This document shows, piece after piece, positions 1-64,000 of a stretch of DNA of 64,000 nt; position 1 is the first letter of the stretch, and the number at the start of each line of letters is the position of its first letter. A program made the translations under genes and the position numbers. The notes under the pieces were generated by a model. That model was not told the DNA's origin and ran no database searches. It saw only the letters and a list, made by a program, of their open reading frames with translations. This stretch comes from a phage, in the sequence record PZ386955.1; one strand, written 5' to 3'.

Positions 1-666
1 ACTTACAGAACGAGTAGGCACAGGTTTACGCGGTCGGCGAAAACGTGGTTTTGGTGAAGATTCAGTCTTACTTTCATTTTTTGAATAATACTCCTCAAAC
101 AGTTTAGTAAATGTTTTTACATCAACTACAAACCGATCTTTCCTATATGGAGAATTCTTATGTGCACCATTAATACCACTGTTTTCATCGAAGAAAGTAA
201 TGTTTTCTTCAGTTGAATACATTAGATAATGATCTGCATTTTTCCAATGTGGTTGTGGACAACGAGGATTACAAACGGAAAGCAGATAATTAATATTTTC
301 TTCCGTAGCCTCAGTATCCAGGAAACACGTATTATGCACAGTCAGTTGTACTTTTTCAGTCATATCTTTTTCTTTATCCTCTTTAGCAAGATATTCAGTA
401 CGAATAATCTCCAGAAAACCTTCAGGTGTTACTTCCATAAATTTATATTCAGGATGAAGCTCCATATATTCAAATCCACAACCATCTAATTGCTGTAGGA
501 AGTTAGGGTAGAAGAACAAATCATTAACACTGTGAATCAGATCATTGATTTCTGCTTCAGTTGTGTAACCAAAACTCTTGTGAATTGCTTCGTTAAGAAT
601 ATGCAGGATACCCATCTCTTCTGCTGCTTTTTTAACTTCCAGTTTATTAGCGTAAAATGCAATCAT
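1..666 (-). CDS. hypothetical protein (partial, C-terminus beyond window edge)
   Basis: Minus-strand ORF from ATG at 664-666 with RBS AGAAGGAGAA; runs without stop to position 1, so absent from ORF track. Confidence 0.5.
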   Translation of the reverse strand, partial: MIAFYANKLEVKKAAEEMGILHILNEAIHKSFGYTTEAEINDLIHSVNDLFFYPNFLQQLDGCGFEYMELHPEYKFMEVTPEGFLEIIRTEYLAKEDKEKDMTEKVQLTVHNTCFLDTEATEENINYLLSVCNPRCPQPHWKNADHYLMYSTEENITFFDENSGINGAHKNSPYRKDRFVVDVKTFTKLFEEYYSKNESKTESSPKPRFRRPRKPVPTRSVS

Positions 667-683
667 TATGTTCTCCTTCTAAA

Positions 684-1118
684 TTAGTTTAAAATTTCTT
701 TTGCAATGGTAGAAGCAAGTTTTCCATCATATTGATTCGGATACTCTGCTTTAAGGTGTTTCATCATATCTGGCATTTTCTTGCCTGTCAAGGCAAATTC
801 TTCAGCAATAGCTCGAAGATCATCTTCAGATAGCATTTCTGGCAAATATTTTTCCAGAGTGGTGATATCACGCATAGCTCGCTCACACTTGCTAATGGAG
901 GCATTAACTTTCTTAAGCGAGTCTAGTTCCTCTTTAGCGTGTGCAATACCAATCTTAACAATGTTAATCATAATATCGTCTTCTGATTTATTCAGATTTG
1001 CCTTTTGAGTACGAGCAAGGTCAAACTCACCAATAATATTAGTTAACAAAGCAAAAGCACCCTTATCGGTTGTACGTGCTAAGATACGATCTGCTTTCAT
1101 TTGTGTCACAATAGACAT
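684..1118 (-). CDS. GatB/YqeY-domain protein
   Basis: 144 aa; by-eye similarity to YqeY family (EYLPEMLSEDDLRAIAEE..TGKKMPDMMK..GKLAS..KEIL). Confidence 0.65.
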   Translation of the reverse strand: MSIVTQMKADRILARTTDKGAFALLTNIIGEFDLARTQKANLNKSEDDIMINIVKIGIAHAKEELDSLKKVNASISKCERAMRDITTLEKYLPEMLSEDDLRAIAEEFALTGKKMPDMMKHLKAEYPNQYDGKLASTIAKEILN

Positions 1119-1130
1119 TCTATTCTCCTC

Positions 1131-1703
1131 TTATTTGCTAATGCTTTGAATCTTATTTACAACACGGTTTATTGCCAGTGAAGCCCTAGGTTCCGCAATA
1201 CCTGTTGCATAGATATAAGGATGACCTTTTGGAGACTCCCTCATACCGAATGAACCTAATTCTAAACCATATTCATCCTCTACGTCAACCCCAATATTAG
1301 TGGGTACTAAATATGTTTTAACTCCATAATAAGTAGAGAAGAAACAGCGCATAGAGTTAGCATACTCTTCAATTGTAGCATCAGGGTAGAACTCAATCAA
1401 CTCCAATTTCAAGAAAATATTAAAATGGGTATCATCTAAATTTTCTTCTGTGCGGTAACATGGTGTTAGTGCCATATACGGATTACCTACTGCAAATTCA
1501 AAACCATCCTTCTCCATTTGCAGGAAAGATTGTTCTGCACTAGCTACATAGTATTTACCGTTAGGATGCCCTAATGGGCGATCCTCTTTATTTTCTGGTA
1601 GTGTGTACGCCAGTATATCAGCATCCACGAGATATGGAACTTCCAACATTTGTGCAAACCGACCATAGTAATCAATAGCTTGAGCTATTACTGCAACATT
1701 CAT
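1131..1703 (-). CDS. hypothetical protein
   Basis: 190 aa ORF, co-oriented and tightly packed with neighbours. Confidence 0.6.
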   Translation of the reverse strand: MNVAVIAQAIDYYGRFAQMLEVPYLVDADILAYTLPENKEDRPLGHPNGKYYVASAEQSFLQMEKDGFEFAVGNPYMALTPCYRTEENLDDTHFNIFLKLELIEFYPDATIEEYANSMRCFFSTYYGVKTYLVPTNIGVDVEDEYGLELGSFGMRESPKGHPYIYATGIAEPRASLAINRVVNKIQSISK

Positions 1704-1951
1704 GATCGACCTCCATTGCGGAATGCACGTTTAGTAATGTTTGACATAGTGATCAAATCTTGAAGCGTCATACCAGGAAAATGCTGTTCAAGAACACCTT
1801 CAACAGCGCCTACAATATCTGATAACTCAATAAGTTGCATCAGCTTGCAATCTTGATCAATAGCATCTTGAAGTTCATAAAGCTCTTCTTGAATCTTAGC
1901 AACAGAACCATATTCCTCTTTGCTAATCTCCTTCAAATGATACCCTGCCAC
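1700..1951 (-). CDS. hypothetical protein
   Basis: 83 aa ORF, GTG start with RBS AAGGGGG; T4 late-promoter-like TATAAATA lies just upstream on minus strand (~1972-1979). Confidence 0.5.
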   Translation of the reverse strand: MAGYHLKEISKEEYGSVAKIQEELYELQDAIDQDCKLMQLIELSDIVGAVEGVLEQHFPGMTLQDLITMSNITKRAFRNGGRS

Positions 1952-1961
1952 TTTAACCCCC

Positions 1962-3698
1962 TTAGTTTACCAGTTTATTTATATCTGGTAAAAGATTTAT
2001 TTCACCTAAAAAATCACCTTCACCTTCCTCTAACCAACTCTCATATGCTTGTGCATGATTATAGTTACCATCAAAAGAATCTGCAACAAATTTTTCTACA
2101 GCTTTTCGAGATGTGCCAGCGCCAAATACACCAAGTTTAATACCATTGATCGGTAAAGTGGTACTTGTGGGTACTTTCTCTGTTGCAACACGGTTGATAT
2201 CTATAATCTCCTGTACGGTTGTGTTCCATTGTAAGCATTTAACACAACGGGTATGCGCTACATACAGTAGGTTTCGCTCTGCCTCTTCCAGTCCTACCCA
2301 TTCACCAGTCTTTTTATCATAGTTGGAAGGAAAATCATTAGCAACAATAACCTGATCCCACTCCAAACCTTTAGACTTGTGTGCTGTAGTAAGTGTGACT
2401 TTTGCTGTAGGAGAATTTCTGTGCGTTCTAAGTGTATGTGCTATGGTGTTCGCCTTACCAGAAACTACGATGTTTAACAAGCGTTTAGCATCTGGATCAG
2501 CCTCTGCACACTCAACAAATTCATCCCAGTCTGCGTAAGGTAATACAGTTTCATGTTTTACTTTCTCAATATCTCCTCTACGAAGAGCATTAACACTATC
2601 TACCATAGAGATAAAATCCCTGGTATCTACGTTAATAATAATTTCTTCCCCATCTGCAATACGATCCATTGCCTCCATAAGCAAGGTTAAATTCTTGCGA
2701 AAGATGATAGTGTAAGGTTTTGTATAGTCTACAACATCTGATTTGTAGCTACCTACTACAGTATCAAAGCCTTTACCAACCAAAGGGTGACGCAAAGGTT
2801 CTTTATCGCTTAAAATCATATTGGCAATGTTTGCCACTTTTGGGCCAAAACGGAAGCAAGCAGTTAATGGAAGCTCTGCCCCATATGTAGATGTTTCCTT
2901 CATCATATTTTGGCTTCCACGGAACTGGTAGATGCTCTGATATTCGTCACCCACCACTACTACTTGTTTTGCAGATTTAGCATTTCGCAGAATAGACAAG
3001 AATGCAGGGTTAACATCCTGGAATTCATCACCAAAAATAATATCATAACCAAGATCAGCACCAGACAATTCAAACAATTTTACATAGGTGTCATGCGTCA
3101 TCAAAGTATCTGTGTTAGGATCGATGCGCTCTCGCCACAATTGTTTTGCATACTTAACTACTTCTGTAATTAGTTTGTGTTCGTTAATACCTTTTCTTTT
3201 AATATCTGCAAGATGTACACTAGGAAAATGTTTACGGCTGATAAAAGGATCATCCGAAAATTCAAACTTACCTACGGTTTGTTTGATCATTAAACCAATC
3301 ATAGCACGAGTTAAAAGTGTTTTCCCTCGTTTATCAATAAGATTATTAATCTTAAATTTCTTTGCTATTTCGCTACCTGTACCTGCAACGTTAACATACT
3401 GTCCTTCTGGTCGTGACAGTTTTGCACGTAAACGATGATCCAGGAATTGATAGCAAATAGAATGCAATGTACGGCATTCTACATTTAGTGGCATCTTACG
3501 TCGTGCTTCTTCTGCCATGCTTTTATTGAAAGCTAAGTAAAGAATGCGATCTTCTGTACTGTTAGCCAGCAAATAAAGTGTTGACGTTTTGCCTGATCCA
3601 GATTTAGCTTGGATAGTTAAAAAGCGATGGTCTGGAAAAGCCTCCTTAATAGCTGTTTGCTCTTCTGTTGGAGTGAAGCTCAACTCTTTCTTAGCCAT
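1962..3698 (-). CDS. UvrD/PcrA-like superfamily I helicase (P-loop ATPase)
   Basis: Walker A AKSGSGKTST, motif II FGDEFQD, TLHS motif; start moved to internal ATG (MAKKEL) with RBS AAGAGAGG. Confidence 0.7.
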   Translation of the reverse strand: MAKKELSFTPTEEQTAIKEAFPDHRFLTIQAKSGSGKTSTLYLLANSTEDRILYLAFNKSMAEEARRKMPLNVECRTLHSICYQFLDHRLRAKLSRPEGQYVNVAGTGSEIAKKFKINNLIDKRGKTLLTRAMIGLMIKQTVGKFEFSDDPFISRKHFPSVHLADIKRKGINEHKLITEVVKYAKQLWRERIDPNTDTLMTHDTYVKLFELSGADLGYDIIFGDEFQDVNPAFLSILRNAKSAKQVVVVGDEYQSIYQFRGSQNMMKETSTYGAELPLTACFRFGPKVANIANMILSDKEPLRHPLVGKGFDTVVGSYKSDVVDYTKPYTIIFRKNLTLLMEAMDRIADGEEIIINVDTRDFISMVDSVNALRRGDIEKVKHETVLPYADWDEFVECAEADPDAKRLLNIVVSGKANTIAHTLRTHRNSPTAKVTLTTAHKSKGLEWDQVIVANDFPSNYDKKTGEWVGLEEAERNLLYVAHTRCVKCLQWNTTVQEIIDINRVATEKVPTSTTLPINGIKLGVFGAGTSRKAVEKFVADSFDGNYNHAQAYESWLEEGEGDFLGEINLLPDINKLVN

Positions 3699-3699
3699 T

Positions 3700-4176
3700 T
3701 CAACCTCTCTTAATTTGTTTAACAAGCATAGGAACAAAATCTCGTTTTAAAATTTGTTCAATAATATGATCAGGTAGCTGTTGGAAATTATAATTAAAAG
3801 CTACTGTCTCACCTTTAGGTGTTTCTACCCGCACATATAACATGTTACGAAGTTTATCCACTTGTGCTGTATATTCTAAACCATGTAATTGATGCATTGC
3901 AAACATCAAATCATCAGTTTCAGTTTGGAATCTATCATTTGCTTGCATTAAAGACAAGGTAAAAGGTAGATTTTCCCTAAGAGCCACCTTCTTAGGAACT
4001 AGTGAAGGAAAATACTCACCAATAACTTCCTGTGTAAGCTGGATACACTCTTTTTCAAGTTGGTTTTGTTCCTTAAGTTCACAAACACTTTTTTGTAAAG
4101 TGTTAACCTCTTTTTGCAAAGCTGCTAGTTGAGCACTTAACTTTCTTTTTTGATTACGACCAAAACGTTTAGACAT
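3700..4176 (-). CDS. hypothetical protein
   Basis: 158 aa ORF, coiled-coil-like N-terminus. Confidence 0.55.
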   Translation of the reverse strand: MSKRFGRNQKRKLSAQLAALQKEVNTLQKSVCELKEQNQLEKECIQLTQEVIGEYFPSLVPKKVALRENLPFTLSLMQANDRFQTETDDLMFAMHQLHGLEYTAQVDKLRNMLYVRVETPKGETVAFNYNFQQLPDHIIEQILKRDFVPMLVKQIKRG

Positions 4177-4184
4177 ATTTCCCC

Positions 4185-4700
4185 CTAGTAAAACCCTTTA
4201 ACAATCTGTATTAACTCGGCACAACGGTTGACCAACTTTTCCTCATACAATACACGTTGTGGCATATGTTGTATAATATACTCCATTTGCTCATGCCATG
4301 TCCACTTTTCTTTTTTGTCCGGGATAACATCACTAGCACGAGAATTATCTTTTAATGTTTGTATAATCCAATTGCTTGGAAAGTGCTCTCCACCTTTCTT
4401 AAATGGTTTATAGTGGCCTAGAGTGAATTGAGAATCCCCTGTTAGAGCACCCAATTTATTTAGATGGATAATCAAACTACGAAACACATAGTATTCATAG
4501 ATGTTATCCACCGTATAGCAAGCATAATATTTCAAGATGCCCTTATCTCGCGGATACTTACCAACATCCAGATTGCACCAGTTGACATTTTCTGGATCAT
4601 AGTGGTGTTCCTTAAGCCATATTTCTCTTTCATCAAAGTCTGGATATATTACCGCTCTGCTTACAGAGTCAACAAGTGGAGATTGAGCATCAAAAAACAT
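4185..4700 (-). CDS. hypothetical protein
   Basis: 171 aa ORF, co-oriented. Confidence 0.55.
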   Translation of the reverse strand: MFFDAQSPLVDSVSRAVIYPDFDEREIWLKEHHYDPENVNWCNLDVGKYPRDKGILKYYACYTVDNIYEYYVFRSLIIHLNKLGALTGDSQFTLGHYKPFKKGGEHFPSNWIIQTLKDNSRASDVIPDKKEKWTWHEQMEYIIQHMPQRVLYEEKLVNRCAELIQIVKGFY

Positions 4701-4721
4701 TATATTTTCCTTATTGGTTTG

Positions 4722-5087
4722 TTAAACGTTTTCTAAATCTTTTAAGGCATTACCCAACGTTAGAACAATAACATCGTTTGCTGCCTCTTCCCCATTGATA
4801 TTGGTGAAATTTGGTGTTACAAAAGTAACCATATAAAACTCGTCCACCTGGAAGATAGCAATAACACCATCCATCTTAACATCTTGACGAAAGGAAAAAC
4901 CAATCATCTTCTCTTGCAAAGGCATATCCCCTTCCTTCATTACCGCTAGGGAGTTTTCAGGAATGTTATATTTATCTGCTCCAATGTAGATGTACGTAAT
5001 GTTATCTTTATCGTGATGATACAGGGTTGCTTTTTCCATATCTAAACCTGACAGATCAAATACGTTAATTTCTTGTGTAGTCTTCAT
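4722..5087 (-). CDS. hypothetical protein
   Basis: Track ORF 4722..5162 trimmed to internal ATG (MKTTQE) preceded by RBS GGGAGGA. Confidence 0.5.
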   Translation of the reverse strand: MKTTQEINVFDLSGLDMEKATLYHHDKDNITYIYIGADKYNIPENSLAVMKEGDMPLQEKMIGFSFRQDVKMDGVIAIFQVDEFYMVTFVTPNFTNINGEEAANDVIVLTLGNALKDLENV

Positions 5088-5451
5088 AAATATCCTCCCA
5101 AATCCAATAATCATCTGTGTAAGTAGGATGCCTTTTATCCCACTCTGTTCTAGCCCAAGCAACCGCTGCTACCAACACATCACCATGACAAGGTTGAGGT
5201 GAGCAGAAGCAAACTAAGTCTTTCCCTTCTAATTCTAACAAATCCTCAAGAGTGATTTTACCACAACGAATTTGTTCCCACAACCACTCTTTATATCTTT
5301 GTATAGTTGACCCTCGTGGTTCATCATCCTTTAACTTAAAAGGATTTGCAAACTTTGAGGCTTTTAACCCCATATGAGGCATAGCTCTGCCAATGTAAAC
5401 TGCACCTTCAGGTATTACTTTACCTAAGTGGTAGAAATTCAATACTCTCAT
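5065..5451 (-). CDS. DUF4326-like protein
   Basis: Motif VYIGR...SKFANPF typical of DUF4326; start placed at internal ATG (MRVLNF), track start is TTG. Confidence 0.55.
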   Translation of the reverse strand: MRVLNFYHLGKVIPEGAVYIGRAMPHMGLKASKFANPFKLKDDEPRGSTIQRYKEWLWEQIRCGKITLEDLLELEGKDLVCFCSPQPCHGDVLVAAVAWARTEWDKRHPTYTDDYWIWEDIYEDYTRN

Positions 5452-5452
5452 A

Positions 5453-5803
5453 TTAACCCAAACACATTTGTGCAATCAAGCCCTGTATAAATTTATTAGC
5501 TTCTTTACTGTCGTAGTCAGTTTCTTCTGGATATCCATCTTCATCGTACACAACTGTACCTTCAATATACCCTGCCTCAATTAAGGCGCGGATCATATCA
5601 AATTGCCAGCATGAGTTACCAAATGGACGTTTACCATTAAAACACTCTTCTTCTCTCCATAACGTAGAGAGTAGTTGTCGGAAATATTCCCGTACAGTGA
5701 CAGTACCAAGATCTGAATCCTCAAACATAACATCCAGGGCATCAGGATTGCTTTTCTCTACATAAGGGATATATTTAACACCATTAATAGTTACATCAAG
5801 CAC
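5453..5803 (-). CDS. hypothetical protein
   Basis: 116 aa ORF, co-oriented. Confidence 0.55.
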   Translation of the reverse strand: MLDVTINGVKYIPYVEKSNPDALDVMFEDSDLGTVTVREYFRQLLSTLWREEECFNGKRPFGNSCWQFDMIRALIEAGYIEGTVVYDEDGYPEETDYDSKEANKFIQGLIAQMCLG

Positions 5804-6166
5804 TTATTTCTCCTTATCATCATATTCTAGGAACATATCTGCACGATATGCTTTACGCTCTTCAAACTTAGCAGGATCTACAACAATAAGCAATACAAGG
5901 TTAACATCTAAATACTTCTTAACAAATAGAAATAAATCTTTTCCACAGTTAAAACCTATACCAGTATAGGCATCCCCATATTGATCTACTGATTTGATCT
6001 TCTTACTAACCGTACACTCTATGCTATTCTTTTCTTCTTGGTATAAGGCTTTCCCACCCCAATATGTAAAGAATTTAGTACCGTCAGCACCAAGTTTAAA
6101 ACCCTCTGTTGCATGTCCCGCAAATGAAAGTAAGCATAACCAAGTGATCATCAGGTACTTTAGCAT
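5804..6166 (-). CDS. putative secreted protein
   Basis: Start at internal ATG gives N-terminal signal-peptide-like MLKYLMITWLCLLSFAGHA. Confidence 0.5.
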   Translation of the reverse strand: MLKYLMITWLCLLSFAGHATEGFKLGADGTKFFTYWGGKALYQEEKNSIECTVSKKIKSVDQYGDAYTGIGFNCGKDLFLFVKKYLDVNLVLLIVVDPAKFEERKAYRADMFLEYDDKEK

Positions 6167-6167
6167 T

Positions 6168-6650
6168 TTAACCACCCAATTGCAAATGTTTAGAAAGAAC
6201 AATATCCCACTGATCACCACAACCGTTATCTATGCGGAACATAATGTACGTATCATCTTCTTCTACGACATATAATACTTCATAGGAATTACAACAGCCT
6301 TCCCAATTTTTAACAGCCTCTGGTGTATCATGTGTAAAAATTTCATTACCATCATATGACCAAAACAAAGGGGTAAGGTTTTCGAAGGTCAGTGAAGTAG
6401 GGTTTACTTCATCTTTAACTGCTTCCTCATATTCTTTATGCGTTTGTACTGCTTTAGTTAGTGTACTCATGTCTATCTCCTTTTCTCCTTCTTGACTATG
6501 GAGGATAGCAAACTCTCTAAACTCCACTTCACGCCACGTTTTTAGGTAGTGCTTTATAATTTTATCAACATCTGCCTGTTCAACATTACTTTTCAAGCAA
6601 TAGTAATCATGGTCTTCGCCCATTCTACCCCATATGCTATACATTGTCAT
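6168..6650 (-). CDS. hypothetical protein
   Basis: 160 aa ORF, co-oriented. Confidence 0.55.
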   Translation of the reverse strand: MTMYSIWGRMGEDHDYYCLKSNVEQADVDKIIKHYLKTWREVEFREFAILHSQEGEKEIDMSTLTKAVQTHKEYEEAVKDEVNPTSLTFENLTPLFWSYDGNEIFTHDTPEAVKNWEGCCNSYEVLYVVEEDDTYIMFRIDNGCGDQWDIVLSKHLQLGG

Positions 6651-6918
6651 CTGATTGATCCTTTACATTGTTCTTGGCATACACAGGAATAACATCATTA
6701 TGATCTTTATTACTTTCATCTGTTAAAGCCCAAAACAACTTACCTGCTGGATGTTTAAAGATGTAAGCAATAGGTTCCTCTTCCTGGGCTTCTTTGCTAC
6801 GGATACCATCCCGCCAGGCAAGCCAAGTGTAGATCATCACTTCTTGACGTTCTTCTTCGTTAGGCCACATATGTGATGGAAAGTTTTTATCAAACCATTG
6901 CTTAAATTCTTCAGTCAT
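6637..6918 (-). CDS. hypothetical protein
   Basis: 93 aa ORF, RBS AAGGAG upstream. Confidence 0.55.
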   Translation of the reverse strand: MTEEFKQWFDKNFPSHMWPNEEERQEVMIYTWLAWRDGIRSKEAQEEEPIAYIFKHPAGKLFWALTDESNKDHNDVIPVYAKNNVKDQSDDNV

Positions 6919-6928
6919 AGTCTACTCC

Positions 6929-7093
6929 TTAGCGTACAAAGTTAACTTCTGCTTCTTTCAGCTTTGACACTTCTACATAACCACCATGATCATCTTTAAT
7001 CCATTCTTTTCCTTTACGGATGATAACAGGATATGTAGAGTGAGTAAGTTTAGGTACAGATCTTTTTGTTTTAGTGATAGAAATGTTTTGCAT
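6929..7093 (-). CDS. hypothetical small protein (54 aa)
   Basis: Not in track (<60 aa); ATG with RBS AAGGAGA, fills gap between neighbours. Confidence 0.4.
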   Translation of the reverse strand: MQNISITKTKRSVPKLTHSTYPVIIRKGKEWIKDDHGGYVEVSKLKEAEVNFVR

Positions 7094-7153
7094 AGTAGTC
7101 TCCTTAGTAAATTTTACATAGAGTCTAGATTATTTAGTAGATAGAGTCAATAA

Positions 7154-7420
7154 CTAATTACTGTTAGATCTGTATTCTGTCTTCCATTCACAATGGTAAA
7201 CTTCAACAGGTTCTAACTTCCAATGTTCAGGAACTAATTCAGGGCAATATCTACAAAAGAGAAATAGATAGATAACTAAGACAGGTATTAAATAGTAAAA
7301 TGGTATACGATCATAACCATACTTACGAGATAACATGTAGACATATAGATAGGGTATAACAATTAATCCTATAACTATAAGTAAGAAGAGAAGTATAAAC
7401 CTTAGTGTAGTAACATCCAT
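7154..7420 (-). CDS. putative membrane protein
   Basis: 88 aa, two hydrophobic segments; 7-bp stem-loop then RBS AGGAGA upstream. Confidence 0.5.
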   Translation of the reverse strand: MDVTTLRFILLFLLIVIGLIVIPYLYVYMLSRKYGYDRIPFYYLIPVLVIYLFLFCRYCPELVPEHWKLEPVEVYHCEWKTEYRSNSN

Positions 7421-7498
7421 AGTATTCTCCTATACAGTAATATACTCTGTTCCTGCCCCTCCATGAGTGACAGGAACAATATCTATAGAGAATACTAA

Positions 7499-7559
7499 CT
7501 CGCTTCGCTCGTCACCTTTCAGGTTTAGGGTAGCATGTTTTTCTGAAAAAGTCAATACT
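7499..7559. repeat. conserved ~60-bp intergenic element, copy A (CTCGCTNTCGCTCG ... TTAGGGTAGCATGTTTTT ... GAAAAGT)
   Basis: Near-identical copy at 35662-35719; both on plus strand although flanking genes are on opposite strands. Confidence 0.5.
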
Positions 7560-7583
7560 CTCCACAAAACTTTACAAAATACT

Positions 7584-7856
7584 TTACATAGGTACAACAG
7601 AGTCTGTTTTGAAGTCGTACATATGATTTACACCTGTGATTTTTGACATAGAGATTGCACGTTTAGCACCTGCAATTACCTGGTCTGTCTTCTTAATCTC
7701 TTCACGGAACTTACGTACAGTTAAAGAGAAGAAACGATGATCCATCCATTGACGATTCACACGATCACGCTTGAAGTGACGGAAATCTTCAATCTGTTTA
7801 TTGCGCAATCGGCGCAGTACATGCAATAGTTGATAGTAAGGGTGTTTATTTTTCAT
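7584..7856 (-). CDS. hypothetical protein
   Basis: 90 aa basic ORF. Confidence 0.5.
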   Translation of the reverse strand: MKNKHPYYQLLHVLRRLRNKQIEDFRHFKRDRVNRQWMDHRFFSLTVRKFREEIKKTDQVIAGAKRAISMSKITGVNHMYDFKTDSVVPM

Positions 7857-7859
7857 AAT

Positions 7860-8288
7860 TTATTCTCCAAATCGAAAATCGTCAATATCATCAAACCATA
7901 CACAATGGCGAGTCCTTTCTTTTTCTGTTGCAGACATTGTTTCAACAGCTTTAGGACTAAGCACAACAGGAATGTAACGAACAGGTCGTTCATAATAGTA
8001 GCCATACTTTTCTGTATTAGCTGCCTCAAAGACTTTACGGCGTTCTTCAAGATCTTCTATGGTGAATCCTACCATATAACCATCATGTTTGCTACCCCAT
8101 CCTTCCTCACTTTCAACAATCGGGATATAAAAGCCGTTACGCGTCCCTGACGCTGGTTTTTCTTGAGCCTGAAGGCAAGCCTCCCATCCTGCTTTAAAGA
8201 CGTTATAGAGCGATTTACGCACGTTATGAGTGCCGCTTTCGCTTGCTGGATAGAGTTCATTAAATTTGTCTTGAATTTGTTGTGTCAT
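7860..8288 (-). CDS. hypothetical protein
   Basis: 142 aa ORF. Confidence 0.55.
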   Translation of the reverse strand: MTQQIQDKFNELYPASESGTHNVRKSLYNVFKAGWEACLQAQEKPASGTRNGFYIPIVESEEGWGSKHDGYMVGFTIEDLEERRKVFEAANTEKYGYYYERPVRYIPVVLSPKAVETMSATEKERTRHCVWFDDIDDFRFGE

Positions 8289-8431
8289 ACTCGCCCCTTA
8301 GTGATTATTTGACCAACTAAACAAATAGCTTGTAGTACAATAAAGAAGTAGCCTAATTTTACACTACCCAATACCCAGAATGCAATGTTTGCAAACAAAC
8401 AAAAAGCAATATTAAGTCTAAAGAATAACAT

Positions 8432-8632
8432 TTAATCCCCTTCATATTTAGGTAAAGGCATATATGCCACAATAGGAGGGTAATCAAAGTGAAAATGATG
8501 GTTCACCACAATAATCTTACCAGACATACTTTTATGCACTTCACAATACCCTTTTTCACCATCTTCCATTACCACCACATACTCACCTAGTGGGATATCG
8601 TATGGATCTTCTACTTTTACCCATTCTGTCAT
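8432..8632 (-). CDS. hypothetical protein
   Basis: 66 aa ORF, RBS GAAGGGGA. Confidence 0.5.
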   Translation of the reverse strand: MTEWVKVEDPYDIPLGEYVVVMEDGEKGYCEVHKSMSGKIIVVNHHFHFDYPPIVAYMPLPKYEGD

Positions 8633-8898
8633 TTTGGAAACACCTCTTGTCCATCTTCATGCATTTGTAGTAAAGTTTCACAGATTTCATACACATCTTG
8701 GTATGTTACAACTGAGAGATCAGAGTCTTGATCTTCGACAAGCATAGCACAAAGAGCTTTAATATCAATACCTTTACAATGTTCCGTAGCTATACGGTAC
8801 ATTTCACCATCCTCCCAAACAATTGGTTGCGGAAGCAAAACGTCTGTACCATCTTCACAAGTTACAATGTAATCTGCAATATTATCACGAATTTTCAT
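8629..8898 (-). CDS. hypothetical protein
   Basis: 89 aa ORF, 4-nt overlap with neighbours. Confidence 0.5.
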   Translation of the reverse strand: MKIRDNIADYIVTCEDGTDVLLPQPIVWEDGEMYRIATEHCKGIDIKALCAMLVEDQDSDLSVVTYQDVYEICETLLQMHEDGQEVFPK

Positions 8899-9152
8899 TG
8901 TACTACCCCCTTAAATCCAGATGTGCTGCCAGTTTTAACTTTTGCTTTAAGATGTTCCAACTCTACCATAGGTGTTGCTACTTGTATAGGATTTTCCTCA
9001 ACCTGATGAATATAATATTCATAATAAGCATACTTACCAATAGAGTGCAGATACTTAATTGCATGTTCAGGCGAATCTGCTTCGACATACCCTAAATCTT
9101 TTGTGGTACGACCTTCGCAATCACCTTCGGTAGTTACATGATAAAGTGTCAT
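8895..9152 (-). CDS. hypothetical protein
   Basis: 85 aa ORF, RBS GAGGAGG. Confidence 0.5.
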   Translation of the reverse strand: MTLYHVTTEGDCEGRTTKDLGYVEADSPEHAIKYLHSIGKYAYYEYYIHQVEENPIQVATPMVELEHLKAKVKTGSTSGFKGVVQ

Positions 9153-9281
9153 AAAACCTCCTCATAGTAGGGTAAAGCCTTAATCAGTTGTTCTGAAGTG
9201 CCATTTTGCACCCACGTAACACCATTGTCAACAGAAACATACCCTTTTTTGTCAATAAATTTACGCAGACAGCCAGTGAAC

Positions 9282-9461
9282 TTATTTTTGTAGATCATTT
9301 CTTCTTTCCTTTTTGATTACAGCCCCATCACTCCCTTGCCAAACTTCCGATCTGAATTCCATCTCAAACCACTCACCACCGCAAAAACGGTTATGTTCAA
9401 CACGTCTATCTTCCTTCATTGCTTCTTTAGCTTCGATAGAAGTTAGTTCGATGTTTTGCAT
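9282..9461 (-). CDS. hypothetical small protein
   Basis: Track ORF 9282..9635 crosses the divergent intergenic region; trimmed to internal ATG (MQNIEL) with RBS AAAGGAGA. Confidence 0.4.
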   Translation of the reverse strand: MQNIELTSIEAKEAMKEDRRVEHNRFCGGEWFEMEFRSEVWQGSDGAVIKKERRNDLQK

Positions 9462-9579
9462 TTGTTTTTCTCCTTTCATTTGGTATGCGCTAATCTTAAC
9501 AAAATAAAAATGTATGTCAATACTTGATTTGAAATTAGTTTCTGGTACTCTGTGGGTATCGTAACAAAAGAGGTTAGAT

Positions 9580-9870
9580 ATGAACATCACACTAGCAACT
9601 AAGAATATTACAGAAACTTTTGATGGTTTTGGCATTATTATTGCTGTTCATGGGCATAACGAAAAATGGTTAGCCTCTTTTGAAGAGGACAAAGAACGCA
9701 ATGTACGTTTGAATGCACCAATCAAAGTTTTACACCAGGTAGGTGAGAATAAGAAACAATGGAGATCATACAAAGAGTGGAACATTACGAACGAGTTAAT
9801 ACACAAACTTGACAAAGTGATAAACATGTTCGACAATGCACCAAGCAGTGCAAAACGTGTTTTACTATAA
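9580..9870 (+). CDS. hypothetical protein
   Basis: 96 aa; first gene of plus block after divergent region. Confidence 0.55.
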   Translation: MNITLATKNITETFDGFGIIIAVHGHNEKWLASFEEDKERNVRLNAPIKVLHQVGENKKQWRSYKEWNITNELIHKLDKVINMFDNAPSSAKRVLL

Positions 9871-9881
9871 AGGAGAGTGAT

Positions 9882-10235
9882 ATGAAAATTGTACACGATG
9901 AAATTCAATTTGAAGAGAGTGATCTTCTTGATCTGGATGTGACACTAAGTAAACTGATCTACAACGCACTTTCTGCATATCGTGCAAAAGTGATAGCCAC
10001 AAACAATGTTAAAATTCCTAGTGGGTTACTTCGTCGGATGTACCCACACGCTAAAGGTGACTATCTACCTTATATGGAAGAACGAGCAGCAGAACACTGG
10101 TTAGAAATTCTTGAAAAAATGGAGTCCTCTTTTAAAGATTCAACTCCACCTGAAGAAGTTAATGAAAAACAACGGCAAGAGCGTTTAGAAGGTCGTATTT
10201 TGTTTGCTAAGTATTTCCATAATTTGTGGAGCTAA
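9882..10235 (+). CDS. hypothetical protein
   Basis: 117 aa, RBS AGGAGAG. Confidence 0.55.
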   Translation: MKIVHDEIQFEESDLLDLDVTLSKLIYNALSAYRAKVIATNNVKIPSGLLRRMYPHAKGDYLPYMEERAAEHWLEILEKMESSFKDSTPPEEVNEKQRQERLEGRILFAKYFHNLWS

Positions 10236-10333
10236 ACATATCTGGTAAAATCACTTATATGTTCTTAGTATACTTGTGTAAAGAAGTTATCTAACAGGTG
10301 TTGAGTGGACTATTAAATTAGGAGGGCTTTAAT

Positions 10334-10672
10334 ATGTTTAGTAAAGAAATGAGAGAAGTAATTGCCACTTTGGTAGTTGATCATGGTGTTGAAGTTGAGC
10401 GTCACGTTTGGAACGATGAACCTCCTTTCTTCGATTTGGCATCACGAGCTAAAAGTCATATGCACCTGCTGGAAGACGGTAATGAGTTTGTTCTCCGTAT
10501 GCGTTATGATCGAGAGTTTCGAATTCCGCTTGACACTGAACCAGATGGTGTAGTAATGTGGTTGGCAGAACATTTCGCATACGATGCACTACATGGAAGA
10601 AGTTTTGGTAATGAGCGTTGGGATGCCATTTGTCGTAAGCATAATATTGAACCAGAGTACGGGAGTATGTAA
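10334..10672 (+). CDS. hypothetical protein
   Basis: 112 aa, RBS AGGAGGG. Confidence 0.55.
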   Translation: MFSKEMREVIATLVVDHGVEVERHVWNDEPPFFDLASRAKSHMHLLEDGNEFVLRMRYDREFRIPLDTEPDGVVMWLAEHFAYDALHGRSFGNERWDAICRKHNIEPEYGSM

Positions 10673-10923
10673 TGTTAAGTATCAAACCTAAAATGATAAC
10701 AGAAGACGAAGCAGACTTTATTTTCAAATGTGGACGTGTATGGAGAGAATTCACAAAAGGAAATGAAGTGGTGGTTGTTGTTGAACACAAGATATCTATC
10801 CAGGATCTGTTTGGACAATATATTGATGTTATTAAATTAGGTATTGACAAGGGTTTAGTTGAGGTGTTAACATTAGATCAAGTTGAAGCAGAGCACCTCG
10901 ATAAAGTGGTGGTTGAATTTTAA
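10672..10923 (+). CDS. hypothetical protein
   Basis: 83 aa, start overlaps upstream stop. Confidence 0.5.
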   Translation: MLSIKPKMITEDEADFIFKCGRVWREFTKGNEVVVVVEHKISIQDLFGQYIDVIKLGIDKGLVEVLTLDQVEAEHLDKVVVEF

Positions 10924-10943
10924 AATACAGACGGGAGAAAGGT

Positions 10944-11117
10944 ATGAGTTTCTTTGTTACAGTATTTATGGCTATCTGGATTGTAGTCTCACTCGTTCTT
11001 TTCCTGGTGGGTTGTCTGGAAGAGATTAAGAAAGCGGTTATTTGCGGTTTCTTTGGCTTTATTATCTCTCCTGCCTGGATGTGGTTCTTCATTATGATTG
11101 GTTTCCTTAAAAGGTAA
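10944..11117 (+). CDS. small membrane protein (57 aa)
   Basis: Not in track; RBS GGGAGAAAGG; hydrophobic throughout. Confidence 0.4.
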   Translation: MSFFVTVFMAIWIVVSLVLFLVGCLEEIKKAVICGFFGFIISPAWMWFFIMIGFLKR

Positions 11118-11131
11118 GTGAGGAATAAAGA

Positions 11132-11569
11132 ATGAGTAAAACAAACGTAATCGCAGATAAAGCAACGGATGTACTTCTGAACATGGTTAACGTCACTATT
11201 CAAACAATGAGTGATGTTGTAGAGTTTGGAAAACAACAAATTCCAGAAGTAATCCATCAATTATTAGTGTGGAAAGCAGTATCCGCAGGTTTATGGCAAC
11301 TTTTTAGTATTTGCTTTATGTTTATTACTTTTATTGCTGTGCGGAACCTCGTAAAAGCAATTAAAGATAAAGAATGCCTGTGGTCACGAGATCGCTATGG
11401 TGAAGTATCTGCTTTACCTATTGTTGGTCTTGTTGTCTGTGCTTTCTTTTTCTTTTTAGGATTTGTTATTTTCTTTTCGAATTTTGATTGGCTAAAAATC
11501 ATTATTGCACCAAAAGTGTATCTGATTGAATTTGCTGCTGATTTAATTCGTTCATCTCAACAAAAATAA
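11132..11569 (+). CDS. putative membrane protein
   Basis: 145 aa with several hydrophobic helices. Confidence 0.55.
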   Translation: MSKTNVIADKATDVLLNMVNVTIQTMSDVVEFGKQQIPEVIHQLLVWKAVSAGLWQLFSICFMFITFIAVRNLVKAIKDKECLWSRDRYGEVSALPIVGLVVCAFFFFLGFVIFFSNFDWLKIIIAPKVYLIEFAADLIRSSQQK

Positions 11570-11580
11570 AAGGGGTTAAA

Positions 11581-13191
11581 ATGAAATACACGATTTATGG
11601 TGATATTGTAAGTGTAAATAAAGATATGGGCGTGGAATCTAACTATCTTCCACCTGGATTCTATACTGTTAGTCGTGATCCCCTTGGCAATTATTTTTTA
11701 AGCCGTGGTAATCTAACAGGTGTACCGGATGTTCTGTATGGTGAAACAGAAAAACGAGCAAATCACGTTATCCGTACATTCCATCGCCGGAGTGCACAAG
11801 GTAAAAATACAGGCTTGCTTCTGACAGGAACTAAGGGTAGTGGTAAAACTATGTTAGCCAAACTCATTAGTCGTGATCTTGTAGAAGAAGGTATTCCAAC
11901 TATTATGGTTACTCAAGCCTACAGTGATGCTAATTTCATTGAACTTATTAGCAAGATCACCGACAAAGCAGTGATTATTTTTGACGAGTTTGATAAAGTA
12001 TATGAGAAGAAACAAGATCAAGAAGCACTTCTCACTTTGTTAGATGGTACTGGCAGTGGTAATAAACTGTTTATTCTAACTAAAAACAGTGGCTTTATCT
12101 CTGAATTCTTTCTAAATCGTCCTAGTCGTGTGTTTTATAATTTTAATTATGATAAAATCTCACTAGAAACTATGATTGACTATTTAGATAAAAACCTGGA
12201 TAACAAAGCACACTTTGATAATTTCCAAAGACTTTGGGATGTAAGTTTAGAGTTGTCCTTTGATGTGATCCAAGGTATAGTAGAAGAACTTAATTTCTAC
12301 CCTGATTTATCCTTTAAAGAATGCATCTCTATGATGGGCGTTTCTTTGGGTGGTGGTAATAAATGGGATACTACAAGTATTAACAATTTTAAACGTGGTA
12401 GCGGTTGTCCACAATGTAAGAGGGAGAGACAAACAATGTCCGACGATCAACATATTGCAGATTTCTTTTCTACAGGGGAATTTAAGGAAGGCACTATCTT
12501 CACCAATACAGGGAAACGTAACAAGCGTGATGCAGTATGGATGGTTGAGTGTCCTGTTTGCTCCCATGATGAATATGTTCAAGCAGGTGTTTGTGATGGT
12601 AAATTTTACTCTGCAGGACATAACCTTAAACAAGGGTATATTCCGTGTCGTTGTGGGAACTATCAGTATACAGAAGACCAGATCACCTATAGGGTAAAAA
12701 AGGAAGTAGAAGGGAAAGGGTATGTCTGGGTAGATTGGATTACCAAACCCTCTTCTATAGGTAAGTTTAAATATCTTTGTCTTGTGCATGGTGAGCAGAT
12801 AGGGAGTGCTCGTAATTTATTAAGCCTCGGTCAAGGTTGTCCACAGTGTGCTGGTCATAATCAACAGCAATTATATATTAATATTGTTAAAGATAATGAT
12901 ATTATAGTTGCTCTTAAGTTTGGTATATCTAAAGATAGCGATAGACGATTAAACGGTCAAAATAGCCGTAATCTGTTTTTTATGGAGCGTATTTGTTTAT
13001 ATGATTTTAGCACAGTGAAACAATGTAGGGCTGCTGAAAGAGCTATAAAGAAAAAATTAAAAACTGGTATTTTAACGGCAAGAGAGTTGAAAGATGGTTA
13101 TACAGAAACAGTAAGTGTTTCTGATTTGGAAAATCTTCAAAAAATTATTACACAATATGGTGGCAAATTAGTATACAGTAAGGAGATGTAA
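11581..13191 (+). CDS. AAA-type P-loop ATPase fused to Zn-ribbon repeats and a GIY-YIG-like (T5orf172-like) C-terminal domain
   Basis: Walker A GTKGSGKT, Walker B IIFDEFD; three Cys motifs (GCPQC, CPVC..C, GCPQC); C-terminus YINIVKD..KFGIS..RRL..GYTE resembles GIY-YIG family (tentative). Confidence 0.6.
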   Translation: MKYTIYGDIVSVNKDMGVESNYLPPGFYTVSRDPLGNYFLSRGNLTGVPDVLYGETEKRANHVIRTFHRRSAQGKNTGLLLTGTKGSGKTMLAKLISRDLVEEGIPTIMVTQAYSDANFIELISKITDKAVIIFDEFDKVYEKKQDQEALLTLLDGTGSGNKLFILTKNSGFISEFFLNRPSRVFYNFNYDKISLETMIDYLDKNLDNKAHFDNFQRLWDVSLELSFDVIQGIVEELNFYPDLSFKECISMMGVSLGGGNKWDTTSINNFKRGSGCPQCKRERQTMSDDQHIADFFSTGEFKEGTIFTNTGKRNKRDAVWMVECPVCSHDEYVQAGVCDGKFYSAGHNLKQGYIPCRCGNYQYTEDQITYRVKKEVEGKGYVWVDWITKPSSIGKFKYLCLVHGEQIGSARNLLSLGQGCPQCAGHNQQQLYINIVKDNDIIVALKFGISKDSDRRLNGQNSRNLFFMERICLYDFSTVKQCRAAERAIKKKLKTGILTARELKDGYTETVSVSDLENLQKIITQYGGKLVYSKEM

Positions 13192-13743
13192 ATGCGGATT
13201 ACTGATAAGTATGTGTTCTTCTTCTCGGCAAAAGATGAATTTAGCAACTGGTATCTATCATCTTTTATTGAACCTTTAGCTCCCAAGTATAATAATTCTA
13301 TTACAAGTTCTGTTGAATTTACTTGTGTGGAACAATATATGATGTGGAGAAAAGCATGTTTGTTTTATGATTACAACATTGCATCTTCTATTTTAACCGG
13401 AGATCTAAGATATACAGGAGAAAAAGAACAGGCATATTATAAGCGACTAGGCAGATTAGTTAAAGATTATGATGAAGATACCTGGGCTTCTTTACGGGAG
13501 AAGATTGTCAAGCGTGGTTTGTATCTTAAATACACACAAAATGAAGATCTCAAAAATAAACTTATAGCTTACGCAGATAAGGAGTTTGTAGAGGCAAGTC
13601 CTTATGATTCTATTTATGGTATCAAAATGGGGATGTGGGATCGGGACGTGGAAAATAAGGATTGTTGGAAAGGACAAAATCTTTTAGGAAAATGGCATAC
13701 AGACCTTGCTGTTTATCTAAAATCACAATCTGATATTTCCTGA
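13192..13743 (+). CDS. NADAR (YbiA-like) domain protein
   Basis: FFFSAKDEFSNWY..VEFTCVEQYMMWRKA..LGRLV..W..GQNLLGKWHTDLA pattern; start overlaps upstream stop (TAAATG). Confidence 0.65.
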   Translation: MRITDKYVFFFSAKDEFSNWYLSSFIEPLAPKYNNSITSSVEFTCVEQYMMWRKACLFYDYNIASSILTGDLRYTGEKEQAYYKRLGRLVKDYDEDTWASLREKIVKRGLYLKYTQNEDLKNKLIAYADKEFVEASPYDSIYGIKMGMWDRDVENKDCWKGQNLLGKWHTDLAVYLKSQSDIS

Positions 13744-13961
13744 TATTTTGAAAATTTTTACTTTTATAAAAAGGGGTGTGGGTTTCATGTACGGAAATCC
13801 ACCCTCTGAATAATATATCCAGAGTAAATATTATTCTGTACTCTGTTAATAAAGTATTTAATTTGTTTGTTGGACTATGGTATCTGATCTTTAAAAGGCA
13901 TACTATCTCTTAACTACTATTTATAACAGAACAGTAAAATCATTTTTATAAAAAGGACAAA

Positions 13962-14165
13962 ATTATTTAAAGTTTTTACAGATTTTTGGATACAAATTTT
14001 GAAAATGAAAAGTTCAAGTTTGGTCAAAATTATTTAAAGTTTTTGTACGTATTTCTATCCAGATTTTGAAAATGAAAACTTCAATTTTTTAAAAATTCCC
14101 CAGTTTATTTAAAGTTTTTTTGCCTTTTTCCGTAGAAAAATCAAAAATGAAAAGTTCAATTTCGT
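13962..14165. repeat. three imperfect ~70-bp direct repeats (iteron-like)
   Basis: ATTTAAAGTTTTT ... TTGAAAATGAAAAGTTCAA repeated at ~13962, ~14029 and ~14105. Confidence 0.6.
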
Positions 14166-14180
14166 GTTTTTATAGGTGTG

Positions 14181-14199
14181 TGTATGATAATCATTCTCA
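14181..14199. promoter_or_regulatory. Fur-box-like motif, copy 1
   Basis: TGATAATCATTCTC resembles Fur consensus GATAATGATAATCATTATC; followed by GAGAATGAGAAT and a TGAGAAtttTTCTCA palindrome. Confidence 0.35.
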
Positions 14200-14505
14200 G
14201 TAAGAGAATGAGAATCGTTAGCAAATGAGAATTTTTCTCATTTAGAGAATAACGCGCAGGGGTGGTGTTTGTCTCGCGCTCCCGTGTCCCCTCGCCATAC
14301 AATAAGAATAGCATAACCAACAACAAAAGCAAGCGATTATTTCTATCTTTACATTTCTTTACAAATTTATTTTAGACGAGCTACCGGCGATCAACCTTCC
14401 AACCAGTAGTGCCCTGGTATGTTAGCCCCGCCTTTACGCCGTGGGGGTGGCGCTTCCTCTTCTGTATGTAAAACAGTATAAGCCCGATCCCTGGGCTTGT
14501 CAAGA

Positions 14506-14772
14506 TTATTTTTTGTTTTCTTGCCAGGATAGGACACCTAACCAAAAATACATGTCGCCCCGCGCCCCTGGCGGGATCTTGCTTTCCCCGCCGCCACTGC
14601 AAGCCCATAGATAACCATTTGCGAACGTATCAAAATGATCTATCTCTTCCACCTTATGATCGCCCAGGTTGAGAACGGTTTCAACCTTTAAGCCCGTTGC
14701 GCTTGCTACCTGGTGCACCGTGCCGCCTTGCCAGCCCAATGAGTGCATAAGGTGTAAAGTAGTATTTGTCAT
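14506..14772 (-). CDS. hypothetical protein in GC-rich island
   Basis: 88 aa minus-strand ORF inside plus-strand region, with its own minus-strand promoter, hairpin GCGCCAACCAGGGCGC and RBS AAAGAAAGGG. Confidence 0.4.
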   Translation of the reverse strand: MTNTTLHLMHSLGWQGGTVHQVASATGLKVETVLNLGDHKVEEIDHFDTFANGYLWACSGGGESKIPPGARGDMYFWLGVLSWQENKK

Positions 14773-14850
14773 GGTATCGCCCTTTCTTTGATGTGCGCCC
14801 TGGTTGGCGCGGTAGAAAGATAATAGCCCTTTCCTTTATAGATAGCAAGC
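14773..14850 (-). promoter_or_regulatory. inverted PeSL-like unit (promoter + stem-loop) for ORF 14506..14772
   Basis: Minus-strand TTGCTA-N17-TATTAT followed by GC hairpin and RBS. Confidence 0.4.
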
Positions 14851-15143
14851 AAAAAAGAAATGAAAAAAGATTAAAAAAGGGGGTTGACGTTCCTCACCTG
14901 GTAGCGTATTATTCATCTTGTCGAGGGGGGCGAGGCACAACGACAATAAACAAAAGGAGGGCGCAATGTAGGACGGGCAAAGGTGAGGATCTCCATAATC
15001 CACCGTCACAATAACATTACTTATAAAAGGTTGATAACGATGATCAAGAAAGAAAACAGCTTGACGGTTGGAACGATTAACGCTATCATTCTAGCCGTTC
15101 CATTTTGGATTGTAGTAGCGGTTATTATCTTTTAAAAATATTC

Positions 15144-15200
15144 TTGACAACGTTTTTTAATCTGATAAGATGTATCACATAGGGCGGCAATAGTGCCGCT
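15144..15200 (+). promoter_or_regulatory. PeSL-type early promoter + 5' stem-loop
   Basis: TTGACA, -10-like hexamer, hairpin GGGCGGCAATAGTGCCGCTC, RBS, ATG at 15224. Confidence 0.6.
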
Positions 15201-15223
15201 CATAACAGAAGAGAGAAATAATC

Positions 15224-15496
15224 ATGGCATCATATAGCGCATCAATGATCGTAGCTGGCATCACTGGTAAACCTATGCGCGGTGGCGGATCTTTCGCTAA
15301 TATTAATATTGATGGGCGTTTATCCCTGGACGCAGCGATCACCGTGGCACGGGAAACATTTAAAAAAGAATGTAATTTCAATAAACAAGATTATCTCGGC
15401 TTCGTTATTGAAAAAACCGCGCGCTTTGTTGATTATAAAAGCCCGAAAATGGTTGATACTACACTAAAAGCGCAAGATGTAGCATTTTTGCTTTAA
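15224..15496 (+). CDS. hypothetical protein
   Basis: 90 aa ORF immediately downstream of PeSL unit. Confidence 0.6.
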   Translation: MASYSASMIVAGITGKPMRGGGSFANINIDGRLSLDAAITVARETFKKECNFNKQDYLGFVIEKTARFVDYKSPKMVDTTLKAQDVAFLL

Positions 15497-15499
15497 GGC

Positions 15500-15559
15500 T
15501 TGACACTGAAAAATAATTTGGTAATATCTACTACATAGGGCGGGAAATGGTTTCCCGCC
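15500..15559 (+). promoter_or_regulatory. PeSL-type early promoter + 5' stem-loop
   Basis: TTGACA-N16-TAATAT then GGGCGGGAAATGGTTTCCCGCC hairpin. Confidence 0.65.
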
Positions 15560-15581
15560 AAATCAAAGAAAGGGTAACACA

Positions 15582-15944
15582 ATGAGCAAGCAAATCAATA
15601 CTATCATGTTAAACCTGGTATCTTTCCGCGATGACGTGAAAAATCTTTCGCGTGATGCAGTAGATGCACGGATCGAAAGCTATCGCTCACAGATCGCAAC
15701 ATTACCGCTAAAACGTGATCAACATGCCGCTAATATGATGCTTAATGCTATGCTTAAAAAGATGATTCAATGTGATCTTACCCTGGCTTATGAATATGCT
15801 GGCGATCTCTTTGTAACATACAATAAGCCCGTTCCAGGTATGAGCACAACCAAAGAATTGCATGCCTTAAATCTGCGACAAGATGCATGGGATAATATGC
15901 GCCGCGTTATGGTATGGGTAGAAAGCGGCAAAATTTACGCATAA
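15582..15944 (+). CDS. hypothetical protein
   Basis: 120 aa ORF after PeSL. Confidence 0.6.
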   Translation: MSKQINTIMLNLVSFRDDVKNLSRDAVDARIESYRSQIATLPLKRDQHAANMMLNAMLKKMIQCDLTLAYEYAGDLFVTYNKPVPGMSTTKELHALNLRQDAWDNMRRVMVWVESGKIYA

Positions 15945-15949
15945 AGGCT

Positions 15950-16012
15950 TTACATTACACGAAAACCTGATAAGCTATCTTAAAGCGGGAATAGTTCCCG
16001 CTTTCATAGGAT
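15950..16012 (+). promoter_or_regulatory. PeSL-type promoter + stem-loop
   Basis: TTTACA ... hairpin AGCGGGAATAGTTCCCGCT. Confidence 0.5.
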
Positions 16013-16020
16013 AAAACTTT

Positions 16021-16167
16021 ATGAAACAATATGTAATGAGTATTCACACCAAAAACGGCGCTACTGTTACGACTCCGGCACGGTTTGCACTTGTAAACCG
16101 TTGCAAGAGACTAAAACGAGAGTTAAAAAATAACCGTGCAACGGGCTTTAAACGCTGGGGAGGATAA
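16021..16167 (+). CDS. hypothetical small protein (48 aa)
   Basis: Not in track (<60 aa); follows PeSL hairpin. Confidence 0.4.
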   Translation: MKQYVMSIHTKNGATVTTPARFALVNRCKRLKRELKNNRATGFKRWGG

Positions 16168-16169
16168 TC

Positions 16170-16442
16170 TTGTTTTTTCTAAAAGTTTTTGATAATGTGA
16201 TCGCTTTTGAACATGCTACAACGTTCAACCTGGCGAGATACGCTATCAGGTTTAAAGATAATGTTTATCCCCGTGCTGGAGGCGGTTACACTATTTTTAA
16301 TCATCGTAACGCTCAATTAACGGATATAACGAATCCAGATCCTGGAGTGTATCGCATAGGCTGGCTACCGTCAAAAGACGCGGCAAGCATGTTTAAGGTG
16401 TGTAAACTACTAACAGAAGAGGCGAACGAACATGGGGCGTGA
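16170..16442 (+). CDS. hypothetical protein
   Basis: 90 aa, TTG start after RBS GGAGG. Confidence 0.45.
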   Translation: MFFLKVFDNVIAFEHATTFNLARYAIRFKDNVYPRAGGGYTIFNHRNAQLTDITNPDPGVYRIGWLPSKDAASMFKVCKLLTEEANEHGA

Positions 16443-16986
16443 ATATGTGATCCAGTCCTGGGTAAAGCATGATGCTGATGATCCGCGCATAATACCAGAT
16501 GACATGATCGATCACATGGTAGGGTATAGCGGGGAGCAGATAGGAAATCGAGCGGCAAAGAGCAACGGTCACACAAAAACGCGATCCGTTCGCCCTGGTT
16601 GGCTGGCAAATGGTAACGCTGACATTGCAAGCGCCGCAGATCCAAGCGATGACGCTAAAAATAATCCCTTATACAGCATTGATCCGGCTTTTAAGGTGTT
16701 AGAAGAGTATCCCGCTAAATTAGCCGCACTAGATAAGGCATACGAAGAAAAGCGCATGGCATGGACGGTATACAACACCGCTAAGATGGTGCTAGATGCA
16801 AAATTGATTAAAGCCCAGGAGAAGATCAATAAACTTGTTACCATAGCGCAAGAGGAAGACCAGGACGACCAGGAGGAAGAGGAAGAAATCATGCCTACCC
16901 TGGAAGAGGAAGAGATCCAGCCATACATGCCGACGGAAGAGGAAAAAAGACAAGCTCTAAAAAATTATGAAAATTGTGTTGTGTAA
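16432..16986 (+). CDS. hypothetical protein with acidic C-terminal tail
   Basis: 184 aa; C-terminus EEDQDDQEEEEEIMPTLEEEEIQ. Confidence 0.55.
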   Translation: MGREYVIQSWVKHDADDPRIIPDDMIDHMVGYSGEQIGNRAAKSNGHTKTRSVRPGWLANGNADIASAADPSDDAKNNPLYSIDPAFKVLEEYPAKLAALDKAYEEKRMAWTVYNTAKMVLDAKLIKAQEKINKLVTIAQEEDQDDQEEEEEIMPTLEEEEIQPYMPTEEEKRQALKNYENCVV

Positions 16987-16988
16987 GG

Positions 16989-17046
16989 CTTGACATATAC
17001 AAACAAGCCCCGTAATATGTACCACATAAAGCGGGGCAACGCCCCA
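16989..17046 (+). promoter_or_regulatory. PeSL-type promoter + stem-loop
   Basis: TTGACA ... TAATAT ... hairpin GCGGGGCAACGCCCC. Confidence 0.55.
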
Positions 17047-17067
17047 TAAGGTGAAATAAAAAATCAC

Positions 17068-17095
17068 TTGACACCTGAAATCAGTAAGCTATAAT
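17068..17095 (+). promoter_or_regulatory. sigma70-like promoter
   Basis: TTGACA-N16-TATAAT, near-consensus. Confidence 0.55.
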
Positions 17096-17132
17096 GCTTA
17101 TATAGATTGAAACATTACTAAGGAATAAAAGC

Positions 17133-17312
17133 ATGGCTATTATTGCAAAGACTGAGATCGTAGGTTTAGATTCTATCATCCTGGCATATGAGGAAGCTAT
17201 AGAAATGTATGTGGTTTCCTATGGTGATTATATCCGTGAATATAAATCTATTGATCTAGCTTTTGAATGCTATATTCGCCAGGTCAATAAAGCCTATGAT
17301 GATTATCGTTAA
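17133..17312 (+). CDS. hypothetical small protein (59 aa)
   Basis: Not in track; RBS AAGGAA after tandem promoters. Confidence 0.4.
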   Translation: MAIIAKTEIVGLDSIILAYEEAIEMYVVSYGDYIREYKSIDLAFECYIRQVNKAYDDYR

Positions 17313-17331
17313 AAGTTTTAGTCTTGTGCTA

Positions 17332-17361
17332 TTGACAACGAACGATAGTACAAGCATAATA
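17332..17361 (+). promoter_or_regulatory. sigma70-like promoter (no clear stem-loop)
   Basis: TTGACA ... CATAAT upstream of 17408. Confidence 0.45.
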
Positions 17362-17407
17362 ACTTTTATCGGGAATACTCCTAACTAATCAAAAGAGATC
17401 AAAGACT

Positions 17408-17773
17408 ATGGCTAAAAATATCAATGTTTCTGCTTATGCTACCCTGGCTAACACTGCTAAAATTGAACTATCCAGCATTGAAGCGGTACATATTAGCGCC
17501 CGTCGCTGGTTTCAAAAGTCTTATGGTAACACTTATTTCTCTTTGATGGTTGACGTTGAGATCGGCGGTAAACTGATTGAAGTCGTTAACGTTCCGTTTC
17601 ACTATGGCTACGGGGATCATTTTGATACCGTCGCCCTGGAAGAATTTAGCAAGGTTATCAACCTGGAAGGTAAAGACTTTTCAAATTATGCTTACCTTTC
17701 CCGTTTTTGCCGTGATAATGGGATCGCTGTATACAGTCATGCAAGCGATGTTAAACGTAAAAAAGATTTATAA
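17408..17773 (+). CDS. hypothetical protein
   Basis: 121 aa ORF. Confidence 0.6.
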   Translation: MAKNINVSAYATLANTAKIELSSIEAVHISARRWFQKSYGNTYFSLMVDVEIGGKLIEVVNVPFHYGYGDHFDTVALEEFSKVINLEGKDFSNYAYLSRFCRDNGIAVYSHASDVKRKKDL

Positions 17774-17779
17774 AAAGCA

Positions 17780-17838
17780 TTGACAGCACGAATAAAAAGC
17801 ATATAATACTTATATCGAGAGCGGGAATAGTTCCCGCC
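17780..17838 (+). promoter_or_regulatory. PeSL-type promoter + stem-loop
   Basis: TTGACA-N16-TATAAT then AGCGGGAATAGTTCCCGCC hairpin. Confidence 0.65.
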
Positions 17839-17862
17839 TCACTGAAAAAAGAGATTAACATC

Positions 17863-18102
17863 ATGGCTAAATCTAAAATGTTCTTAGGTCACAAAAACAA
17901 AACTCATTGGAATGTAAGCCTTTGGATCAACAACGATGAAGGTTTTTATAATCTTGCGCGTGAATTTATCGCAGCTAACACCAATAAGAATGACGCAGCG
18001 CGTGATATGATGTTATTTCTTGAAAGTATGGATCAAGATAAAACGCCAGACGGTTACAAGTTCAGTAAAACTGCGATCCGCGCCGCGATGGTTGGAATGT
18101 AA
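17863..18102 (+). CDS. hypothetical protein
   Basis: 79 aa ORF after PeSL. Confidence 0.6.
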   Translation: MAKSKMFLGHKNKTHWNVSLWINNDEGFYNLAREFIAANTNKNDAARDMMLFLESMDQDKTPDGYKFSKTAIRAAMVGM

Positions 18103-18197
18103 AGGAGACATAAAAATGAAACATCGTTCGACCTATCTCACAAAACGTTTTAGCTTAGATCATAAATTGGGCTATTACGGAAGAAATAGAAAATAAT

Positions 18198-18257
18198 TTG
18201 ACACTGTTTAAAATTCTGGTATAGTTTATCACATAGGGCGGGAAATGGTTTCCCGCC
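18198..18257 (+). promoter_or_regulatory. PeSL-type promoter + stem-loop
   Basis: TTGACA-N16-TATAGT then GGGCGGGAAATGGTTTCCCGCC. Confidence 0.65.
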
Positions 18258-18279
18258 AAATGAAAGAAAGGTTATCATT

Positions 18280-18507
18280 ATGGCTATCGTTATTGTTCGT
18301 GTATCCGGCACGGTTGGAATCTCCCAGGTAGTAGCAGTTATCACCGAGAAGAAAGGGGATGATCTTCACTCTTCCTTGAATAGCTGGGCGGTCGCTAACT
18401 TCGGGCAATGGTCGAGCGTTGAGTACATCGAATCCTACCAGGTGCCAACGATTAGCCTAACCGATCTAAATGTTGATCGCTTGTTGTGCCTGGATGGATT
18501 AAACTAA
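18280..18507 (+). CDS. hypothetical protein
   Basis: 75 aa ORF after PeSL. Confidence 0.6.
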   Translation: MAIVIVRVSGTVGISQVVAVITEKKGDDLHSSLNSWAVANFGQWSSVEYIESYQVPTISLTDLNVDRLLCLDGLN

Positions 18508-18515
18508 AAATAATC

Positions 18516-18573
18516 TTGACAAGATAACTAAAATCAGTAAAATGTAATGCATCGGGCGGCAATAGTGCCGCTC
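18516..18573 (+). promoter_or_regulatory. PeSL-type promoter + stem-loop
   Basis: TTGACA-N16-TAAAAT then GGGCGGCAATAGTGCCGCTC. Confidence 0.65.
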
Positions 18574-18594
18574 ATAGTAAGAGAGATTATCAAG

Positions 18595-18810
18595 ATGGCT
18601 AATATCCGCACACTGTTAAAAAATGCAAGTCAAGTTTTATTTTCAGATGACGAGTATTTCAACAAAGACATTACAGGCGTGAAAAATTTAAAAGACGTGA
18701 AGGATGTTATCGGTATCCGTGGATCTTTACGTAAAGGTGACATATACGGTAACAAGGTGCAATATAAACTGTCAAAAGATTATGATTTTACTTTGACAAT
18801 TATCAACTAA
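18595..18810 (+). CDS. hypothetical protein
   Basis: Track ORF 18547..18810 begins inside the hairpin; trimmed to ATG (MANIRT) after RBS. Confidence 0.55.
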   Translation: MANIRTLLKNASQVLFSDDEYFNKDITGVKNLKDVKDVIGIRGSLRKGDIYGNKVQYKLSKDYDFTLTIIN

Positions 18811-18821
18811 GGGATCACAAA

Positions 18822-18980
18822 ATGAAAACTTGCCAATGTGGTAAAAAGTCTATCTCTGGTTTAAAACGTGGCGTTGCTCTTTGTCAATATCACTATAACG
18901 CTCAAACGTGGGGTAAGCAGTGGGCGGATCAGGTGGAAGAGGCAAAGAAAGAAAATATAAAAGTAGTTGCAAAGAAATAA
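18822..18980 (+). CDS. small Cys-rich (Zn-ribbon-like) protein (52 aa)
   Basis: Not in track; CQCGKK...CQYHY motif. Confidence 0.4.
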   Translation: MKTCQCGKKSISGLKRGVALCQYHYNAQTWGKQWADQVEEAKKENIKVVAKK

Positions 18981-19004
18981 AAATAGAGTAAACTGTATTC
19001 ATCA

Positions 19005-19028
19005 AGGCGGTGGAATAGCCAACCGCCT
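19005..19028 (+). promoter_or_regulatory. 5' stem-loop (PeSL-type hairpin without clear -35)
   Basis: AGGCGGTGGAATAGCCAACCGCCT just upstream of RBS and ATG 19052. Confidence 0.45.
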
Positions 19029-19051
19029 AACAAAGAGAAGAGGAAAACACC

Positions 19052-19222
19052 ATGATCACTTTCGCCACCCGTGAAGCCGCTCGCAACGTTGCACGTAAAG
19101 TTAATGCCGCCAACCTGGGCGCTACGCTTAAAGCCCCGGTAAAAGATGAATCAGGAAAATGGATCTTCCCTGGTCTGCGTCACGCTGATAAGCTGGGAAC
19201 ATTAACGTTAAAAAATAAATAA
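19052..19222 (+). CDS. hypothetical small protein (56 aa)
   Basis: Not in track; RBS GAGAAGAGGAA. Confidence 0.45.
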   Translation: MITFATREAARNVARKVNAANLGATLKAPVKDESGKWIFPGLRHADKLGTLTLKNK

Positions 19223-19228
19223 TATCCG

Positions 19229-19288
19229 CTTGACAGTAGCATGATTTATAAGTAAAGTAACAACAACGGCGGGAAATGGTTTCCCGCC
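19229..19288 (+). promoter_or_regulatory. PeSL-type promoter + stem-loop
   Basis: TTGACA-N17-TAAAGT then GGCGGGAAATGGTTTCCCGCC. Confidence 0.65.
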
Positions 19289-19308
19289 AACAATAAAGAG
19301 ATAAGATT

Positions 19309-19668
19309 ATGAAATCAGTAAAAGCAATCAAAACTTACATTGTATCGGCTATTTCTTTTGAAGGTACTACAACCGAAAAAGAAAAAATCACCGAACTGAT
19401 GCGCCGTTTTAATTCTGAATACTGGTATCCCGATAATCAAAAACGTTACAATTATAACGTGATCAAGGCGATAGCCTCATGGTTACAAGGTTTACCGTCA
19501 GACATTAACATCGCCTTTGATTATAACGAGATTGATCATTTATTAATTGAATGGAAGTACATAAAAGAAACAAGCAAAGAAACAACCGTTACCCGTGAGC
19601 GGGAAAATTATTGGTTATATATTGCAAGCATGATCGTAATCCTGGCAAAACAGCATAACGTGGCGTAA
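19309..19668 (+). CDS. hypothetical protein
   Basis: 119 aa ORF after PeSL. Confidence 0.6.
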   Translation: MKSVKAIKTYIVSAISFEGTTTEKEKITELMRRFNSEYWYPDNQKRYNYNVIKAIASWLQGLPSDINIAFDYNEIDHLLIEWKYIKETSKETTVTRERENYWLYIASMIVILAKQHNVA

Positions 19669-19683
19669 TTAAGAGGAAGAAAC

Positions 19684-19905
19684 ATGAACGCATCACAGCA
19701 GATCGAAAAATTCAACCGCAGCAAGGCGCGTAAAGATTGGAACGAAGAGATCACCAAAAAAGGCGACAAGCGGAACAAAACAAAGAGAGATCGCAGCACA
19801 AAAAGATACTGGAACGAATAACAAAAAAGGGCGCAATAAGCGCCCTTTTAGCTTATATAGAGGCTTGTTACCCATAGGCAATGGTAACGCCAGGATAAGC
19901 CTATA
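19684..19905 (+). CDS. questionable ORF (73 aa) reading through a terminator hairpin
   Basis: ATG after RBS AAGAGGAAGAAAC; frame continues through the 19823-19848 hairpin; not in supplied track. Confidence 0.25.
19823..19848 (+). terminator. rho-independent terminator-like hairpin
   Basis: GGGCGC-AATAA-GCGCCC followed by TTTT. Confidence 0.5.
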
Positions 19906-19939
19906 AACCACGTTAGACAGCTTTACAGGAGCTTTAAAA

Positions 19940-20122
19940 ATGAAATTAGACGAAATAAGCAAGGCACTAGCCCAGGGGCAAAGGTTATGCGCCCGATATC
20001 GTGATCAATATGGCTTCATAACTAGCGGCGTGATCCTGGGGATTGAAGGCAATAAGATTTTTATTGACACGTTGAAAAACGTTGTATATAGTGACAATAT
20101 AATCTCAATAAAACATATATGA
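19940..20122 (+). CDS. hypothetical protein
   Basis: 60 aa ORF, RBS CAGGAG. Confidence 0.5.
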   Translation: MKLDEISKALAQGQRLCARYRDQYGFITSGVILGIEGNKIFIDTLKNVVYSDNIISIKHI

Positions 20123-20130
20123 GGCAAGAA

Positions 20131-20532
20131 ATGAAAAAATTATTGATCGCTGGTTTAATCTCTTTTGGCATGGTTGGAACATCTAGCGCGGCGATATCCT
20201 CCACAGTAGCAGAATTAAGCGCCGTTGATGCAATGGAAAACGTCATGCTTATTAATAATGCGATCCCCGATGAAATCATGGAGGATTCACACATGATCGC
20301 TTATGGTGCTGTTACACAACTAACGGCAAAAATAGATAAATCTATTGTTAATGGCTTAAATGAAGATGTACCATGTGAAATTATTACCAGTGTGCTGACT
20401 ACTCAAAATTTTACGCCGTGGTTAAAAAGTATTCAAAAAGTACACAGTACAGCCGCAGATCGTAGCAATGAAAAACTAGTGTCAGCCCTTGCAACGTATA
20501 CCCTAGCAAAATGCACCGAGATAAAAGATTGA
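20131..20532 (+). CDS. putative secreted protein
   Basis: Start at internal ATG (MKKLLIAGLISFGMVGTSSAA signal-peptide-like) after RBS GAGG. Confidence 0.55.
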   Translation: MKKLLIAGLISFGMVGTSSAAISSTVAELSAVDAMENVMLINNAIPDEIMEDSHMIAYGAVTQLTAKIDKSIVNGLNEDVPCEIITSVLTTQNFTPWLKSIQKVHSTAADRSNEKLVSALATYTLAKCTEIKD

Positions 20533-20579
20533 CAACATAGAAAGCACGTTATAAGATACACACAACAAAGGAGAACTAC

Positions 20580-20882
20580 ATGAACGGCATAGCTAAAACG
20601 TTTTTTCTTTTTTCTGGTGTAAATGATCCATCAATAAAAGTCGATAGTGTAAAAGAAAACAATACTATCACCGCTAAATTGTTTCAAGATGAAACAAATA
20701 ACGTGCTAATCATTAATCTTAAAGAAATAACGAAAGGTTATTATACTATTGCTTACCATGCGATTTATCATGCTGGTACTAGTGAGGAAGTGCAAACAAG
20801 CAACAACGAAAGCGCGGCGCTACCTGGTGATCTGGTACTGGGCGTTATCAGTTTAATTGTCAATGATTTTTTTAAGGAGTAA
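20580..20882 (+). CDS. hypothetical protein
   Basis: 100 aa, RBS AAGGAGAA. Confidence 0.55.
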   Translation: MNGIAKTFFLFSGVNDPSIKVDSVKENNTITAKLFQDETNNVLIINLKEITKGYYTIAYHAIYHAGTSEEVQTSNNESAALPGDLVLGVISLIVNDFFKE

Positions 20883-21140
20883 AACCATGCCCTATTTACA
20901 TTTATTTTTCGGTATCTTATTGACGGGATCTTTTTTCTTCTGTATGCTTGTTTCTATTGTAAACCACGTTTTAAGACATTAAGGAAACAGCATGAAAATT
21001 ATTCCCGTACAATATAGCGTAATAAATCCAGCATACGAGGAAGGAAGGAAAACAAGCATGGCTTTATGTTGTATTGCTACTATAGCCATGTTGTTATACA
21101 TTGTGTTTTAATAGGTTTTATAGTTGTACGCTTTAAAGGC

Positions 21141-21169
21141 TTGACAATTTTTTGTTATGCTTTAAACTA
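21141..21169 (+). promoter_or_regulatory. sigma70-like promoter
   Basis: TTGACA-N17-TAAACT upstream of 21212. Confidence 0.4.
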
Positions 21170-21211
21170 TATCTTGAAAACGGCAAAGGCCGCAAACAAA
21201 AGGGTAAAATT

Positions 21212-21535
21212 ATGAAATCTGTGATCGGTGTTTATTTGGATAACTCTGATTTTTTCTATCATCGCGCTCGTTTCCTTGATGCTATTGATATGATAGAATC
21301 AGGCTTTAAAGAGTATCGCCTTGCACATGATGACCTGGAAGCATTACAGGGCAATAGTGTTTTTACATTGCAAGCTAAAGCACTATGCAAAAGCCGGATC
21401 GACATTGCGAGCAAAAAGATAGAACGCGGCATGTCCTGGTTGCGCACCGCAGAAATCAACATGGGGCAATGGTACGGCGAAAACTTAGAAAATAAACATA
21501 CTTTTGTCAATGTAGAAAATATTGAAGATTATTGA
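21212..21535 (+). CDS. hypothetical protein
   Basis: Track ORF 21152..21535 trimmed to ATG (MKSVIG) after RBS AAGGG. Confidence 0.55.
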   Translation: MKSVIGVYLDNSDFFYHRARFLDAIDMIESGFKEYRLAHDDLEALQGNSVFTLQAKALCKSRIDIASKKIERGMSWLRTAEINMGQWYGENLENKHTFVNVENIEDY

Positions 21536-21598
21536 TTGACAGCACACCTAACAGATAGTATATTGTATCTCATAGAGCGGGGAAATGGTTTCCCCGCC
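21536..21598 (+). promoter_or_regulatory. PeSL-type promoter + stem-loop
   Basis: TTGACA ... TAGTAT then GCGGGGAAATGGTTTCCCCGCC. Confidence 0.65.
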
Positions 21599-21617
21599 TT
21601 AACAGAAGAGATAAGAT

Positions 21618-21902
21618 ATGAAGATCACAAAAGCACTTTCCAACTATGCAGCACGTCGCGGATTATGTTTAACCGTTGAAAATTTAGGGAAAGAAGATTT
21701 TTTGTGCTTTTGGGAGCTTGAGAATGATAATGAGTGGATCTTCTCTTATTCTATCTGCGAAGATCAAAACGGTTGTTTATTAACCTGGCGCGGTAATATC
21801 TATTTACCGGAAGAAATCAAGGAAGAATTACCAGGCACGATCATGACTGAGAAACAGCTTAAGGAAGTGATTAATTTTGTAGGGCAAAACATTAAAAAAT
21901 AA
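21618..21902 (+). CDS. hypothetical protein
   Basis: 94 aa ORF after PeSL. Confidence 0.6.
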   Translation: MKITKALSNYAARRGLCLTVENLGKEDFLCFWELENDNEWIFSYSICEDQNGCLLTWRGNIYLPEEIKEELPGTIMTEKQLKEVINFVGQNIKK

Positions 21903-21903
21903 T

Positions 21904-21963
21904 TTGACACCAGGCAAACAACGTAGTAAAGTTTATCACATAGGGCGGGAAATGGTTTCCCGC
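21904..21963 (+). promoter_or_regulatory. PeSL-type promoter + stem-loop
   Basis: TTGACA-N16-TAAAGT then GGGCGGGAAATGGTTTCCCGC. Confidence 0.65.
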
Positions 21964-21985
21964 TCACAACAAAAGAGAACAAATC

Positions 21986-22156
21986 ATGATCCCGACTATG
22001 TTTTACGTATCGCGCAAAGGTCACAATATTTTTTGGTCTGAAGATTTAAATGAAGCCATGACGTTTGCCCGTGATCGTGTTGCTATCGGTGGCGTTAACA
22101 TTACTGTAACCGATGAAAACGGCATTGAATACTATAACGGCGACGATGAAGAGTAA
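21986..22156 (+). CDS. hypothetical small protein (56 aa)
   Basis: Not in track; follows PeSL and RBS AAAGAGAA. Confidence 0.45.
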   Translation: MIPTMFYVSRKGHNIFWSEDLNEAMTFARDRVAIGGVNITVTDENGIEYYNGDDEE

Positions 22157-22163
22157 TTAATGA

Positions 22164-22184
22164 GGCGGGGGAGTATTCCCCGCC
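22164..22184 (+). promoter_or_regulatory. 5' stem-loop (PeSL-type hairpin)
   Basis: GGCGGGGGAGTATTCCCCGCC just upstream of RBS and ATG 22204. Confidence 0.45.
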
Positions 22185-22203
22185 GTCAATAAAGAGGTAA
22201 ATC

Positions 22204-22473
22204 ATGAAAATATCATTGGACGTTGCAATCAAGGCCATCGAATCCGGTTACACCCTGGTAAAAGATGATAAGGCTAAAATAGTGCATCATGTTAACAAGG
22301 AAACAGGCGAAAGCATGATCACATATAAAGCCGCCTACTTTCTCCAATCAGTAGCAGATCCGCGCGTACAGCGCCAGGTCACGGCGGCTATTGCTAAAAA
22401 ATTATGTGCTTTACAGGGCACAAGTTTTAACGAGATCCCGCCGTGTTTTGACTGGTCGAGCTTGAAAAAATAG
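22204..22473 (+). CDS. hypothetical protein
   Basis: 89 aa ORF. Confidence 0.6.
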   Translation: MKISLDVAIKAIESGYTLVKDDKAKIVHHVNKETGESMITYKAAYFLQSVADPRVQRQVTAAIAKKLCALQGTSFNEIPPCFDWSSLKK

Positions 22474-22474
22474 T

Positions 22475-22531
22475 TTGACAAAAATTATAAATCGGGTAGA
22501 ATGTATTTCGTAGGGCGGCAATAGTGCCGCT
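22475..22531 (+). promoter_or_regulatory. PeSL-type promoter + stem-loop
   Basis: TTGACA-N16-TAGAAT then GGGCGGCAATAGTGCCGCTC. Confidence 0.65.
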
Positions 22532-22553
22532 CGCAACTAAAAGAGAAATCATC

Positions 22554-22748
22554 ATGGCGCTTAAAAAACTAACAAGCAATACTCGTTGGGATGAAATCGA
22601 CGGGGAAGTATACATTTTCGCCCGTAAACCAGGTGATCAAAAATGGTCAAAGGCTTTTACTTGTCACCCTGCAACAATAGATCTAATAAAAAGTAAAGGT
22701 TTACGTGAAGCAGTAGCGAGAAGTTTACTGATTCCTTGTAAAAAATAG
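22554..22748 (+). CDS. hypothetical protein
   Basis: Track ORF 22524..22748 trimmed to ATG (MALKKL) downstream of hairpin. Confidence 0.55.
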   Translation: MALKKLTSNTRWDEIDGEVYIFARKPGDQKWSKAFTCHPATIDLIKSKGLREAVARSLLIPCKK

Positions 22749-22749
22749 T

Positions 22750-22811
22750 TTGACAATATGCGGTTATCTGGTAAAGTGTACCACGTAGGGCGGGGCAATA
22801 AGGCAACGCCC
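22750..22811 (+). promoter_or_regulatory. PeSL-type promoter + stem-loop
   Basis: TTGACA-N16-TAAAGT then GC-rich hairpin GGGCGGGGCAATAAGGCAACGCCC. Confidence 0.55.
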
Positions 22812-22944
22812 ACTAATGAGGGTAAAATCATGTTAGAGAAAATTTTCACGGTTGTAATAGTGGGCCTGGCGTTATCGGTTGGAGTGATTGCAACTATGGC
22901 TAACATGATCCTATCTTCCCACGGTATTGGATAAGGTGAATCAA

Positions 22945-23160
22945 ATGATCACGAATAAGACAGGTAAAACGGAATTTTTACGCGGCTTGCAAATAGGTAA
23001 ACCTGAGATCTGGCATTGCACTAAAAGACCACGTGACGAAATGAAAGATTTCACCGCTACTTTACAACGTGTTAAAATATCTATCACACAGAAAAAAGCC
23101 TTGTTAGTAGTAGAAAATGAGATACCGCAAACCATTATTATTGTCGAGCGTACAGCATGA
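22945..23160 (+). CDS. hypothetical protein
   Basis: Track ORF 22927..23160 trimmed to ATG after RBS AAGGTGA; a possible 34-aa membrane peptide ORF (~22830-22934) precedes it. Confidence 0.5.
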   Translation: MITNKTGKTEFLRGLQIGKPEIWHCTKRPRDEMKDFTATLQRVKISITQKKALLVVENEIPQTIIIVERTA

Positions 23161-23543
23161 AAACTGAAATCATTATTGAAATCATCAACGGTTATAAAGA
23201 AGCCTTTATTTTTGCTGAATCAGCCAGGGATCATGAAGGCTATTTTATTGATAACTTAGACGATTATGATTTTTCAGATCAAGCCCATCAGAGGATCATT
23301 CATGACGTAGCGGCTTATTGTGATGCCAATGATGCTGCTATCTCTGAGGCAATGAGCGACGGCGCTACAGCAAACCAGATCGGGAATGATTTACATTTTA
23401 CCCGTAACGGTCACGGCGTAGGCTTTTGGGATCGCCCTGAAATATACACTACTAACACCGCCAACCGCCTAACAAATGCAGCTAAATTAATGCCATCGGT
23501 GCATGCTTACATTGGTGAAGATAATTTGATTTATATTGAATAA
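23157..23543 (+). CDS. hypothetical protein
   Basis: 128 aa, ATGA overlap with upstream gene. Confidence 0.6.
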   Translation: MKTEIIIEIINGYKEAFIFAESARDHEGYFIDNLDDYDFSDQAHQRIIHDVAAYCDANDAAISEAMSDGATANQIGNDLHFTRNGHGVGFWDRPEIYTTNTANRLTNAAKLMPSVHAYIGEDNLIYIE

Positions 23544-23549
23544 AAAGTA

Positions 23550-23608
23550 TTGACACCGATCCCCAGTATGTTATTATTTACCACGTAGGCGGGAAATGGT
23601 TTCCCGCC
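23550..23608 (+). promoter_or_regulatory. PeSL-type promoter + stem-loop
   Basis: TTGACA ... TATTAT then GGCGGGAAATGGTTTCCCGCC. Confidence 0.65.
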
Positions 23609-23631
23609 AGGTAATCAAAAAGGTAAATACT

Positions 23632-24021
23632 ATGCGCAACCTGGTTTCTGTTTCTAACGTTGAAAAATTCCAATCCTTGCAGGGTATCGTTAACAACGTA
23701 GCGCCTTTTTTAGTCAATGGCTTGATTGCAAAGATGAAAAATAAACATCATGCGGCATGGTCTGCTTACTGCTTTGATAATGATGAAAAAGCGGCTGAAA
23801 TGATGTTAAATATGCTGTTAGACAGTGTAGAATCATCTTTACCGGAAAACATCGCAGAAGAGATCACCTATCGTTATAATATGGCGATCACTTACCAGGA
23901 AGTGGCGCAGTTTAACATGATGGATGAAGATGACCAACAGGATCAGGAAATGTTTTGGGAGTATGCAGATCGTCAATCGGCTTTTGATGAAAAGTTAGCG
24001 ATGTATTATAACGAATATTAA
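23632..24021 (+). CDS. hypothetical acidic protein
   Basis: Track ORF 23596..24021 starts inside hairpin; trimmed to ATG (MRNLVS) after RBS AAAAGG. Confidence 0.55.
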   Translation: MRNLVSVSNVEKFQSLQGIVNNVAPFLVNGLIAKMKNKHHAAWSAYCFDNDEKAAEMMLNMLLDSVESSLPENIAEEITYRYNMAITYQEVAQFNMMDEDDQQDQEMFWEYADRQSAFDEKLAMYYNEY

Positions 24022-24033
24022 TACACGGCAAAA

Positions 24034-24062
24034 GAAAGGGGCGCACTAAGCGCCCTTTTTTG
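24034..24062 (+). terminator. rho-independent terminator
   Basis: GGGGCGC-ACTAA-GCGCCCC followed by TTTTTT. Confidence 0.65.
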
Positions 24063-24408
24063 TATTCTTTTTTCACAATGGAAGCGACACGTAAAGAATA
24101 GGCGTAAAGGTGGCGTAAAACCATCTAAAACCGACTGTAACCGCTTAAACAAGGTAGGAATGATTAATCACCTTACCAGGATGAAAAAGCTGTTATAAAG
24201 CTATCTAGAGCGTTTAAAGCACATAGGAAATAATTTGCTTTTTATCTTGCCTTTTGTCCTACTTTTGATTATTATTATGGAACGGGCGGCACCTGGGAGC
24301 AGGGGAAGATAATCACCGGAAGATCCCGCTATATATTGATAGCTAATATCTATTAAACAACAAAACATCAAAGGAATAAACTATCAAATCTTTACAATCT
24401 TATCTATT

Positions 24409-24437
24409 GACCAATAAATCACAATAGTTTAATATTG
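24409..24437 (+). promoter_or_regulatory. sigma70-like promoter
   Basis: TTGACC-N17-TAATAT upstream of 24484. Confidence 0.4.
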
Positions 24438-24483
24438 TTTTTAGAGGGTAGAATATTCCCCGAACGAAAACAGGAAAAAGAAA

Positions 24484-24720
24484 ATGAAAGAAGTCATGAT
24501 CCTCAAAAAATCACCTATTTTACGTGGCGGTTTTATCGCTTACTCTGATGATCTGTTAATTGCAACAGTTGCAAAAATACTAAAATCAGAAGATGACAGT
24601 AAAAACGGCGTTTATCGTATCTGTTTCACCCGTGGAAAATTACAAGGCAAGATCGCTTATGCCTTTGATTTACAAGATGTAAACGATAAAATATGCGCTG
24701 TTATTGATTATGCAAAATAA
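24484..24720 (+). CDS. hypothetical protein
   Basis: 78 aa ORF, RBS AGGAAAAAG. Confidence 0.55.
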   Translation: MKEVMILKKSPILRGGFIAYSDDLLIATVAKILKSEDDSKNGVYRICFTRGKLQGKIAYAFDLQDVNDKICAVIDYAK

Positions 24721-24732
24721 TTAATTTTCTTA

Positions 24733-24760
24733 TTGACACCGGATCACGCTTACATTATTA
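24733..24760 (+). promoter_or_regulatory. sigma70-like promoter
   Basis: TTGACA ... CATTAT upstream of 24808. Confidence 0.45.
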
Positions 24761-24807
24761 TTTATCACGTAGGGCAAATCATTTTAAACGGTAAACGAGG
24801 AATCACC

Positions 24808-25191
24808 ATGAGCAATATCATCAACCTGGCGGCTACTGTAAACGGTAAAGATTTTAACGGCGCTGTAGATCGTGATCCTATGTGGTGCTTATCAGTGTTT
24901 AAAGGCGATCTGGTTGAAGTTAGAACAACCGAAGGTTATAGCGACGATTATAAATGCGAGATTCATTTACACAACTGGTACACGGGTAAAACTTATGCGC
25001 TGAATCATGCGTTTATCGGGAAAATTGAATATCGCGAGATGATCGACGAGGAAACCGGGCAAGATTTTAGCGAAAACGTTTATATTCGTTCCGAGACATT
25101 AGCCGAACGTTTGATCGAGAAGATGAAAGCAAAAAATAAAATTAATTTAGCTCATTGGATTGATATAACAAACGATCCAGCTTATCAATAA
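24808..25191 (+). CDS. hypothetical protein
   Basis: Track ORF 24733..25191 overlaps promoter; trimmed to ATG (MSNIIN) after RBS ACGAGGAA. Confidence 0.55.
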   Translation: MSNIINLAATVNGKDFNGAVDRDPMWCLSVFKGDLVEVRTTEGYSDDYKCEIHLHNWYTGKTYALNHAFIGKIEYREMIDEETGQDFSENVYIRSETLAERLIEKMKAKNKINLAHWIDITNDPAYQ

Positions 25192-25205
25192 ATAACATTT
25201 CACAC

Positions 25206-25232
25206 CAGGGCGCACAAAGCGCCCTTTCTTTT
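25206..25232 (+). terminator. rho-independent terminator
   Basis: GGGCGC-ACAAA-GCGCCC followed by TTTCTTTT. Confidence 0.6.
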
Positions 25233-25490
25233 ACCTCAATAAAGATGATAGCTTTTACCTATCAAAAACGTTCACCGAAAAAAGTGAATAGATCGCGGTA
25301 TCGAGCTAATCAAGGAGCAGATGAACAACCATACCATGAAGATCATAAGGCGCTTACAACGCGTTTTAGACCGCTTGTTTTTAATTTCTCCATGTAACTA
25401 TCTGGCAAAAACAGCCTTTTTCTTGTCTTTCCTCTTAAATAATAATCATTCTCATTTGTAGCTGATTATTTATGCAATAAACTGAATAAT

Positions 25491-25514
25491 GCAATAATGA
25501 TAATCATTCTTAAC
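25491..25514. promoter_or_regulatory. Fur-box-like motif, copy 2
   Basis: AATAATGATAATCATTCTT, 16 of 19 matches to GATAATGATAATCATTATC; partial copy at 25441-25458. Confidence 0.4.
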
Positions 25515-25885
25515 TTAAGACCATCTAACCTATAAAATAATAAGCTATCTAACTAAATTAAAGCTAATTATCTCACCTTTATTTATAACTTACTGTTACT
25601 ATCTCATTGATAACCTTATATTAAACAACAATAACTAATATAAATCATTACCAAGCTAAAGATAAGCTATCTAACCTTTAAAACTATAACTATAATCTAT
25701 CGAATTGTTGCACAAAGTAACTATTAAATTGTTAGTAACATTACTAAATAATTAATATCCTATCTATTTATGATCTAATCTTTACCTTCCTATCTATTAC
25801 CTAAATAATCATTTCATACAATAACTATAACAAGAAATATAATTCGCAAGCGTATCATTAGCAGCCTATGCCGGACACATAGGCG

Positions 25886-26031
25886 GCTAATAATAACGCA
25901 ACTACACACCCCACATAATAACCATCACCGATAGTTATTATTTGTGCTTATGTAGCTTGCAACAATTGCAAGCGCAACAATATACATGGTATATTGTATC
26001 CCTTACATTGTTGCGGTGCGTTATTATTAGC
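25886..26031. repeat. nested inverted repeats / palindromes in non-coding region
   Basis: Perfect 15-nt arms GCTAATAATAACGCA inverted ~110 bp apart; internal palindromes GCTTGCAA-CAA-TTGCAAGC and ACAATATAC-ATG-GTATATTGT. Confidence 0.6.
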
Positions 26032-26360
26032 TAATGTTTAGAACATTGGCTATAATATAAGCTATCCAATAATAATAAGCTATACAATAATAAACATAGT
26101 GAATAATGACCCCCGATGATCATAATGCGCCACCTTCCAGGGGGCGCTATGTGAACACAAAGAAACCTTTCTTGTCAAGAAAAATATTGCCACTATTGCG
26201 CAAAATTATTTATATCTGAATAGATGATTTTTCATACTATTGCCCCCAATACTATCCCTATTTGTTGCCCTAACTATTGTCATTTGTTGAGCCTACTTTC
26301 TTAAAAGCGCAATAAATCAGAATTATCTTGATTTTTAGGGCGTTTTATAGTATAGAAAAT

Positions 26361-26384
26361 ATGCAAATGATAATCATTATCAGC
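26361..26384. promoter_or_regulatory. Fur-box-like motif, copy 3
   Basis: GCAAATGATAATCATTATC, 17 of 19 matches to Fur consensus. Confidence 0.4.
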
Positions 26385-26548
26385 TATCTTCCACGGGTGG
26401 CACTATTTCACGCAGGATCATTTCATTTGGCAAGGTGTATATAGATGTTTAGACTTGCCAAGCCATTGATTTACTTAGAATTTATCTGTTTTGTTGTGAG
26501 TAGTACCTTTCTTGCTCAGAAAATAATCAAAAGTCTTATAAGTCATTG

Positions 26549-26577
26549 AATGATAATGCAAATGATAATTATTCTCA
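26549..26577. promoter_or_regulatory. Fur-box-like motif, copy 4 (tandem half-sites)
   Basis: GATAATGCAAATGATAATTATTCTC. Confidence 0.35.
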
Positions 26578-26950
26578 TTGATATTTGAGGGGGACGGTCG
26601 GCAGAAATCGGGGGGCGCTGAAAATCGCGTTAAGCACCTCTCGCAAGCGAGCAGTATTTTGCGGCAAGTTATTGATATTATTGACTTTACGCTTATGAAA
26701 AGGGGGTGTGTCGAAATAAATCGGGTATACCGGAAAAATTTTGTGGCATAGATATTTATTTGTCTATATTATGTACAAAGGGGTGTGTTAAAAATAATAG
26801 GTATATATAGAATAATTGATAGGGAATACCTATACTAATTCCTATACTAAATCCTTCATTAATGATGTTTCTATGGTGCTGTTCTTGTAATAGATGAAAA
26901 GACGCTGTATGATGTGTGGCATGAAACGTAAATTTATAAAGGAGTCTGAT

Positions 26951-27310
26951 ATGTGTGTTCCTATTAGCAGTCCACTGCTGTTAGAATTTTACAAAGCATG
27001 GATGGAAGATCATTCCTCAATGCATCGTGAGAATGTTGGTTTGTGTATTTGCCTTATGGATTATCTGGCAACCACTATGTCAAAGAAAAAACCTACGCAA
27101 GAAGATATAGAACATTTCAAGATGGTTCGCAGTAAAACGCTAGAAGAGATGAAATTGCAATTCACGTGTGCTGGGCTATCATCATTCCTGCCCTTTAATG
27201 ATGACCTTCTGTGTTATGAAGATGAAGGTAAGAAACATTCTTGCCATACTAACCCAGGGAGATTGCAGTGGGTGAAAGATCGTATTGCCGATTCATGTAA
27301 GGGTGTGTAG
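26951..27310 (+). CDS. hypothetical protein, paralog family A member 1
   Basis: Trimmed to ATG after RBS AAGGAG; shares LxFY, GLCxCL, FTCAGL..LPFN, CHTN..RLQWVKDRI with three paralogs. Confidence 0.6.
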   Translation: MCVPISSPLLLEFYKAWMEDHSSMHRENVGLCICLMDYLATTMSKKKPTQEDIEHFKMVRSKTLEEMKLQFTCAGLSSFLPFNDDLLCYEDEGKKHSCHTNPGRLQWVKDRIADSCKGV

Positions 27311-27311
27311 A

Positions 27312-27467
27312 ATGTGGGAATTGGTTGGAATAGTTTGGTTAATGATAAAAGCAGGTTTTGTCGGTTTCGGACTTCTTATAATTTTGTGTATGTTCCTTAG
27401 TGCAATACAGGCATTCTTTTATCTGCTAGGTAGAATACTTAAGTTAGGAGGTGATCATGAAAAGTAA
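27312..27467 (+). CDS. small membrane protein (51 aa)
   Basis: Trimmed from track ORF 27285..27467 to ATG (MWELVG); hydrophobic. Confidence 0.4.
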   Translation: MWELVGIVWLMIKAGFVGFGLLIILCMFLSAIQAFFYLLGRILKLGGDHEK

Positions 27468-27825
27468 TATTCCGTTGAGTAGTGCAGCTTTAATACGATT
27501 CTATAAAGCATGGATTGCCAACCATCCGGCAATGAATCGCACAACGAGTGGCTTGTGTGGTTGTCTGGTAGATTATGTAGATGATTTTGTTGGTGAGGTA
27601 ACTAGAGAAGAAGATAAAAGATGGCGTGATCGTTTGTTGGATAGTTTGAAATACGAAATGAGGAAACAATTTACATGTGCAGGACTGGACTACAATCTTC
27701 CGTTCAATGCAGATTGCATGGATTACCTTTCAGAGTGTATAGACTTGGCGTGTCATACCAACACGTTACGTCTTCAATGGGTGAAAGACAGAATCGAAGA
27801 TGCAAATAATGCTTGCATTGAATAG
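27457..27825 (+). CDS. hypothetical protein, paralog family A member 2
   Basis: RBS AGGAGGTG; motifs FYKAW, GLCGCL, FTCAGL..LPFN, CHTN..RLQWVKDRI. Confidence 0.6.
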   Translation: MKSNIPLSSAALIRFYKAWIANHPAMNRTTSGLCGCLVDYVDDFVGEVTREEDKRWRDRLLDSLKYEMRKQFTCAGLDYNLPFNADCMDYLSECIDLACHTNTLRLQWVKDRIEDANNACIE

Positions 27826-27895
27826 AAATGTCTGTACACTGTGTTCCATAAGATATGCAATATCGCGCATAACAAACTACTAATGAGAGGTGTAA

Positions 27896-28354
27896 ATGAA
27901 AACTGTATCTTTGTATCTTGCTAACACGGAGCGTGTACATAATCTTGTAAAAGAATGCGGTGTGAGTGTTCAATTTAACATAGGAAAGCCTTCCGTGGTG
28001 ACAGGCAGTGAGATGTGTGTTATTGATTTCCTCAATGAATATTTTCGTGGAAAACCTATTGCTCGTCACTTCATTCAAGAAATGCGAGATGTACTACAGG
28101 CTTATGAATTCTACCCAGAAATTTGTGAACGCTATGAAACTATTCTTAGTTCTGTAGAAGATCCAGATACTAGTGAAACAGGTGTTTCCCACTTACTGTG
28201 GATGTTGAATGAAATTCAGGATGGGTGTAATGGTATGTCTGAAACCAAACGCCATCGTTGGCTAGGCTATATTCAGGGTGTTATGGTTATGAAAAACCTT
28301 ATTACCGTTGATGATGAACGTAATGCTACACGCCCCGTCTTTAATGGAGCATAA
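27896..28354 (+). CDS. hypothetical protein
   Basis: 152 aa, RBS GAGAGG. Confidence 0.55.
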   Translation: MKTVSLYLANTERVHNLVKECGVSVQFNIGKPSVVTGSEMCVIDFLNEYFRGKPIARHFIQEMRDVLQAYEFYPEICERYETILSSVEDPDTSETGVSHLLWMLNEIQDGCNGMSETKRHRWLGYIQGVMVMKNLITVDDERNATRPVFNGA

Positions 28355-28355
28355 C

Positions 28356-28571
28356 ATGAAAAGCATTCAGGTGTGTATTGAAAATAATTGTGGTTATCTG
28401 GGGTTGACACATGTTGCTTTCCCTCTTATGTTAGATGCTGATATCGCTTACAGCGGAGTTGCTTATGTGTCATTCAAGACAATGAGCCAAGTACCTGGCT
28501 GGAAGTGGGAAGTAGTTGATGTTGTTGAAGGAGAAGATTATGTTTTCCTTCCACACGAATATACTGTTTAA
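28356..28571 (+). CDS. hypothetical protein
   Basis: Trimmed from 28308 to ATG (MKSIQV) after RBS GGAGC. Confidence 0.5.
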   Translation: MKSIQVCIENNCGYLGLTHVAFPLMLDADIAYSGVAYVSFKTMSQVPGWKWEVVDVVEGEDYVFLPHEYTV

Positions 28572-28586
28572 AGAGAGGAAAAGAAG

Positions 28587-28763
28587 ATGGATAAACAAAC
28601 TACTGTGTACTTAGTAACAAAGAATACCCCAGGCTGGAGCCAATGCAGCACTGTACCTTACAAGATCTGTGCAACATTAGAACTAGCACAACGCGCAGAA
28701 GCAGAAGTGGATGCCATGCAATACAGCTATGGTGAAATCATTCCTTTTACTCTTGAACAATAA
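28587..28763 (+). CDS. hypothetical small protein (58 aa)
   Basis: Not in track; RBS AGAGGAAAAGAAG. Confidence 0.45.
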   Translation: MDKQTTVYLVTKNTPGWSQCSTVPYKICATLELAQRAEAEVDAMQYSYGEIIPFTLEQ

Positions 28764-28774
28764 GGATTTGTGTA

Positions 28775-29227
28775 ATGTTTGAAATTGGTAAAGTGTATCG
28801 TTTTAAAAACCCATCTTATATCCGTAAGTTTGCTAACATGTCTGAGTGCAATAGCAGGATTGCTTCTTTTTTAGGTGATTCCTATTTTCGTGTATTAGAT
28901 GTGGATGATTGGTATGGTGTCACTGCTTTGCAATCCTTAGCAGGAGAACAAGAAATTATCGCTCAAAATGAAGGAGACTTTCTTCAGTGTTACACGTTGC
29001 TTGCAAAAAGTGAGTTTGAGTATTTTGTAGAAGTCTTAGAGGAAGCACCAAAAAGTAAACACGAAGAGAAATACCTGCTTGTAGTGGATGGAGTTCCGAT
29101 CATGGAAACCATCTCCCGTGAGGAAGTTGAAAAAGAGGCGAAACGTTACAAGCTGGATCGTACACAGAGTGTAGTTGAAGTCTATTCTCTTGTTGGTGTT
29201 GCAGATATTAGTGTGAACATCGTATAA
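28775..29227 (+). CDS. hypothetical protein
   Basis: 150 aa ORF. Confidence 0.55.
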   Translation: MFEIGKVYRFKNPSYIRKFANMSECNSRIASFLGDSYFRVLDVDDWYGVTALQSLAGEQEIIAQNEGDFLQCYTLLAKSEFEYFVEVLEEAPKSKHEEKYLLVVDGVPIMETISREEVEKEAKRYKLDRTQSVVEVYSLVGVADISVNIV

Positions 29228-29230
29228 TAT

Positions 29231-29443
29231 ATGTGTAATGACAGATACATTCTTCGTGTATCTGATAAGTCTCCTATGTTTGACTGGCGGGGCTGGTGGC
29301 TACTAGCTCCGATGCAAGGTCTGACAGACGTGGAAAAGGAGGCTTATGTGTATACAAAAGAAGAGATAGAAGATAGCCTTTATTTGACAGATAACATTAA
29401 GAATGGTATCTTTGAGTGTAAATTGAAAGGAGAGGAAGAATGA
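29231..29443 (+). CDS. hypothetical protein
   Basis: 70 aa ORF. Confidence 0.5.
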   Translation: MCNDRYILRVSDKSPMFDWRGWWLLAPMQGLTDVEKEAYVYTKEEIEDSLYLTDNIKNGIFECKLKGEEE

Positions 29444-29739
29444 CTATTACAGAAAAACTGCGCTGTATTGCAAAGCAAAGTGGAGAAGGTTTATGGTTTC
29501 CTATTGAGGAAATTATTCAGGACTGTTATGATCAGGCTAAGACTGGCAAATACTCCAAAGCATTTAAACCATCTGTTTTCGGTTTGGATGACTATCCAAA
29601 AAATGAACAAGCAAAGAAACGACAAGTTGATTTGATTGATCTTGCTATGGAAGCACTACGAGAGCATGGGCTTAGTAAGGTGTATGCTTTAAACACCAAA
29701 GAGGGCTTTGTAGATTCAGTGATCGTAGACTGGTATTAA
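29440..29739 (+). CDS. hypothetical protein
   Basis: 99 aa, ATGA overlap, RBS GGAGAGGAAG. Confidence 0.55.
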   Translation: MTITEKLRCIAKQSGEGLWFPIEEIIQDCYDQAKTGKYSKAFKPSVFGLDDYPKNEQAKKRQVDLIDLAMEALREHGLSKVYALNTKEGFVDSVIVDWY

Positions 29740-29748
29740 GGAGAAGTC

Positions 29749-30117
29749 ATGCAAGAGAATAATAAAGTGTGTAACATGAAAAGCAGCCCCTATTTGCTAC
29801 AATTTTATGAATGGTGGTTAGAACAAGAAGATACAAACTTTAGCAAAAAGCACTATGGTCTTTGCACGTGTCTTGTAGACTTCTTATACAATATTGCTTG
29901 GATAAAAGATGTTGAGAATCTAGCAAACCTTCAGTCCTCTGTACGAGAGGAAATGAAGGAACAATTTAAGAAAGCGGGTTTGAACCATTTACATCCGTTT
30001 AATACGGATTTCTCGCACTACTTTACGGAAACAGAGCTAGGCATTGCACACCTTAACAAAGAACGTGTACAATGGGTGATTGATCGTATTCGTGATATGG
30101 AGGAATATAATGGTTAA
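29749..30117 (+). CDS. hypothetical protein, paralog family A member 3
   Basis: RBS AGGAGAAG; motifs LQFYEWW, GLCTCL, AGLNHLHPFN, RVQWVIDRI. Confidence 0.6.
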   Translation: MQENNKVCNMKSSPYLLQFYEWWLEQEDTNFSKKHYGLCTCLVDFLYNIAWIKDVENLANLQSSVREEMKEQFKKAGLNHLHPFNTDFSHYFTETELGIAHLNKERVQWVIDRIRDMEEYNG

Positions 30118-30319
30118 GTTTAAAACTTTCTGTGCAATCTCTGTTTGTCTTATTCTTGCATACGTGTTATTCTCTGGTATCATTCGTTTAGGTGAGTATA
30201 TGGCAAGAGAAGCTCGTGAAAGTGAAGCTAAAAAAGAACAGTGCATCGTGTTAAAGCACCAAAGGGATGCTGAAAAATTTCTTGAACAGGATTGTGGGCG
30301 CTATGTGAATTATAATTAG
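30110..30319 (+). CDS. membrane-anchored protein, paralog family B member 1
   Basis: Trimmed to ATG after RBS GGAGGAA; N-terminal TM segment; C-terminus KEQCIVLKHQRDAEKFLEQDC resembles 35108..35332. Confidence 0.5.
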   Translation: MVKFKTFCAISVCLILAYVLFSGIIRLGEYMAREARESEAKKEQCIVLKHQRDAEKFLEQDCGRYVNYN

Positions 30320-30328
30320 GAGGGAAGT

Positions 30329-30577
30329 ATGTTAGATATTTTTACCTTTGATCGTGTTGGTACACCGATTACCGAAGAAGAACGTACCAAAATTGAACAA
30401 GAATTGGATGCTTTACGTGCGTCTCTTACAGACACAGTCTCACTACAACGTGAAGCTGCACATCTCACAGAGATCACTGGTATTCAGTGGAGCACGGAGT
30501 GGGTTGTAATTACAATTGAAGCGGATATTTGGGGACATGAAGAGACGCTACGTACCGGAGTAGTAACGGTTTGGTGA
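30329..30577 (+). CDS. hypothetical protein
   Basis: 82 aa, RBS TAGGAGGGAAG. Confidence 0.55.
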   Translation: MLDIFTFDRVGTPITEEERTKIEQELDALRASLTDTVSLQREAAHLTEITGIQWSTEWVVITIEADIWGHEETLRTGVVTVW

Positions 30578-30623
30578 TAGATGTTATTCTTTTGTGTTTC
30601 TTGATATATAAATAGGAGGGTTT

Positions 30624-30848
30624 ATGGTAAAACGTCTGGAATGGGATGCGTGTACTGCTCACGCTTGTCACTGTGATATTGTTGAAGATCCTAATGGAGA
30701 GATGGTGTATTATGAGGATTACGAAGCATTGCACAATGCTGTGATTGCTTTACTGGATGATATTAGCTCACGCTATCCAGGACAACAATTCACGTGTCCA
30801 CATATCCAACTATTAGCCGAACTTACGGAGTATCCAAGTGTTCCATAA
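30624..30848 (+). CDS. hypothetical protein
   Basis: 74 aa, RBS AATAGGAGGG. Confidence 0.55.
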   Translation: MVKRLEWDACTAHACHCDIVEDPNGEMVYYEDYEALHNAVIALLDDISSRYPGQQFTCPHIQLLAELTEYPSVP

Positions 30849-30849
30849 T

Positions 30850-31017
30850 ATGGGTGTCCCTGAACAACTGCTCTTTATTGTAGGATTAGTAGGCTTATTG
30901 GCGGCTGGCGCTAAAGCCGCTTCTCACACGCATCACATAATGTTAAGATTTCTATTCCTACTCCCTTCTATCCTCGTACTATTAGTCATACTGATCGATA
31001 ACATTTTTCACAATTAA
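30850..31017 (+). CDS. small membrane protein (55 aa)
   Basis: Not in track; hydrophobic; fills gap between track ORFs. Confidence 0.35.
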   Translation: MGVPEQLLFIVGLVGLLAAGAKAASHTHHIMLRFLFLLPSILVLLVILIDNIFHN

Positions 31018-31026
31018 GGAGAGGTT

Positions 31027-31611
31027 ATGAGTAAAATTATACCAAGCAGTTATGAATTATTACAGTTTTATGTATATTATATAGACTGGGTTAGTAGATT
31101 GAATGTTAAAGACAATGCGATGTTTAGTAAAAACATCTGTTTAACAGAAAGTATCTTCCGTTACTGGCACACAGGTAGAAAGTGTACACACAGTGAAGCT
31201 ATGCGCATTGTAGGAGAATATCTGGAGCAATTGCAAAAAGCAGAACTTCCTGTCCTTCACCCATTCAACGAATCTAAAGAAGAATTAGAACAAGAATGTA
31301 GGGAAGGTAAGTGCCATTTGAATGAAAAACGTATCGAATGGGTGAGGCAACGTTTAGCCGATGCAGGGAATCCTCCTAGTGACTCTGACTATACGTGGTA
31401 TGATGTAGAGGGTTTAGTTCAAGGTTTTGAGGCTTGTGCTATAGGTAATACCAACTTTGCCAAAGTTTTATGCGAGGTTTATGATCTGGCAGATAAAATC
31501 CGAAATCACGGATGGAAACAAGAGCATAAAGAATCATATGAACGCCTTGACAAGATTTTCAAACAGATCTATTCTAACCACAAAGAGATGTTCCAAATGG
31601 AGGATGTGTAA
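31027..31611 (+). CDS. hypothetical protein, paralog family A member 4 (extended C-terminus)
   Basis: RBS AAGGAGAGG; motifs LLQFY, LPVLHPFN, CHLNEKRIEWVRQRL. Confidence 0.55.
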   Translation: MSKIIPSSYELLQFYVYYIDWVSRLNVKDNAMFSKNICLTESIFRYWHTGRKCTHSEAMRIVGEYLEQLQKAELPVLHPFNESKEELEQECREGKCHLNEKRIEWVRQRLADAGNPPSDSDYTWYDVEGLVQGFEACAIGNTNFAKVLCEVYDLADKIRNHGWKQEHKESYERLDKIFKQIYSNHKEMFQMEDV

Positions 31612-32297
31612 TGAAAGAGATTATGTTTGAAGGGCATCGTTACGAAGTTCCAGACAATGCAAATTTCATGGCTCGTGATATCACTGGAGATGTGTTCTGG
31701 TTTGAAGATGAACCTGTGTTTTCTTCGAACAAACACTGGTTTTCACAACAATCTTCCTCGGAAAATATGACTTTTGGCTACGTAGAGCCTAAAGTGCGCT
31801 GCAAAGCAGCTTCTTCTTTGGTAAAAATTTCCCAAGATGATCAAGAAAATACTCCAGATGTTGTTAGTGCACTACTGAAGTACATTGCAGAACTTGAGAA
31901 GAAAATTAAAGAAGCAGAAACTAAGGTGAAAGCACGATCAGCCATCATTGAAGCTATGTCTGAACGTATCTTAGAGCTAGAAGATTTGTGTGGAGAGGCT
32001 TATCAAGTGGTTGGTGCGCTGGCTTGTGAAGCACAAATGTTTGAAACTTCAGAACAAGTTTCACATATGTTAGATAATTTGAGTGAATGTAAAATGATTC
32101 ATGATGATGTATTGCCATTTTGTTGCAATGTTAACAAAACAGAGCAAACACAAGATTCAGAAACAGTTTATGTTCCGCTAATGTGTGTTCCAGATCATCT
32201 AAAAGGTGTATTCTCTTGTAAATGGTCGCTGTTGAGCGTTACTAATTGTGGTGAAAACTATTCTGCCAACATTGAATTGCTAAAACACGTTAAATAA
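31611..32297 (+). CDS. hypothetical protein
   Basis: 228 aa, start overlaps upstream stop. Confidence 0.55.
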   Translation: MKEIMFEGHRYEVPDNANFMARDITGDVFWFEDEPVFSSNKHWFSQQSSSENMTFGYVEPKVRCKAASSLVKISQDDQENTPDVVSALLKYIAELEKKIKEAETKVKARSAIIEAMSERILELEDLCGEAYQVVGALACEAQMFETSEQVSHMLDNLSECKMIHDDVLPFCCNVNKTEQTQDSETVYVPLMCVPDHLKGVFSCKWSLLSVTNCGENYSANIELLKHVK

Positions 32298-32307
32298 GGA
32301 GAGTAAT

Positions 32308-32712
32308 ATGTGGTCTGTTAAAATCAAATATAATGCGCAGTATTATGGTGGAAAGCCTTACGAAGTTGTTATTTGTGACTGTATCTCTAAAGAAGTTGCA
32401 CAGCTTTGTGGCGCTGGTGTTAGTGAAGCTATGAACAAAATGCATAACTCTACTGTGCGTTACTTGGATCAAGATATTCCAGAAGATGTAAATGACTATG
32501 CTTACGAAGTTATTTACAGTGAAGGTAAGAAGCTCTCTATTGAAGATGCACTTAAAGCACTACCTGCTATGTGCAGCCCAACACCAGAAGCAGTTAAAGA
32601 GATTTTACCAGAATCCAACCCCGATGAATATGCTGCTATGGTTGCTTCGGACATGTGGAATCTCTGTCGAGAAACTATGATTAAAAATCTGGTGGAAATG
32701 GCGCATGAGTAA
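32308..32712 (+). CDS. hypothetical protein
   Basis: 134 aa, RBS AAGGAGAG. Confidence 0.55.
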   Translation: MWSVKIKYNAQYYGGKPYEVVICDCISKEVAQLCGAGVSEAMNKMHNSTVRYLDQDIPEDVNDYAYEVIYSEGKKLSIEDALKALPAMCSPTPEAVKEILPESNPDEYAAMVASDMWNLCRETMIKNLVEMAHE

Positions 32713-32923
32713 AACGCACTTTATACATCCGTTTGATCCAAAGAACAAGGCGGTTATACACCGCCGTTGGACTGAAACGCGCATTACAAAATGTCCTGTG
32801 CCAGCAGCACAGGAATATAACAAAACATATAAAGCAGAATTTGTGGAGTACACCTTTGTAAATAACAAAGGGAAGGAGGTTTATGTTCCAGAATACTGCC
32901 TTTGGATAAAATGGGAGGAATAA
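32705..32923 (+). CDS. hypothetical protein
   Basis: 72 aa ORF. Confidence 0.5.
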   Translation: MSKTHFIHPFDPKNKAVIHRRWTETRITKCPVPAAQEYNKTYKAEFVEYTFVNNKGKEVYVPEYCLWIKWEE

Positions 32924-33090
32924 TGCAAACATTTTTTATCGACAAGTTCAATAAAAGTATGAACACGTGGATGGCAACATTCACTATGCAATTTGCGTCA
33001 TTTAAAGAAGCTCAAGAATGGTGCGATCAACACAAGGATTTTGATTTTTACTATCAAGTTAATGCAAATCTTTCTCCAGAGGAGAAATAA
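32923..33090 (+). CDS. hypothetical small protein
   Basis: Trimmed from 32902 to ATG in TAATG overlap after RBS GGGAGGAA. Confidence 0.45.
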   Translation: MQTFFIDKFNKSMNTWMATFTMQFASFKEAQEWCDQHKDFDFYYQVNANLSPEEK

Positions 33091-33091
33091 T

Positions 33092-33436
33092 ATGTTAGCT
33101 GATATTGAAATCCTTATGTACCGACAAGGTATGATCAAAATGTGGCTAGATTCTTTTAGCAACATCTACTGTACAGTGCGATCAGCAGACGAGCGTAAAA
33201 CGCTTATTTTATCTGCTATTGTTGATAAACAACGTTTCTTCAAAGAAATTTTGCAAACAGGCTTCTCCGATGCAGGAGTAGAGATTGCAACGCTTAGTCT
33301 TGGAGTGCTGTCTTACTTGGAATCCGTTGTTTTATATGTCTTCTCTTTAGAAGAACACTTGCAATTTGAAGCATTAAAACTTATCTTAGATGCTGCAATT
33401 GACATAGAACAAAATCGAATTGATTCTTTTGAATAA
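33092..33436 (+). CDS. hypothetical protein
   Basis: Trimmed from 32993 to ATG (MLADIE) after RBS AGAGGAGAAA. Confidence 0.5.
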   Translation: MLADIEILMYRQGMIKMWLDSFSNIYCTVRSADERKTLILSAIVDKQRFFKEILQTGFSDAGVEIATLSLGVLSYLESVVLYVFSLEEHLQFEALKLILDAAIDIEQNRIDSFE

Positions 33437-33452
33437 AAATAAGGAGGAAACT

Positions 33453-33911
33453 ATGCAAGAGGTTAAACATTATCCACATGGTCGTAGTTTTGTAGCTGTA
33501 TGGCATGTTCCTGCTCGTAATGAACTATTTTGCGCATCTTTTCATTACAAAGATGGACAATATTTCACCTATGACGAGACGATGGATGATTTTATCCCAG
33601 AGTGCGATCATGGGTATACACCAATGTTCTTTAAACGTATGAAAGCTCGTTTCTTCGTTACAGATGTTGATGGTGAACCTACTTGGCACATCGAAGAAGA
33701 TTGGCAAGATTCTGTGGATATTAAAGAAGCCCCAGAATGGGCTACATTACTGGTACACGTCAAAACCCCTACTCTTGACGTTATGGCGTGGGTTAATCAT
33801 GATGATACCCATTACCAATACATAAATGGTAGCACAGAGATTTCTGGTGAGATTATTGGTCGTTGGAAGCCTACGAATCAGGTTGCTATTGTCGGGTATA
33901 AGACAGTATAA
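33453..33911 (+). CDS. hypothetical protein
   Basis: Trimmed from 33420 (TTG) to ATG (MQEVKH) after RBS AAGGAGGAAA. Confidence 0.55.
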   Translation: MQEVKHYPHGRSFVAVWHVPARNELFCASFHYKDGQYFTYDETMDDFIPECDHGYTPMFFKRMKARFFVTDVDGEPTWHIEEDWQDSVDIKEAPEWATLLVHVKTPTLDVMAWVNHDDTHYQYINGSTEISGEIIGRWKPTNQVAIVGYKTV

Positions 33912-33912
33912 T

Positions 33913-34107
33913 ATGAAAAATAGTGTAGATTGGGATGATTTATCCGATTTTGAAAAATGGTTCTTAGGTAGTGGTTGTTATGCAGACGGGGATCTCGAAA
34001 GAGATCCTTCTGGAAACTACACTATGCCATTAACCCAAGGTTTTTATGAGTGCTGGTGCGCAGCACAAAACAACGTACTGAATAAGGAGACAACACAATG
34101 CAATTAA
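33913..34107 (+). CDS. hypothetical small protein
   Basis: Track ORF 33826..34107 overlaps upstream gene; trimmed to ATG (MKNSVD). Confidence 0.45.
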   Translation: MKNSVDWDDLSDFEKWFLGSGCYADGDLERDPSGNYTMPLTQGFYECWCAAQNNVLNKETTQCN

Positions 34108-34337
34108 ACATCGGACAACCAATTTTTGATGCAGATACTGGTCAATATGCAGTGATTGTTGCTCGTATGAGCGGTGATGACCTTATTGTTTCAGAACTAC
34201 TCGGATCAGATCCGCAACTCCGCGTAGTATGTGACCTATATCTTCGAGACGAAAGTGATCGCATTGCACTGAAAGAAGATGGTATGCTCTACTACACCTG
34301 GACTAGAGATCCTGGGGTAACGGAGGTAGAGGTATAA
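34098..34337 (+). CDS. hypothetical protein
   Basis: 79 aa, RBS AAGGAGA. Confidence 0.55.
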   Translation: MQLNIGQPIFDADTGQYAVIVARMSGDDLIVSELLGSDPQLRVVCDLYLRDESDRIALKEDGMLYYTWTRDPGVTEVEV

Positions 34338-34636
34338 TGGTAAGGAATAGGGGTTTACATAAAAGAAGACACCTTACTTACTGGCATCGTAAAGTACATG
34401 AACCTGTATCAAAGAAAGAATGGCAATATCTGCCTTATGGGAAGGAGCGAAGAAAGTATCTGTTAGCTCATTTAAGGGTACATGGTTCTCTTCCTGTTAA
34501 CAGTAAGTGGCAATTGCAAACAGCTTATGACGAAGATATGAAATATCTGTTAAAGAGAGGCATTATTTGCCTTGTTAAGATAGGGCGATGGAAATCTCGT
34601 CAATCTTATATCGTACTTAAACAGGAGAAACCATGA
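34337..34636 (+). CDS. hypothetical basic protein
   Basis: 99 aa, Lys/Arg-rich. Confidence 0.5.
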   Translation: MVRNRGLHKRRHLTYWHRKVHEPVSKKEWQYLPYGKERRKYLLAHLRVHGSLPVNSKWQLQTAYDEDMKYLLKRGIICLVKIGRWKSRQSYIVLKQEKP

Positions 34637-34884
34637 ATATCAAAGATGTTGTAGCATATGTAGAAGATGAAGTTAAAAACCATACAAGTTTACTGAAAGT
34701 AATGGTTGTGGTTAAAAATGGCATTGGACAAGTAAACGTACAACATGTCTTATCTGATACTGTATATAATGTGTTTGAATGTAAAGACACACCTCATGGA
34801 GTACGTGTGGTGTATATTGATAACAATTTCAAAGAGTGTGTGAGACATACCTTAGAAAATGAGCTAAGGATCACAATCTTATGA
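34633..34884 (+). CDS. hypothetical protein
   Basis: 83 aa, ATGA overlap. Confidence 0.5.
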   Translation: MNIKDVVAYVEDEVKNHTSLLKVMVVVKNGIGQVNVQHVLSDTVYNVFECKDTPHGVRVVYIDNNFKECVRHTLENELRITIL

Positions 34885-35054
34885 GTTATTATGTTGTACC
34901 CTATGCCAATAAGTGGAGAGTAAGAGAAACTTGTTTTCTATTCTCCTGGTGGGCTACGTTCGGAGATGGTTGTGGAAATGATACAGGGAAGCCTGTAGAG
35001 TACGACACAAAAGAAGAATGTGAACAGTGGATAAAATTAACACAAAGATGTTGA
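34881..35054 (+). CDS. hypothetical small protein (57 aa)
   Basis: Not in track; ATGA-coupled to upstream gene. Confidence 0.4.
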   Translation: MSYYVVPYANKWRVRETCFLFSWWATFGDGCGNDTGKPVEYDTKEECEQWIKLTQRC

Positions 35055-35080
35055 CACGATCTTAACTTCTTGTTAGTATC
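35051..35080 (+). promoter_or_regulatory. sigma70-like promoter with short inverted repeat
   Basis: TTGACA-N17-TAGTAT then TTAGTA...TACTAA, upstream of 35108. Confidence 0.5.
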
Positions 35081-35107
35081 AATGTGTACTAACGATAAGG
35101 AGGGTTT

Positions 35108-35332
35108 ATGAAGTCTGTAAACAAGTTGCAACAATTTTTGTTATCAACAGCAATCTTTTTGCTTTTGTTAATTGGTATTCTGTATGGTGCATCTAACTTA
35201 TACAATCTACATAATGATGTAGAACAGAATAAAGAGAAGTGCATCATTCTAAAACACAAGAAACAAGCAGAAGATTTCTTAAAGAATAAGTGTTACAACT
35301 ACATTGATTATGAGGAGACAAACAATGATTAA
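35108..35332 (+). CDS. membrane-anchored protein, paralog family B member 2
   Basis: RBS AAGGAGGG; TM segment; C-terminus KEKCIILKHKKQAEDFLKNKC. Confidence 0.55.
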   Translation: MKSVNKLQQFLLSTAIFLLLLIGILYGASNLYNLHNDVEQNKEKCIILKHKKQAEDFLKNKCYNYIDYEETNND

Positions 35333-35567
35333 AGAATTAGGTATGCGAGTATACAGTGAGTGGACTCCAAGCAATGGCCCAGGAGTTGTTGCAGCTAAAT
35401 GTATCAATGGTCGTATTGAGTACCTGGAAGGGTATGAAGATAATGAAGAGTTAGTAGATTATGCTAAATCTTTTATTGAAGATGATACAGACTTTATTGT
35501 ATTATATGATACAGGAGAGTTAGAGTATGGATATGATGGAGATGGGGATATCTTTGAACTTCAATAA
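35325..35567 (+). CDS. hypothetical acidic protein
   Basis: Trimmed from 35304 to ATG after RBS GAGGAG. Confidence 0.5.
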   Translation: MIKELGMRVYSEWTPSNGPGVVAAKCINGRIEYLEGYEDNEELVDYAKSFIEDDTDFIVLYDTGELEYGYDGDGDIFELQ

Positions 35568-35661
35568 GAGTAGTAAGTAAGGTATAAAGAGTATATAGTT
35601 AGTTATAGAGTTAGTAACATTACATATACTCTTTCCATGTATAACATGGAATATTCTCTAC

Positions 35662-35719
35662 CTCGCTATCGCTCGGTATATAAGATTAGGGTAGCATGTT
35701 TTTTACGAAAAGTAAAACT
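35662..35719. repeat. conserved ~60-bp intergenic element, copy B
   Basis: CTCGCTATCGCTCGG ... TTAGGGTAGCATGTTTTT ... GAAAAGTAAAACT; matches 7499-7559. Confidence 0.5.
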
Positions 35720-35774
35720 GTTTATACCGATTGATAGCAGGTTTTTAATAGATTCTATCTATGAGGAGTAGAAA

Positions 35775-35993
35775 GTGTACAAATTATATAAAGGAAAAGA
35801 TAAGTTTACGGGTAATACATCTGGTTTCTATGTAACACCACGTGGTGTTGCTGTGTTCGATTGGATCTCTGGTACGCCAGATCGTGAAATGATCTCTCTT
35901 GTAAAACTGTCAGAACAAGATTATACTTACGGTGACATTACAACATTCTATTCTCGTGCAGAAAATCCAAAACTGATTGCGGAGTGGGAATAA
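35775..35993 (+). CDS. hypothetical protein
   Basis: 72 aa, GTG start after RBS GAGGAG. Confidence 0.5.
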   Translation: MYKLYKGKDKFTGNTSGFYVTPRGVAVFDWISGTPDREMISLVKLSEQDYTYGDITTFYSRAENPKLIAEWE

Positions 35994-36256
35994 TGGTTAC
36001 ACGATATGATTTAGAGGTGTACAGCCAAGGTGCTGCTGGTCAATGTGATATTGTACCAGATCCAGAAGGGGATTATGTTCTTCTTGCTGATTACAATAAG
36101 CTAGAAGAAAGACTTCTGGCTGTGTATGCTAAAGAGAACAAAACAATCTGTCCTTATTGCAGTGGAATGGGTTGGGTTGTTGCAGATGTTGGACAAATGT
36201 ATGAATGTGTACCTTGTAAAACCACAGGATTTATTGAAAAGGATACTAACAAATGA
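35993..36256 (+). CDS. hypothetical Cys-containing protein
   Basis: Trimmed from 35984 to ATG in TAATG overlap; CPYCSG...CVPC motif. Confidence 0.5.
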   Translation: MVTRYDLEVYSQGAAGQCDIVPDPEGDYVLLADYNKLEERLLAVYAKENKTICPYCSGMGWVVADVGQMYECVPCKTTGFIEKDTNK

Positions 36257-36501
36257 CTGTAGCAGATAAAATGAGAGAACTGGCAGAAAACGCAGAACTT
36301 AACAAAGCAAAGGAGAGTCTACAAAGTATCTACTCGTATATTGAGAGAGCAGCTAAAGATGGAGACAGAGAAGTTGCTATCTACACGCTTTATCCAACTT
36401 TTGTAAAAGTTAACTTGGATGCTGAAGGTTTTTCAACTTTTATTGATACAGAAACATCTCATTACGATGAAAACTTTACTCGAATAGTTATTCGATGGTA
36501 A
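36253..36501 (+). CDS. hypothetical protein
   Basis: 82 aa, ATGA overlap. Confidence 0.5.
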   Translation: MTVADKMRELAENAELNKAKESLQSIYSYIERAAKDGDREVAIYTLYPTFVKVNLDAEGFSTFIDTETSHYDENFTRIVIRW

Positions 36502-36606
36502 ATTTCTGACATTTATGCGCCCTGGCTACCTGGGCGTAATAAATTCAGCTTATATTTGATCCGCGCCTTCGGCGCTTAGGCAAAGCCACGCCACATAGGA
36601 GAGTTT

Positions 36607-37017
36607 ATGTTCAAATGGTTAAAAGAGTTTCTAACATCTTTGGCAGAACCTAAGCAAGATGTTATTAAAAGCTCTATCACAGGAAAACCGCTTGTTATAG
36701 TTACAGGCGGCTTTGGTCATGGGTTTTCTCTTAAACAAACAGACATAGGTTTACAGGGATGTTTGATTAGTTTTAGAATCACTCAATTAGGAGATAATAG
36801 ACAAACAATCTTAGACCTTTTCAATGGGGAGTTTGATGATTATTTATCTAAGAGTGGTAAAGAACGTCTGATCGAACATATAAAACACCGCTATGAGCAT
36901 GGTGGTTACTACTTAGATACAAAACGTAATGCACAAGGTGATCTTGACATAGTTCGTATAGCGTGGGATAATGAATTTAAAACTAAACTTGGTAAACTTC
37001 TGGAGGAGTTATGGTAA
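36607..37017 (+). CDS. hypothetical protein
   Basis: 136 aa, RBS AGGAGAG; GC hairpin GCGCCTTCGGCGC upstream. Confidence 0.55.
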   Translation: MFKWLKEFLTSLAEPKQDVIKSSITGKPLVIVTGGFGHGFSLKQTDIGLQGCLISFRITQLGDNRQTILDLFNGEFDDYLSKSGKERLIEHIKHRYEHGGYYLDTKRNAQGDLDIVRIAWDNEFKTKLGKLLEELW

Positions 37018-37193
37018 ATATTAAAACAGGTGATATTGTACGTCTTGCCAGTGAAGAAATGTTAATGACTGTAATGGTATCTACCTATGATACTTGCGAA
37101 GTGGTATGGTTTGATGTTAATGAACAACTACAGAAAGCTACATTTGATAAACGTATGCTTCGTAAAGTTGAAGAAGTGAAGGAGGAAGAATAA
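37011..37193 (+). CDS. hypothetical protein
   Basis: 60 aa, RBS GGAGGAG. Confidence 0.45.
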   Translation: MVNIKTGDIVRLASEEMLMTVMVSTYDTCEVVWFDVNEQLQKATFDKRMLRKVEEVKEEE

Positions 37194-37194
37194 T

Positions 37195-37407
37195 ATGACA
37201 ATGTTGCTTCGTATGTTTGTGTTTCTTATGTTCTGGATTATCGTTGGTAACGGTATTGTGTTTTTGATTTTTCCTGAAGTAATGACAGGTAATGAAAATA
37301 AGGCAGTGCCTTACATTATGCTTATCGGTTACGGTATTGGTACACTTGGATTACTGTTTGCTGACTGGTTAGTCAATACTTTGTTCTCTAAGTACAGGAA
37401 CAACTAA
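37195..37407 (+). CDS. small membrane protein
   Basis: 70 aa, two hydrophobic helices. Confidence 0.5.
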   Translation: MTMLLRMFVFLMFWIIVGNGIVFLIFPEVMTGNENKAVPYIMLIGYGIGTLGLLFADWLVNTLFSKYRNN

Positions 37408-37408
37408 T

Positions 37409-37681
37409 ATGTCGGAAAAATTACCTAATGTTTTCTTTTGTTTTGTAGATTGTGTTACACAAGAAATTATAGTTGATGAAGAAGGTATGTTTACTTATTT
37501 TGCATCTGAAGAAGAGGCAAAACTATCAGCTATGAAATGTATAAGCCAATTGTCAGTACCTGCTGTCAACAGGTTCGGTATTGCACAGGTGTATAAAACA
37601 GTAACAGAGTTTACACCAGATCGAAAACTAACTTTTCTTAACGTTCACTTTGTTTGTAAGTTTAGTGAACTACGACATTAA
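37409..37681 (+). CDS. hypothetical protein
   Basis: 90 aa ORF. Confidence 0.5.
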   Translation: MSEKLPNVFFCFVDCVTQEIIVDEEGMFTYFASEEEAKLSAMKCISQLSVPAVNRFGIAQVYKTVTEFTPDRKLTFLNVHFVCKFSELRH

Positions 37682-37694
37682 AGCAGGAGTAAAA

Positions 37695-38294
37695 ATGAAA
37701 GAATATTGGAGTGGTGAGAAGGGCTTACTAAAGCCAGGAATGCTTTTGCGAGTAAAGAATATGTTGATCACACAAGATTACATAATGCCTAACCCTGGAG
37801 CATTAGTAGAATTCCTTACTGCGCGAGATCAACCTGGGGTTGGTGAAATGTGGATTGTAACGTGGATATCTCTCGATGGTAAATTGCGCGTTGCTCCTAT
37901 TGACCCAAAACACCTAGAATCTCCTTACGCCAGTATTGATCCTCGGATCATAGATTTGGCTAGAGTTTATAAAGCTCGGACTGGTGTAGAATTAAATGTG
38001 GAAATTTTAAATCAATGTATTGACTTCTTACCGGAAAAAGTGCATAATGCACAACAAGAAGGTAACGGTTTAGAAGTTGTTCTTCTTAATGATGGGATGT
38101 TCTCTGGTTTGGCATCCGTAGATTTTCCAATAACATTAAGATTGTTACCTGGAGAATATGTACTGGATGAAGATACTATTGCTATATCCTCTAAAATTTT
38201 AGAACTCATTCCAGGTGCAAGGTGTGTTGGTGATACATCTTCCTTGCTGTTTACTCTGAATGAAGAAGCCATTATAGTTAAAAAGGAGAAGTAA
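37695..38294 (+). CDS. hypothetical protein
   Basis: Trimmed from 37650 to ATG (MKEYWS) after RBS AGCAGGAG. Confidence 0.55.
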   Translation: MKEYWSGEKGLLKPGMLLRVKNMLITQDYIMPNPGALVEFLTARDQPGVGEMWIVTWISLDGKLRVAPIDPKHLESPYASIDPRIIDLARVYKARTGVELNVEILNQCIDFLPEKVHNAQQEGNGLEVVLLNDGMFSGLASVDFPITLRLLPGEYVLDEDTIAISSKILELIPGARCVGDTSSLLFTLNEEAIIVKKEK

Positions 38295-38449
38295 ATGATG
38301 ACGTTTATTGTTGGTGTTGTTGTTGGTTATTTTGGTCACAAGTACCAAGATGTTATCATCGCTAAAGTTGACGAAGTAATCGAAAAATTTAAACACTAAT
38401 TTTTAAAAGGCTGTACTGCTGTGCAGCCTATCTTTCAAAGGAGAGTAAA

Positions 38450-38623
38450 ATGTTCAAAGATACCAATTATAAATGTGTACATTGTGGTAAATCTTTTGGT
38501 GATCACAAAGCTAAAACATTCAATTGTCCACGAAAAGGGCGAGGTAGCTTTAAAGGTTTTAATCCATCCCACGTTTATTCTCCCAACTACGAGAAACCAG
38601 AAGAAGAAAAATTTGTAATCTGA
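38450..38623 (+). CDS. small Zn-ribbon-like protein (57 aa)
   Basis: RBS AAAGGAGAG; CVHCGK...NCPRKG; preferred over overlapping track ORF 38421..38618, which lacks an RBS. Confidence 0.45.
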   Translation: MFKDTNYKCVHCGKSFGDHKAKTFNCPRKGRGSFKGFNPSHVYSPNYEKPEEEKFVI

Positions 38624-38632
38624 GGAGGCAAT

Positions 38633-38920
38633 ATGGAACTAGTGCAAGAAGTTTATGAAAAACTGAAAGAAGAGAATCTTGATTGGCCTGAACATGCTCT
38701 TATTGTCGTCAAAGATACTAATGGTGAAATAAAATTCTCAAGTGTAAGTGAAGATGATGTTGTTTTAAGTCCTACAGGATATTATATGAGAGGTGTTACG
38801 TGTCTATTCAACACCAAAGTGTATCCTGAAATTAAACTTAGTTACGGTGAACCTGATCATCCAGAAATCGTTACACGTAATGAATATGAAAATTATTATT
38901 TTGCTCGTGAAAGCAAATAA
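38633..38920 (+). CDS. hypothetical protein
   Basis: 95 aa, RBS GAGGAGG. Confidence 0.55.
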   Translation: MELVQEVYEKLKEENLDWPEHALIVVKDTNGEIKFSSVSEDDVVLSPTGYYMRGVTCLFNTKVYPEIKLSYGEPDHPEIVTRNEYENYYFARESK

Positions 38921-38928
38921 GGAAAACT

Positions 38929-39252
38929 ATGCAAAAAATAAACACTGGTTCTCGTCCTAAACAGAAGCAAACAAAAGCAAGGGTATCTTATGTTGACAAC
39001 TCTTGTTATAATTTCAAAAATGTTAAAGAAGTTATCATTGATGAAAAAGAAGGTTTGATTCACATTTCATCTGAACGTTTGAAAGGTAGTGTTACTCTTC
39101 GTGAGAATGTATCTATACCTATGAAAGTTGTGGCTACACTCTGTGTTGATAAACCAGATGTTGTTAACTACTATGTGTTCCGTGATAGTTGTATTTCATT
39201 ACATAATAAGATTTTTAAATCTTCGCACGTTAAAACAAAACACATTGTATAA
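38929..39252 (+). CDS. hypothetical protein
   Basis: 107 aa, RBS AAGGAAA. Confidence 0.55.
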   Translation: MQKINTGSRPKQKQTKARVSYVDNSCYNFKNVKEVIIDEKEGLIHISSERLKGSVTLRENVSIPMKVVATLCVDKPDVVNYYVFRDSCISLHNKIFKSSHVKTKHIV

Positions 39253-39258
39253 CACATA

Positions 39259-39280
39259 AACCCGCTTCGGCGGGTTTTCT
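39259..39280 (+). terminator. rho-independent terminator
   Basis: AAACCCGC-TTCG-GCGGGTTT followed by TCTTGT. Confidence 0.6.
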
Positions 39281-39326
39281 TGTATGTGTGTTTTTATTTG
39301 TCTTAGCATAAACAATAGGAGGTATT

Positions 39327-39548
39327 ATGTCTGTAGTTGTAGAAGGTAGTATTGGCTTCTTAGTAGATAACCCTCACCCTTTCGTGGTTAAGGTTCATAT
39401 TCAAGAAAAGGTAAGCAACAATACGTGGTTGTGCTTGTTAGATAGTAAGATACACTCTTATACAGAGGTTTATCTTCATACTTGGCAAATTGGTACGATA
39501 ACAGCAGAGGATGAATTGATAATTGAATTATATGAACGAGATCTATAG
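39327..39548 (+). CDS. hypothetical protein
   Basis: 73 aa, RBS ATAGGAGG. Confidence 0.55.
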   Translation: MSVVVEGSIGFLVDNPHPFVVKVHIQEKVSNNTWLCLLDSKIHSYTEVYLHTWQIGTITAEDELIIELYERDL

Positions 39549-39625
39549 ATGACTTTACTAGAGAGTATCGTAGTGTTAATCATCTTTATCATTGTTGTCA
39601 TAGGATATTTTACAGAAGACTAAAA

Positions 39626-39655
39626 TAAAGCCCCTAGAAGCGATTCTAGGGGCTT
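39626..39655. terminator. bidirectional rho-independent terminator at convergence of plus and minus blocks
   Basis: AAAGCCCCTAGAAGCGATTCTAGGGGCTTTT with A/T runs on both sides. Confidence 0.6.
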
Positions 39656-39723
39656 TTGTTTGCATTAGATAGGGAAACGTATTACTAAAATAAAAAGTGC
39701 GTTAGAATGCGTTACAGGAGGTT

Positions 39724-39981
39724 TTAGGAATGCATAAAATCTTCTTCAGGGCAGGTTGAGAGATAAGAGATGCACGTTGGGACAACAACAACATTATCTT
39801 TAAGGTTTGCAACCAAGCCTTTTGTAATTCCAGCCACTGCCCCGTTAATATCTGCTTGACGGATACCAAAACCTTGTTGTGCGGATAGATAACAAAATCC
39901 CTCACCTTTCTGTTGATTATTATTGAAGTAATAAACGTAGTGCATCATAAAATGGTCTTTAACGATTTGTTCTGTGGTCAT
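39724..39981 (-). CDS. hypothetical protein
   Basis: 85 aa, RBS AGGAGAA; last gene of minus block. Confidence 0.5.
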   Translation of the reverse strand: MTTEQIVKDHFMMHYVYYFNNNQQKGEGFCYLSAQQGFGIRQADINGAVAGITKGLVANLKDNVVVVPTCISYLSTCPEEDFMHS

Positions 39982-39997
39982 AATATTCTCCTATAAG

Positions 39998-40020
39998 AAA
40001 AAGGGGCTTTCGCCCCTTGG
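39998..40020 (-). terminator. rho-independent terminator after sirtuin gene
   Basis: Minus strand GGGGCGAAAGCCCC followed by TTTTTCTT. Confidence 0.6.
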
Positions 40021-40025
40021 TCAAG

Positions 40026-40838
40026 TTACTTAGTCAAATGATCTTCTATCATTTTTATGAAAGCAGGATTGCTAAAAGCATCTGCTGCCTTTTCTCTATA
40101 AACAAAGACTCCTCTATCTTCGTAAAGAAGAGTTTCTTCGTAATTAATTCCTGGGTTAACAACAATCATTTTTGTACCCATAGTAAGTGCAGGGAATAAT
40201 TCCCAATTAAAATTGATAACTTGGTTTGAACATCCTACTACAACAACCAAATCTTGCATGGTCAAAGTATCAAACAAGTGAGCCATATCTGCATACAAAG
40301 GTGCAGCCTCACCAAAAAATACAACATTAGGCTTCACCCAGTTATAATCATCTATGTTTATACTATTGTAACCAATGTCTACCAGTGTTTTGTAATCTCC
40401 AGGGTGCATACGGTAAACTACTTCAGGAAGATACCCGTGCACGTGAATAACAGAATCCCTGTCCACACCTGCTCGCTCTAGTAGATCATCAACGTTTGTT
40501 GTCAAGTTTACTACTTGGTTAGGATATTCCTTAAACCACTTTGCTATTTGAATATGTGCAGCATTAGGTTGTACATCTTTAAGCTCAACACGTCTTTTGT
40601 TATAAAATTCGTGTGTTTTGGCATACAAGTCCATACCGTTCTCGTCTACACCACCGACCACTGGAAGATCTGGAGATGTTCTCACACGATAACCTGCTTG
40701 GAAAGCTCCAATATCGCAGACCTCTTCTAAATCATATTCTTCCCACAAGGCACGACCACTATCTGTGTCTGTTCGGAATGTTCGAATCCCACTGTCTGCA
40801 CTTAAACCTGCGCCACTAACAAAAATTACTCTTCGCAT
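40026..40838 (-). CDS. Sir2-family (CobB-like) NAD-dependent protein deacylase homolog lacking the Zn-binding cysteines
   Basis: GAGLSADSGIRTFR, QPNAAH, TTNVDDLLERAG, HVHG, VVFFGE match sirtuin catalytic motifs; no CxxC...CxxC module. Confidence 0.75.
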   Translation of the reverse strand: MRRVIFVSGAGLSADSGIRTFRTDTDSGRALWEEYDLEEVCDIGAFQAGYRVRTSPDLPVVGGVDENGMDLYAKTHEFYNKRRVELKDVQPNAAHIQIAKWFKEYPNQVVNLTTNVDDLLERAGVDRDSVIHVHGYLPEVVYRMHPGDYKTLVDIGYNSINIDDYNWVKPNVVFFGEAAPLYADMAHLFDTLTMQDLVVVVGCSNQVINFNWELFPALTMGTKMIVVNPGINYEETLLYEDRGVFVYREKAADAFSNPAFIKMIEDHLTK

Positions 40839-41380
40839 TCAATATCCTCTTCGTAATCATCATCCCAAGAAGATGCGTCGTAACGCTCTTCCTCTTCGAA
40901 ATCCCAATTAATTTCTACTCCAAAATCTAAAAACAATTTAACAATGTTTTCTGTAGAGTAGTATTTATCATAAGCGTCAGCTAGTTCCCAATACTTGTCA
41001 CTCAATTTTTTATATTTAGGATCATTATAGTCATAATCTACTTTATAACCATAATCATACATCTCTTGTTCAGCTTTAAGCATAGCTTCTGGTGTAAGAA
41101 GATTAGGGAACGGACGATTTCTTTCTTTTAACTTAGAAACAATCCAGTTTGCAACATTTGCCACTTCACCATCTTGATTATCACCTAAACAACTTGCATA
41201 ATCTCCATCTTGGTAAGTGCCTAAATCCCCACAGACTTCATGTACAATAGATGAATACGATCCACACGTTTCACAATCTGAAAAAGTGTCTACTGTTGTA
41301 ATATCAATAGATAAAACTGGTAAAGCCATAGCTTCTTTCACACAAGCCTCCTCATATAATAACATATCATCAAAACCCAT
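40826..41380 (-). CDS. acidic Cys-containing hypothetical protein, translationally coupled to sirtuin gene
   Basis: Trimmed from track TTG start to ATG (MGFDDM) after RBS GGAGGA; overlaps sirtuin start by 13 nt; poly-acidic C-terminus. Confidence 0.55.
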   Translation of the reverse strand: MGFDDMLLYEEACVKEAMALPVLSIDITTVDTFSDCETCGSYSSIVHEVCGDLGTYQDGDYASCLGDNQDGEVANVANWIVSKLKERNRPFPNLLTPEAMLKAEQEMYDYGYKVDYDYNDPKYKKLSDKYWELADAYDKYYSTENIVKLFLDFGVEINWDFEEEERYDASSWDDDYEEDIECEE

Positions 41381-41397
41381 ATATCCTCCACACAAAT

Positions 41398-41463
41398 AAA
41401 GCCCCTGATTGGGGCTTTGGTTAAGTTTTACAGATTATACCAGACTTTTAAGGTACTTGTCAA
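41398..41463 (-). promoter_or_regulatory. promoter + stem-loop (PeSL-type) driving acidic-protein/sirtuin operon; hairpin also acts as upstream terminator
   Basis: Minus strand TTGACA-N18-TATAAT overlapping stop of upstream gene, then AAAGCCCC-AATCA-GGGGCTTT and RBS. Confidence 0.55.
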
Positions 41464-42043
41464 GGGCTTCTTGATCACCTTGACAAACATAGCAACGGAA
41501 GTCTTGAGCAGAAGGTTCTTTGTCCTCGTCCCAATCCCAATAAACAGTACCTTTATAACGTGAGCCTGGGAACTCGAAATATGCTGTATGAGTAATATGA
41601 TGTGGGCCACCCCAAAACTGTGTAAAAGTAAATTGAGGATACGCTGCTTTAACTGTATTTTCAAACCAAGTTTTACGATCTAATGCTTCGTTTATAAAAT
41701 AAGCATGGCGTTCCATTTCATCCCAGTTTTTCCAAACGCATTTTTCATCCAGAGAAAAAACAAAATCTTCACTGTTGAATTCATCTGTATCTTCCAAAAT
41801 ATCATAATCATGTGCACTAGGTATCCACCATCCAGCTTCTAATAGTGCTTTCACGGGTACAAAACCTTTTTCAGCATATTGATCAAATTCTTTTACTCTA
41901 CGTACAGTGCAGTATTCATCTTCACCACCAATGTCCAGTAGACAAGCACCTTTGCGTCTTGCTGCAAGACCATGTGTATCAAAAACTACAACACTACCTT
42001 CACCGTCTTCACGATCTACTTGATATGCAACTTTTTGAGTCAT
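41435..42043 (-). CDS. hypothetical protein
   Basis: 202 aa ORF. Confidence 0.55.
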   Translation of the reverse strand: MTQKVAYQVDREDGEGSVVVFDTHGLAARRKGACLLDIGGEDEYCTVRRVKEFDQYAEKGFVPVKALLEAGWWIPSAHDYDILEDTDEFNSEDFVFSLDEKCVWKNWDEMERHAYFINEALDRKTWFENTVKAAYPQFTFTQFWGGPHHITHTAYFEFPGSRYKGTVYWDWDEDKEPSAQDFRCYVCQGDQEALDKYLKSLV

Positions 42044-42044
42044 A

Positions 42045-42167
42045 TTACCCCCAATGTATATGGGAAATTAACCAAAAGATAAATTCCCAAAAACACCAAC
42101 CAAGAAAAGTTAATGGAATTATAAAAGCTATCAGAGCAGTCTTCCAGCCTTTCCACAATGTTTCCAT
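42045..42167 (-). CDS. small membrane peptide (40 aa)
   Basis: Not in track; ATGA-coupled to dcm stop, RBS GGAGGAA; hydrophobic. Confidence 0.3.
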   Translation of the reverse strand: METLWKGWKTALIAFIIPLTFLGWCFWEFIFWLISHIHWG

Positions 42168-43156
42168 CATTCCTCCATACACTTAAGAATATGTGCAATG
42201 ACAGGTATAGTCCAACCATTACCTAACATCTTATATGCTTGTGTGTTACTACTCACTTTAAAGTAATCATCTGGAACACCTTGTAAGCGGCAACACTCTT
42301 TAACAGTTAACTTTCTATAATGCACGCCTTCACTCAATTTTTCAAAGGCATCCAGATATCTTCCAGGTGGAATGTAAGCTAATAGTACGTCTTTCGGCAC
42401 AGTCGTGAGGCAACGAGTTTTTTCACTGTCCTGAACTTCCAAGCAATGTACCAAACGATCAGTTTTAGATGTACTACGTTTGCCATTTTCATTAATTCTA
42501 CGCCCATATATTGCTGCTGGATAAAAAACCAGTTGTCTGCGACTCTTTTCAAAATACTGTTCTATATTACCACCTTTGGCATAATTTGCGTCTATGCAAT
42601 AAGCCTTATCTCTGTCTACAATACTGTCATCTTCAATGATATCTTGCAACACTTCATTGGTAATATCCCAAGGTTTTATTTCCCAATTGCACCAGTATAA
42701 ACGTTGTCTATTCTGTGCAGTGAAATCTGCGGAGTTAATGAATACGGGATTAACACCTAAGTAACTTGTGATCACATTTTCCCACTCCACCTTCATCTTA
42801 ACGTTTTCAAGCATGAACTTAACATTAGGGTTAAACTTTTTAATATGTTCAAGAATTTCAACATATTCAAAGAACAGTTTAGATCGCGGATCTTGAAAGT
42901 TCAAACCCTTACCAGAAGAAGAGAAGCCTTGGCACGGGCTACCACCTAACAAAAGATCAATTTCTCCCCACGGGATATTCCATTCTCTCCATTTTGTAAC
43001 ATCACCTAATTGAACAATATCTGGAAAATTGGCTTGGCTTTCAGCTATGGCAAATTTGTCCAACTCTGAAGCATAATACTTATCTACTTCAATACCTGCA
43101 CTTTTTAGTGCAAGCATTCCTCCTGACATACCATCAAAAAGACTTAAAACTTTCAT
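42167..43156 (-). CDS. DNA (cytosine-5)-methyltransferase
   Basis: Motif I LFDGMSGG, motif IV GGSPCQGFS, ENV motif MLENVKM. Confidence 0.8.
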   Translation of the reverse strand: MKVLSLFDGMSGGMLALKSAGIEVDKYYASELDKFAIAESQANFPDIVQLGDVTKWREWNIPWGEIDLLLGGSPCQGFSSSGKGLNFQDPRSKLFFEYVEILEHIKKFNPNVKFMLENVKMKVEWENVITSYLGVNPVFINSADFTAQNRQRLYWCNWEIKPWDITNEVLQDIIEDDSIVDRDKAYCIDANYAKGGNIEQYFEKSRRQLVFYPAAIYGRRINENGKRSTSKTDRLVHCLEVQDSEKTRCLTTVPKDVLLAYIPPGRYLDAFEKLSEGVHYRKLTVKECCRLQGVPDDYFKVSSNTQAYKMLGNGWTIPVIAHILKCMEE

Positions 43157-43569
43157 TATTGCTTCTTCTCCTTAACACTAGCTGGTAATTCTGCCTTAAG
43201 ACAGAAGTTTAAACGGTAAGCCTCATTTTCATTTAAAAGTACAGATTCGCACGATAACCAAAACAAGAGATCCTCAATACTAGGACTGTGAAGCCAACAG
43301 TGCAGAAGAGAATGTTGTTCTATATCAATGTAATTTAGCAACAAGCCTTGTAAGGCATAGCTAGTTCCTGTCGTTTTTGCTTTTTCAAGGATGATATTGT
43401 GTTTACTAACAACCTTCTTTCTAAGACCAAACCATTTACTAACAACAACAGTCTCTTCTTGCAGTTGTTTTCTTATTTTCTCACATTCTTTAACTACAAT
43501 CTGCATCTTATCCACTGCTGATTGAAGTTGTTCTTTTGTTGGGTTTACAAAATAGTCACTATAGTACAT
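43156..43569 (-). CDS. hypothetical protein
   Basis: 137 aa, coupled upstream of dcm. Confidence 0.55.
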   Translation of the reverse strand: MYYSDYFVNPTKEQLQSAVDKMQIVVKECEKIRKQLQEETVVVSKWFGLRKKVVSKHNIILEKAKTTGTSYALQGLLLNYIDIEQHSLLHCWLHSPSIEDLLFWLSCESVLLNENEAYRLNFCLKAELPASVKEKKQ

Positions 43570-43620
43570 GCTAATCTCCTCTTCTGTTTTTCTGTAGTTT
43601 ATTCGAAAAAACTAGTGTTG

Positions 43621-43648
43621 TCAACAAAAAACCCGCCGAAGCGGGTTT
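43621..43648 (-). terminator. rho-independent terminator
   Basis: Minus strand AAACCCGC-TTCG-GCGGGTTT followed by TTTTTT. Confidence 0.6.
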
Positions 43649-43651
43649 ATA

Positions 43652-43909
43652 TTATTCTACAGGAACTTCTTCACCAAGAGAAACTTCTAAACGGAATGCT
43701 TTACTTTCAATACATTCACTACCTTTTAGAAAATCAAATTGCACTATAGACTGACTTAATAGAATAGATAGAATCACATCGCAATCTTCACTAGGAGCTA
43801 GATGTTTGTATTCTTCCTTCAAGGTAACATCATAAAAACATAAATCCCCTACTCCTAGTTCATCCCATCCTTCCCACGCATCTACAAAGTTAAACTCTAA
43901 ACCTTTCAT
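43652..43909 (-). CDS. hypothetical protein
   Basis: 85 aa ORF. Confidence 0.5.
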   Translation of the reverse strand: MKGLEFNFVDAWEGWDELGVGDLCFYDVTLKEEYKHLAPSEDCDVILSILLSQSIVQFDFLKGSECIESKAFRLEVSLGEEVPVE

Positions 43910-44430
43910 ACAACCTCCTCGTAATTGTTATTGTGTTTTACTGTCTCAACATACAATAAAGATTCCATCTGTAATACATTACCAGAAATAATAAACCCAT
44001 AAGCCATTTCAGATGTGTCTATATCATATGCCCCGTCTTCCGGTTTAGCAAAGTGTAAAACTATTTCATCTGGGTTTTCTTCATCCCATAGTTTAGAAAT
44101 TTTCCGAACCAGAATGTTAGCTAAAATAGTTGACATTCGGGATAAAGCTGTATCCTCATATCTTTTAAAACCTAGCCAATAGAGGTTAAGAATTTCTACT
44201 TCTTCTTGTGTTAAGTTTTTGTCTAAAGTAATCAGATCTGTAGAGCACGGCGTTTTTGTTGAACCTACGGTTACAAAACCTGGAGTGTTATGAAAAACAA
44301 TCTTAACTTTATCACGTATAAAGTTTAAACCTTGTGCCTCAACTATATATTGTATTGTAGGTACAATATCGTTTGTTACATCAATAAAACTATCTTTAAT
44401 GACGCTTATATTATTTCTGGACAAGACCAT
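43906..44430 (-). CDS. hypothetical protein
   Basis: 174 aa ORF. Confidence 0.55.
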   Translation of the reverse strand: MVLSRNNISVIKDSFIDVTNDIVPTIQYIVEAQGLNFIRDKVKIVFHNTPGFVTVGSTKTPCSTDLITLDKNLTQEEVEILNLYWLGFKRYEDTALSRMSTILANILVRKISKLWDEENPDEIVLHFAKPEDGAYDIDTSEMAYGFIISGNVLQMESLLYVETVKHNNNYEEVV

Positions 44431-44989
44431 TCTCCTCTAAGATAGGCTTAATAAATTCGAAAATTTGTTTTTTACTTTTACCTCGAATATTAAAACAAGG
44501 AACATTAAACTTTTTAGCCAACATCCAAGCTGTTCTTGTACCACCTAAAGGATCTCCATTTTTATCTGTATTTGCACAAGCTAAAAGAAAACAAGATGGT
44601 TTTGGATTCTCAAGATCTCTGCCAAGAACTTGGTGGATATTTCTTTGATGTAATTTTTTAGCACCTTGAGATAATCTGTCCCAAGCTGGATGCAATTCTT
44701 TTGCATATTGCAAGGTTAGAGCATAGTTTACACTATCTGGTCTGTCAAGAACAATAACCTCTCCCTCTATCTCATTACCTTTAAACGAAGGCCAAGGAAT
44801 GTATATTTCTTTCTTTGTATTGTTTCCACTATCATACACCCCGCATTCAAATGCGGAATCTGCACCTTCTGCTTTACCAGATCGTAAAATGAACCATGTA
44901 GATAACCATTTTGCAACAGCTACCATAGTGTCCCATTCTTCGTCTGTAATATCTCTGCTACCAACACCTGTGTAGAATAAATCGCTCAT
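44411..44989 (-). CDS. DprA/Smf-like (SLOG-type Rossmann) protein
   Basis: Trimmed to ATG (MSDLFY) after RBS AGGAGAA; motif GVGSRD...SGKAEGADSAFECG resembles DprA/SLOG nucleotide-binding fold. Confidence 0.5.
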   Translation of the reverse strand: MSDLFYTGVGSRDITDEEWDTMVAVAKWLSTWFILRSGKAEGADSAFECGVYDSGNNTKKEIYIPWPSFKGNEIEGEVIVLDRPDSVNYALTLQYAKELHPAWDRLSQGAKKLHQRNIHQVLGRDLENPKPSCFLLACANTDKNGDPLGGTRTAWMLAKKFNVPCFNIRGKSKKQIFEFIKPILEENGLVQK

Positions 44990-44999
44990 GGTTTTCTCC

Positions 45000-45320
45000 T
45001 TAACAAGTAATATTGGGAATAATACTGGGAGTAACAATTGGAGTAATAGGGTACGTAAACCAAGGGCTTCCAATTTCCCAAGGACTATAAGGTGTACGAG
45101 GATCAAATGGAGGCGTTACTTGAGGCTTTTTCCAAATCTCCGCTAGTTGTTTCTTCCATTTATCCCTTGCTGTATCGTTATCTTCATCCAACTGTTCGTC
45201 ATTATCTTTTATTTCTGATTTTGGAAATAAAAGCTCTTTGACTAACTCAACGTCTTCCGTTTCAATAGTAGTTTCTTTCGTAATATTCCCTACCGTCTCT
45301 TTAATTGTGACTTTATACAT
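45000..45320 (-). CDS. hypothetical protein
   Basis: 106 aa, Pro-rich C-terminus. Confidence 0.5.
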   Translation of the reverse strand: MYKVTIKETVGNITKETTIETEDVELVKELLFPKSEIKDNDEQLDEDNDTARDKWKKQLAEIWKKPQVTPPFDPRTPYSPWEIGSPWFTYPITPIVTPSIIPNITC

Positions 45321-46066
45321 TAGTCCTCCTCTAAAGTAGAATAAAATTGTAACGTATTTGAATCATCAAAATATGCAAAGGTTAAATTACCATTGAAGCA
45401 AGATCCTGTGTCCATATATACCCTATTACTGCTAATTACAGGTTTAGGAACATAAGAATGCCCGTGAAATACATAATCTACTCCTGAAACTCTAGGAAGA
45501 AGAATCCCTTCAAGGGCGCAATCTATCATATCACGATCCCACATTAAAGATTCTGTGAATCGAGATACTTGCTCTTTATTCATATTCAAACAAAATGGCA
45601 AAACTTCTGTCACTGGTAAATGTTCCAAAACTGAAGGATACCCACCGTGAATAAAGCCTAGTTTCATATCACGATAATTGACAACAAGTACAACAGGTAA
45701 ATCTTCTAGCATCAAAGCAAGAGCAGTTGCACCCTCTTCTCCACACTCGTCTAGAACTGTATGGCCTCCGTTCTGAAACCAACATTCGTAATATCGTCTA
45801 TCACCTTCTAGCAACCCTTTAATCATCATATCTTCATGATTTCCACGAATACCATAACGATTTAGCTTTCTGGTGAATTCAACAACACAACGAAAATTCT
45901 GCTTGCCGCGATCTGTAAGATCTCCTAAAGATACAACAACATCTTGATCTCGGATACCTAAAGTATTAACACCTTTCTGGTACAAATCAAAGCAACCATG
46001 TAAATCACCAATAATAAACAAGTCTTGATCATCTTTTACACTAATTTCTTGATATACTAGCATCAA
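45320..46066 (-). CDS. PPP-family Ser/Thr protein phosphatase (calcineurin-like metallophosphoesterase)
   Basis: GDLHGC, GDLTDRG, GNHE metallophosphatase motifs. Confidence 0.8.
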   Translation of the reverse strand: MMLVYQEISVKDDQDLFIIGDLHGCFDLYQKGVNTLGIRDQDVVVSLGDLTDRGKQNFRCVVEFTRKLNRYGIRGNHEDMMIKGLLEGDRRYYECWFQNGGHTVLDECGEEGATALALMLEDLPVVLVVNYRDMKLGFIHGGYPSVLEHLPVTEVLPFCLNMNKEQVSRFTESLMWDRDMIDCALEGILLPRVSGVDYVFHGHSYVPKPVISSNRVYMDTGSCFNGNLTFAYFDDSNTLQFYSTLEED

Positions 46067-46389
46067 CTCTCCTCAAAATCCATAAGTATAAAGATATTAA
46101 CTTTACCTTCTATATTATGTTCTACAACAAGATCTGCAAATTCTTTGTAGGCTTTTTCTTCTATTTGTTCAATGTGAGACGCTACATCTTTGTATATAGC
46201 GTCACCATCTACTTTAACAAGGAGGAATAGAGATCTTACTTCAATCTCTTTATTTTTACGGGGTAGAAAATCGACGGCTTCTTGTATACGCCAGCCGAGA
46301 TACCCTGGAGTCCTTTGAATATCCTCCAAATGACTTTCTAAGATTTCCCTTCCTTTGTCTATTAAAGCCTGTTCTGTCGTTATTTTCAT
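46063..46389 (-). CDS. hypothetical protein
   Basis: 108 aa ORF. Confidence 0.55.
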   Translation of the reverse strand: MKITTEQALIDKGREILESHLEDIQRTPGYLGWRIQEAVDFLPRKNKEIEVRSLFLLVKVDGDAIYKDVASHIEQIEEKAYKEFADLVVEHNIEGKVNIFILMDFEES

Positions 46390-46399
46390 CCCCTTCTCC

Positions 46400-46972
46400 T
46401 TAATGTGTTAATGAAACTGCGTAACTAAACACAGGTTCAGATATTACATCGGCTACAGTAATAAAAACGTCTTCGTCTTGAGTTGTTTCTACACGACATA
46501 CAGTTACACCATTCACCACGAATTCAACGCAATGTGGAATATCTTCACAAACGAAGGTAGTGTAAGTAACACCCAAAGCATCATACAAAGATTTAACAGT
46601 GTTTGCAAGTGCCGCAGTTTCTTCTTTTTCTGAGACAATGAATGCTGTAACAACAAGATTGTTTGCATAGTTTAGACTGTCCTCTATAGCCAATGATTTA
46701 CAAGGTAGTAATGCAAAATATTTACCTGGTTTAATCAGACCTGCTTCCCATTGATTCAAAATTGCTTGGGATGGTTTAGTAATATAAAACAGATTTTCAC
46801 TTGGGTTATCAATATTACTTCTGGCGATACAACGTGAAGGATTATTAATATCAAACACATGATCAAAATCTACACAAACTGGTAAACTGAAAGGTGTGAA
46901 TTTTTTACCTAATAATCCTACTGCTGACAATATGTTTGCTGTGCTTATCTTCCCGTTAAAAGCTAAACGCAT
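46400..46972 (-). CDS. hypothetical protein
   Basis: 190 aa ORF. Confidence 0.55.
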   Translation of the reverse strand: MRLAFNGKISTANILSAVGLLGKKFTPFSLPVCVDFDHVFDINNPSRCIARSNIDNPSENLFYITKPSQAILNQWEAGLIKPGKYFALLPCKSLAIEDSLNYANNLVVTAFIVSEKEETAALANTVKSLYDALGVTYTTFVCEDIPHCVEFVVNGVTVCRVETTQDEDVFITVADVISEPVFSYAVSLTH

Positions 46973-46983
46973 ATTTAACTCCT

Positions 46984-47187
46984 TTAACTAGCAACCGTAA
47001 CTTCCGAACTTTCTTCTTTCGTACTGTCTACGATATGCCTGGTGGCAATATACGAGACTTGCCAGTTACCATCTGGTGTAGTCTCAATAAGTACCCTATC
47101 TACTTCGAGAAAATGCAAAAATTCAACCATCGCTCGCTTCGATAGGAATTGTTTTTTAACAGTCTCCTCAAAAGATTGAACTGCCAT
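46984..47187 (-). CDS. hypothetical protein
   Basis: 67 aa ORF. Confidence 0.5.
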   Translation of the reverse strand: MAVQSFEETVKKQFLSKRAMVEFLHFLEVDRVLIETTPDGNWQVSYIATRHIVDSTKEESSEVTVAS

Positions 47188-47196
47188 GTTTCCTCC

Positions 47197-47859
47197 TTAT
47201 TTAATATTCAATTTTGCACAAAGACGTTGTACCGCTTTGGCATCGAACAAACTCCCACGAATAGTTCTCTTTCCTGATTCATTCAGATGCTTTGCAATCG
47301 TCATATATGGCGTTTTACAAGCTCTGTATGCAACTAAAGAATCTTTTAAAGAAAGCGCAAACTCTTTTGAGCGTTTTGCTTCTTCCGTTTTCGTATAATC
47401 TGTTCTTTTGTATTTAGGGTTTGCTGCACCAAGAAGCGTTCCCTTCGCTTTTGCTACTTTAAGGCTCTTCTTAACACGATCAGATATTGCACGAGCCTCT
47501 TCTTCTGCCAGAACTGCTAAAATATTTATTATCATATTTTCAGCGGAGGGCATAGTTGCTATTCGTACATTAATCATCTCTAACAAGGTTGCAACAGAAG
47601 CTGTGTTACGTCCAAGACGGTCAACCTTAGCAACAACAAGTGTAGCACCTGTTTCTTTGCAAAGATTAACAGCTTTCACAAGCTCTCTACGTTGCTTCCA
47701 ATCGCCTTTACCCGAATAAAACTCTGCAAAGCTACCTACAATAGTATAATTTTCTTGTGAATCCAGGAAGCGTTGGATATCTGCTTCCTGTGATTCTATA
47801 CCATACTGGTTGCCTTGTTGTTTCTTCTTAGAAAGTCGATGATATAGTACAAACTTCAT
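47197..47859 (-). CDS. serine recombinase (resolvase/invertase family)
   Basis: N-terminal YHRLSKKKQQ..GIESQ catalytic-Ser region, VVAKVDRLGRN, C-terminal HTH-like tail. Confidence 0.7.
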   Translation of the reverse strand: MKFVLYHRLSKKKQQGNQYGIESQEADIQRFLDSQENYTIVGSFAEFYSGKGDWKQRRELVKAVNLCKETGATLVVAKVDRLGRNTASVATLLEMINVRIATMPSAENMIINILAVLAEEEARAISDRVKKSLKVAKAKGTLLGAANPKYKRTDYTKTEEAKRSKEFALSLKDSLVAYRACKTPYMTIAKHLNESGKRTIRGSLFDAKAVQRLCAKLNIK

Positions 47860-47916
47860 AATACCCTCCTGTTCTGTTACAGGAAGTATGCACTACCTTA
47901 ATGTTAAAGTCAACAG

Positions 47917-48120
47917 TTAAGTAGTGGTAATATCATCTTCTTGAATACCAGGGTCAACTTCTGCAAAGATAGCCTCTACAGGAATTTCTTCACCTGCTAT
48001 TCTAGAAAGAAGCACTGAACCAATAGCTTTTGCGTGTTCTTCAGATTCCGCATAAACATTAGTTCCTGTGTCTTTTTTCTTAGTTTCGTTAAAATATACC
48101 AGATAGTAATTGTATGCCAT
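47917..48120 (-). CDS. hypothetical protein
   Basis: 67 aa ORF. Confidence 0.5.
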   Translation of the reverse strand: MAYNYYLVYFNETKKKDTGTNVYAESEEHAKAIGSVLLSRIAGEEIPVEAIFAEVDPGIQEDDITTT

Positions 48121-48371
48121 TATTCATCCCAATCGCCGTTACGAGCACTTTCAAGAACCTTGACAACTTCTGCATACTCTACAGCTAAACCAGCACATAC
48201 TTCAGCTTGTTTTGCAATTGCTTGTTTAAAGAACATAGCGATTGCAACACTCTGTGTTGTATGAATGTTATCTGCTTTAGTTGATACATGAAGATCAAAA
48301 TCTTCTTCATCAAAGGTGAGTTCCATAGTAACAATAAATTTCTCGGTCATAAAAATGCTCCTCTTAAACAA
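48120..48371 (-). CDS. hypothetical protein
   Basis: 83 aa ORF. Confidence 0.5.
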   Translation of the reverse strand: MFKRSIFMTEKFIVTMELTFDEEDFDLHVSTKADNIHTTQSVAIAMFFKQAIAKQAEVCAGLAVEYAEVVKVLESARNGDWDE

Positions 48372-48873
48372 AATAGAAAGGTTGAGTTAAACCCAGCCTG
48401 TTTTTTGGGTCGTAGACGTACCAAGCATATGCTGTCTTATCAGTACCACCTGCAACAAAAGATGGTCGTTCAGAAAGAACAATCAAATTTGTTGGTGGAT
48501 TCTGTTTATGGAATTCCCTTCGTTTAATAGACTCTAGGAACCCAAGACGCAACAAGTATATGCAAACGTCTGCTTCTTTTAAGCTCTTTTGCAAGAACTC
48601 AAGTGCAAGTTTGAATGGGGGATTTGTGATTATAATATCCGGCTTAGTATGCCATTCGTGGTTAAAATAATCTTTCCCTTCTTCTAACTCACAATATTCT
48701 GATCCTTCTGGAAAATGTTGATAAATTGCAGCAGCAGCGCCTTTACACGGTTCTGCAAAAATAAAACCTTCTTCTTTAAGGTTATTAAAATCTATTACAC
48801 TAAATAATGCATTTATACATTTTTGTGGAGTAGGATAGTAATCAGTTGGTGGACGATCATACTTATTTACCAC
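48364..48873 (-). CDS. DNA N6-adenine methyltransferase (phage Dam-like)
   Basis: NPPF catalytic motif (IIITNPPFKLA), small single-domain size. Confidence 0.65.
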   Translation of the reverse strand: MVNKYDRPPTDYYPTPQKCINALFSVIDFNNLKEEGFIFAEPCKGAAAAIYQHFPEGSEYCELEEGKDYFNHEWHTKPDIIITNPPFKLALEFLQKSLKEADVCIYLLRLGFLESIKRREFHKQNPPTNLIVLSERPSFVAGGTDKTAYAWYVYDPKNRLGLTQPFYFV

Positions 48874-49291
48874 TACTTAAAATCTCCTCTTTTGTGATTT
48901 CAGGGTCTTCTTCAAAAACCATAATATCTCTTAAGAACGTTAATTCTTCCATAGATACTGGTATTGTATCTTCTTCTGTTTTTCGTTTACATAAATCGTC
49001 AAGAAAGTTTTTAAAGTTTTCTGACAAATCGTAAAATTTCAACAGTTGATAATCACAGGAGGAGATCCTATCTAGTTCTAACATTCTTTCTAAGATATTT
49101 TCTGTGTTGCCATACAGCACACGAACTTCTCCGAAAGGGTTGACTGAATATTGTGAAGTTCTGAACCATCCCTTTTTAGATACAGTGTAACGCTGTTCTG
49201 CTAAACTTTCAATAAAATTTTTAGCTCTTTTACAGTTTTGTTCTAAAGAGTAGTAGGCTTTTTCTACAAAGGTTACAGGTACTGGTAACAT
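48863..49291 (-). CDS. hypothetical protein
   Basis: 142 aa ORF. Confidence 0.55.
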   Translation of the reverse strand: MLPVPVTFVEKAYYSLEQNCKRAKNFIESLAEQRYTVSKKGWFRTSQYSVNPFGEVRVLYGNTENILERMLELDRISSCDYQLLKFYDLSENFKNFLDDLCKRKTEEDTIPVSMEELTFLRDIMVFEEDPEITKEEILSSGK

Positions 49292-49331
49292 ATCTCCTCC
49301 TAATAACCCCCTTGCTGGGGTTTATACTAGA

Positions 49332-49985
49332 TTAATTATCAGAGGACACTTTATCAAGTTTTTCAGAGACTGTCAATACTTTTTCTTGTGATTCTTTCAT
49401 TTCTGCTAAAATACTTTCAGCTTCATCACTATCAGGATCACCAGTCAACAGCATACTAATCAGTTGCTCCTTGCTGAAGTTCAGAATATCTTCCGCTGTT
49501 AACTCCAGTTGTTCTTCGATCTCTTCGATAAAAGTTTCACCGCCTGAAAAAGCATCTCGTAGTTTTGCAACTTCCATCGCTTCTTCTGGAGTTGCCCCAG
49601 CGTCTAAAGCTGCTAAAGCAAAATCTGCCCCACTACCAACAGCATAGTAGTCTTCAGTTAAAGGATATGCTCGCGTTGGATTATTACCCTCGTGCATATA
49701 AATTTTACCGTCTGGGTGAACAACCAATGCCACAAACTCTTCATCTTCTTTGTCAGGATCTGACTGGATCACCAAACCTGGGATTGTCTCTTGTGCTGCT
49801 TGGCATTGTAAATTTTGTTCGAACCAAGAAAAGAAAGTCAGGATAGAAGATAGACGTCCTGCACCACCAACGAGGTAGTCCCCAATTTTACGCACTTTCT
49901 TGAAATTTAAAGTGTCTACACGACTACCTACTGTTACCTTACCGTCAGACAGAATTTTGTTACGTGTTGCAATAATTGTTGTCAT
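49332..49985 (-). CDS. HslV/proteasome-beta-like N-terminal-nucleophile peptidase with acidic C-terminal extension
   Basis: N-terminus MTTIIATRN (Thr nucleophile), FKKVRKIG, VGSGADFALAA resemble HslV. Confidence 0.65.
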   Translation of the reverse strand: MTTIIATRNKILSDGKVTVGSRVDTLNFKKVRKIGDYLVGGAGRLSSILTFFSWFEQNLQCQAAQETIPGLVIQSDPDKEDEEFVALVVHPDGKIYMHEGNNPTRAYPLTEDYYAVGSGADFALAALDAGATPEEAMEVAKLRDAFSGGETFIEEIEEQLELTAEDILNFSKEQLISMLLTGDPDSDEAESILAEMKESQEKVLTVSEKLDKVSSDN

Positions 49986-50476
49986 TATACTTCCTCCTGT
50001 AGTGTTTTAAGGACTGCTTTACCACCGCTTACATATTTACGGAGGTAGTCAATAGCTCTTAGTGTTTCTTTATCCACAAGAATTTTATTAGTTCTTGTTA
50101 GTGGATGATTTAGTAAATCACTGCAATTTCTTACTAACATAGATTTCTTGTGAAAAATACTACTAAGAAAAAGAAGTTTAGAATCTTCTTCATCAATCAG
50201 GAGTAACTCTGAATTAGACCCAGCTACATTTATTATACACTCAAACAAGCCTTCTTGACTATCAGATAATTCCTGGTAATATTTAGTTAGCCAATCCTCT
50301 CCTTTCAACCAACTAAAAAACATCTGAACTTTTTGCAAAGTTGTCATGTTCTCTAAACGAAGAGATATTTCTTTTTCAATCTTGTCAATATAAATCTGTC
50401 TAAACTCATTCGGCTTAACTAAGCCAGCTTGATAGCATTCATCAATACCATTGCGATCAATCTCAATTAGCGTCAT
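49985..50476 (-). CDS. hypothetical protein (coupled upstream of HslV-like gene)
   Basis: 163 aa, ATGA overlap. Confidence 0.55.
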   Translation of the reverse strand: MTLIEIDRNGIDECYQAGLVKPNEFRQIYIDKIEKEISLRLENMTTLQKVQMFFSWLKGEDWLTKYYQELSDSQEGLFECIINVAGSNSELLLIDEEDSKLLFLSSIFHKKSMLVRNCSDLLNHPLTRTNKILVDKETLRAIDYLRKYVSGGKAVLKTLQEEV

Positions 50477-50512
50477 TTAACCTCCATAACAGGCATCCTT
50501 GCCTTGTAATTA

Positions 50513-51265
50513 TTAATATACTTCCGTGATGAACTGAGACAAACGGGAACGTTGGTTATCAGCAGTTGTCATTTCAACATAACCAATAAAATCCACAATA
50601 GCTTCCCTTTCTCCTTCTTCATTAATAGGAACAACACGATCTAACAAATCACCTAAACCGTTAGCTCTTCGTTTAATTGCATATGTTTGATTAACATCAC
50701 CCATAATGACAATACGTGTATTAAGACCTGCTCGCTCAAGGAGAAGTTTTATTGTATTTGGTGACATAAGTTGAACTTCATCAATAAGAATAATGCTGTT
50801 ATCCCACGTAGCACCTAGTGCATAGTTTGGAATATTAAGTTCAATTTTGCCACTTGCAATATCGTTTTCCAATTTATTTGCAGTCATAAACTGTTGGAAA
50901 ATTCTTTTAGTTGATTCGTAGTGTGCTGCTAGTTTATCAGTCTTATCTCCAGATAAGAAACCAATTTGATCATCACCTACTTCTGTCGGGTTTTTAAGGA
51001 AAATCAACTTTCTGAAATCACCAGCTTTAAGCATTTGCAATGCTTTCCACAATGCTGTTGTCGTTTTTCCTGTTCCTGCTGGGGCATTAACAATGGTTAA
51101 ATCATTCCAAACCATGCTTCTTACAATAGCTTCTTGATTCCCAACAGGGGTAAATTCATCAAGACGGTAATCATCATTTCCTACTGCTTTAGCCGCATAA
51201 CGACTGGCACGTTTGTCATCATTGGCTGCTGATTGACGACGAGCCTTTGCGGTTTTGTTTCCCAT
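50513..51265 (-). CDS. phoH: PhoH-like ATPase
   Basis: Walker A NAPAGTGKTT and PhoH-like core. Confidence 0.8.
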   Translation of the reverse strand: MGNKTAKARRQSAANDDKRASRYAAKAVGNDDYRLDEFTPVGNQEAIVRSMVWNDLTIVNAPAGTGKTTTALWKALQMLKAGDFRKLIFLKNPTEVGDDQIGFLSGDKTDKLAAHYESTKRIFQQFMTANKLENDIASGKIELNIPNYALGATWDNSIILIDEVQLMSPNTIKLLLERAGLNTRIVIMGDVNQTYAIKRRANGLGDLLDRVVPINEEGEREAIVDFIGYVEMTTADNQRSRLSQFITEVY

Positions 51266-51280
51266 GTTTGCACTCCTTAT

Positions 51281-51303
51281 AAAAGGGGCTTTCGCCCCTT
51301 TGT
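51281..51303 (-). terminator. rho-independent terminator after lysozyme gene
   Basis: Minus strand GGGGCGAAAGCCCC followed by TTTTAT. Confidence 0.6.
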
Positions 51304-51804
51304 TTAGTTATAAGCGTCTAATGTTCCAGTTTTAAGTACCTGAATTACACGCTCTGCGCGATTAGGCGTTTGGCGATACCATTTACTTTTACGTAAATTT
51401 ATAGAGGCTTGAGTATAATATGAATTACTCACTAAAGTCAAGCTATTTTTGAAAGATTCTGCACCTTTCAATCCCATTTGAAATACCATATTGATAATAG
51501 CCATTTTACGATTAGGACTTACTTTATCGTAAATAGGAGATAATATGGTGCTTGAATGGATCTGTTGTATCGCTTTCTTTACGTCACTCTCAAAGATTTT
51601 TCTAGCTTCCGCTTCAGTAATAACCCCATTGGTTTTTCTACCTACTAAGTTATCAAGAATGCGTATAGCTTCTGCTTTATCTTTGCGTTTTGTCAGAAGG
51701 TGTCCAATACCAACTGTCCAATACCCTTCGGTATCAGGATACACAGTTAGCTTTAGTCCTTCATCAAAACGTAACATATCAAACACATCAACTACTTTAG
51801 CCAT
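51304..51804 (-). CDS. e: T4-type lysozyme (endolysin, glycoside hydrolase family 24)
   Basis: MLRFDEGLKLTVYPDTEGYWTVGIGHLL closely matches T4 lysozyme N-terminus with catalytic Glu/Asp/Thr. Confidence 0.9.
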   Translation of the reverse strand: MAKVVDVFDMLRFDEGLKLTVYPDTEGYWTVGIGHLLTKRKDKAEAIRILDNLVGRKTNGVITEAEARKIFESDVKKAIQQIHSSTILSPIYDKVSPNRKMAIINMVFQMGLKGAESFKNSLTLVSNSYYTQASINLRKSKWYRQTPNRAERVIQVLKTGTLDAYN

Positions 51805-51816
51805 GTTTTCCTTATA

Positions 51817-51960
51817 TTAGTCGCCCTCCCCATGATCTAGCTCTTGAAACAGTAGGTGTTCAGGAGACATTTCACGTTTAGGCTTCGTCTTTTTAGTTTG
51901 GGACTTAAGCTCTGTTGCCAAAGCACGAGAAAAGATCTTACGTTTCTGTTTACCTTTCAT
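51817..51960 (-). CDS. small basic protein (47 aa)
   Basis: Not in track; fills gap between lysozyme and glutaredoxin; Lys/Arg-rich. Confidence 0.3.
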   Translation of the reverse strand: MKGKQKRKIFSRALATELKSQTKKTKPKREMSPEHLLFQELDHGEGD

Positions 51961-51964
51961 ATTG

Positions 51965-52231
51965 TTACTCCGCAATCTGAGCCATGAATTCACGTAGTTC
52001 GGAAAAACCTCCTACGTGGGTTAGATGTTCACCATCTTCCACAAAAATTTGAGGAAAGGTACGTGGCAGAACACCTGTTTTCTCTAAAACCAGATTCTGA
52101 ATCTGATCTAAAGAATAGTCTTCATCTAAGGTAAGATATTTAAAATCCTGTTCACGCTGTTCCAGTAGAATCTTAGCGTTAGTGCAGAAAGGACAATTTG
52201 GTTTACCGTAGATAATAAAATTCATTTTCAC
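51965..52231 (-). CDS. glutaredoxin (NrdC/NrdH-like)
   Basis: CPFC active site in YGKPNCPFCTNAK, ~88 aa. Confidence 0.8.
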   Translation of the reverse strand: MKMNFIIYGKPNCPFCTNAKILLEQREQDFKYLTLDEDYSLDQIQNLVLEKTGVLPRTFPQIFVEDGEHLTHVGGFSELREFMAQIAE

Positions 52232-53058
52232 TCCTTGTTTAAAAGTATAGTTAAAGTTTTTACAATACCGCTATCAACACTTCGCGGATTTAAAGTAGGA
52301 TCTGTTTTTAAATAAGATGTTGCTGGTCTGACTGCTTTGGAATTATAGGTTGAAGCAGATACAGGATTAACTGTAACAGACAAATCTATAACAAGAAATA
52401 TCTTTCGTGCAAAATCGTACCAAGAAATATAATCTGCACCTGCATAGTGTACAATTTTACTATTTACACCATCTTTTACAAGTTTAAAAATTGTTTCTGC
52501 AAGATCAGGTGCATAAGTAGGACACGACAAATGATCACATACTACATTAAATTCTTTTTGACCACCATTGTAGCGTTCCAACATAGTTTTCAAAAAGTTA
52601 TGTCCAAATTCACTATAAACAGAAGCTGTTCTGATAATAAGTGCTGTAGGACAAACTGCTTGTACTAAAGTTTCACCTAATTGTTTACTGTAACCGTAGG
52701 TGTTCAAGGGGTTTGTTTTACTCTCTTCTGTGCCAGCAACATGTCCATCAAAAACATAGTCTGTTGAAATATGTACAAACTGTATCAGTAAATCATTACA
52801 TGCTTTGGCAATGTTTGTTGCACCGTATGCATTAACATTTATACAGGTGTTAACATCTTCTTCAGCTTTATCTACTGCCGTGTAAGCCGCACAATTCACA
52901 ACAACATCAGGCACATGCTGTACAAGACTATTCATAACATCTTTAAAGTTGGTAATGTCTACATCACTTGCTTCAATCAAAATAACATCTTCGGGCGCAA
53001 CTTTTGCCAAAGACTGTCCTAATTGACCTTTTGAACCAAAGACTAAAAATTTTGTCAA
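52228..53058 (-). CDS. rmlD: dTDP-4-dehydrorhamnose reductase
   Basis: N-terminal Rossmann LVFGSKGQLGQSL, RmlD-like length and pathway context. Confidence 0.75.
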   Translation of the reverse strand: MTKFLVFGSKGQLGQSLAKVAPEDVILIEASDVDITNFKDVMNSLVQHVPDVVVNCAAYTAVDKAEEDVNTCINVNAYGATNIAKACNDLLIQFVHISTDYVFDGHVAGTEESKTNPLNTYGYSKQLGETLVQAVCPTALIIRTASVYSEFGHNFLKTMLERYNGGQKEFNVVCDHLSCPTYAPDLAETIFKLVKDGVNSKIVHYAGADYISWYDFARKIFLVIDLSVTVNPVSASTYNSKAVRPATSYLKTDPTLNPRSVDSGIVKTLTILLNKE

Positions 53059-53609
53059 AATATGATCTCCTTTAGTGTTTTGGCTTCCTGATCTTTTTGT
53101 GACAAGATAGGTTTAAAATTAATATCATTAAAGATTAAATCAAAACCCCAATCTATATTGATATCTGGATCATTCCACGCAAGACTACACTCTGAAGTCG
53201 GATCGTAATATTCTGTACATTTGTATTCAAAATCAGCAATATCACTAATCACAACAAAGCCATGAGCGAAACCAGGAGGAATCCAAAATTGTGTTTTATT
53301 CTTTTCAGATAAGAGAACACCTACCCATTCTCCAAATGTTGGACTACCAACCCTAATATCTACAGCAACATCATAAACTTCACCACGAACACAACGTACT
53401 AACTTCCCTTGTGGGTTTTTCTTTTGAAAATGAAGCCCACGTAGAACTCCTCGGATAGAACGTGAATGGTTATCTTGGACAAAGTTTTGTTTACCTATGT
53501 ATTGATCATATAAAGCCTGATTAAAACTTTCTAAGAAAAAGCCACGTTCATCTCCGTAAACGTCAGGTTGAATGATCAACAAATCTTCGATTTTTGTTGC
53601 TTGAATCAT
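53055..53609 (-). CDS. rmlC: dTDP-4-dehydrorhamnose 3,5-epimerase
   Basis: DERGFFLESF and RGLHFQ motifs, ~184 aa cupin. Confidence 0.8.
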   Translation of the reverse strand: MIQATKIEDLLIIQPDVYGDERGFFLESFNQALYDQYIGKQNFVQDNHSRSIRGVLRGLHFQKKNPQGKLVRCVRGEVYDVAVDIRVGSPTFGEWVGVLLSEKNKTQFWIPPGFAHGFVVISDIADFEYKCTEYYDPTSECSLAWNDPDINIDWGFDLIFNDINFKPILSQKDQEAKTLKEIIF

Positions 53610-53621
53610 TTAATTCCCCCT

Positions 53622-54491
53622 TTATTTTAATTTAAGTAAATACTTACCGTAGTCTGTTTTACTTAAAACCTCTCCAGAACTTTTTACAGAGTCTAAAGTA
53701 ATCCATTCATTTTTAAAAGCAATCTCTTCCAGGCAAGCAACCTTCATACCTTGTTGCTTTTCTATTGCATGAACAAATTGAGATGCTTCCATAAGACTTT
53801 CATGTGTTCCTGTATCCAGCCAAGTGAAACCTCTTCCTAGCTTACAGACACGTAAAGCCTTTTCTTTCCAGTACATCTCATTTATATCTGTGATCTCTAA
53901 CTCCCCTCTAGCAGAAGGCTTAACGCTTTTAGCTTTCTGTATAACAGAATTATCGTAAAAGTACAAGCCTGTAATTGCATAGTTGCTTTTTGGTGCTTTT
54001 GGTTTTTCTTCAATACTTACCACTGTACCTTCAGAATCAAACTCAACAACACCAAATCTTTCAGGATCATTTACGTGATACCCAAAAATATTAGCTCCAC
54101 CATTCTTTTCAATATGTTCTTTAGCAGAATCTAAAATGCTACCAAAACTCTGACCAAAGAATAAATTATCACCTAGCACAAGTGCTACAGAATCTTCACC
54201 AATAAAGTTCTCACCAATAATAAACGCTTCTGCTAAACCTTTTGGGCTATCCTGTATTGCATACTGTAGGGAAATACCAAAAGAAGAACCGTCACCTAGA
54301 AGATTTACAAAATTAATTTGATCTTCTGGTGTTGTAATTATTAGTATTTCCCTAATTCCAGAAAGCATTAGGACAGAGAGTGGATAATAAATCATAGGTT
54401 TATCGTAAATTGGTAATAGTTGTTTACTAACCCCTTTAGTAACTGGGTAAAGTCTTGTTCCACTACCACCTGCTAAGATAATACCTTTCAT
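53622..54491 (-). CDS. rmlA: glucose-1-phosphate thymidylyltransferase
   Basis: [36 protein letters not shown] matches RmlA N-terminus. Confidence 0.9.
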
Positions 54492-54499
54492 ACTCCTCC

Positions 54500-55489
54500 T
54501 TAAACTTTATTTTCCCACCACTCTTTGTTATCTACATACCAATCAATGGTTGAATAAAGTTTTTCTTCAAATGTGCCTTTAGCTTTCCACCCTAATTCCT
54601 TTTCAATCTTATAAGGATTCACTTCATATCTTAGATCATGCCCAGGCCTATCTGTAACCATCTCAATGAGGCTACAAGCATCTGTTTCAGATGGATATAC
54701 CGCATCCATATAATCACAAATCATATAGATTACATCAATATTAGTTCTAGGGTTTCTGCTCCCAATATTATATGTCTCTCCAGATTTGCCTTTAGTTACT
54801 ACTAGGTGTAATGCTTCTGCGTGATCGTCAACGTATAGCCAGTCTCTTACTTGAAGACCATTACCATAAACAGGGATTGGTTTATTCATTAAGATATTTG
54901 TTATCGTCTTAGGTATTAGTTTTTCTGGATGATGATATGCTCCAAAATTATTTGAACAATTTGTTATAACTGTCGGAATACCATAAGTACGATGCCACGC
55001 TCTTACCAAATGATCGCTTGCAGCTTTAGATGCAGCATATGGACTACTTGGTTTATAAGGATTCTGTTCTGTAAACGGATAATCCCCTTCTTCCAGATCA
55101 CCATACACTTCATCTGTTGAAATATGATGGAACATTTTAAGATTTGATTTATCTCCCATTAAACGAACAGCTTCTAGAAGATTAAATGTCCCAACAATAT
55201 TTGAATTTATAAAAACACTCGGTGATGCTATTGAATTATCTACGTGACTTTCTGCTGCAAGATGCATTATATAATCTGGATTAACATCTGCCACAATCTT
55301 AGCAGTTAACTGAGCATTTGTCAAGTCAACACGACAAAACTTTACATTAGGTGTTTCTGATAAATTTCTAGGGTCTGAAGCGTAACCCCATTTATCTATA
55401 ACGTAAATATCATTCTTAGTGTTTTTAGCCAGGAAACGAACTACCGCACTTCCAATAAAGCCTAAACCACCTGTTACTAAGTATTTCAT
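54500..55489 (-). CDS. rmlB: dTDP-glucose 4,6-dehydratase
   Basis: [12 protein letters not shown] Rossmann, [15 protein letters not shown] catalytic YxxxK signature. Confidence 0.9.
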
Positions 55490-55683
55490 TTAGTCTCCTT
55501 CCAATTATTCCCTTCAGTAAAAATAATACCTTCATAAAACAACCATCTGGAACCTTTTTCAACAGGAACAGGAATCTCTTCTTCAGTAAAGTTATAAACC
55601 TCTCTAGCATCTTCTAAAAGTGATGCAAATGTTTTTGGACTTACTGTTACGCGAGGAGCATTGATCAGTTGATCTAGCATCAT
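55486..55683 (-). CDS. hypothetical protein
   Basis: Trimmed from 55776 to internal ATG after RBS AAGGAGGA, avoiding overlap with upstream gene. Confidence 0.45.
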   Translation of the reverse strand: MMLDQLINAPRVTVSPKTFASLLEDAREVYNFTEEEIPVPVEKGSRWLFYEGIIFTEGNNWKETK

Positions 55684-55696
55684 TCTACTATCCTCC

Positions 55697-56023
55697 TTAC
55701 CAAACGTGTTGAGAAATAATAGTTTCCGTTTCAATGTTATATTTTTCAAGAAGTTGTGCATAGGCTTCTTTTGCATTCTTATTTAGTTGCTCAAGATCTA
55801 CAGCTACACTTCCTTCGCCACCTTCTAAATAAATCCCATATATGCAATAAGATGCATCAGCGTCATAGAAAGGTGAGATACGGCTTAAATCAAGACCTTC
55901 TTGTAAGAACCAATTAAAATCTCCATCAAATTCTTCTTCAATTCTAGGATCTTCTCCTACAGCCTCTTCCCATTTATTAAAAGGTGCACCCTGTAACATA
56001 CGCCATTCAGTGGCAACTCCCAT
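55697..56023 (-). CDS. hypothetical acidic protein
   Basis: 108 aa ORF. Confidence 0.55.
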   Translation of the reverse strand: MGVATEWRMLQGAPFNKWEEAVGEDPRIEEEFDGDFNWFLQEGLDLSRISPFYDADASYCIYGIYLEGGEGSVAVDLEQLNKNAKEAYAQLLEKYNIETETIISQHVW

Positions 56024-56159
56024 TATCTTCCTCCTCTTCTTTTTCTTCCGTGTGAACGAAGCCTAAACCGTTACAATTCCAACACGGAATAAATTGTTCC
56101 ATACTAACAATAAAATTCCCAGTACCACCGCAGATAGGACAAATACTTACATCGTCCAT
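56007..56159 (-). CDS. small Zn-ribbon protein (50 aa)
   Basis: Not in track; RBS GAGGAG; CPICGG...CWNC. Confidence 0.4.
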   Translation of the reverse strand: MDDVSICPICGGTGNFIVSMEQFIPCWNCNGLGFVHTEEKEEEEDNGSCH

Positions 56160-56161
56160 TA

Positions 56162-56368
56162 TTAAAGCTCCTCAATCTTTTCTAACATCTGTTTTAACTC
56201 ATTCTCTGTTAATAGAATTTCTGTGATACCATCATAAGTTTCTACCATCAGAGTAAAACATTTCTCTCCATCTGAACATACAAAAGCACCACCTTCATCT
56301 TCTGTTAAGTCAGAATTAATATCTACATCAACAAAATCAATCATCTTTTTCTCCTTTGATAATTTCAA
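56162..56368 (-). CDS. hypothetical protein
   Basis: 68 aa ORF. Confidence 0.5.
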   Translation of the reverse strand: MKLSKEKKMIDFVDVDINSDLTEDEGGAFVCSDGEKCFTLMVETYDGITEILLTENELKQMLEKIEEL

Positions 56369-56555
56369 ACTTGGCTACACCATTAACTATAATATGACCG
56401 CAAGACATAACTCCTAGCCAATGATCACCATTCTTTTTTAAACGTTTGCCGTAAACATCACAGAAACCATTCTGTAATTCGGAAGCCTCATAAGAGGCTC
56501 CCTTTTCGAAAACGTCTTTGAAGTCAGAAATTAATCCAACACAAAGTAGTTTCAT
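56337..56555 (-). CDS. hypothetical protein
   Basis: 72 aa ORF. Confidence 0.5.
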   Translation of the reverse strand: MKLLCVGLISDFKDVFEKGASYEASELQNGFCDVYGKRLKKNGDHWLGVMSCGHIIVNGVAKFEIIKGEKDD

Positions 56556-57640
56556 TAAAAGTCTAACTCCTCGTCATCACTTACATCTTTATTTGCTGAA
56601 TTTAGTTTGTAAGCTGTAATTTGGATCTCCTGTGCTGCTGCTTGAATTTGATCTGGATTTAACCAAACATCCATCCAAGGCAGTGGACTTTTCTTCGGTG
56701 CACGGAATTTGTGTTTCATTTTCAGTCTGCGATAGATAGGCGCAGCATTGAAGTAAACCCAAAGTTTGAACAGCTCTGCGTTACCACCAACGATAATCCT
56801 TCCTTCACTAAACAGATAGTCACACCAATCTTCCTCTTGTCCAACTACCGTGTCAAGAATTTCTGTCAGAACGTCGATATTATCTTCGTATACTTTTCTC
56901 CAGACAGGATCTTTCAGCAGTGCATCAATAATAGCATAATCCATTTTAACGTGCAATAGTTCATCCAACATAATTTTTTGAATGAGTTTAGCTGCACCTA
57001 CAAACAGTTGCTGCTCTGCTAAGGCAAATGTTGCAGCAAAAGATGATATGAATTGAATGCCTTCCAGACCGATAAGTGCAATCATTCCTTTCAGAATCAG
57101 TAGACGAAGGTTATCATCCTTCTCAATCAGACCTAGAGCATATTTATGCCCTGCCTCTGCCAGATCACTCATTATCTCTTCAACTATACCCATCCTCTGG
57201 AAGATTCTTTCGTTCTCCATAATCTGATCGATAACTTCATTTGGATTAGGGATACACTGACGAATAATTTCAGAATATGTCAAAGCGTGTAAAACTTCCA
57301 TTTCTGATTGCTTCATCATCATTGCACATGCTTCGTTGTTGCTTAAAAATGGTGCAAACAAAGTGATGATTGATTTAGCAAGTGAATCATTTTCCCACTG
57401 GAAAGATAGGTTTTTGATCATAACATCATAGTTGCTTTTAGAACAAGCTACGAAATCTTTTCGTGTCTGATCTAAGTTTACTTCGTTTTCATCCCAGTCT
57501 TGCTGTTTTTGTAGTTTGTACAGACGATGCATTTCTGGGTATGTTACATTAATAGAATCAAAAATACCTAACTGTTCTCCCAAAAACACAGGGTAGAAAC
57601 CTTCTTTGTAAGTGTCGTTGTATAAGTTAATTGCTGCCAT
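56555..57640 (-). CDS. nrdB: ribonucleotide reductase class Ia beta subunit
   Basis: 361 aa; Fe-ligand/tyrosyl-radical region SEMEVLHALTYSEIIR; adjacent to nrdA. Confidence 0.85.
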   Translation of the reverse strand: MAAINLYNDTYKEGFYPVFLGEQLGIFDSINVTYPEMHRLYKLQKQQDWDENEVNLDQTRKDFVACSKSNYDVMIKNLSFQWENDSLAKSIITLFAPFLSNNEACAMMMKQSEMEVLHALTYSEIIRQCIPNPNEVIDQIMENERIFQRMGIVEEIMSDLAEAGHKYALGLIEKDDNLRLLILKGMIALIGLEGIQFISSFAATFALAEQQLFVGAAKLIQKIMLDELLHVKMDYAIIDALLKDPVWRKVYEDNIDVLTEILDTVVGQEEDWCDYLFSEGRIIVGGNAELFKLWVYFNAAPIYRRLKMKHKFRAPKKSPLPWMDVWLNPDQIQAAAQEIQITAYKLNSANKDVSDDEELDF

Positions 57641-57962
57641 TTAAATCCTCCACAATATCGTACATTGCTTTTATTGTATCAATGTGTTCTCTCTCCATAC
57701 CATGCTCTATGTAAGCCTTCTCTAATGCGTCCCATACACTCTTTGTGAGTAGCACAGTAACCTCTCCCTCATACCTTGCCCTGGTTAAAGCATACCAGGT
57801 AGCTATGGGATCATTGGAAGCCCATATTTCAACACTGGAAAATTGAAAACCTGCAATATAATGACAACACCAATCGAATGTAAAATCTTTACTATCTACC
57901 AGTGTATAATTTCCCCAGCGTCTTTGTGGTGTTGCCCCAGGTAATACAACTAATGTAGGCAT
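57627..57962 (-). CDS. hypothetical protein between nrdA and nrdB
   Basis: Trimmed to ATG (MPTLVV) after RBS AAGGAGG. Confidence 0.5.
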   Translation of the reverse strand: MPTLVVLPGATPQRRWGNYTLVDSKDFTFDWCCHYIAGFQFSSVEIWASNDPIATWYALTRARYEGEVTVLLTKSVWDALEKAYIEHGMEREHIDTIKAMYDIVEDLNGSN

Positions 57963-57975
57963 ATTCCTCCTTAAG

Positions 57976-57995
57976 AAAGGGGGACAAAGCCCCCT
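57976..57995 (-). terminator. terminator-like hairpin after nrdA
   Basis: Minus strand GGGGGCTTTGTCCCCC followed by TTTCTT. Confidence 0.5.
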
Positions 57996-58002
57996 AGTTT
58001 CA

Positions 58003-60264
58003 TTACATCTTACAAGCCTCACAACCGGATTCTTCATCCTCTTGAGCGAGTGAGGTTGCCGATTTTGTTCTGCTATTTAGATAGTACAAAGATTTACCAC
58101 CAAGTTTTGCAAACTGAAGAATATATTGCATTTCTGATTTAATGGATAAACGACCACCTTCCATCTTAGAATAGTCAATCCACTTATCACATGATGCACC
58201 TTGATCTAAGAATTTAGTCAACAGTCCATATGCTTCAGCCATATCTTTATCTGGTGTATCCCAAGCCGATTGGTAAATATCTTTTAGTTTATCGTAGTCT
58301 GGCACAATAAACAGAACATTACCCTTTTGGCTTTGTTTATAAACTATAGTATCACGTACAGGATACACAGAGTTAGTCGTATTACTTACAAGACTACTGG
58401 ACTCATTTGGAGCAATAGCTGCTAATACGCTATTTCGGATACCACCTTGTGCAATGATATCTTGTCGTAAACCTTCCCAATCCATTTTAAGTTTAAAATT
58501 GCCAATATCGTCTACAGCTTTAGCGTAGGTGTCAATAGGCAACCATCCTTCAGGCCATTTGGTTTTATGCATCCATTCTGCATTACCTTTCTCTTTTGCC
58601 AAACGAAGAGAAGCTCTTGCTAACCAATAATAATGTCTTTCTGCTAATTCGTGAATTAGTTTTTTGCCGTAAGGATCTGAATAAGTAACAAAATTACTTG
58701 CCAGATAATGTGCAAGGTTTGTAATACCTACGCCGATAGACCTACGTGCTTTAGCAGTGATTTCGTTATGTTTAAACGGATACTGCATTGTTTCAATAAC
58801 ATTATCAATAGTCAGAACGGTATAATATGCAACATCTTCATATTCTTCTGGTGTAACACGACCAGCTACAATAGAAGACAGGAAGCATAATGCCAATTCT
58901 TGATCTTCTGTATTCTCACCTGTGAAAAGATCAGTCATATTGTGAAATGCTTTCGTAGGTAAGAAAATTTCTTGGCACAAGTTTGACTGGTAAATAACAT
59001 CCTTAAACGGAGTATGCTTATTAGCATTATCCGCAAAGAACATATAAATACGTCCTGTCTCTGCTCTTTGTGTAATAATTTCTGCCAGAAGATCTCGTGC
59101 TTTTACAAACTTCTTCTTAATTCGTTTGCGACTAACTTTTTCATATACTTCTTCAAACTCTTCCTCGCTTTTATAAAGCGCCTCATAGAGTTCTGGTGCT
59201 TCGTCATAACTGACTAGCATCCAATCTTTACCTTTTGCTGCACGGCGCAGGAAAGCATTGTTTACTACGATAGAGTAATCAAGTTTATCTACTCGTTTTT
59301 CACTAACAGTAGTTGGGTTTTTCAAACGTACCAGATCTTCAAAATCAGGTTCTAGTATTGTAAACGTTACCGTTGCACTTCCACCACGACTGGCTTGTTT
59401 TGATGCTCCAACACTTGTTTCCATCCATTTCAGATATGGTAAAAGACCACCGTGAACGATACGGTTGTTCTTAACACCTTGTCCTGTAGCACGGGTTTGG
59501 AGGTTAACACCAATACCTGCATTATTCAATGTATATTCATGAGCAAGATAGTTAGCAATTGCTAAAGATTCTGCTGTATCATCTGCTCTAAACAGACAAC
59601 AAGAAGCACTACCTTTAATCTTAGTACGCAAAGTTGTTAAATAAGGCGATGGTAAATTAATCTTAAGATCACTTACGTAGGTATATAGACGTTTAATGTC
59701 TTCTACTCTGCGATCTTTTGGTTGAATTTCCATTACCTTCATTGCTACACCAATGAATAAAAACTGTGGTGATTCAAAAACAACATCATTGATCGCATCT
59801 TTCACAAGATACTTATCAACCATCTGGCGCAGTACGGAATAACCATAAGTTAAGTTTTTATCGTGATTGACAATTTTACCAATCTCAATAATTTCTTCTT
59901 CTGTATAATCCATTTTTCCCCAATAGCCTTTACTTACAGACATATTGTAGAAATCCAGGAGGGAGGGGATATTGTGATATCCCCCATGAGCCTGTTTATA
60001 AATCATACCAAGAAGTAACCGACCTGCCATATCACTATATGCCTGATCTTTCTTATCAATACATGCTGCTATCATAGCTTTATGTAAATCACGAGTAGGC
60101 ACACCGTCGTAACAACGTTTAACAGCTTCGAGTTCAATTTCAGACCAATTTAATTTACCAGCAGCAAACTCTGACCATTTACGAAGTTTTTCTGGATTAA
60201 ATTCTTCTTTCTTGCCGTTTGTTTTTGTTACATAACGGATAGATTTGCTTAGATACTGAGTCAC
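58003..60264 (-). CDS. nrdA: ribonucleotide reductase class Ia alpha subunit
   Basis: 753 aa; ATP-cone N-terminus, catalytic core (PSPYLTTLRT, SNLCQEI) and C-terminal Cys pair GCEACKM. Confidence 0.9.
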   Translation of the reverse strand: MTQYLSKSIRYVTKTNGKKEEFNPEKLRKWSEFAAGKLNWSEIELEAVKRCYDGVPTRDLHKAMIAACIDKKDQAYSDMAGRLLLGMIYKQAHGGYHNIPSLLDFYNMSVSKGYWGKMDYTEEEIIEIGKIVNHDKNLTYGYSVLRQMVDKYLVKDAINDVVFESPQFLFIGVAMKVMEIQPKDRRVEDIKRLYTYVSDLKINLPSPYLTTLRTKIKGSASCCLFRADDTAESLAIANYLAHEYTLNNAGIGVNLQTRATGQGVKNNRIVHGGLLPYLKWMETSVGASKQASRGGSATVTFTILEPDFEDLVRLKNPTTVSEKRVDKLDYSIVVNNAFLRRAAKGKDWMLVSYDEAPELYEALYKSEEEFEEVYEKVSRKRIKKKFVKARDLLAEIITQRAETGRIYMFFADNANKHTPFKDVIYQSNLCQEIFLPTKAFHNMTDLFTGENTEDQELALCFLSSIVAGRVTPEEYEDVAYYTVLTIDNVIETMQYPFKHNEITAKARRSIGVGITNLAHYLASNFVTYSDPYGKKLIHELAERHYYWLARASLRLAKEKGNAEWMHKTKWPEGWLPIDTYAKAVDDIGNFKLKMDWEGLRQDIIAQGGIRNSVLAAIAPNESSSLVSNTTNSVYPVRDTIVYKQSQKGNVLFIVPDYDKLKDIYQSAWDTPDKDMAEAYGLLTKFLDQGASCDKWIDYSKMEGGRLSIKSEMQYILQFAKLGGKSLYYLNSRTKSATSLAQEDEESGCEACKM

Positions 60265-60275
60265 TTCCTCTCCTA

Positions 60276-60536
60276 TTAATTATGCATATTTAGAACATCT
60301 ACATCATAACCGCCACGCATCTCATTATATAAGCCATTTGCGTATAGAAAACCTTCAAAATGATCTATACCTTCAAAACCTTTTGCCTTTGCTTTGCGGT
60401 CTGCTTCTTGTCTTTTTGGGGATAATCTTTTAGATGTATCAAGGATAACTGTTACATTGCAACCTAATGTTTCATCAAAATAGACTTCAATTTCACAGCC
60501 TTCATATTTATTACTTTCTGTCATTTGGCCTCTCAA
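60276..60536 (-). CDS. hypothetical protein
   Basis: 86 aa ORF. Confidence 0.5.
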   Translation of the reverse strand: MRGQMTESNKYEGCEIEVYFDETLGCNVTVILDTSKRLSPKRQEADRKAKAKGFEGIDHFEGFLYANGLYNEMRGGYDVDVLNMHN

Positions 60537-60947
60537 TTAGAATTCAGAATCATCATCTCGTGATGGATCATGTTCATTTCCGAAGTCTTCCATTTTGATA
60601 TGAGAGCTACCCCAACCTGTAAAATCTTCTTCTCCAAAGTGCAAAATATCTACACCTTGATAGATTCGCTTATATTTATAGTCTTGTCGAACTGGGAAAG
60701 TATACAATGTAGTATTTGCAAACACCACACGTCGATTGTTGTTACTACGAATATTAACACCACGTTCTACTGTATAATGTCCATCGGTAGACATACCAAG
60801 CATTACTAATGCTGCTCGCAATGTAGTGTTATGATACTCATGAGGAATTTTTCCTCCGTGCTTTTTAGCCATTTCTTTCCAGATCGGTGTAGCCTTAATG
60901 GTAGACATACTTACGGTCGCCCAAATGGTTGTATTAATTAGTGACAT
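60537..60947 (-). CDS. hypothetical protein
   Basis: 136 aa, RBS GAAGGAGAA. Confidence 0.55.
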   Translation of the reverse strand: MSLINTTIWATVSMSTIKATPIWKEMAKKHGGKIPHEYHNTTLRAALVMLGMSTDGHYTVERGVNIRSNNNRRVVFANTTLYTFPVRQDYKYKRIYQGVDILHFGEEDFTGWGSSHIKMEDFGNEHDPSRDDDSEF

Positions 60948-60969
60948 AAATTCTCCTTCTCTCTTTTAA

Positions 60970-61027
60970 GGAGAGCATAGCTCTCCTAACGTTAGCCTAT
61001 ACTACACGAATCTCAATTAAAAGTCAA
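60970..61027 (-). promoter_or_regulatory. PeSL-type promoter + stem-loop on minus strand
   Basis: Minus strand TTGACT-N17-TAGTAT then GGAGAGC-TAT-GCTCTCC hairpin and RBS. Confidence 0.55.
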
Positions 61028-61044
61028 CTATAATTTTAAGTTGA

Positions 61045-62016
61045 TCACCATTTTGTATGGTTAGTCAAAAGTTGACGATGTTGAATCCAACCACAGAAGT
61101 TTCCACTCCACAAACGATGTTTACGATCCATATGTGTAATACCTTCCTCCCAAGAAGAAGGGAACGGAGGCATATTAATACCATCTTTCTGTTGTTTTAA
61201 TCCTGACAGATCCATTTCTTTCATTGGCGTTGCCTGGTGTTCAAACGGAGATGCATGTACTTTTTGTCCAGACAGCAAACGAGAATAGATATCCAATGCT
61301 TTATCTTTAGTATCATTCAATTTACGATAACTTACCTGAGCGCAACAAGAAGCTGAAATAGCTTTTGCTTCCTCTTCTGTCAACATTTTCTCGTTGGAGA
61401 AGGTTTCACCCAAGAAATAACGGATCATACCAGTTTCTGGATCTCGATCACGATTAACGTAAGGTGTATGCCATTCCCCTGGGAAAAGAAGATATGATTC
61501 AGAAGATTCATACAGTTTTTTAATTTCTTTAGCAAGAGCCTCAATAGTAGGATCTGCATCAGCATCTACGCGCAACCACAAGAAGTTTTCTAGCTCTGTA
61601 GTGGTTACTACAGTCTTCATACGTTGGAATGGTTCTAGTAGGCGGTTTGCAACCTGTTTATGATAACCAGCAAGGGCAAACTCTTCTGCAAAACGTGCAG
61701 CACTTAGCGCAGCTAAGTCCCACCATTCTTTTGCAGTGTAACCTGCATCAATCAGGGCATCGTGATCTGTGCCTTTATCTTGCATACCTGGTTGGTTAGC
61801 ACCAAAACGATAAGGACGTGCTGGAGATTGCCGTACCATTTCAATTAGAGTTTTAACAGGAATAGCTCGACTTGATGCGGCATTACGAGAAAACAAACGA
61901 TGCGTCATCAATTCAGAGTGAATGATTCGGGGATATTCAAGTTCAAAGGTAACAATATCCTTACCTTCAGATGTTTGAGAGTGTGCAATAATTTTTGCTG
62001 AAATAGAATTTGTCAT
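61045..62016 (-). CDS. thyX: flavin-dependent thymidylate synthase (ThyX-like)
   Basis: ThyX-type motif THRLFSRNAASSR (RHR-x7-S-x-R with first R replaced by T); 323 aa, longer than usual. Confidence 0.7.
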   Translation of the reverse strand: MTNSISAKIIAHSQTSEGKDIVTFELEYPRIIHSELMTHRLFSRNAASSRAIPVKTLIEMVRQSPARPYRFGANQPGMQDKGTDHDALIDAGYTAKEWWDLAALSAARFAEEFALAGYHKQVANRLLEPFQRMKTVVTTTELENFLWLRVDADADPTIEALAKEIKKLYESSESYLLFPGEWHTPYVNRDRDPETGMIRYFLGETFSNEKMLTEEEAKAISASCCAQVSYRKLNDTKDKALDIYSRLLSGQKVHASPFEHQATPMKEMDLSGLKQQKDGINMPPFPSSWEEGITHMDRKHRLWSGNFCGWIQHRQLLTNHTKW

Positions 62017-62025
62017 TATTTCTCC

Positions 62026-62616
62026 TTAAGGTAGTAAAATACTTTCAATTTCTTCCCACTGATTATCTAAACCAGTGATAATTACATTAGGAAGTTTCTT
62101 TAACTCTTCCAAGTATGGATCTTCGTAAATAGTGTTGAAATATATTTTCAACGTTTCATCTGGAAATAGGACAAGATTTTCAGCCCTATCGTCAATAGTT
62201 ACGTCGCAAGGTAATAAGTATTTTTCTTTTGTTGCGAAAAAGCCATTACCAGATGTTCTACTAAAGTCCACTTTATCTAAAGATCGTGTTACGTGTCTAT
62301 ATTTAGAACTAAGGTGTCCACCCTTAGTGTGGCTTGCTATAGATATATTAGCTCCATTTGCAATTATACGATGAACAACATCTGTACTATTAGGTACTAC
62401 TCCCATAGTATCATATAGATGTTGGTTATCCCAAAAAGAGTAAGGATCTACACCAAATTGCTTTTTAAAATCGGGAAAATATTTCGTAATATCATAATGC
62501 ACAGTCTTATGTGCCTTATCAAATTTGATATTAGATCTACTTACCGCATTTAACCAATTTAACCATTCTATATCCGCAGGAGCTATTACTAAATCCCAAT
62601 CACATACTAGACGCAT
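62026..62616 (-). CDS. hypothetical protein, possibly HAD-like nucleotidase (weak)
   Basis: Trimmed to ATG (MRLVCDWDLV) after RBS AGGAGA; DxD near N-terminus and TIDDR near C-terminus; assignment tentative. Confidence 0.4.
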   Translation of the reverse strand: MRLVCDWDLVIAPADIEWLNWLNAVSRSNIKFDKAHKTVHYDITKYFPDFKKQFGVDPYSFWDNQHLYDTMGVVPNSTDVVHRIIANGANISIASHTKGGHLSSKYRHVTRSLDKVDFSRTSGNGFFATKEKYLLPCDVTIDDRAENLVLFPDETLKIYFNTIYEDPYLEELKKLPNVIITGLDNQWEEIESILLP

Positions 62617-63163
62617 TATTTCTCCTGTTATAACATTTTCTACACATCGTTTCGTAAATGTCTTCTCCCCCAATAACAATCTGTTCTTTAGAGTCGATAA
62701 GTCTAGCATTGAAAATAGCTTTTCTTCCACATTTACAAATGCTTTTCAATTCCGTAATTGAATCTGCTATGGCTAATAACCGTTCAGAACCTTCAAACAA
62801 TTCTGTAGCAAAATCTGTTTTAAGTCCATAGCAGAATACAGGAATATCGTAATTATCTACCACATCTCCAAGAATGTCAACCATATCTTTAGTTAGGAAT
62901 TGTGATTCATCCACAAATACTGCATCTACTGGATTTTCTTTAAGCTGTGTATAAATTTCCAGCATATCTTCTTTCGTTTTAACTGGTTTTGCTTCCTCTT
63001 TAATACCTATCCTAGAAGCAATAGCACAACCAGATCTGGTATCTAAAGCCGAAGTTAAAAGAAGAACTTTCATATTTCTTTCTTTATAGTTCCAAGCTGT
63101 TTGTAAAAGATGTGTGCTTTTACCACTGTTCATTGGACTATATCGGAAATAAAGTTTAGCCAT
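62600..63163 (-). CDS. tk: thymidine kinase
   Basis: P-loop YSPMNSGKST, VDESQF, CxCG...C Zn-finger; strong by-eye match to T4 Tk. Confidence 0.9.
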   Translation of the reverse strand: MAKLYFRYSPMNSGKSTHLLQTAWNYKERNMKVLLLTSALDTRSGCAIASRIGIKEEAKPVKTKEDMLEIYTQLKENPVDAVFVDESQFLTKDMVDILGDVVDNYDIPVFCYGLKTDFATELFEGSERLLAIADSITELKSICKCGRKAIFNARLIDSKEQIVIGGEDIYETMCRKCYNRRNNASSM

Positions 63164-63176
63164 ATTTTCTCCTCTA

Positions 63177-63225
63177 ACGCTCCCATTTGTGGGAGCGATA
63201 ATACTTTATTATTTCTCTTCGTCAA
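63177..63225 (-). promoter_or_regulatory. promoter + stem-loop upstream of tk
   Basis: Minus strand TTGACG-N16-TATTAT inside 3' end of upstream gene, then CGCTCCCA-CAAA-TGGGAGCG and RBS. Confidence 0.5.
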
Positions 63226-63784
63226 GAAGAATTTTTACTATTTGTTTTCTTCGCTTACTTACTGTACTTTCTGGTGAAATTCCGCGCTTCGTTAGCCAAT
63301 TTTTATCCTTTTTAGACTGGCATAAAGCTATCGCTTCTTTCTCCGCTTTTGCTTCCCTGAATGTCATATCGTGCTTGTCAGCATAAGCCAGGATAGCGTT
63401 ACACTGCTTACAAACTACACGCAGGTCGTCTTCTGTTACATACAATAGGCGTAAAACAAAACTTGGGATATCTTCATAACAGGTTAATGTACCTGCTGCA
63501 TTAATATGGTCTACTTGAAAGTCTTTCATACCTCCTGTATGTCCACACAATTCACATTTACAATTCCAAACCTGTTTCGGTTTGCCTGTTTTCTTATCTA
63601 AAACTACATTGCCATCTTTATCCAACCTATCGGCTTTAAATCGTACAGATTGGATCTTTTTTATCTTATTCGGGTGTCTCACCCATGCTTTCCTTAAGCA
63701 ACCCCTTAAATATGTATAAAAGGCTGCTTGAGTTTTCCAAGGTGTTCCATCTCCCCAAATAACTTTAGGTTCTTTATTTTCCAA
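63209..63784 (-). CDS. HNH endonuclease-like protein
   Basis: CKCELCGH...QVDHINAAG...CKQCN pattern typical of HNH nucleases. Confidence 0.55.
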   Translation of the reverse strand: MENKEPKVIWGDGTPWKTQAAFYTYLRGCLRKAWVRHPNKIKKIQSVRFKADRLDKDGNVVLDKKTGKPKQVWNCKCELCGHTGGMKDFQVDHINAAGTLTCYEDIPSFVLRLLYVTEDDLRVVCKQCNAILAYADKHDMTFREAKAEKEAIALCQSKKDKNWLTKRGISPESTVSKRRKQIVKILLDEEK

Positions 63785-63968
63785 TAGTGCTCACCTTTTT
63801 AGCTACATAATCTCCAGGTGGAATGTTATATTTAAAGAAAAGCATACGGTCTAAACCAGCCTTACACATATTTTCTGGGATTGTGATTGTATATAGGAGT
63901 TTATCTCCGCGTTTATTGTATATTTTATATACTTCACCCTCTCCGTATTGTTTACCGTGAGAAGCCAT
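63774..63968 (-). CDS. hypothetical protein
   Basis: 64 aa, RBS GAAGGAGAG. Confidence 0.5.
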   Translation of the reverse strand: MASHGKQYGEGEVYKIYNKRGDKLLYTITIPENMCKAGLDRMLFFKYNIPPGDYVAKKVSTIGK

Positions 63969-64000
63969 CTACACTCTCCTTCAATTGTTCAATAGCATCT

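What the first reader, a model, noticed from the sequence alone, without database searches (positions are those of the whole stretch)
40026..41463. Self-contained cassette: acidic Cys-protein + Zn-less CobB-like sirtuin with own promoter, 5' hairpin and terminator
The 270-aa protein carries the sirtuin catalytic motifs (GAGxSxxSGIRTFR, TTNVDDLLERAG, HG) but lacks the four-Cys Zn module of canonical CobB. It is translationally coupled (13-nt overlap) to an upstream acidic protein containing CETCG, which might supply a metal site in trans. A near-consensus promoter, stem-loop and terminator bracket exactly these two genes, the layout of a mobile PeSL cassette. A phage-borne sirtuin could deacylate or ADP-ribosylate host proteins or alter NAD+ pools, which is relevant because many defence systems use Sir2 domains.
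Basis: partly seen in the sequence, partly recalled or inferred. Interest (0 to 1): 0.7.

Follow-up and report, generated by a model that had tools for sequence, protein, structure and literature searches.

The report
Known zinc-free phage sirtuin operon
This is the already-annotated Sir2-like gene of phi92-type coliphages, a zinc-free sirtuin family found in about a thousand phage genomes whose real job is still untested, sitting in a conserved early operon rather than in a mobile cassette.

Summary
The described sequence features are all real. On the minus strand there is a perfect sigma-70 promoter, a hairpin, a 184-aa acidic Cys protein, a 13-nt overlap, a 270-aa sirtuin with no Zn cysteines, and a terminator hairpin.

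The interpretation mostly fails.
- The window is a phi92-like phage (Justusliebigvirus), not a T4-type phage.
- The sirtuin is Phi92_gp038, the same family as T5.102 (PHROG 2162). It occurs in 984 phage records.
- Zinc loss in phage Sir2/CobB was published in 2016. The phage clade was described in 2022 and predicted to remove RNA 2'-phosphates in RNA repair.
- The acidic protein (gp039) is very unlikely to supply zinc. About 850 sirtuin-bearing phages lack it. Jumbo-phage homologues lie far from any sirtuin. An HNH gene separates the pair in phage FKP3. Its C-terminal Cys is forced by the overlapping sirtuin start codon.
- The block gp041-gp039-sirtuin-gp037, with its promoter and hairpins, is fixed across about 128 Stephanstirmvirinae genomes. 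It is a core locus, not a mobile cassette.

The enzyme looks active. Asn115, Asp117 and His134 are invariant, as is the class III Tyr-x-x-Arg motif. Its substrate is unknown: RNA 2'-phosphate and acyl-lysine are about equally plausible. Low novelty.

The parts
41434..41463 (-). Sigma-70 early promoter: -35 TTGACA (41463-41458), 18-nt spacer with TGn, -10 TATAAT (41439-41434). It lies inside the 3' end of gp041, and the gp041 TAA stop (41437-41435) is part of the -10 hexamer.
   Evidence: 12/12 consensus with TG. Three such sites in the window against 0.13 expected. TTGACA and TATAAT/TATAGT are conserved in five Stephanstirmvirinae relatives.
41398..41418 (-). Terminator-like hairpin AAAGCCCC-aauca-GGGGCUUU with a weak U-rich tail, about 15 nt downstream of the -10 hexamer. 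It could be the terminator or attenuator of gp041, and/or a 5' stem-loop of the gp039 mRNA.
   Evidence: -14.4 kcal/mol. The stem is kept in relatives despite loop changes, one extra pair and C-to-U (G-U) changes.
40826..41380 (-). gp039-like acidic protein: 184 aa, pI 4.05, Phi92_gp039, PHROG 9509. GGAGG ribosome-binding site at 41389-41385. Invariant C36-x-x-C39-G and C64. Disordered acidic tail. Function unknown.
40826..40838 (-). 13-nt overlap of the gp039 stop and the sirtuin start. The sirtuin ATG sits inside the gp039 codons GAA-TGC (Glu-Cys), and the sirtuin ribosome-binding site (GAAGAGGA) is encoded by the Glu-rich tail.
   Evidence: Same arrangement with a 16-nt overlap in phAPEC8, ESCO5 and phiWec186. 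The C-terminal Cys is absent in the non-overlapping Erwinia homologue.
40026..40838 (-). Zn-free phage-clade sirtuin: 270 aa, Phi92_gp038, PHROG 2162. GAGxSxxSGIxxFR, Y79-x-x-R82, T113-T-N115-V-D117, H134-G, FFGE, GCS.
   Evidence: AF2 pLDDT 89.7. Best PDB match E. coli CobB, E=3e-17, TM 0.85.
40001..40018 (-). Intrinsic-terminator-like hairpin AAGGGGC-GAAA-GCCCCUU followed by UUUCUUAU. It is probably leaky, because gp037 follows without a promoter.
   Evidence: z=-2.4. Conserved in Phapecoctavirus with the loop changed from GAAA to UUCG or UACG. An identical 18-mer occurs at 51283-51300.
39724..39981 (-). gp037-like 85-aa protein (PHROG 15991, unknown function). AGGAG ribosome-binding site at 39992-39988. 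Likely the third gene of the same transcription unit.
   Evidence: Syntenic downstream of the sirtuin in phAPEC8, KKP3954, ESCO5 and phiWec186.
39627..39656 (.). Strong bidirectional terminator (13-bp stem) that ends the unit. It shares AAATAAAGCCCCT...GGGGCTTT arms with the 5' hairpin at 41394-41422.
   Evidence: These are the only two AAGCCCC...GGGGCTT hairpins in the 64-kb window.
41435..42043 (-). gp041-like 202-aa protein (PHROG 8514, unknown function). Conserved upstream neighbour whose 3' end carries the promoter.

Best explanation
The locus is the conserved early operon gp039-gp038-gp037 of a phi92-like coliphage (Justusliebigvirus).

Identity of the enzyme. gp038 belongs to the known phage-specific sirtuin clade (T5.102, rV5, Mydo, KVP40 type; PHROG 2162). 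It is a CobB/SIRT5-like (class III-derived) enzyme. It keeps the three-stranded small domain but has lost all four Zn cysteines, so it folds without metal and needs no partner for that.

Expression (inferred). Host RNA polymerase transcribes the unit early from a consensus sigma-70 promoter. The hairpins act as attenuators or RNA stabilisers. Start/stop overlap couples sirtuin translation to gp039.

Chemistry (inferred from invariant residues). NAD+ binds the GAGxS/GCS/N228 Rossmann site. An anionic substrate group held by Tyr79/Arg82 attacks C1' of the nicotinamide ribose, releasing nicotinamide. His134 then activates the ribose 2'-OH to resolve the adduct.

Substrate (not shown). I favour, narrowly, the published prediction that the substrate is an RNA 2'-phosphate left at repaired tRNA/RNA junctions. 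That is a Tpt1/KptA-like reaction giving ADP-ribose 1'',2''-cyclic phosphate. It would work with the phage's RNA ligase, cREC, P-loop kinase, phosphoesterase and MazG genes, which lie about 27-33 kb away in the same genome.

gp039 is an unrelated-fold, phage-only acidic 3-Cys protein of unknown role. It is not a zinc donor.

Confidence split: identity, Zn-free state and non-mobile core status about 0.9. RNA 2'-phosphate substrate about 0.35.
For: Identity.
- 99.5% DNA identity to Justusliebigvirus genomes that annotate a Sir2 gene here.
- PHROG 2162 E=2e-105 over the full length.
- 984 phage records carry a homologue.

Active enzyme.
- G9-A-G-x-S13, F21, R22, Y79, R82, N115, D117, H134-G135, F174-F-x-E177, G202, S204 and N228 are invariant in 39 diverse homologues.
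- By my residue count from H147 and I131, Y79 and R82 align with CobB Y92 and R95. These correspond to SIRT5 Y102/R105 (established knowledge).

Fold.
- AF2 pLDDT 89.7, and about 95 across residues 131-170.
- Best PDB matches are E. coli CobB, then Sir2Af1, then SIRT5.

Zn-free clade.
- No Cys in the module in T5, FV3, Mydo, the Vibrio phage R11Z or the jumbo phage Turkey5.
- Zinc loss in phage Sir2 was reported earlier (PMC5107563).
- Across 150 representatives, the Q-to-T change in TQNxD goes with Cys loss (26/33 against 10/84, Fisher p=7e-12).

RNA-repair link.
- The published neighbourhood analysis (PMC9503650) was re-checked here. FV3 has RnlA-cREC-Sir2-MazG plus a kinase and a phosphoesterase. 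Mydo has phosphoesterase-Rnl-cREC-kinase-Sir2.
- Turkey5 has Sir2-NUDIX.
- All five partner genes are present in Justusliebigvirus VEcB on the same strand.

Core locus.
- Synteny and regulatory signals are conserved in both genera.
- Counts of gp041, gp039 and sirtuin records agree.
Against: - No experiment on any member of this clade was found in the paper library.
- In this phage the sirtuin is not adjacent to the RNA-repair genes. The nearest lies about 27 kb away, outside the window.
- In T5 the only nearby candidate RNA-repair gene is a HAD-motif protein (T5.105), and no RNA ligase lies within 5 kb of the sirtuin.
- All the conserved residues fit an ordinary acyl-lysine deacylase equally well, and the nearest solved relatives are deacylases.
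- E. coli already has KptA (own knowledge), so a phage copy of that activity is not obviously needed.
- Gene neighbourhood is weak evidence in densely packed phage early regions.
Confidence: 0.5

Rival explanations
1. gp038 is an ordinary NAD+-dependent protein lysine deacylase (deacetylase or desuccinylase, like CobB/SIRT5). It is made early to strip acyl marks from host or phage proteins, for example to activate acetyl-CoA synthetase or to reprogramme metabolism and transcription.
For: - Closest sequence and structure relatives are CobB, Sir2Af1 and SIRT5.
- The full catalytic set and the FGE loop are conserved.
- The Tyr-x-x-Arg motif that reads succinyl/malonyl groups in class III sirtuins is invariant.
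- This role was proposed for the Vibrio phage homologue (PMC5107563).
- The small-domain beta-sheet is retained in the model.
Against: - The clade differs from canonical deacylases at several substrate-facing motifs: no Zn cysteines, TQNxD to TTNVD, GTS to GCS, VYP to VINF, and Ala to Cys41 in the acyl pocket.
- It scores far below every NCBIfam CobB cutoff (106 against 243 bits at best).
- It is repeatedly adjacent to RNA-end-processing genes in other phage groups (PMC9503650).
- The host already has CobB.
Confidence: 0.3
2. gp038 is an NAD+-consuming effector of another kind. It could be a protein or nucleic-acid ADP-ribosyltransferase, or an NADase that takes over the host, excludes other phages, or interferes with NAD-based defence signalling.
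For: - Sirtuin folds do all these reactions (PMC9503650).
- It is expressed early from a host-type promoter.
- NAD+ salvage genes lie near the sirtuin in Mydo.
- The phi92 annotation calls it a 'Sir2-like transferase'.
Against: - No match to any defence-type Sir2 model in PADLOC (best E=0.0066, a 36-residue stretch).
- No defence Sir2 structures appear among the top 50 PDB matches.
- No macrodomain partner as in SirTM systems.
- An unregulated NADase would harm a phage that needs NAD+.
Confidence: 0.15
3. One reading: gp039 and gp038 form an obligate two-subunit enzyme in which the acidic Cys protein supplies the missing metal site, or otherwise regulates the sirtuin. The pair travels as a self-contained mobile PeSL-type cassette.
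For: - Start/stop overlap is conserved in both genera.
- gp039 has three invariant Cys, including a CxxC knuckle.
- The promoter, hairpin and ribosome-binding site form a composite of the PeSL type.
- The two AAGCCCC...GGGGCTT hairpins of the window flank the unit.
- Sirtuin alleles have been exchanged between genera.
Against: - About 850 of 984 sirtuin-bearing phage records lack gp039.
- The Erwinia jumbo-phage gp039 homologue has no sirtuin within 25 kb.
- An HNH gene separates the pair in FKP3.
- A 97%-identical sirtuin sits beside a 38%-identical gp039 in some genomes, so the exchanged unit is the sirtuin or part of it, not the pair.
- C182 conservation is explained by the overlapping ATG.
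- The sirtuin small domain is modelled confidently on its own.
- The locus is fixed in about 128 genomes.
- The flanking hairpins are not alike in phAPEC8.
- Complex prediction could not be run.
Confidence: 0.07

Closest known systems
Phage-specific sirtuin clade (T5.102, rV5/FV3 Sir2-like, Mydo gp165, KVP40/phiSt2 Sir2/CobB; PHROG 2162; the 'distinct clade' of Iyer et al. 2022, PMC9503650)
   Same: - Full-length homology: 48-62% identity to the T5-like, rV5-like and Mydo-like proteins, 38-42% to the Vibrio phage proteins.
- Same Zn-free small domain.
- Same TTNVD, GCS, VINF and EVC motifs.
- Single-domain protein of about 250-280 aa.
   Different: - Here the gene is not next to the RNA ligase, cREC, kinase or MazG genes, which lie about 27-33 kb away.
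- Instead it is translationally coupled to gp039.
- It carries a roughly 25-residue variable insert (about residues 47-71) that the Mydo/rV5-type proteins lack.
E. coli CobB / class III sirtuins (Sir2Af1, SIRT5)
   Same: - Best sequence match (E=1.3e-18) and best fold match (TM 0.85).
- Same catalytic Asn/Asp/His, FGE loop and Tyr-x-x-Arg acyl-carboxylate motif.
   Different: - No Zn cysteines.
- Gln to Thr in TQNID.
- GTS to GCS, VYP to VINF, and Ala76 to Cys41.
- A 4-residue longer cofactor loop.
- Far below the NCBIfam CobB cutoffs.
Tpt1/KptA RNA 2'-phosphotransferase
   Same: Proposed functional analogy only. Both use NAD+. A substrate oxygen attacks C1'', and the ribose 2''-OH then resolves the adduct. 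Both are associated with RNA ligase, kinase and cyclic-phosphodiesterase genes (PMC9503650; established Tpt1 mechanism).
   Different: Unrelated fold: Tpt1 is an ART-superfamily protein and this is a Rossmann sirtuin. No biochemical evidence exists for the sirtuin.
PeSL composite promoter/stem-loop cassettes of T4-type phages (Arbiol et al. 2010, PMC2839356)
   Same: Upstream stop codon, consensus sigma-70 promoter, GC stem-loop, ribosome-binding site and start codon packed into about 85 nt. In PeSLs the stem-loop is a terminator/attenuator.
   Different: - Not a T4-type phage.
- The promoter sequence is not part of a repeated family.
- No insertion/deletion polymorphism at this site in about 128 relatives.
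- Genuinely repeated promoter-hairpin modules of this phage lie elsewhere (17.0-24.8 kb) and use a different hairpin.

Membership tests
SIR2 superfamily (Pfam PF02146) | Profile match above the gathering score, and a Rossmann sirtuin fold | tested here: met
   81 bits against a cutoff of 24. Foldseek E=3e-17, TM 0.85 to CobB.
SIR2 superfamily (Pfam PF02146) | Catalytic His, plus Asn/Asp of the QNxD motif and the GAGxS NAD loop | tested here: met
   H134, N115, D117 and G9-A-G-x-S13 are invariant in 39 homologues. Gln of QNxD is replaced by Thr.
Canonical sirtuin deacylases (classes I-IV, U) | Four-Cys structural Zn module in the small domain | tested here: not met
   No Cys between H134 and K169. 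This holds in all phage-clade sequences aligned.
CobB equivalogs (NCBIfam NF040867, NF001755, NF001753) | Score at or above the curated cutoff | tested here: not met
   Best score 106.2 bits against a cutoff of 243.
Class III sirtuins (SIRT5/CobB type) | Tyr-x-x-Arg acidic-acyl recognition motif in the FYxxRR helix | tested here: met
   Y79 and R82 are invariant and align with CobB Y92 and R95.
Phage sirtuin clade (PHROG 2162; Iyer et al. 2022) | Full-length profile match, and occurrence in tailed phages of Proteobacteria | tested here: met
   E=2.2e-105 over residues 1-269. 984 phage records.
Phage sirtuin clade (PHROG 2162; Iyer et al. 2022) | Conserved neighbourhood with RNA-end-repair genes (RNA ligase, cREC, kinase, MazG, 2H, Nudix, HAD) | tested here: inconclusive
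   Adjacent in FV3, Mydo and Turkey5. In this phage the genes exist but lie about 27-33 kb away, outside the window.
Defence-associated Sir2 NADases (ThsA, DSR, Sir2-HerA, SPARSA etc.) | Match to defence Sir2 profiles, and fusion or linkage to sensor domains | tested here: not met
   The only PADLOC hit is E=0.0066 over 36 residues. Single-domain protein. No defence Sir2 among the top PDB matches.
SirTM ADP-ribosylating sirtuins | Operon with a macrodomain protein | tested here: not met
   No macrodomain in any of the 24 neighbouring ORFs scanned against Pfam.
PeSL cassettes (T4-type phages) | Composite of a consensus sigma-70 promoter plus a stem-loop between stop and start codons | tested here: met
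   Definition taken from PMC2839356.
PeSL cassettes (T4-type phages) | Member of a repeated sequence family that marks insertion/deletion or replacement junctions between close relatives in T4-like hyperplastic regions | tested here: not met
   phi92-like phage. The site is conserved in both genera. Only the hairpin arms recur once, at 39623-39660.
Tpt1/KptA RNA 2'-phosphotransferase | NAD+-dependent removal of an RNA 2'-phosphate | not testable with these tools
   Needs an enzyme assay. Only contextual inference is available (PMC9503650).

The most novel reading that the evidence does not exclude
The Zn-free phage sirtuin is a sirtuin-fold analogue of Tpt1. It would remove the 2'-phosphate left when the phage's cREC (cyclic phosphodiesterase), P-loop kinase and RnlA-type ligase reseal host-cleaved tRNAs. 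Tyr79/Arg82 would be repurposed from binding a succinyl carboxylate to binding the phosphate. It would be the first sirtuin shown to act on RNA. The idea is published as a prediction (Iyer et al. 2022) and remains untested. In phi92-like phages, gp039 could be an added clade-specific modulator.
Probability: 0.3. Interest if true: 0.7.

Novelty: already known. Interest (0 to 1): 0.22.

Why it matters
This locus adds little by itself. The gene is annotated in about a thousand phage genomes, and both its zinc-free state and its clade have been described before.

The wider question is still open and worthwhile. An abundant, strictly phage-borne sirtuin family with an intact active site has never been assayed. 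Showing what it does with NAD+ (RNA 2'-phosphate removal, deacylation or ADP-ribosylation) would fill a gap in how T5-, rV5- and phi92-type phages handle host RNA damage or NAD-centred defence.

Three practical points from this analysis would help whoever takes the family to the bench:
- The enzyme needs no zinc partner.
- The Q-to-T change goes with Zn loss.
- Tyr-x-x-Arg is invariant.

Tried and rejected
3. A search for RNA-repair genes in the window by tblastn found none. They turned up only in the full genome of a close relative.
4. A check of whether jumbo-phage gp039 homologues sit near a sirtuin found none within 25 kb.
5. Domain fusions were examined as function hints. Long relatives carry WG repeats, RHS repeats, GIY-YIG or a second sirtuin domain. 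All belong to the Zn-containing TQN sister group and say nothing about the phage clade.
6. Five literature searches for experimental work on phage sirtuins found only predictions and one transcript-level study.
7. A T4-type origin of the window was rejected on 99.5% identity to Justusliebigvirus.
8. Treating C182 of gp039 as a fourth metal ligand was rejected after reading the overlapping frames.
Full report
**What is there.** The window is 99.5% identical over this region to Escherichia phage VivaForever and 98-99% identical to many other Justusliebigvirus genomes (Stephanstirmvirinae, phi92-like myoviruses). These genomes annotate the same genes as Phi92_gp037, gp038 ('putative Sir2-like transferase' or 'Sir2 NAD-dependent deacetylase'), gp039 and gp041. 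All genes lie on the minus strand.
- Sirtuin ORF: 40026-40838, 270 aa.
- Acidic ORF: 40826-41380, 184 aa from the ATG behind a GGAGG site. pI 4.05, 46 Asp+Glu.
- Overlap between the two: 13 nt.
- Promoter: TTGACA, 18-nt spacer, TGgTATAAT at 41463..41434, a 12/12 match. Three such sites occur in the window against 0.13 expected from 300 Markov-1 simulations.
- Hairpins: 41418..41398 and 40018..40001.

The promoter sits inside the end of gp041, whose TAA stop is part of the -10 hexamer. And the downstream gene gp037 (39724-39981) begins 20 nt after the 3' hairpin, has its own AGGAG site and has no promoter. The transcription unit thus most likely has three genes and ends at the 13-bp bidirectional terminator at 39627-39656.

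**The sirtuin.** It matches Pfam SIR2 (E=1.3e-22) and PHROG 2162 over its full length (E=2e-105). It falls far below every NCBIfam CobB cutoff (best 106 bits against 243) and has no meaningful PADLOC defence-Sir2 match.
- Relatives. The best solved relative by sequence is E. coli CobB (1S5P, E=1.3e-18). An AlphaFold model built on 39 homologues is confident (pLDDT 89.7, pTM 0.87). It matches CobB first (E=3e-17, TM 0.85), then Sir2Af1 and SIRT5. No defence sirtuin appears among the top 50.
- Invariant residues. In the 39-sequence alignment these are the NAD loop GAGxS...SG..FR, Y79 and R82, N115, D117, H134-G135, the FFGE loop, G202/S204 and N228. Counting residues back from CobB H147 and I131, phage Y79/R82 correspond to CobB Y92/R95. 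That is the class III Tyr-x-x-Arg motif, which in SIRT5 and CobB binds the carboxylate of succinyl or malonyl groups (alignment; role from established knowledge).
- Conclusion. The enzyme therefore looks catalytically competent, and its substrate probably carries a negative charge.

**Zinc.** There is no cysteine between H134 and K169, where CobB has its ligands. The only cysteines are C41 and C203. C41 is invariant and aligns with CobB Ala76 in the acyl pocket. C203 gives GCS in place of GTS.
- The same holds for T5.102, FV3, Mydo, the Vibrio phage R11Z (42% identity) and the jumbo phage Turkey5 (31%). The whole phage clade is Zn-free.
- The region is nevertheless modelled as a beta-hairpin sheet at pLDDT about 95.
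- This is not new. Skliros et al. 2016 reported the absent zinc site in the Sir2/CobB of Vibrio phages phiSt2, phiGrn1 and KVP40, and noted homologues in T5 and others (PMC5107563).
- An added detail comes from 150 representatives at 50% identity. Thr in place of Gln in TQNxD goes with loss of the cysteines (26 of 33 against 10 of 84, Fisher p=7e-12). The Zn-containing sister group keeps the same 'IGY' hairpin motif.

**Distribution and prior description.** tblastn finds the sirtuin in 984 phage records: T5-like, rV5-like, Mydo-like and phi92-like phages, Klebsiella siphophages, and Vibrio and enterobacterial jumbo phages. There are 1162 clusters in the large protein database, with phage-sized contigs among the best 120 listed.
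- Iyer et al. [quoted passage not shown] From gene neighbourhoods they predicted that it acts like KptA/Tpt1 on RNA 2'-phosphates during RNA repair (PMC9503650).
- I re-checked those neighbourhoods. In FV3 the order is RNA ligase, cREC-like protein, Sir2, MazG, with a P-loop kinase and a phosphoesterase alongside. In Mydo it is phosphoesterase, RNA ligase, cREC, kinase, Sir2, DNA ligase. In Turkey5 a NUDIX gene follows Sir2.
- None of these partners is in the present window. All five are encoded on the same strand in the 98%-identical VEcB genome, about 27-33 kb from the sirtuin. That places them 4-9.5 kb beyond the right end of the window.
- No experimental characterisation of any clade member turned up.

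**The acidic neighbour.** gp039 is narrowly distributed. It occurs in 134 phage records, essentially Stephanstirmvirinae plus a few Erwinia jumbo phages, and forms six clusters in the large database.
- Conservation. Invariant features are SDCETCG, GDLG, C64 and a C-terminal Glu-Cys.
- The C-terminal Cys. Reading the two frames shows that the sirtuin ATG lies inside the gp039 codons GAA-TGC, and that the Glu-rich tail encodes the sirtuin ribosome-binding site. This holds here and in phAPEC8. The Erwinia homologue does not overlap a sirtuin. It keeps C36, C39 and C64 but lacks the terminal Cys. Only three cysteines are therefore independently conserved.
- Evidence against an obligate partnership. 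About 850 sirtuin-bearing phage records lack gp039. The Erwinia homologue has no sirtuin within 25 kb. Klebsiella phage FKP3 has an HNH endonuclease gene between the two genes. Several Phapecoctavirus genomes carry a sirtuin 97% identical to this one beside a gp039 only 38% identical.
- Evidence for some link. The start/stop overlap is kept in both genera.

**Cassette or core?** In phAPEC8, KKP3954, ESCO5 and phiWec186 the order is the same: gp041, promoter, hairpin, gp039, sirtuin, hairpin, gp037.
- The TTGACA box is invariant and the -10 is TATAAT or TATAGT.
- The 5' hairpin keeps its stem through loop changes, an extra pair and G-U changes.
- The 3' hairpin keeps its stem with the loop switching among GAAA, UUCG and UACG.
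- Record counts also agree: gp041 is in about 129 records at 60% identity or more, and gp039 in about 128 once the Erwinia hits are set aside. The sirtuin is present in all the Stephanstirmvirinae genomes examined.

This is a fixed subfamily locus. PeSLs are defined as repeated promoter/stem-loop elements that mark insertion/deletion junctions in T4-type hyperplastic regions (PMC2839356). The composite architecture here resembles one, but the repeated-family and junction criteria are not met.

Two residual oddities remain. The only two AAGCCCC...GGGGCTT hairpins in the window flank the three-gene unit, although they are not alike in phAPEC8. And sirtuin alleles have clearly recombined between genera.

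**Mechanism.**
- Shown: the fold, the intact NAD+ and catalytic residues, the zinc-free small domain, and the regulatory signals and their conservation.
- Inferred: early transcription by host RNA polymerase; attenuation or stabilisation by the hairpins; coupled translation; and nucleophilic attack on NAD+ C1' by an anionic group held by Tyr79/Arg82, resolved through the His134-activated 2'-OH.
- Substrate: two candidates fit this chemistry, an RNA 2'-phosphate and an acidic acyl-lysine. The Tpt1 reaction runs through the same two steps, by established mechanism.

**Verdict.** The features are real, but this is a known gene family and the main interpretive claims are not supported. Novelty: already known. 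Interest is low (0.22). It would rise only through biochemical proof of the RNA-directed activity.

Noticed in passing
window 17068-24761, + strand: A series of promoters matching sigma-70 consensus at 11/12 or better (17068, 17780, 18198, 18516, 21536, 22475, 23550, 24733). Most of them are followed about 10 nt after the -10 by a conserved GC hairpin (GGGCGGGAAATGGTTTCCCGCC or GGGCGGCAATAGTGCCGCTC), an AAGAG-type ribosome-binding site and an ATGGC start. This is a genuinely repeated promoter plus 5'-stem-loop module for short early genes, and the closest thing in this phage to T4-type PeSLs.
   Followed up: partly
window 40001-40018 and 51283-51300: An identical 18-nt hairpin, AAGGGGCTTTCGCCCCTT, occurs twice: after the sirtuin, and between the lysozyme and PhoH genes. 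No such match is expected by chance.
   Followed up: partly
window 39623-39660 and 41394-41422: The two hairpins flanking gp039-sirtuin-gp037 share a 13-nt identical arm (AAATAAAGCCCCT) and GGGGCTTTnGTT. They are the only AAGCCCC...GGGGCTT hairpins in the window. This may be a recombination footprint or chance. They are not alike in phAPEC8.
   Followed up: partly
L010 (Justusliebigvirus VEcB, OZ035773) 32848-38331, i.e. 4-9.5 kb beyond the right end of the window: RNA-repair gene block on the same strand as the sirtuin: a cREC-like protein, a calcineurin-type phosphoesterase, an RnlA-type RNA ligase, a P-loop kinase and a MazG-like pyrophosphatase. All are homologous to the genes that flank the sirtuin in FV3 and Mydo.
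   Followed up: yes
L014 (Klebsiella phage FKP3) 2046-2696: An HNH homing-endonuclease gene is inserted exactly between the gp039 homologue and the sirtuin, overlapping both.
   Followed up: partly
OR062526.1 17981-19263; MG065650.1 37297-38579: These Phapecoctavirus-type genomes carry a sirtuin 97% identical to the window's beside a gp039 only 38% identical. Some database sirtuins (P0016, P0020) look chimeric within the gene. This points to inter-genus recombination at or inside the sirtuin gene.
   Followed up: partly
window 52228-55489, - strand: Four genes matching RmlD, RmlC, RmlA and RmlB (dTDP-rhamnose synthesis; Pfam E-values from 1e-72 to 1e-82) in a lytic phage. They may serve DNA or surface sugar modification.
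   Followed up: no
window 47197-47859, - strand: A serine recombinase (resolvase N-terminal domain, E=8e-22) encoded in a virulent-type phage.
   Followed up: no
window 42167-43156, 45320-46066, 50513-51265, - strand: A C5 DNA methyltransferase sits two genes upstream of gp039. A calcineurin-like phosphoesterase and a PhoH-like ATPase lie further upstream. PhoH is also near the sirtuin in T5 and Turkey5.
   Followed up: partly
MG065645, MG065650, MG065639 etc.: Records labelled 'Campylobacter phage' (host C. jejuni) are 94-99% identical to E. coli Stephanstirmvirinae at this locus. The host labels look doubtful.
   Followed up: no
P0127-P0276: Across sirtuin representatives, Thr in place of Gln in the TQNxD motif is strongly associated with loss of the Zn cysteines (Fisher p=7e-12). 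The reason for the coupling is unknown.
   Followed up: partly

Follow-up and report, generated by a model that had tools for sequence, protein, structure and literature searches.

Why a strictly lytic phage lineage should long have retained a site-specific recombinase that is predicted to be catalytically intact is the question raised by a small gene in the window, the whole 64,000-nucleotide stretch of phage DNA analysed here (PZ386955.1). Beyond its biological interest, the question has a practical side. The phi92-like and phAPEC8-like phages are popular phage-therapy candidates, and any gene labelled "recombinase" or "integrase" is flagged in automated safety screening, so it is useful to show that the encoded protein, gp053, is conserved, is not an integrase and has no prophage state in thousands of host genomes. 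Three roles had been offered in the preliminary description of the locus: resolution of replication or packaging intermediates, control of an invertible switch located elsewhere, and membership of a mobile insert.

The window derives from a phi92-like myovirus of the genus Justusliebigvirus (Stephanstirmvirinae) and is 98–99% identical to 56 phage records, in keeping with the otherwise lytic-type genome first described. Its recombinase is 100% identical to phi92 gp053 (YP_009012384.1), the name used below, and lies at the same place between gp052 and gp054 in the same operon, with no difference between the two. The finding is an ordinary one in that the gene is already annotated and already in databases as phi92 gp053, under the GenBank labels "DNA invertase/recombinase" and 'putative recombinase, resolvase family protein / DNA invertase'; the searchable literature contained no experimental or functional work on it. 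The surrounding genes form a long minus-strand operon of nucleotide and DNA metabolism, encoding PhoH, an HslV-like peptidase, methyltransferases, a phosphatase, a DprA-like protein, ribonucleotide reductase, thymidine kinase and ligase. The flanking ORFs (67, 67 and 83 aa), already described as small and unassigned, have no match in Pfam, NCBIfam or PADLOC. A methyltransferase located 505 bp upstream of the recombinase gene had been called Dam-like; its proximity holds, although the label is only loosely right because the protein matches no Pfam family.

Table 1. Features of the recombinase locus and of two further segments discussed in the text (window coordinates).
Feature	Coordinates	Strand	Basis
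Serine recombinase gene, orthologue of phi92 gp053; ATG start, 220 aa plus stop	47197..47859	−	ORF listing, Pfam, identity to gp053
N-terminal catalytic (resolvase) domain, aa 1–141, long E-helix included	47437..47859	−	
Catalytic Ser codon S10 (TCT), motif Y6-x-R8-L-S10	47830..47832	−	Sequence read and alignment
C-terminal four-helix DNA-binding domain, aa 156–220; probable truncated 'recombinase domain' of large-serine-recombinase type, not HTH_7	47200..47394	−	
Ribosome-binding site AGGAGGG, 4 nt ahead of ATG	47864..47870	−	Sequence read
Sigma-70-like promoter candidate TTGACT-17-CATACT, within the 57 bp preceding the recombinase gene	47885..47913	−	Consensus scan, weak
DNA methyltransferase (amino-methyltransferase), 169 aa	48364..48873		PHROG 799, NPPF motif, weak PADLOC MTase_II
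Block inverted relative to phi92 (~0.9 kb)	9360..10230		Whole-genome comparison
Terminal repeat	~26290..26632		

The window gene is a real, intact and expressed-looking small serine recombinase, predicted to be catalytically competent. Residues 4–141 match the Pfam Resolvase profile (PF00239) with E = 8.4e-22 and 78 bits, above the cut-off of 23.3; the best PHROG is 125, 'DNA invertase' (E = 1e-31), and the structures of Sin, Tn3 and gamma-delta resolvase and Gin are remote matches (E of 1e-5 to 1e-3). In an alignment with manually entered reference sequences of gamma-delta resolvase and Hin, S10 coincides with the catalytic serine of both, and D80, R81, R84, E121 and R128 fall on D67, R68, R71, E118 and R125 of gamma-delta resolvase. 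These positions belong to the constellation used for comparison (Y6, R8, S10, D67, R68, R71, E118 and R125 in gamma-delta numbering). Across 27 relatives down to 30% identity, residues Q24, E46, G50, R57, D80, R81, R84, E121, R128 and G140 are invariant, as is S49 in the alignment with gamma-delta resolvase, Hin and relatives; Y6, R8 and S10 are nearly so, the sole exception being a truncated sequence. A profile score above the gathering threshold and a complete Ser/Arg/Asp/Glu constellation place gp053 in the serine recombinase superfamily. With the catalytic residues both complete and invariant, the gene is not a decayed remnant. The intact 220-aa protein of the resolvase/invertase family initially reported is thus borne out by the ORF, PF00239, PHROG 125 and the catalytic residues, the catalytic serine included.

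The promoter candidate upstream of the gene matches the consensus at 9 of 12 positions, no better than regional chance. TTGACA-17-TAxxxT also lies directly upstream of the orthologues in ESCO5 and Shewanella phage 1/40, and the upstream gap of the phiWec181 orthologue is just 10 bp. The evidence that the recombinase gene has a promoter of its own is weak.

Beyond the catalytic domain, which is of resolvase type, gp053 carries what appears to be a truncated 'recombinase domain' of the large serine recombinases as its DNA binder. This C-terminal domain matches PF07508 (recombinase domain) in relatives, and Pfam detected no HTH_7 in the window protein at E ≤ 1. The result is a "half-integrase" architecture, without zinc ribbon and without coiled coil. 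The structurally closest proteins are large serine integrases (Bxb1, SPbeta), but gp053 is less than half the size of large serine recombinases such as Bxb1 gp35, SPbeta SprA, phiC31 Int and CcrB, appears to possess just the first helical part of their recombinase domain and lacks their apparatus for attP/attB directionality; nor is a prophage state known for the phages that carry it. The small recombinases (gamma-delta/Tn3 resolvase, Sin, Hin and Gin) resemble gp053 in size, in catalytic fold and residues and in the long E-helix. They differ from it in that its C-terminal domain is not HTH_7, the sequence similarity is only remote, and no res, hix or gix site, transposase or invertible segment lies beside its gene.

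By domain and site criteria gp053 belongs to none of the Hin/Gin invertases, Tn3-type resolvases, large integrases or IS607 transposases. Large integrases contain a zinc ribbon and an embedded coiled coil in more than 400 aa, whereas the window protein stops at residue 220 after four short helices. The IS607 layout has an N-terminal MerR-like HTH before the catalytic domain, which in gp053 is itself N-terminal, from residue 2. Neither the HTH_7 and close similarity that define the Hin/Gin/Cin/Pin invertases (Gin matches at E ~1e-3) nor an invertible segment with ~26-bp inverted sites beside the gene was found. The three-subsite res and transposase linkage of the Tn3/gamma-delta type are likewise lacking: the upstream gap, only 57 bp long, has no dyad array and is not duplicated elsewhere, and no transposase lies in the neighbourhood. 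Matches to NCBIfam were confined to CcrB, Mpi and YneB, all far below threshold, with 33.5 bits against a cut-off of 272 for the Mpi 'master DNA invertase' (NF009949) and 29.8 bits against 175 for YneB (NF049883). A profile search of 1.84 billion cluster representatives returned at least 3,415 clusters at E ≤ 1e-30, most of them 215–240 aa long and aligned end to end; gp053 is part of a large, distinct family of small recombinases of ~220 aa.

The gene is strongly conserved. By tblastn it is present in 162 phage records; intact orthologues are carried by ~120 genomes of the Stephanstirmvirinae and, further afield, by large lytic phages of Shewanella and Vibrio. Amino-acid identity with the protein of the window is at least 99% in 56 Justusliebigvirus records (100% in at least 40, at least 99.1% in the rest), 78% in Klebsiella phages phi1_175008 and KP2025, 57% in ~65 Phapecoctavirus records, 51% in Klebsiella KP13-16, 49% in Shewanella phage 1/40, which shares the PhoH..DprA neighbourhood, 31–37% in 130-kb Vibrio phages and 28% in Cellulophaga podoviruses. 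The rV5-like Vequintavirinae, the sister group, are not represented among the tblastn matches. Metagenomic relatives occur on ~150 kb phage contigs, or beside rIIB, NAD-salvage and ligase genes of virulent phages. Pairwise comparison of three Justusliebigvirus genes gave 4 nucleotide differences per pair, all synonymous.

The gene is intact in ~120 of 121 genomes. The single damaged copy, in the isolate Schickermooser, has eight small frameshifting deletions, all within the first 330 nt (the catalytic half), and spares the E-helix and the DNA-binding half, which persist as an ORF of 128 aa; the other 63 Phapecoctavirus records have a full-length gene. As Schickermooser is viable despite the frameshifts recorded for it, the phage can do without the recombinase function, at any rate under laboratory conditions. 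The surviving half-gene would suit a protein that binds DNA as a regulator and does not recombine it, for example a repressor of early promoters, and resolvases are known to repress their own promoter as well. Such a role is nonetheless highly improbable, the full catalytic constellation being invariant over deep divergence, where a pure DNA binder would not need it.

The relation to large serine integrases raises the possibility of an integrase for lysogeny, for pseudolysogeny or for integration into a host or plasmid site. These integrases are the closest structures, and one record labels an orthologue 'integrase'. Against this, gp053 ends at 220 aa with neither zinc-ribbon nor coiled-coil domain, and the characterised relatives are all reported to be lytic. 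At blastn sensitivity, 5,426 complete E. coli genomes, plasmids included, contained no sequence matching a 3.9-kb query around the gene. A pattern scan of 185,579 species genomes, of limited sensitivity and built on a narrow alignment, returned no relative above 41% identity. The lack of prophage matches, together with the missing zinc-ribbon/coiled-coil module, makes an integrase role very unlikely; the phage-borne gp053 is not an integrase, and any integrating function is scarcely probable at all.

Recombination sites were sought around the gene, over the window and in complete genomes. Within ±4.5 kb no direct or inverted repeat of any consequence is present, the pairs detected being chance matches of low identity in coding regions, in agreement with the absence of att-like or invertible repeats noted at the outset. 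Over the whole 64-kb window no inverted repeats convincingly bracket a segment, the best pairs being terminator hairpins or promoter consensus, and the 71-bp region upstream of the gene occurs only once, both in the window and in one complete relative. Two complete genomes were assembled from a phage collection, A150 (Justusliebigvirus) and DIJ07P2 (Phapecoctavirus). By self-BLAST and a census of exact repeats they contain no candidate gix/hix/res pair; their repeats are terminators, early-region hairpins with intergenic (promoter) repeats and one diverged paralogue pair, and no inverted repeat other than terminator hairpins, promoter consensus and this paralogue pair reaches 18 nt. Inverted repeats beside the bacterial and plasmid homologues did not rise above chance.

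Three sets of sequences were considered as sites and set aside. A 20-bp direct repeat that brackets gp046..gp053 is statistically unusual; it is absent from Klebsiella phi1_175008 and from Phapecoctavirus, encodes GEE(V/I)PVE in two unrelated proteins and is treated as a coincidence or a small gene-conversion patch. GC-rich palindromic hairpins between small early genes suggested an integron-like arrangement, which was rejected because hairpins of this kind also occur in an rV5-like phage that lacks the recombinase and because the hairpin stems vary with compensating changes between genera. The Fur-box-like palindromes of the terminal repeat are not specific, similar boxes being present in the rV5-like early region.

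The label 'DNA invertase' would imply a programmed switch, with gp053 flipping a segment elsewhere in the phage genome. PHROG 125 and the weak, sub-threshold similarity to Mpi point in this direction, and whole-genome comparison revealed one inverted block (Table 1) whose orientation differs between genomes. The block is inverted relative to phi92 and A150 and collinear with Phapecoctavirus. It lies in the divergent early-promoter region, where the leftward and rightward early operons part, and carries homologues of phi92 gp216 and gp214 and a promoter-proximal gene part of 59 codons; in phi92 this part is fused to the downstream part to give gp217 (183 aa), and in the window the two are separate divergent genes. 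The window orientation occurs in ~23 Justusliebigvirus records and in all of at least 62 Phapecoctavirus records, the phi92 orientation in ~33 Justusliebigvirus records. Orientation, however, follows the flanking haplotype without exception (at least 97.8% identity for the window orientation, at most 96.5% for the other). The junctions contain extra insertions and deletions, their ends share only the microhomology TTACA.CC.CA, and junction alignments revealed no inverted repeat at the ends of the block. The recombinase gene is 37 kb away, and nothing ties the two together. This block is a single old, lineage-fixed rearrangement and not a programmed switch, and no invertible segment is plausibly under the control of gp053. 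Given that the C-terminal domain is unlike the HTH of Hin and Gin and that neither of the two complete genomes contains good inverted repeats, the chance that gp053 is an invertase is small. The suggested switch elsewhere is accordingly disfavoured, the only inversion among ~120 genomes being this one.

The position of the recombinase gene varies between sister genera. It lies in the PhoH..DprA cluster in Justusliebigvirus, Klebsiella phi1_175008, KP13-16 and Shewanella 1/40, and follows a gp013-like gene in the early cluster at the left end in Phapecoctavirus and phiWec181. The 'empty' Phapecoctavirus locus retains gp051, a gp052 homologue and gp054, and what sets it apart from the window is precisely the cassette of candidate promoter plus ORF, with the join at the RBS/ATG of gp052; there gp052 is preceded by the same RBS context as the window recombinase. 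No terminal repeats or target duplications were found at the cassette boundaries between window and Phapecoctavirus, and the locus change looks like ordinary modular exchange at gene boundaries. The gene stayed intact after relocation.

These features bear on the third of the suggested roles, the mobile insert, for which the different loci and the precision of the ORF cassette speak; the absence of terminal repeats and of target duplication, the intactness of the gene in all but one isolate and the synonymous nature of the nucleotide differences seen speak against it. In a related reading, gp053 would be a selfish or accessory, moron-like cassette, cheap or occasionally self-mobilising and of no service to phage replication. 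The gp051-gp052-gp054 remainder with its boundary precisely at the RBS/ATG junction, a promoter that the gene may bring along, its absence from related rV5-like phages and the one frameshifted copy are all consistent with such a cassette. It is nevertheless unlikely: there are no terminal inverted repeats, no second gene and no IS607-type architecture, a single relocation can be inferred in the whole subfamily, and ordinary mosaic exchange among phages typically leaves boundaries at RBS microhomology. The count of ~120 intact genomes of 121, the lack of any non-synonymous change among the three Justusliebigvirus genes compared and catalytic residues that are invariant down to 30% identity also argue against a gene of no use.

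Since the gene moved without linked non-coding sequence, its target need not be adjacent, and whole-genome repeat searches gave no site in the phage genome. Both observations would fit an enzyme that acts on DNA other than that of the phage (host sites, satellites or mobile elements, defence islands, co-infecting phages) as a tool of takeover or counter-defence. There is a precedent in lytic ICP1 phages, which are reported to exploit the serine recombinase of a satellite (PMC9638900, PMC6002521). Orthologues occur, however, in phages of Escherichia, Klebsiella, Shewanella, Vibrio and Cellulophaga, which makes a common host target unlikely unless it co-evolves, and the recombinase has no PADLOC match and no anti-defence signal. 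Action on non-phage DNA is therefore considered distinctly unlikely.

The resolution of replication or packaging intermediates, the first of the suggested roles, remains, on grounds of context, the best guess, and it can be given a more definite form. We tentatively propose that the phage's own DNA is the substrate of gp053, which would carry out simple-site recombination of the deletion type and either cyclise the genome through its terminal repeats or resolve multimers. The protein would be made in the early or middle phase along with the DNA-metabolism genes, and a gp053 dimer would bind a single short site on the phage genome. The enzyme would then recombine two copies of that site in direct repeat, by the subunit rotation usual for serine recombinases. 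The copies might be the 343-bp repeats at the two ends of the linear genome as injected, in which case the outcome would be circularisation, as achieved by Cre-lox for P1, or they might be the same site in neighbouring units of a multimer, in which case the outcome would be resolution, as in plasmid mrs/res systems. Without the zinc-ribbon/coiled-coil module gp053 should lack directionality of the attP/attB type and should not behave as an integrase, and its activity would be helpful to the phage and not essential.

This explanation is supported because the protein is well conserved and its catalytic residues are invariant, the differences between genes are synonymous only and the gene was retained after relocation; because the gene is embedded in an operon of nucleotide and DNA metabolism; and because of the plasmid homologues, the short terminal repeats and the circular permutation of the recombinase-less rV5, considered below.

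Several observations stand against it. The palindromes of the terminal repeat could be terminase, promoter or Fur sites, and none has been tied to gp053; Fur-box-like sequences are found in a recombinase-less rV5-like phage too, and the genome contains no further copy of the region upstream of the gene. Since packaging normally uses concatemers as its substrate, resolving them to monomers late in infection would bring no obvious benefit, and T7 and other phages with short terminal repeats do without a recombinase. The correlation between type of genome end and presence of the gene amounts to one phylogenetic contrast, Schickermooser is viable with a frameshifted gene, and the plasmid analogy is drawn at 35% identity, to uncharacterised proteins.

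That analogy concerns the nearest full-length homologues outside phages, which have the same length as gp053 (~35% identity) and are encoded on small plasmids. On the 7.3-kb Phaeobacter piscinae plasmid pP18_i the remaining genes that can be recognised encode Rep, ParA and an RHH partition protein, and a further homologue is encoded by a 6.4-kb plasmid of Synechococcus elongatus. Annotated as 'recombinase family proteins' of ~220 aa, these homologues share the two-domain architecture of gp053 and align with it over the full length. They differ from it in lying in a plasmid backbone (rep, parA) and not in a lytic phage, and their resolvase role is deduced from position alone; that position is typical, indeed classic, for a multimer-resolution recombinase.

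A second analogy is provided by P1, whose Cre/lox system can cyclise the terminally redundant injected genome and resolve dimers. Cre, like gp053 in the proposed role, is a phage-encoded site-specific recombinase. The likeness is one of function only: Cre is a tyrosine recombinase of an unrelated family, P1 is temperate, and no lox-like site was found for gp053. In the most specific version of the proposal, gp053 would be a minimal 'half-integrase' acting as a Cre-like cyclase that joins the 343-bp repeats at a conserved short palindrome, independently of host RecA; taken in all its particulars, this is rather improbable. Phages with long redundant ends, such as rV5, would on that version not need a recombinase. 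If circularisation through the terminal repeats is real, the replication cycle of a large group of phages would include a further step, and the enzyme would also provide a very compact recombinase of ~220 aa for engineering.

The genome ends themselves are compatible with the proposed role in circularisation or resolution. Concatemer resolution has been put forward as an idea, without data, for the SKA64 orthologue (PMC10282059), and short direct terminal repeats have been described for the Stephanstirmvirinae (PMC12695924). They measure 343 bp in phi92, and 342 bp has been reported for BME3. The recombinase-less rV5 has been reported to be circularly permuted, and one rV5-like genome has no repeat of the phi92 type at the syntenic place. 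In the window the terminal repeat (Table 1) is too diverged between genera to be detected by BLAST, yet its architecture and several short palindromes are kept between them, which allows a Cre-like role in circularisation or resolution.

The small serine recombinase gene, the orthologue of phi92 gp053, has changed locus between lineages: it lies in the early left-end cluster in Phapecoctavirus and phiWec181, and at a different locus in Justusliebigvirus, the Klebsiella phages and Shewanella 1/40. The edge of the recombinase cassette coincides exactly with the RBS/ATG of gp052. The Phapecoctavirus isolate Schickermooser carries a damaged copy with eight small deletions of 1–5 nt, every one inside the first 330 nt, which abolish the catalytic half of the protein and leave a 128-residue C-terminal open reading frame. 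In the 63 other Phapecoctavirus records the gene has its intact length. The damage in this single isolate may be genuine, making the copy a pseudogene, or may stem from sequencing error.

Positions of the features described in the window and in related genomes
Feature	Record	Position	Details
Recombinase gene	ESCO5	10017-10688	
Recombinase gene	DIJ07P2	96280-96942	
Recombinase gene	Window	47197-47859	
Empty recombinase site	DIJ07P2	113565-113831	
Damaged recombinase gene	NC_048196.1 (Schickermooser)	11269-11969	
Direct repeat GGTGAAGAA[G/A]TTCCTGTAGA	Window	43656-43675; 47975-47994	20 bp
Inverted block	Window	9318-10334 (BLAST-defined 9360-10230)	~0.9 kb; divergent early-operon junction
gp217	NC_023693 (phi92)	132145-132696	183 aa; N- and C-terminal parts fused
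gp217 parts, separate genes	Window	9282-9461 (-); 10334-10672 (+)	59 aa; 112 aa
Perfect GC-rich hairpin GGCGGGAAATGGTTTCCCGCC	Window	15539, 18237, 19268, 21944, 23588	21 nt; 5 copies
Terminal repeat, phi92 type	Window	~26290-26632	343 bp, direct; one copy
Strong Fur-box-like palindromes	Window	26363-26381; 26558-26576	Within terminal repeat
Further Fur-box-like positions	Window	14180, 14204, 25493	
Non-coding element (..GATGCAAATAATGCTTGCATTGAATAGAAATGTCTGTA..)	Window	27775-27850	76 bp

The two copies of the direct repeat, which match each other exactly in A150, flank a 4.3-kb block running from gp046 to gp053 and including the recombinase gene. The repeat encodes the residues GEE(V/I)PVE, in gp045 at its end and in gp054 internally, and is not present in Klebsiella phi1_175008 or Phapecoctavirus. 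It is statistically unusual, yet probably reflects coincidence or a small gene conversion.

The early-operon block, in its BLAST-defined extent, lies in the opposite orientation in phi92 and A150 and is collinear in Phapecoctavirus. Among the Justusliebigvirus records, approximately 23 have the orientation of the window and approximately 33 the opposite one, in complete linkage with the flanking haplotype. No inverted repeats were found at the block, the junctions of which are untidy; it is the product of one old inversion event. Associated with the inversion are the two gp217-part genes of the window, which point in opposite directions; because these parts are joined in phi92 and separate here, the inversion splits or fuses a gene.

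The five hairpin copies, against none expected by chance, lie between small early genes. Their Phapecoctavirus counterparts have an identical loop and different stems with compensating changes, and an rV5-like phage carries hairpins that resemble them. They are probably RNA-processing or terminator elements with no link to the recombinase.

The terminal repeat is present as a single copy, which shows that the window record is permuted relative to phi92. It has no BLAST match in Phapecoctavirus, where the architecture is nevertheless kept, comprising the boundary motif ..GCGTTA|AGCAC.., a 21-bp palindrome (AAATCAGAAnnnTCTTGATTT), the block TTGCCAAGCCATTGAT, a promoter and the Fur-box-like palindromes. 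The Fur-box-like sequence GCAAATGATAATCATTATC agrees with the E. coli Fur consensus at 17 of 19 positions, and an rV5-like phage has comparable sequences in its early region; these palindromes may confer iron- or Fur-dependent early control. The non-coding element, which includes a TTGCAT-17-TAnnnT promoter with a dyad upstream of it, is 89–92% conserved across the two genera, and its adjoining genes have been replaced.

Several UNVERIFIED records (MG065639, MG065645, MG065656, MG065689 and others), labelled ‘Campylobacter phage A150, A145, C3, A110a’, are approximately 98.7% identical to Justusliebigvirus, a coliphage genus. Their host labels are probably erroneous as a result of contamination or mislabelling.

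Follow-up and report, generated by a model that had tools for sequence, protein, structure and literature searches.

Why a phage should encode a proteasome-like peptidase with an acidic tail, and whether that peptidase is coupled to the PhoH-like ATPase encoded close to it, is the question raised by positions 49,332 to 51,265 of the window, the 64,000-nucleotide stretch of phage DNA analysed here. The source is a phi92-like Justusliebigvirus coliphage with 98-99% (98.5-99%) nucleotide identity to its phi92-like relatives; a remark in the first-pass annotation about T4 core genes falls away because the phage is not T4-like. Four minus-strand genes are discussed: the PhoH-like P-loop ATPase (phi92 gp060, 250 aa; 50513..51265), gp059 (a conserved all-alpha protein of 163 aa; 49985..50476), gp058 (the PPH-type N-terminal-threonine peptidase of 217 aa; 49332..49985) and, downstream of gp058, gp057 (142 aa, PHROG 15078, an unknown protein; 48863..49291). 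Together with a methyltransferase these make up the neighbourhood of gp058. The PhoH neighbour had been correctly recognised (Pfam PF02562, 123.7 bits) and adjoins gp059, the open reading frame upstream of gp058. A G+C-rich hairpin followed by TTTT on the coding strand (51282..51301, minus strand), found by a scan and by reading of the sequence in the gap between lysozyme and PhoH, is a possible terminator and may mark the start of a PhoH-gp059-gp058 unit; the scan gives it on the plus strand because the stem is palindromic. The slot order lysozyme-PhoH-(small genes)-protease recurs in phi92-like, phAPEC8-like, Klebsiella, Shewanella, Vibrio, Aeromonas, ICP1 and rV5-like phages, and the papers describing rV5 and O177 phages do not mention the genes of the protease locus.

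The gp058 reading frame and its neighbours are confirmed as real, far beyond chance. The gene runs on the minus strand from an ATG, its product begins MTTIIATRNK, and the open reading frame contains no in-frame start upstream of this ATG. An AGGAGG ribosome-binding site (49993..49998, minus strand) lies inside the 3' end of gp059, 7 nt before the ATG, where the phi92 record also annotates one. The two genes had been described as overlapping by ATGA; here the overlap is a single base, TAATG, with the gp059 TAA at 49987-49985 and the gp058 ATG at 49985-49983, and it is the phi92 record that has an overlap of 4 nt. The protein is the counterpart of phi92 gp058, bears the database label "peptidase HslV family", matches PHROG 1040 (E 1e-61) and is 100% identical to a cluster of 50 member sequences (P0001). 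It is not a new gene, since dozens of GenBank records already annotate it as an HslV-family peptidase, 20S proteasome or nucleophile aminohydrolase. Its family extends to about 2,000 cluster representatives at E<1e-10, within which a close sub-clade of 57 clusters at E<1e-30 comprises PhoH-linked proteins of 180-350 aa.

The catalytic core of gp058 (residues 1-155; 49521..49985, minus strand) was delimited from invariant columns, an HslV structure alignment and the secondary structure of the model. As had been proposed, a threonine directly follows the initiator methionine: Thr-2 (codon 49980..49982, minus strand) is the predicted nucleophile, we infer that removal of Met-1 exposes it, and an MTT N-terminus is found in 131 of 150 family representatives, E. 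coli HslV itself beginning MTTIV. The GSG motif that had also been pointed out corresponds to residues 117-119 and is one element of a set of core residues comprising T2, D14, K30, G41/G43, G117-S118-G119 and R143-D144-x-x-S147-G148-G149. Across the family alignment (44-100% identity) T2, D14, K30, G41, G43, G117-S118-G119 and G149 are invariant, and R143, D144, S147 and G148 are nearly so (at least 90%). T2, D14 and K30 align with HslV Thr1, Asp17 and Lys33, and the equivalents of Asp17, Lys33, the glycine loop, Ser129, Asp166 and Ser169 are all invariant or nearly invariant in the family. An HMM comparison places gp058 above the threshold of the Pfam Proteasome family (PF00227, 25.1 bits against a cutoff of 22.4), a match that is precomputed on most of its close homologs, and Pfam gives no CLP_protease match. 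The AlphaFold monomer model (mean pLDDT 83.6) shows the alpha-beta-beta-alpha fold of the proteasome-beta type and matches HslV, BPH and archaeal and eukaryotic 20S beta subunits in Foldseek with probability 1.0 (E 1e-9 to 1e-7). In the model a single long helix (45-67) is followed by a 17-residue coil, and helix H2 is absent; the core is itself acidic, with a net charge of -10.

Predicted fold and active-site residues thus support the view of gp058 as a proteasome/HslV-like Ntn peptidase. The earlier assignment to the HslV family holds for the fold and the active site and fails for HslV proper: gp058 is not a true HslV, because its scores against the NCBIfam HslV equivalogs fall far under the cutoffs (NF003964, 34 against 137 bits; TIGR03692, 31.6 against 157.75 bits) and helix H2 is missing. 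Beside gp058 there is no hslU-like gene, nor is an HslU-like product annotated in phi92 between 1 and 50 kb. Two phage AAA ATPases encoded elsewhere in the genome match PF00004 and not a Clp/HslU-type model; these paralogs were considered as an unfoldase partner and set aside, their family being spread over unrelated phage groups.

The acidic tail noted in the first-pass annotation is real and longer than the roughly 50 residues given there: 62 residues follow the last core strand (156-217, with the stop codon 49332..49520, minus strand), among which 17 D/E against 5 K/R give a net charge of -12. Its helices are modelled with pLDDT 71-79 and its last 17 residues with 53-56. The proximal part contains a motif, L162-G182 (LTAEDILNFSKEQLISMLLTG; 49440..49502, minus strand), that is predicted to form two short helices, in which L175 is nearly invariant and for which the family consensus is LTxEDxxxFSKEQLLxxLL. 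Of 64 long-tailed cluster representatives, 39 have this motif in its strict form and at a constant offset, against 0.3 +/- 0.5 in shuffles; 95% of tails are net acidic, and the motif persists at 30-40% core identity. A tail HMM aligns with gp058 over residues 154-195 (E 8e-5). gp058 has the proximal motif only, without the distal module found in some long forms. For the idea that the tail may be a SAP/HeH/Rho_N DNA-binding motif, that distal module alone gave Pfam matches, all sub-threshold (Rho_N 15 bits, Ish1 17 bits). Separately, the C-terminus of gp057, EDPEITKEEIL, appears to resemble the start of the tail motif and is kept in orthologs at 44-51% identity, a tentative observation.

The same tail is carried by ClpP-family proteins, among them ICP1 gp211 and the proteins of PWH3a-P1 and IBT_VpB-34 (Pfam CLP_protease, 45-49 bits). 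Proteasome-type and ClpP-type tails are related by BLASTP with E-values of 4e-7 and 3e-26; a database-wide, tail-only tblastn search from the proteasome-type protein of 10AMN returned ClpP-type matches (E 1e-15 and 1e-12); and a tail HMM trained only on proteasome-type proteins ranked ClpP-type proteins top among 2,644 ORFs (E 1e-9 and 2e-7). Between the related Vibrio phages 10AMN and IBT_VpB-34, nucleotide identity stands at 87% as far as the start codon, vanishes in the catalytic domains and returns at 89% with the first tail motif, the swap having its breakpoints precisely at the start codon and where the tail begins. gp058 itself is linked with the ClpP-type tails transitively, by way of the family profile; taken pairwise, its similarity to the ICP1 tail is not significant (E 0.3). 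The tail HMM detected no motif-level homology in the tail of the rV5-like ClpP-type protein of KaOmega, and when 5.8 billion proteins were searched with a profile of the tail alone, a scale at which the method lacks sensitivity, 4 matches came back, all of proteasome type. The occurrence of one tail on an unrelated ClpP fold in the same slot implies that what is selected is a proteolytic chamber with this tail attached, and a tail module common to two protease folds points to a shared partner. In the literature searched, the motif conservation, the ClpP-type tail swap, the PhoH linkage and the VEcB deletion described below are unreported.

The module can be lost. In VEcB (NC_052663) a single deletion of 1,121 bp between 9-bp direct repeats (TGTGCTGCT), corresponding to 49801..50921, removes the C-terminal half of PhoH, all of gp059 and residues 1-62 of gp058, implying that the PhoH-gp059-gp058 module is accessory; the region is intact in a second VEcB assembly (OZ035773). 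The resulting VEcB protein (P0043) was considered as a natural PhoH-peptidase fusion and rejected, being a deletion product in which neither active site is left. The third member of the module, gp059 (49985..50476), which the first-pass annotation took for a possible regulator or substrate, is real and conserved (34 homolog clusters, PHROG 14834). Its AlphaFold model is confident (pLDDT 94), and Pfam, PHROG and fold searches gave no informative family or fold match. The protein is confined to nearer relatives, directly upstream of gp058 in loci L001-L021, L023-L024 and L044, with a weak 26% match about 2 kb upstream of the peptidase in L022. Look-alikes of FFSW and SGG suggested a diverged, inactive gp058 paralog, an idea abandoned on a BLASTP E of 0.11, an hhalign probability of 0.1% and the all-alpha fold; nor could homology be detected between gp059 and the genes of ~150 aa that precede the protease in Vibrio and rV5-like phages, Klebsiella FBKp34 alone giving a match. 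On the earlier suggestion that the peptidase could target host defence, PADLOC gave no defence or anti-defence match for gp057, gp058 or gp059.

We propose that gp058 is an active, accessory chambered peptidase of the PPH/RPC type, whose tail serves to dock a partner whatever the fold of the protease, and we put the probability of this reading at about one half. Host methionine aminopeptidase would take off Met-1 and expose the Thr-2 nucleophile, which presumably works, in the manner of HslV and 20S beta subunits, together with D14, K30 and the glycine loop; the residues are in place and the activity is predicted from them. By analogy with the family, the subunits would form a ring-shaped degradation chamber, and synteny with ICP1 suggests that expression is probably mid-infection; we found no expression timing for phi92-like phages. 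The 62-residue acidic tail would project from the particle, and the two-helix motif L162-G182 may dock or tether a partner that recognises the tail and not the protease body. The best candidates for such a partner, both from the same conserved block, would be the PhoH-like ATPase and a small helical protein whose gene immediately precedes that of the protease, here gp059. Against this proposal, the loss of H2 seen in the model could alter or prevent ring formation, a caveat that Fuchs et al. also attach to divergent proteasome homologs (PMC8665760), and the tail could alternatively be regulatory, serving as a gate or autoinhibitor and not as a docking element.

Other explanations make different use of the same evidence. 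The tail might dock the peptidase, whether proteasome- or ClpP-type, specifically on the PhoH-like ATPase, forming a new kind of nucleotide-dependent machine for degradation, possibly of RNA-protein or DNA-protein substrates. In 9/9 close lineages a Pfam-verified PhoH is no more than 3.5 kb from the peptidase (69 bp to 3.4 kb), as against 0/9 distant or short-form lineages, and the linkage has outlasted both a rearrangement in L040, where PhoH is downstream, and insertions of homing endonucleases. ClpP-type loci too lie 0.7-1.4 kb downstream of PhoH at all four loci examined, and in Alteromonas V22 PhoH and a Clp protease are listed as consecutive CDS (V22 genome paper). The single VEcB deletion took PhoH, gp059 and gp058 together, and pairings of PhoH domains with hydrolases, PIN RNases for example, are known from elsewhere (PMC7824862). 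However, the entire block of RNR, glutaredoxin, lysozyme, PhoH, protease and ligase/methyltransferase is syntenic in related myoviruses, so that the adjacency of PhoH and protease may be merely inherited, and an in-situ domain swap keeps its position automatically. PhoH subtypes and protease types also combine variously, the PhoH proteins of 10AMN and IBT being 23% identical between flanks that are 87% identical (nucleotide), and the PhoH family of ATPases is described as one of RNA helicases and not of unfoldases (PMC7824862). We consider docking on PhoH rather unlikely on balance, and equally doubtful the wider idea of the tail as a portable adaptor that plugs any self-compartmentalising protease into a PhoH-centred phage machine. 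Electrostatic pairing of the acidic tail with a basic N-terminus on PhoH was examined separately and discarded: the PhoH of CRW-SP2 is also basic-extended, with no protease found within ~6 kb on either side, and charge complementarity is thus not specific. It is unlikely, too, that gp058 is a stand-alone, ATP-independent peptidase like BPH/Anbu, bacterial proteasome homologs with no known ATPase, that degrades peptides or unfolded proteins to recycle amino acids and whose tail only gates, regulates or solubilises it. Such a peptidase would fit the lack of an AAA+ unfoldase in the conserved block, the failure of the two phage AAA ATPases to co-distribute with tailed proteases, the dispensability of the gene in VEcB, the existence of about 2,000 short-form relatives without any tail and the listing of the protease gene under 'protein catabolism' in the V22 genome paper. 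It leaves unexplained why a 20-residue motif is held at a fixed offset across very distant lineages and why the tail retains 89% nucleotide identity beneath a replaced catalytic fold.

The exchange of folds under a conserved tail is also what a targeting signal would predict, and gp058 might on that ground be a capsid-directed auxiliary protease, brought to procapsids by its acidic helical tail, for which any compact protease fold would serve. Scaffold-like C-terminal regions target some prohead proteases, and protease-scaffold fusions such as P2 gpO are known in phages. The ClpP-type counterparts, moreover, have matches among the PHROG families named 'head maturation protease' (E 1e-30 to 1e-12). 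Against a role in the capsid, phi92-like phages carry a canonical Peptidase_S78_2 gene flanked by those for the portal and the major capsid protein, whereas gp058 sits in a DNA/nucleotide-metabolism strand block far from the structural genes, neither located in a head module nor belonging to a prohead-protease family. In ICP1 the capsid protease is the separate gp125, in the capsid operon, and the range gp176-gp211, which holds the ClpP-type gene, includes nucleotide-metabolism genes that peak at 12 min, whereas the late structural genes peak at 16 min (PMC7567579). As VEcB also plaques without the catalytic part of gp058, a capsid function seems decidedly unlikely. Very improbable, in our judgement, is a genuine HslV orthologue that hijacks host HslU (or ClpX) as a hybrid ATP-dependent protease, for all that MTTII mimics the MTTIV of E. 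coli HslV, that the best PDB sequence matches are HslV chains (E 5e-8 to 1e-5) and that many records annotate an ATP-dependent protease subunit. In addition to the low equivalog scores, the helix H2 missing from the model is one that in the proteasome lies on the face meeting the neighbouring ring or activator, and the C-terminal RDxxSGG is like that of 20S beta subunits rather than that of HslV. The hosts of the relatives also range from Vibrio to Shewanella, and ClpP, with its different docking rules, swaps in. Finally, divergent homologs include the ligase connectase, and the family name implies no proteolysis (PMC8665760), so that gp058 could be an inactive scaffold or decoy, or an Ntn enzyme of different chemistry, for instance a connectase-like ligase processing one protein (for example gp059). 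With all catalytic residues strongly conserved and the connectase-specific S3/S4 helical insertion absent from the gp058 model, we regard this as exceedingly improbable; that a ClpP-fold domain whose Ser-His-Asp triad is intact can take its place speaks for plain hydrolysis of peptide bonds as the activity under selection.

The natural exchange of proteasome and ClpP domains under one tail and at one locus implies that chambered proteases are functionally interchangeable in this setting, and it singles out the 20-residue motif as a bait element. If the partner of the active, tail-docked peptidase that we favour were PhoH or a host factor, the locus would show how large myoviruses use targeted proteolysis during infection. 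Few 'auxiliary' phage genes are as widespread as PhoH; were the PhoH-centred machine to exist, it would be a new class of degradation complex, with the docking element on the protease and not on the ATPase, and a long-enigmatic phage protein would gain a function.

Phage proteasome homologs were catalogued only in 2021 (PMC8665760), and our literature search found neither a tested function nor biochemical data for them. gp058 fits the phage-borne PPH/RPC homologs described by Fuchs, Alva and Lupas (2021; PMC8665760) better than HslV proper. HslV (ClpQ) has the same fold, the MTT N-terminus and the Thr/Asp/Lys/Gly/Ser active site and supplies the best PDB sequence matches, but it is only 22-28% identical to gp058, which lacks H2 and an hslU partner gene and has the tail and RDxxSGG. 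PPH, a phage-borne group I homolog, shares with gp058 a beta-sandwich core with Thr1/Asp17/Lys33, no propeptide and no H2. It is compact, at about 140 residues, whereas gp058 joins a 155-residue core to a conserved 62-residue acidic tail; profile searches with gp058 grade continuously into proteins of this size (~140-150 aa; E 1e-19 to 1e-26), and the gp058 family is, like PPH, one of tailed phages and prophages (167 phage records; IMG/VR loci). RPC combines a PPH-like core without H2 with a C-terminal region matching no known structure, as does gp058. RPC is reported from proteobacterial genomes only (PMC8665760, Table 1), whereas the close gp058 clade was recovered from phage genomes and from viral or metagenomic contigs; scans of bacterial genomes and metagenomes yielded mostly short forms, the single bacterial-genome scan giving only one, in Pectobacterium.

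BPH/Anbu resembles gp058 in fold, BPH being among the top Foldseek matches, and in having no dedicated unfoldase gene nearby. It differs in that BPH possesses the two helices and, at the pore, a long acidic loop, where gp058 has its acidic C-terminal tail and another gene context. ClpP (S14) is a Ser-His-Asp fold, and what gp058 has in common with the ClpP-type proteins of phages is limited to tail and genomic slot. Those proteins, ClpP-like 'ATP-dependent proteases' of PHROG 1827 / 5410 (ICP1 gp211, PWH3a-P1 VPIG_00091, KaOmega gp235), occupy the slot downstream of PhoH, approach gp058 in total length and bear a C-terminal extension, which in the Vibrio phages is homologous to the tail, with a proximal SKEEIL motif and a distal ...KVKEIVDSLN module. 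Fold and chemistry are unrelated, Ser-His-Asp as against an N-terminal Thr, and the relationship is one of functional analogy by domain displacement, not of a shared family.

Nucleotide identity of 98.5-99% to phi92 and other Justusliebigvirus coliphages makes the window phi92-like, and for this reason the T4 framing of the first-pass annotation was wrong. Every gene at 47-54 kb lies on the minus strand, and PhoH (50513..51265; profile score 123.7 bits), a 163-aa ORF (49985..50476) and the peptidase ORF (49332..49985; 217 aa, N-terminus MTTIIATRNK) are phi92 gp060, gp059 and gp058; the peptidase start and its PhoH neighbour are as that annotation had described them. The proposed ATGA overlap is not present, as the gp059 stop TAA falls at 49987-49985 and therefore shares a single base with the gp058 ATG (TAATG), 5' of which an AGGAGG site lies at 7 nt; in the phi92 record the overlap is 4 nt. 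The gp059 model is confidently all-alpha (pLDDT 94) and gave no informative fold or family match in our searches, and comparison of both proteins ruled out gp059 as a gp058 paralog. Short G+C-rich hairpins occupy the intergenic gaps before PhoH (51282-51301, TTTT next on the coding strand), at a spot matching an annotated promoter in the Klebsiella FBKp34 record, and past the gp058 stop codon (49305-49322, without a T-run). On either side of the region, this lytic phage carries a serine recombinase/DNA invertase gene (47197-47859) and a dTDP-rhamnose biosynthesis cluster (52228-54491). Four 'Campylobacter phage' records (A150, A145, C3 and A110a; MG065639, MG065645, MG065656 and MG065689) are 98.5% identical to phi92-like coliphages here, and their host label is probably wrong or due to contamination.

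By predicted fold and by chemistry gp058 is proteasome/HslV-like. It matches Pfam Proteasome (25.1 bits, threshold 22.4), HslV chains are its nearest sequence matches among solved structures (E 5e-8), and its AlphaFold model, made with 20 homologs as input (mean pLDDT 83.6; core mostly >90), matches HslV, BPH and 20S beta subunits with a Foldseek probability of 1.0, so that profile and fold alike place it among the Ntn hydrolases. The active site is intact: T2, D14 and K30, which align with Thr1, Asp17 and Lys33 of HslV, are invariant across homologs 44-100% identical, together with G41, G43, G117-S118-G119 and G149, and R143, D144, S147 and G148 are almost so. Both the nucleophile position directly after Met and the GSG motif were thus correctly recognised, and, with an MTT start in 131 of 150 family representatives, the assigned N-terminus is sound. 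Placement in HslV proper did not survive: with the two NCBIfam HslV equivalogs gp058 reaches 34 and 31.6 bits where the cutoffs are 137 and 157.75, the model has a single long helix (45-67) and then coil at the position of HslV helix H2, and the gp058 neighbourhood contains no hslU.

The acidic C-terminal tail seen on first reading (residues 156-217, net charge -12) consists of an acidic linker and, after it, a pair of short helices, LTAEDILNFSKEQLISMLLTG (L162-G182), in which L175 is almost invariant, the remaining tail being variable. The motif [ST]K[KEQDR][EQD][LIVM][LIVMF] occurs about 16 residues past the last core strand in 39 of the 64 representatives whose tails measure 25 aa or more (0.3 +/- 0.5 expected from shuffled tails) and is still present where core identity is only 30-40%. 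Long tails have a net negative charge in 95% of cases (median -14). A distal module of longer relatives, with the terminus ...LGVxYAHNIGxxxLxxKLxxKVKEIVDSLN, is lacking from the window's gp058 and matches Rho_N and Ish1 below threshold only. The gp057 product (48863-49291, minus strand), encoded 3' of the peptidase gene, ends in ...FEEDPEITKEEILSSGK, and its orthologs at 44-51% identity keep a C-terminal 'EDPx(L/I)TKEE(I/L)L', which is similar to the opening residues of the tail motif in the peptidase. In Vibrio phages small 64-65-aa proteins encoded between PhoH and the protease end in 'YSKEELFKKLI'; these termini may represent a common short docking peptide.

In control phages that have PhoH and no gp058 homolog, the gp058 slot is occupied by a protease of the ClpP family that bears a C-terminal extension, namely ICP1 gp211 (CLP_protease, 45 bits), rV5-like KaOmega gp235 (31.8 bits), and PWH3a-P1 and IBT_VpB-34 (~49 bits). 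The Alteromonas V22 genome paper likewise lists PhoH and Clp protease as successive genes. The tail is common to the two protease folds, those of the Vibrio ClpP-type proteins being homologous to those of the proteasome type. With the tail of the 10AMN proteasome homolog alone as query, tblastn against 2.3 Gb found PWH3a-P1 (45.5% identical across 95% of the tail; E 1e-15) and IBT_VpB-34 (E 1e-12), and BLASTP gave E 3e-26 for IBT and 4e-7 for ICP1, whose tail is significant over its full length only (motif level E about 1). An HMM of proteasome-type proximal tails alone placed the ClpP-type proteins at the head of 2,644 ORFs, with E 1.3e-9 and 2e-7, and scored window residues 154-195 at E 8e-5; it detected no relation to the KaOmega tail. 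In pairwise comparison the short window tail is not significantly similar (E 0.3), and its link to the ClpP-type tails runs via the family profile. The proximal motif reads IYTKEDLEDKSKEEILAMLFGEE in the ClpP type and LYSKEDFEDKSKEEILAMLFGEE in the proteasome type.

The boundaries of the exchange are precise. In the pair 10AMN and IBT_VpB-34, the two upstream genes are 87% identical in nucleotide sequence as far as the start codon of the protease; the catalytic domains share no such identity, and it resumes at 89% precisely at the onset of the tail motif. The catalytic domains have thus been swapped in situ and the tail retained. The Vibrio ClpP-type proteins have an intact Ser-His-Asp triad by comparison with E. 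coli ClpP. Such displacement counts against gp058 being a ligase or decoy; it argues that plain chamber proteolysis is the selected activity and that the specific function would reside in the retained tail. PhoH is only 23% identical between the same two phages (10AMN, L071:5899-6690; IBT_VpB-34, L075:2899-3690) and the genes just downstream 79-92%, so PhoH subtypes have also been exchanged at this locus.

The position of gp058 beside PhoH is conserved. The order lysozyme-PhoH-gp059-gp058-gp057-methyltransferase is constant in the related loci L001-L021, and PhoH linkage extends down to 41-51% gp058 identity (L022-L024), with gp059 immediately upstream of gp058 in L023-L024 and a weak match (26% identity) ~2 kb away in L022. 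After clustering at 55% identity, the PhoH profile places PhoH 69 bp to 3.4 kb from the peptidase gene in eight of nine close lineages and annotation places it 2.7 kb upstream in the ninth, Aeromonas 2L372D; none of nine distant or short-form lineages has PhoH within 5-10 kb. The separating genes vary by lineage (gp059; AP2, HNH or LAGLIDADG endonuclease-like), from none in Shewanella 1/40 to five in Aeromonas, one a second proteasome homolog, and in locus L040 PhoH lies downstream. Homing-endonuclease-like insertions (AP2-domain/HNH, LAGLIDADG) recur in this interval in different Vibrio and marine phages (L026:9278-9988, L043:4720-5835, L071:6770-7849, L070:6696-7328). Much of the linkage is synteny inherited with a larger block (RNR, glutaredoxin, lysozyme, PhoH, protease, ligase or methyltransferase), and as evidence it is therefore suggestive rather than conclusive.

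The module is dispensable for plaque formation, to judge from phage VEcB. In its record NC_052663 a deletion between 9-bp direct repeats (TGTGCTGCT) has taken out window bases 49801-50921 (1,121 bp), which removes gp059 and both active sites and leaves an in-frame PhoH(1-113)-gp058(63-217) chimera annotated 'peptidase HslV family'; a second assembly, OZ035773, is intact. As the deleted phage forms plaques, the module is accessory in this respect.

That gp058 is the head-maturation protease seemed plausible because the annotation of phage muut shows no protease in the head module; however, muut gp003 (L078:2398-2877), a 159-aa ORF in the interval from the portal gene to the major capsid gene, is a Peptidase_S78_2/XkdF-type prohead protease (44 bits, cutoff 24), and ICP1 has a capsid protease, gp125. 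The RefSeq/PHROG-derived product name of gp003, 'DNA methyltransferase', appears to be wrong. As candidate AAA+ partners, phi92-like phages encode two paralogous classical AAA (PF00004) ATPases (L076:17663-18790 and L076:34498-35658), 47% identical to each other, but many unrelated large phages carry this family and its distribution does not follow that of the tailed proteases. One copy lies in the window at ~11581-12381 (plus strand), where the alignment is restricted to residues 1-267.

We favour chamber proteolysis with a partner docked by the tail. According to this model, gp058 would be expressed in mid-infection, lose its Met, assemble into a ring and act proteolytically, with the tail as a docking element for which PhoH is the most interesting candidate partner; position alone cannot separate function from ancestry in their adjacency. 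Aeromonas phage 2L372D has adjacent proteasome-like genes (L004:2432-3885) for a 183-aa (MTCIIAL) and a 294-aa long form, the latter bearing the tail motif, which hints at hetero-oligomers in some phages. A jumbo-phage-sized 227-kb IMG/VR contig has three tandem, mutually divergent proteasome-like ORFs (L037:10001-11954; 231, 181 and 226 aa) without a Pfam match.

Our literature searches found no experimental paper on any member of the gp058 family, and no description of the PhoH linkage across lineages, of the natural three-gene deletion, of the motif conserved in the tail or of its ability to move, at a single locus, between proteases of the proteasome and ClpP types. The locus offers a directly testable handle on two poorly understood phage gene families. 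The core claim of the first-pass annotation is not new, because gene and family are already annotated and catalogued: many GenBank records name gp058 'peptidase HslV family', 'putative 20S proteasome' or 'nucleophile aminohydrolase', and it matches PHROG 1040 (E 1e-61). Searched with a profile, 1.84 billion representatives yielded 57 clusters at E<1e-30, nearly all of 180-350 aa, and then ~2,000 at E<1e-10, mainly of 140-150 aa, which places gp058 within a long-tailed sub-clade of a PPH-like radiation. The system is not a new class, and the phage-borne proteasome homologs described by Fuchs, Alva and Lupas (PMC8665760), the ~140-aa PPH without H2 and the related RPC with its C-terminal extension, fit gp058 better than does HslV proper.
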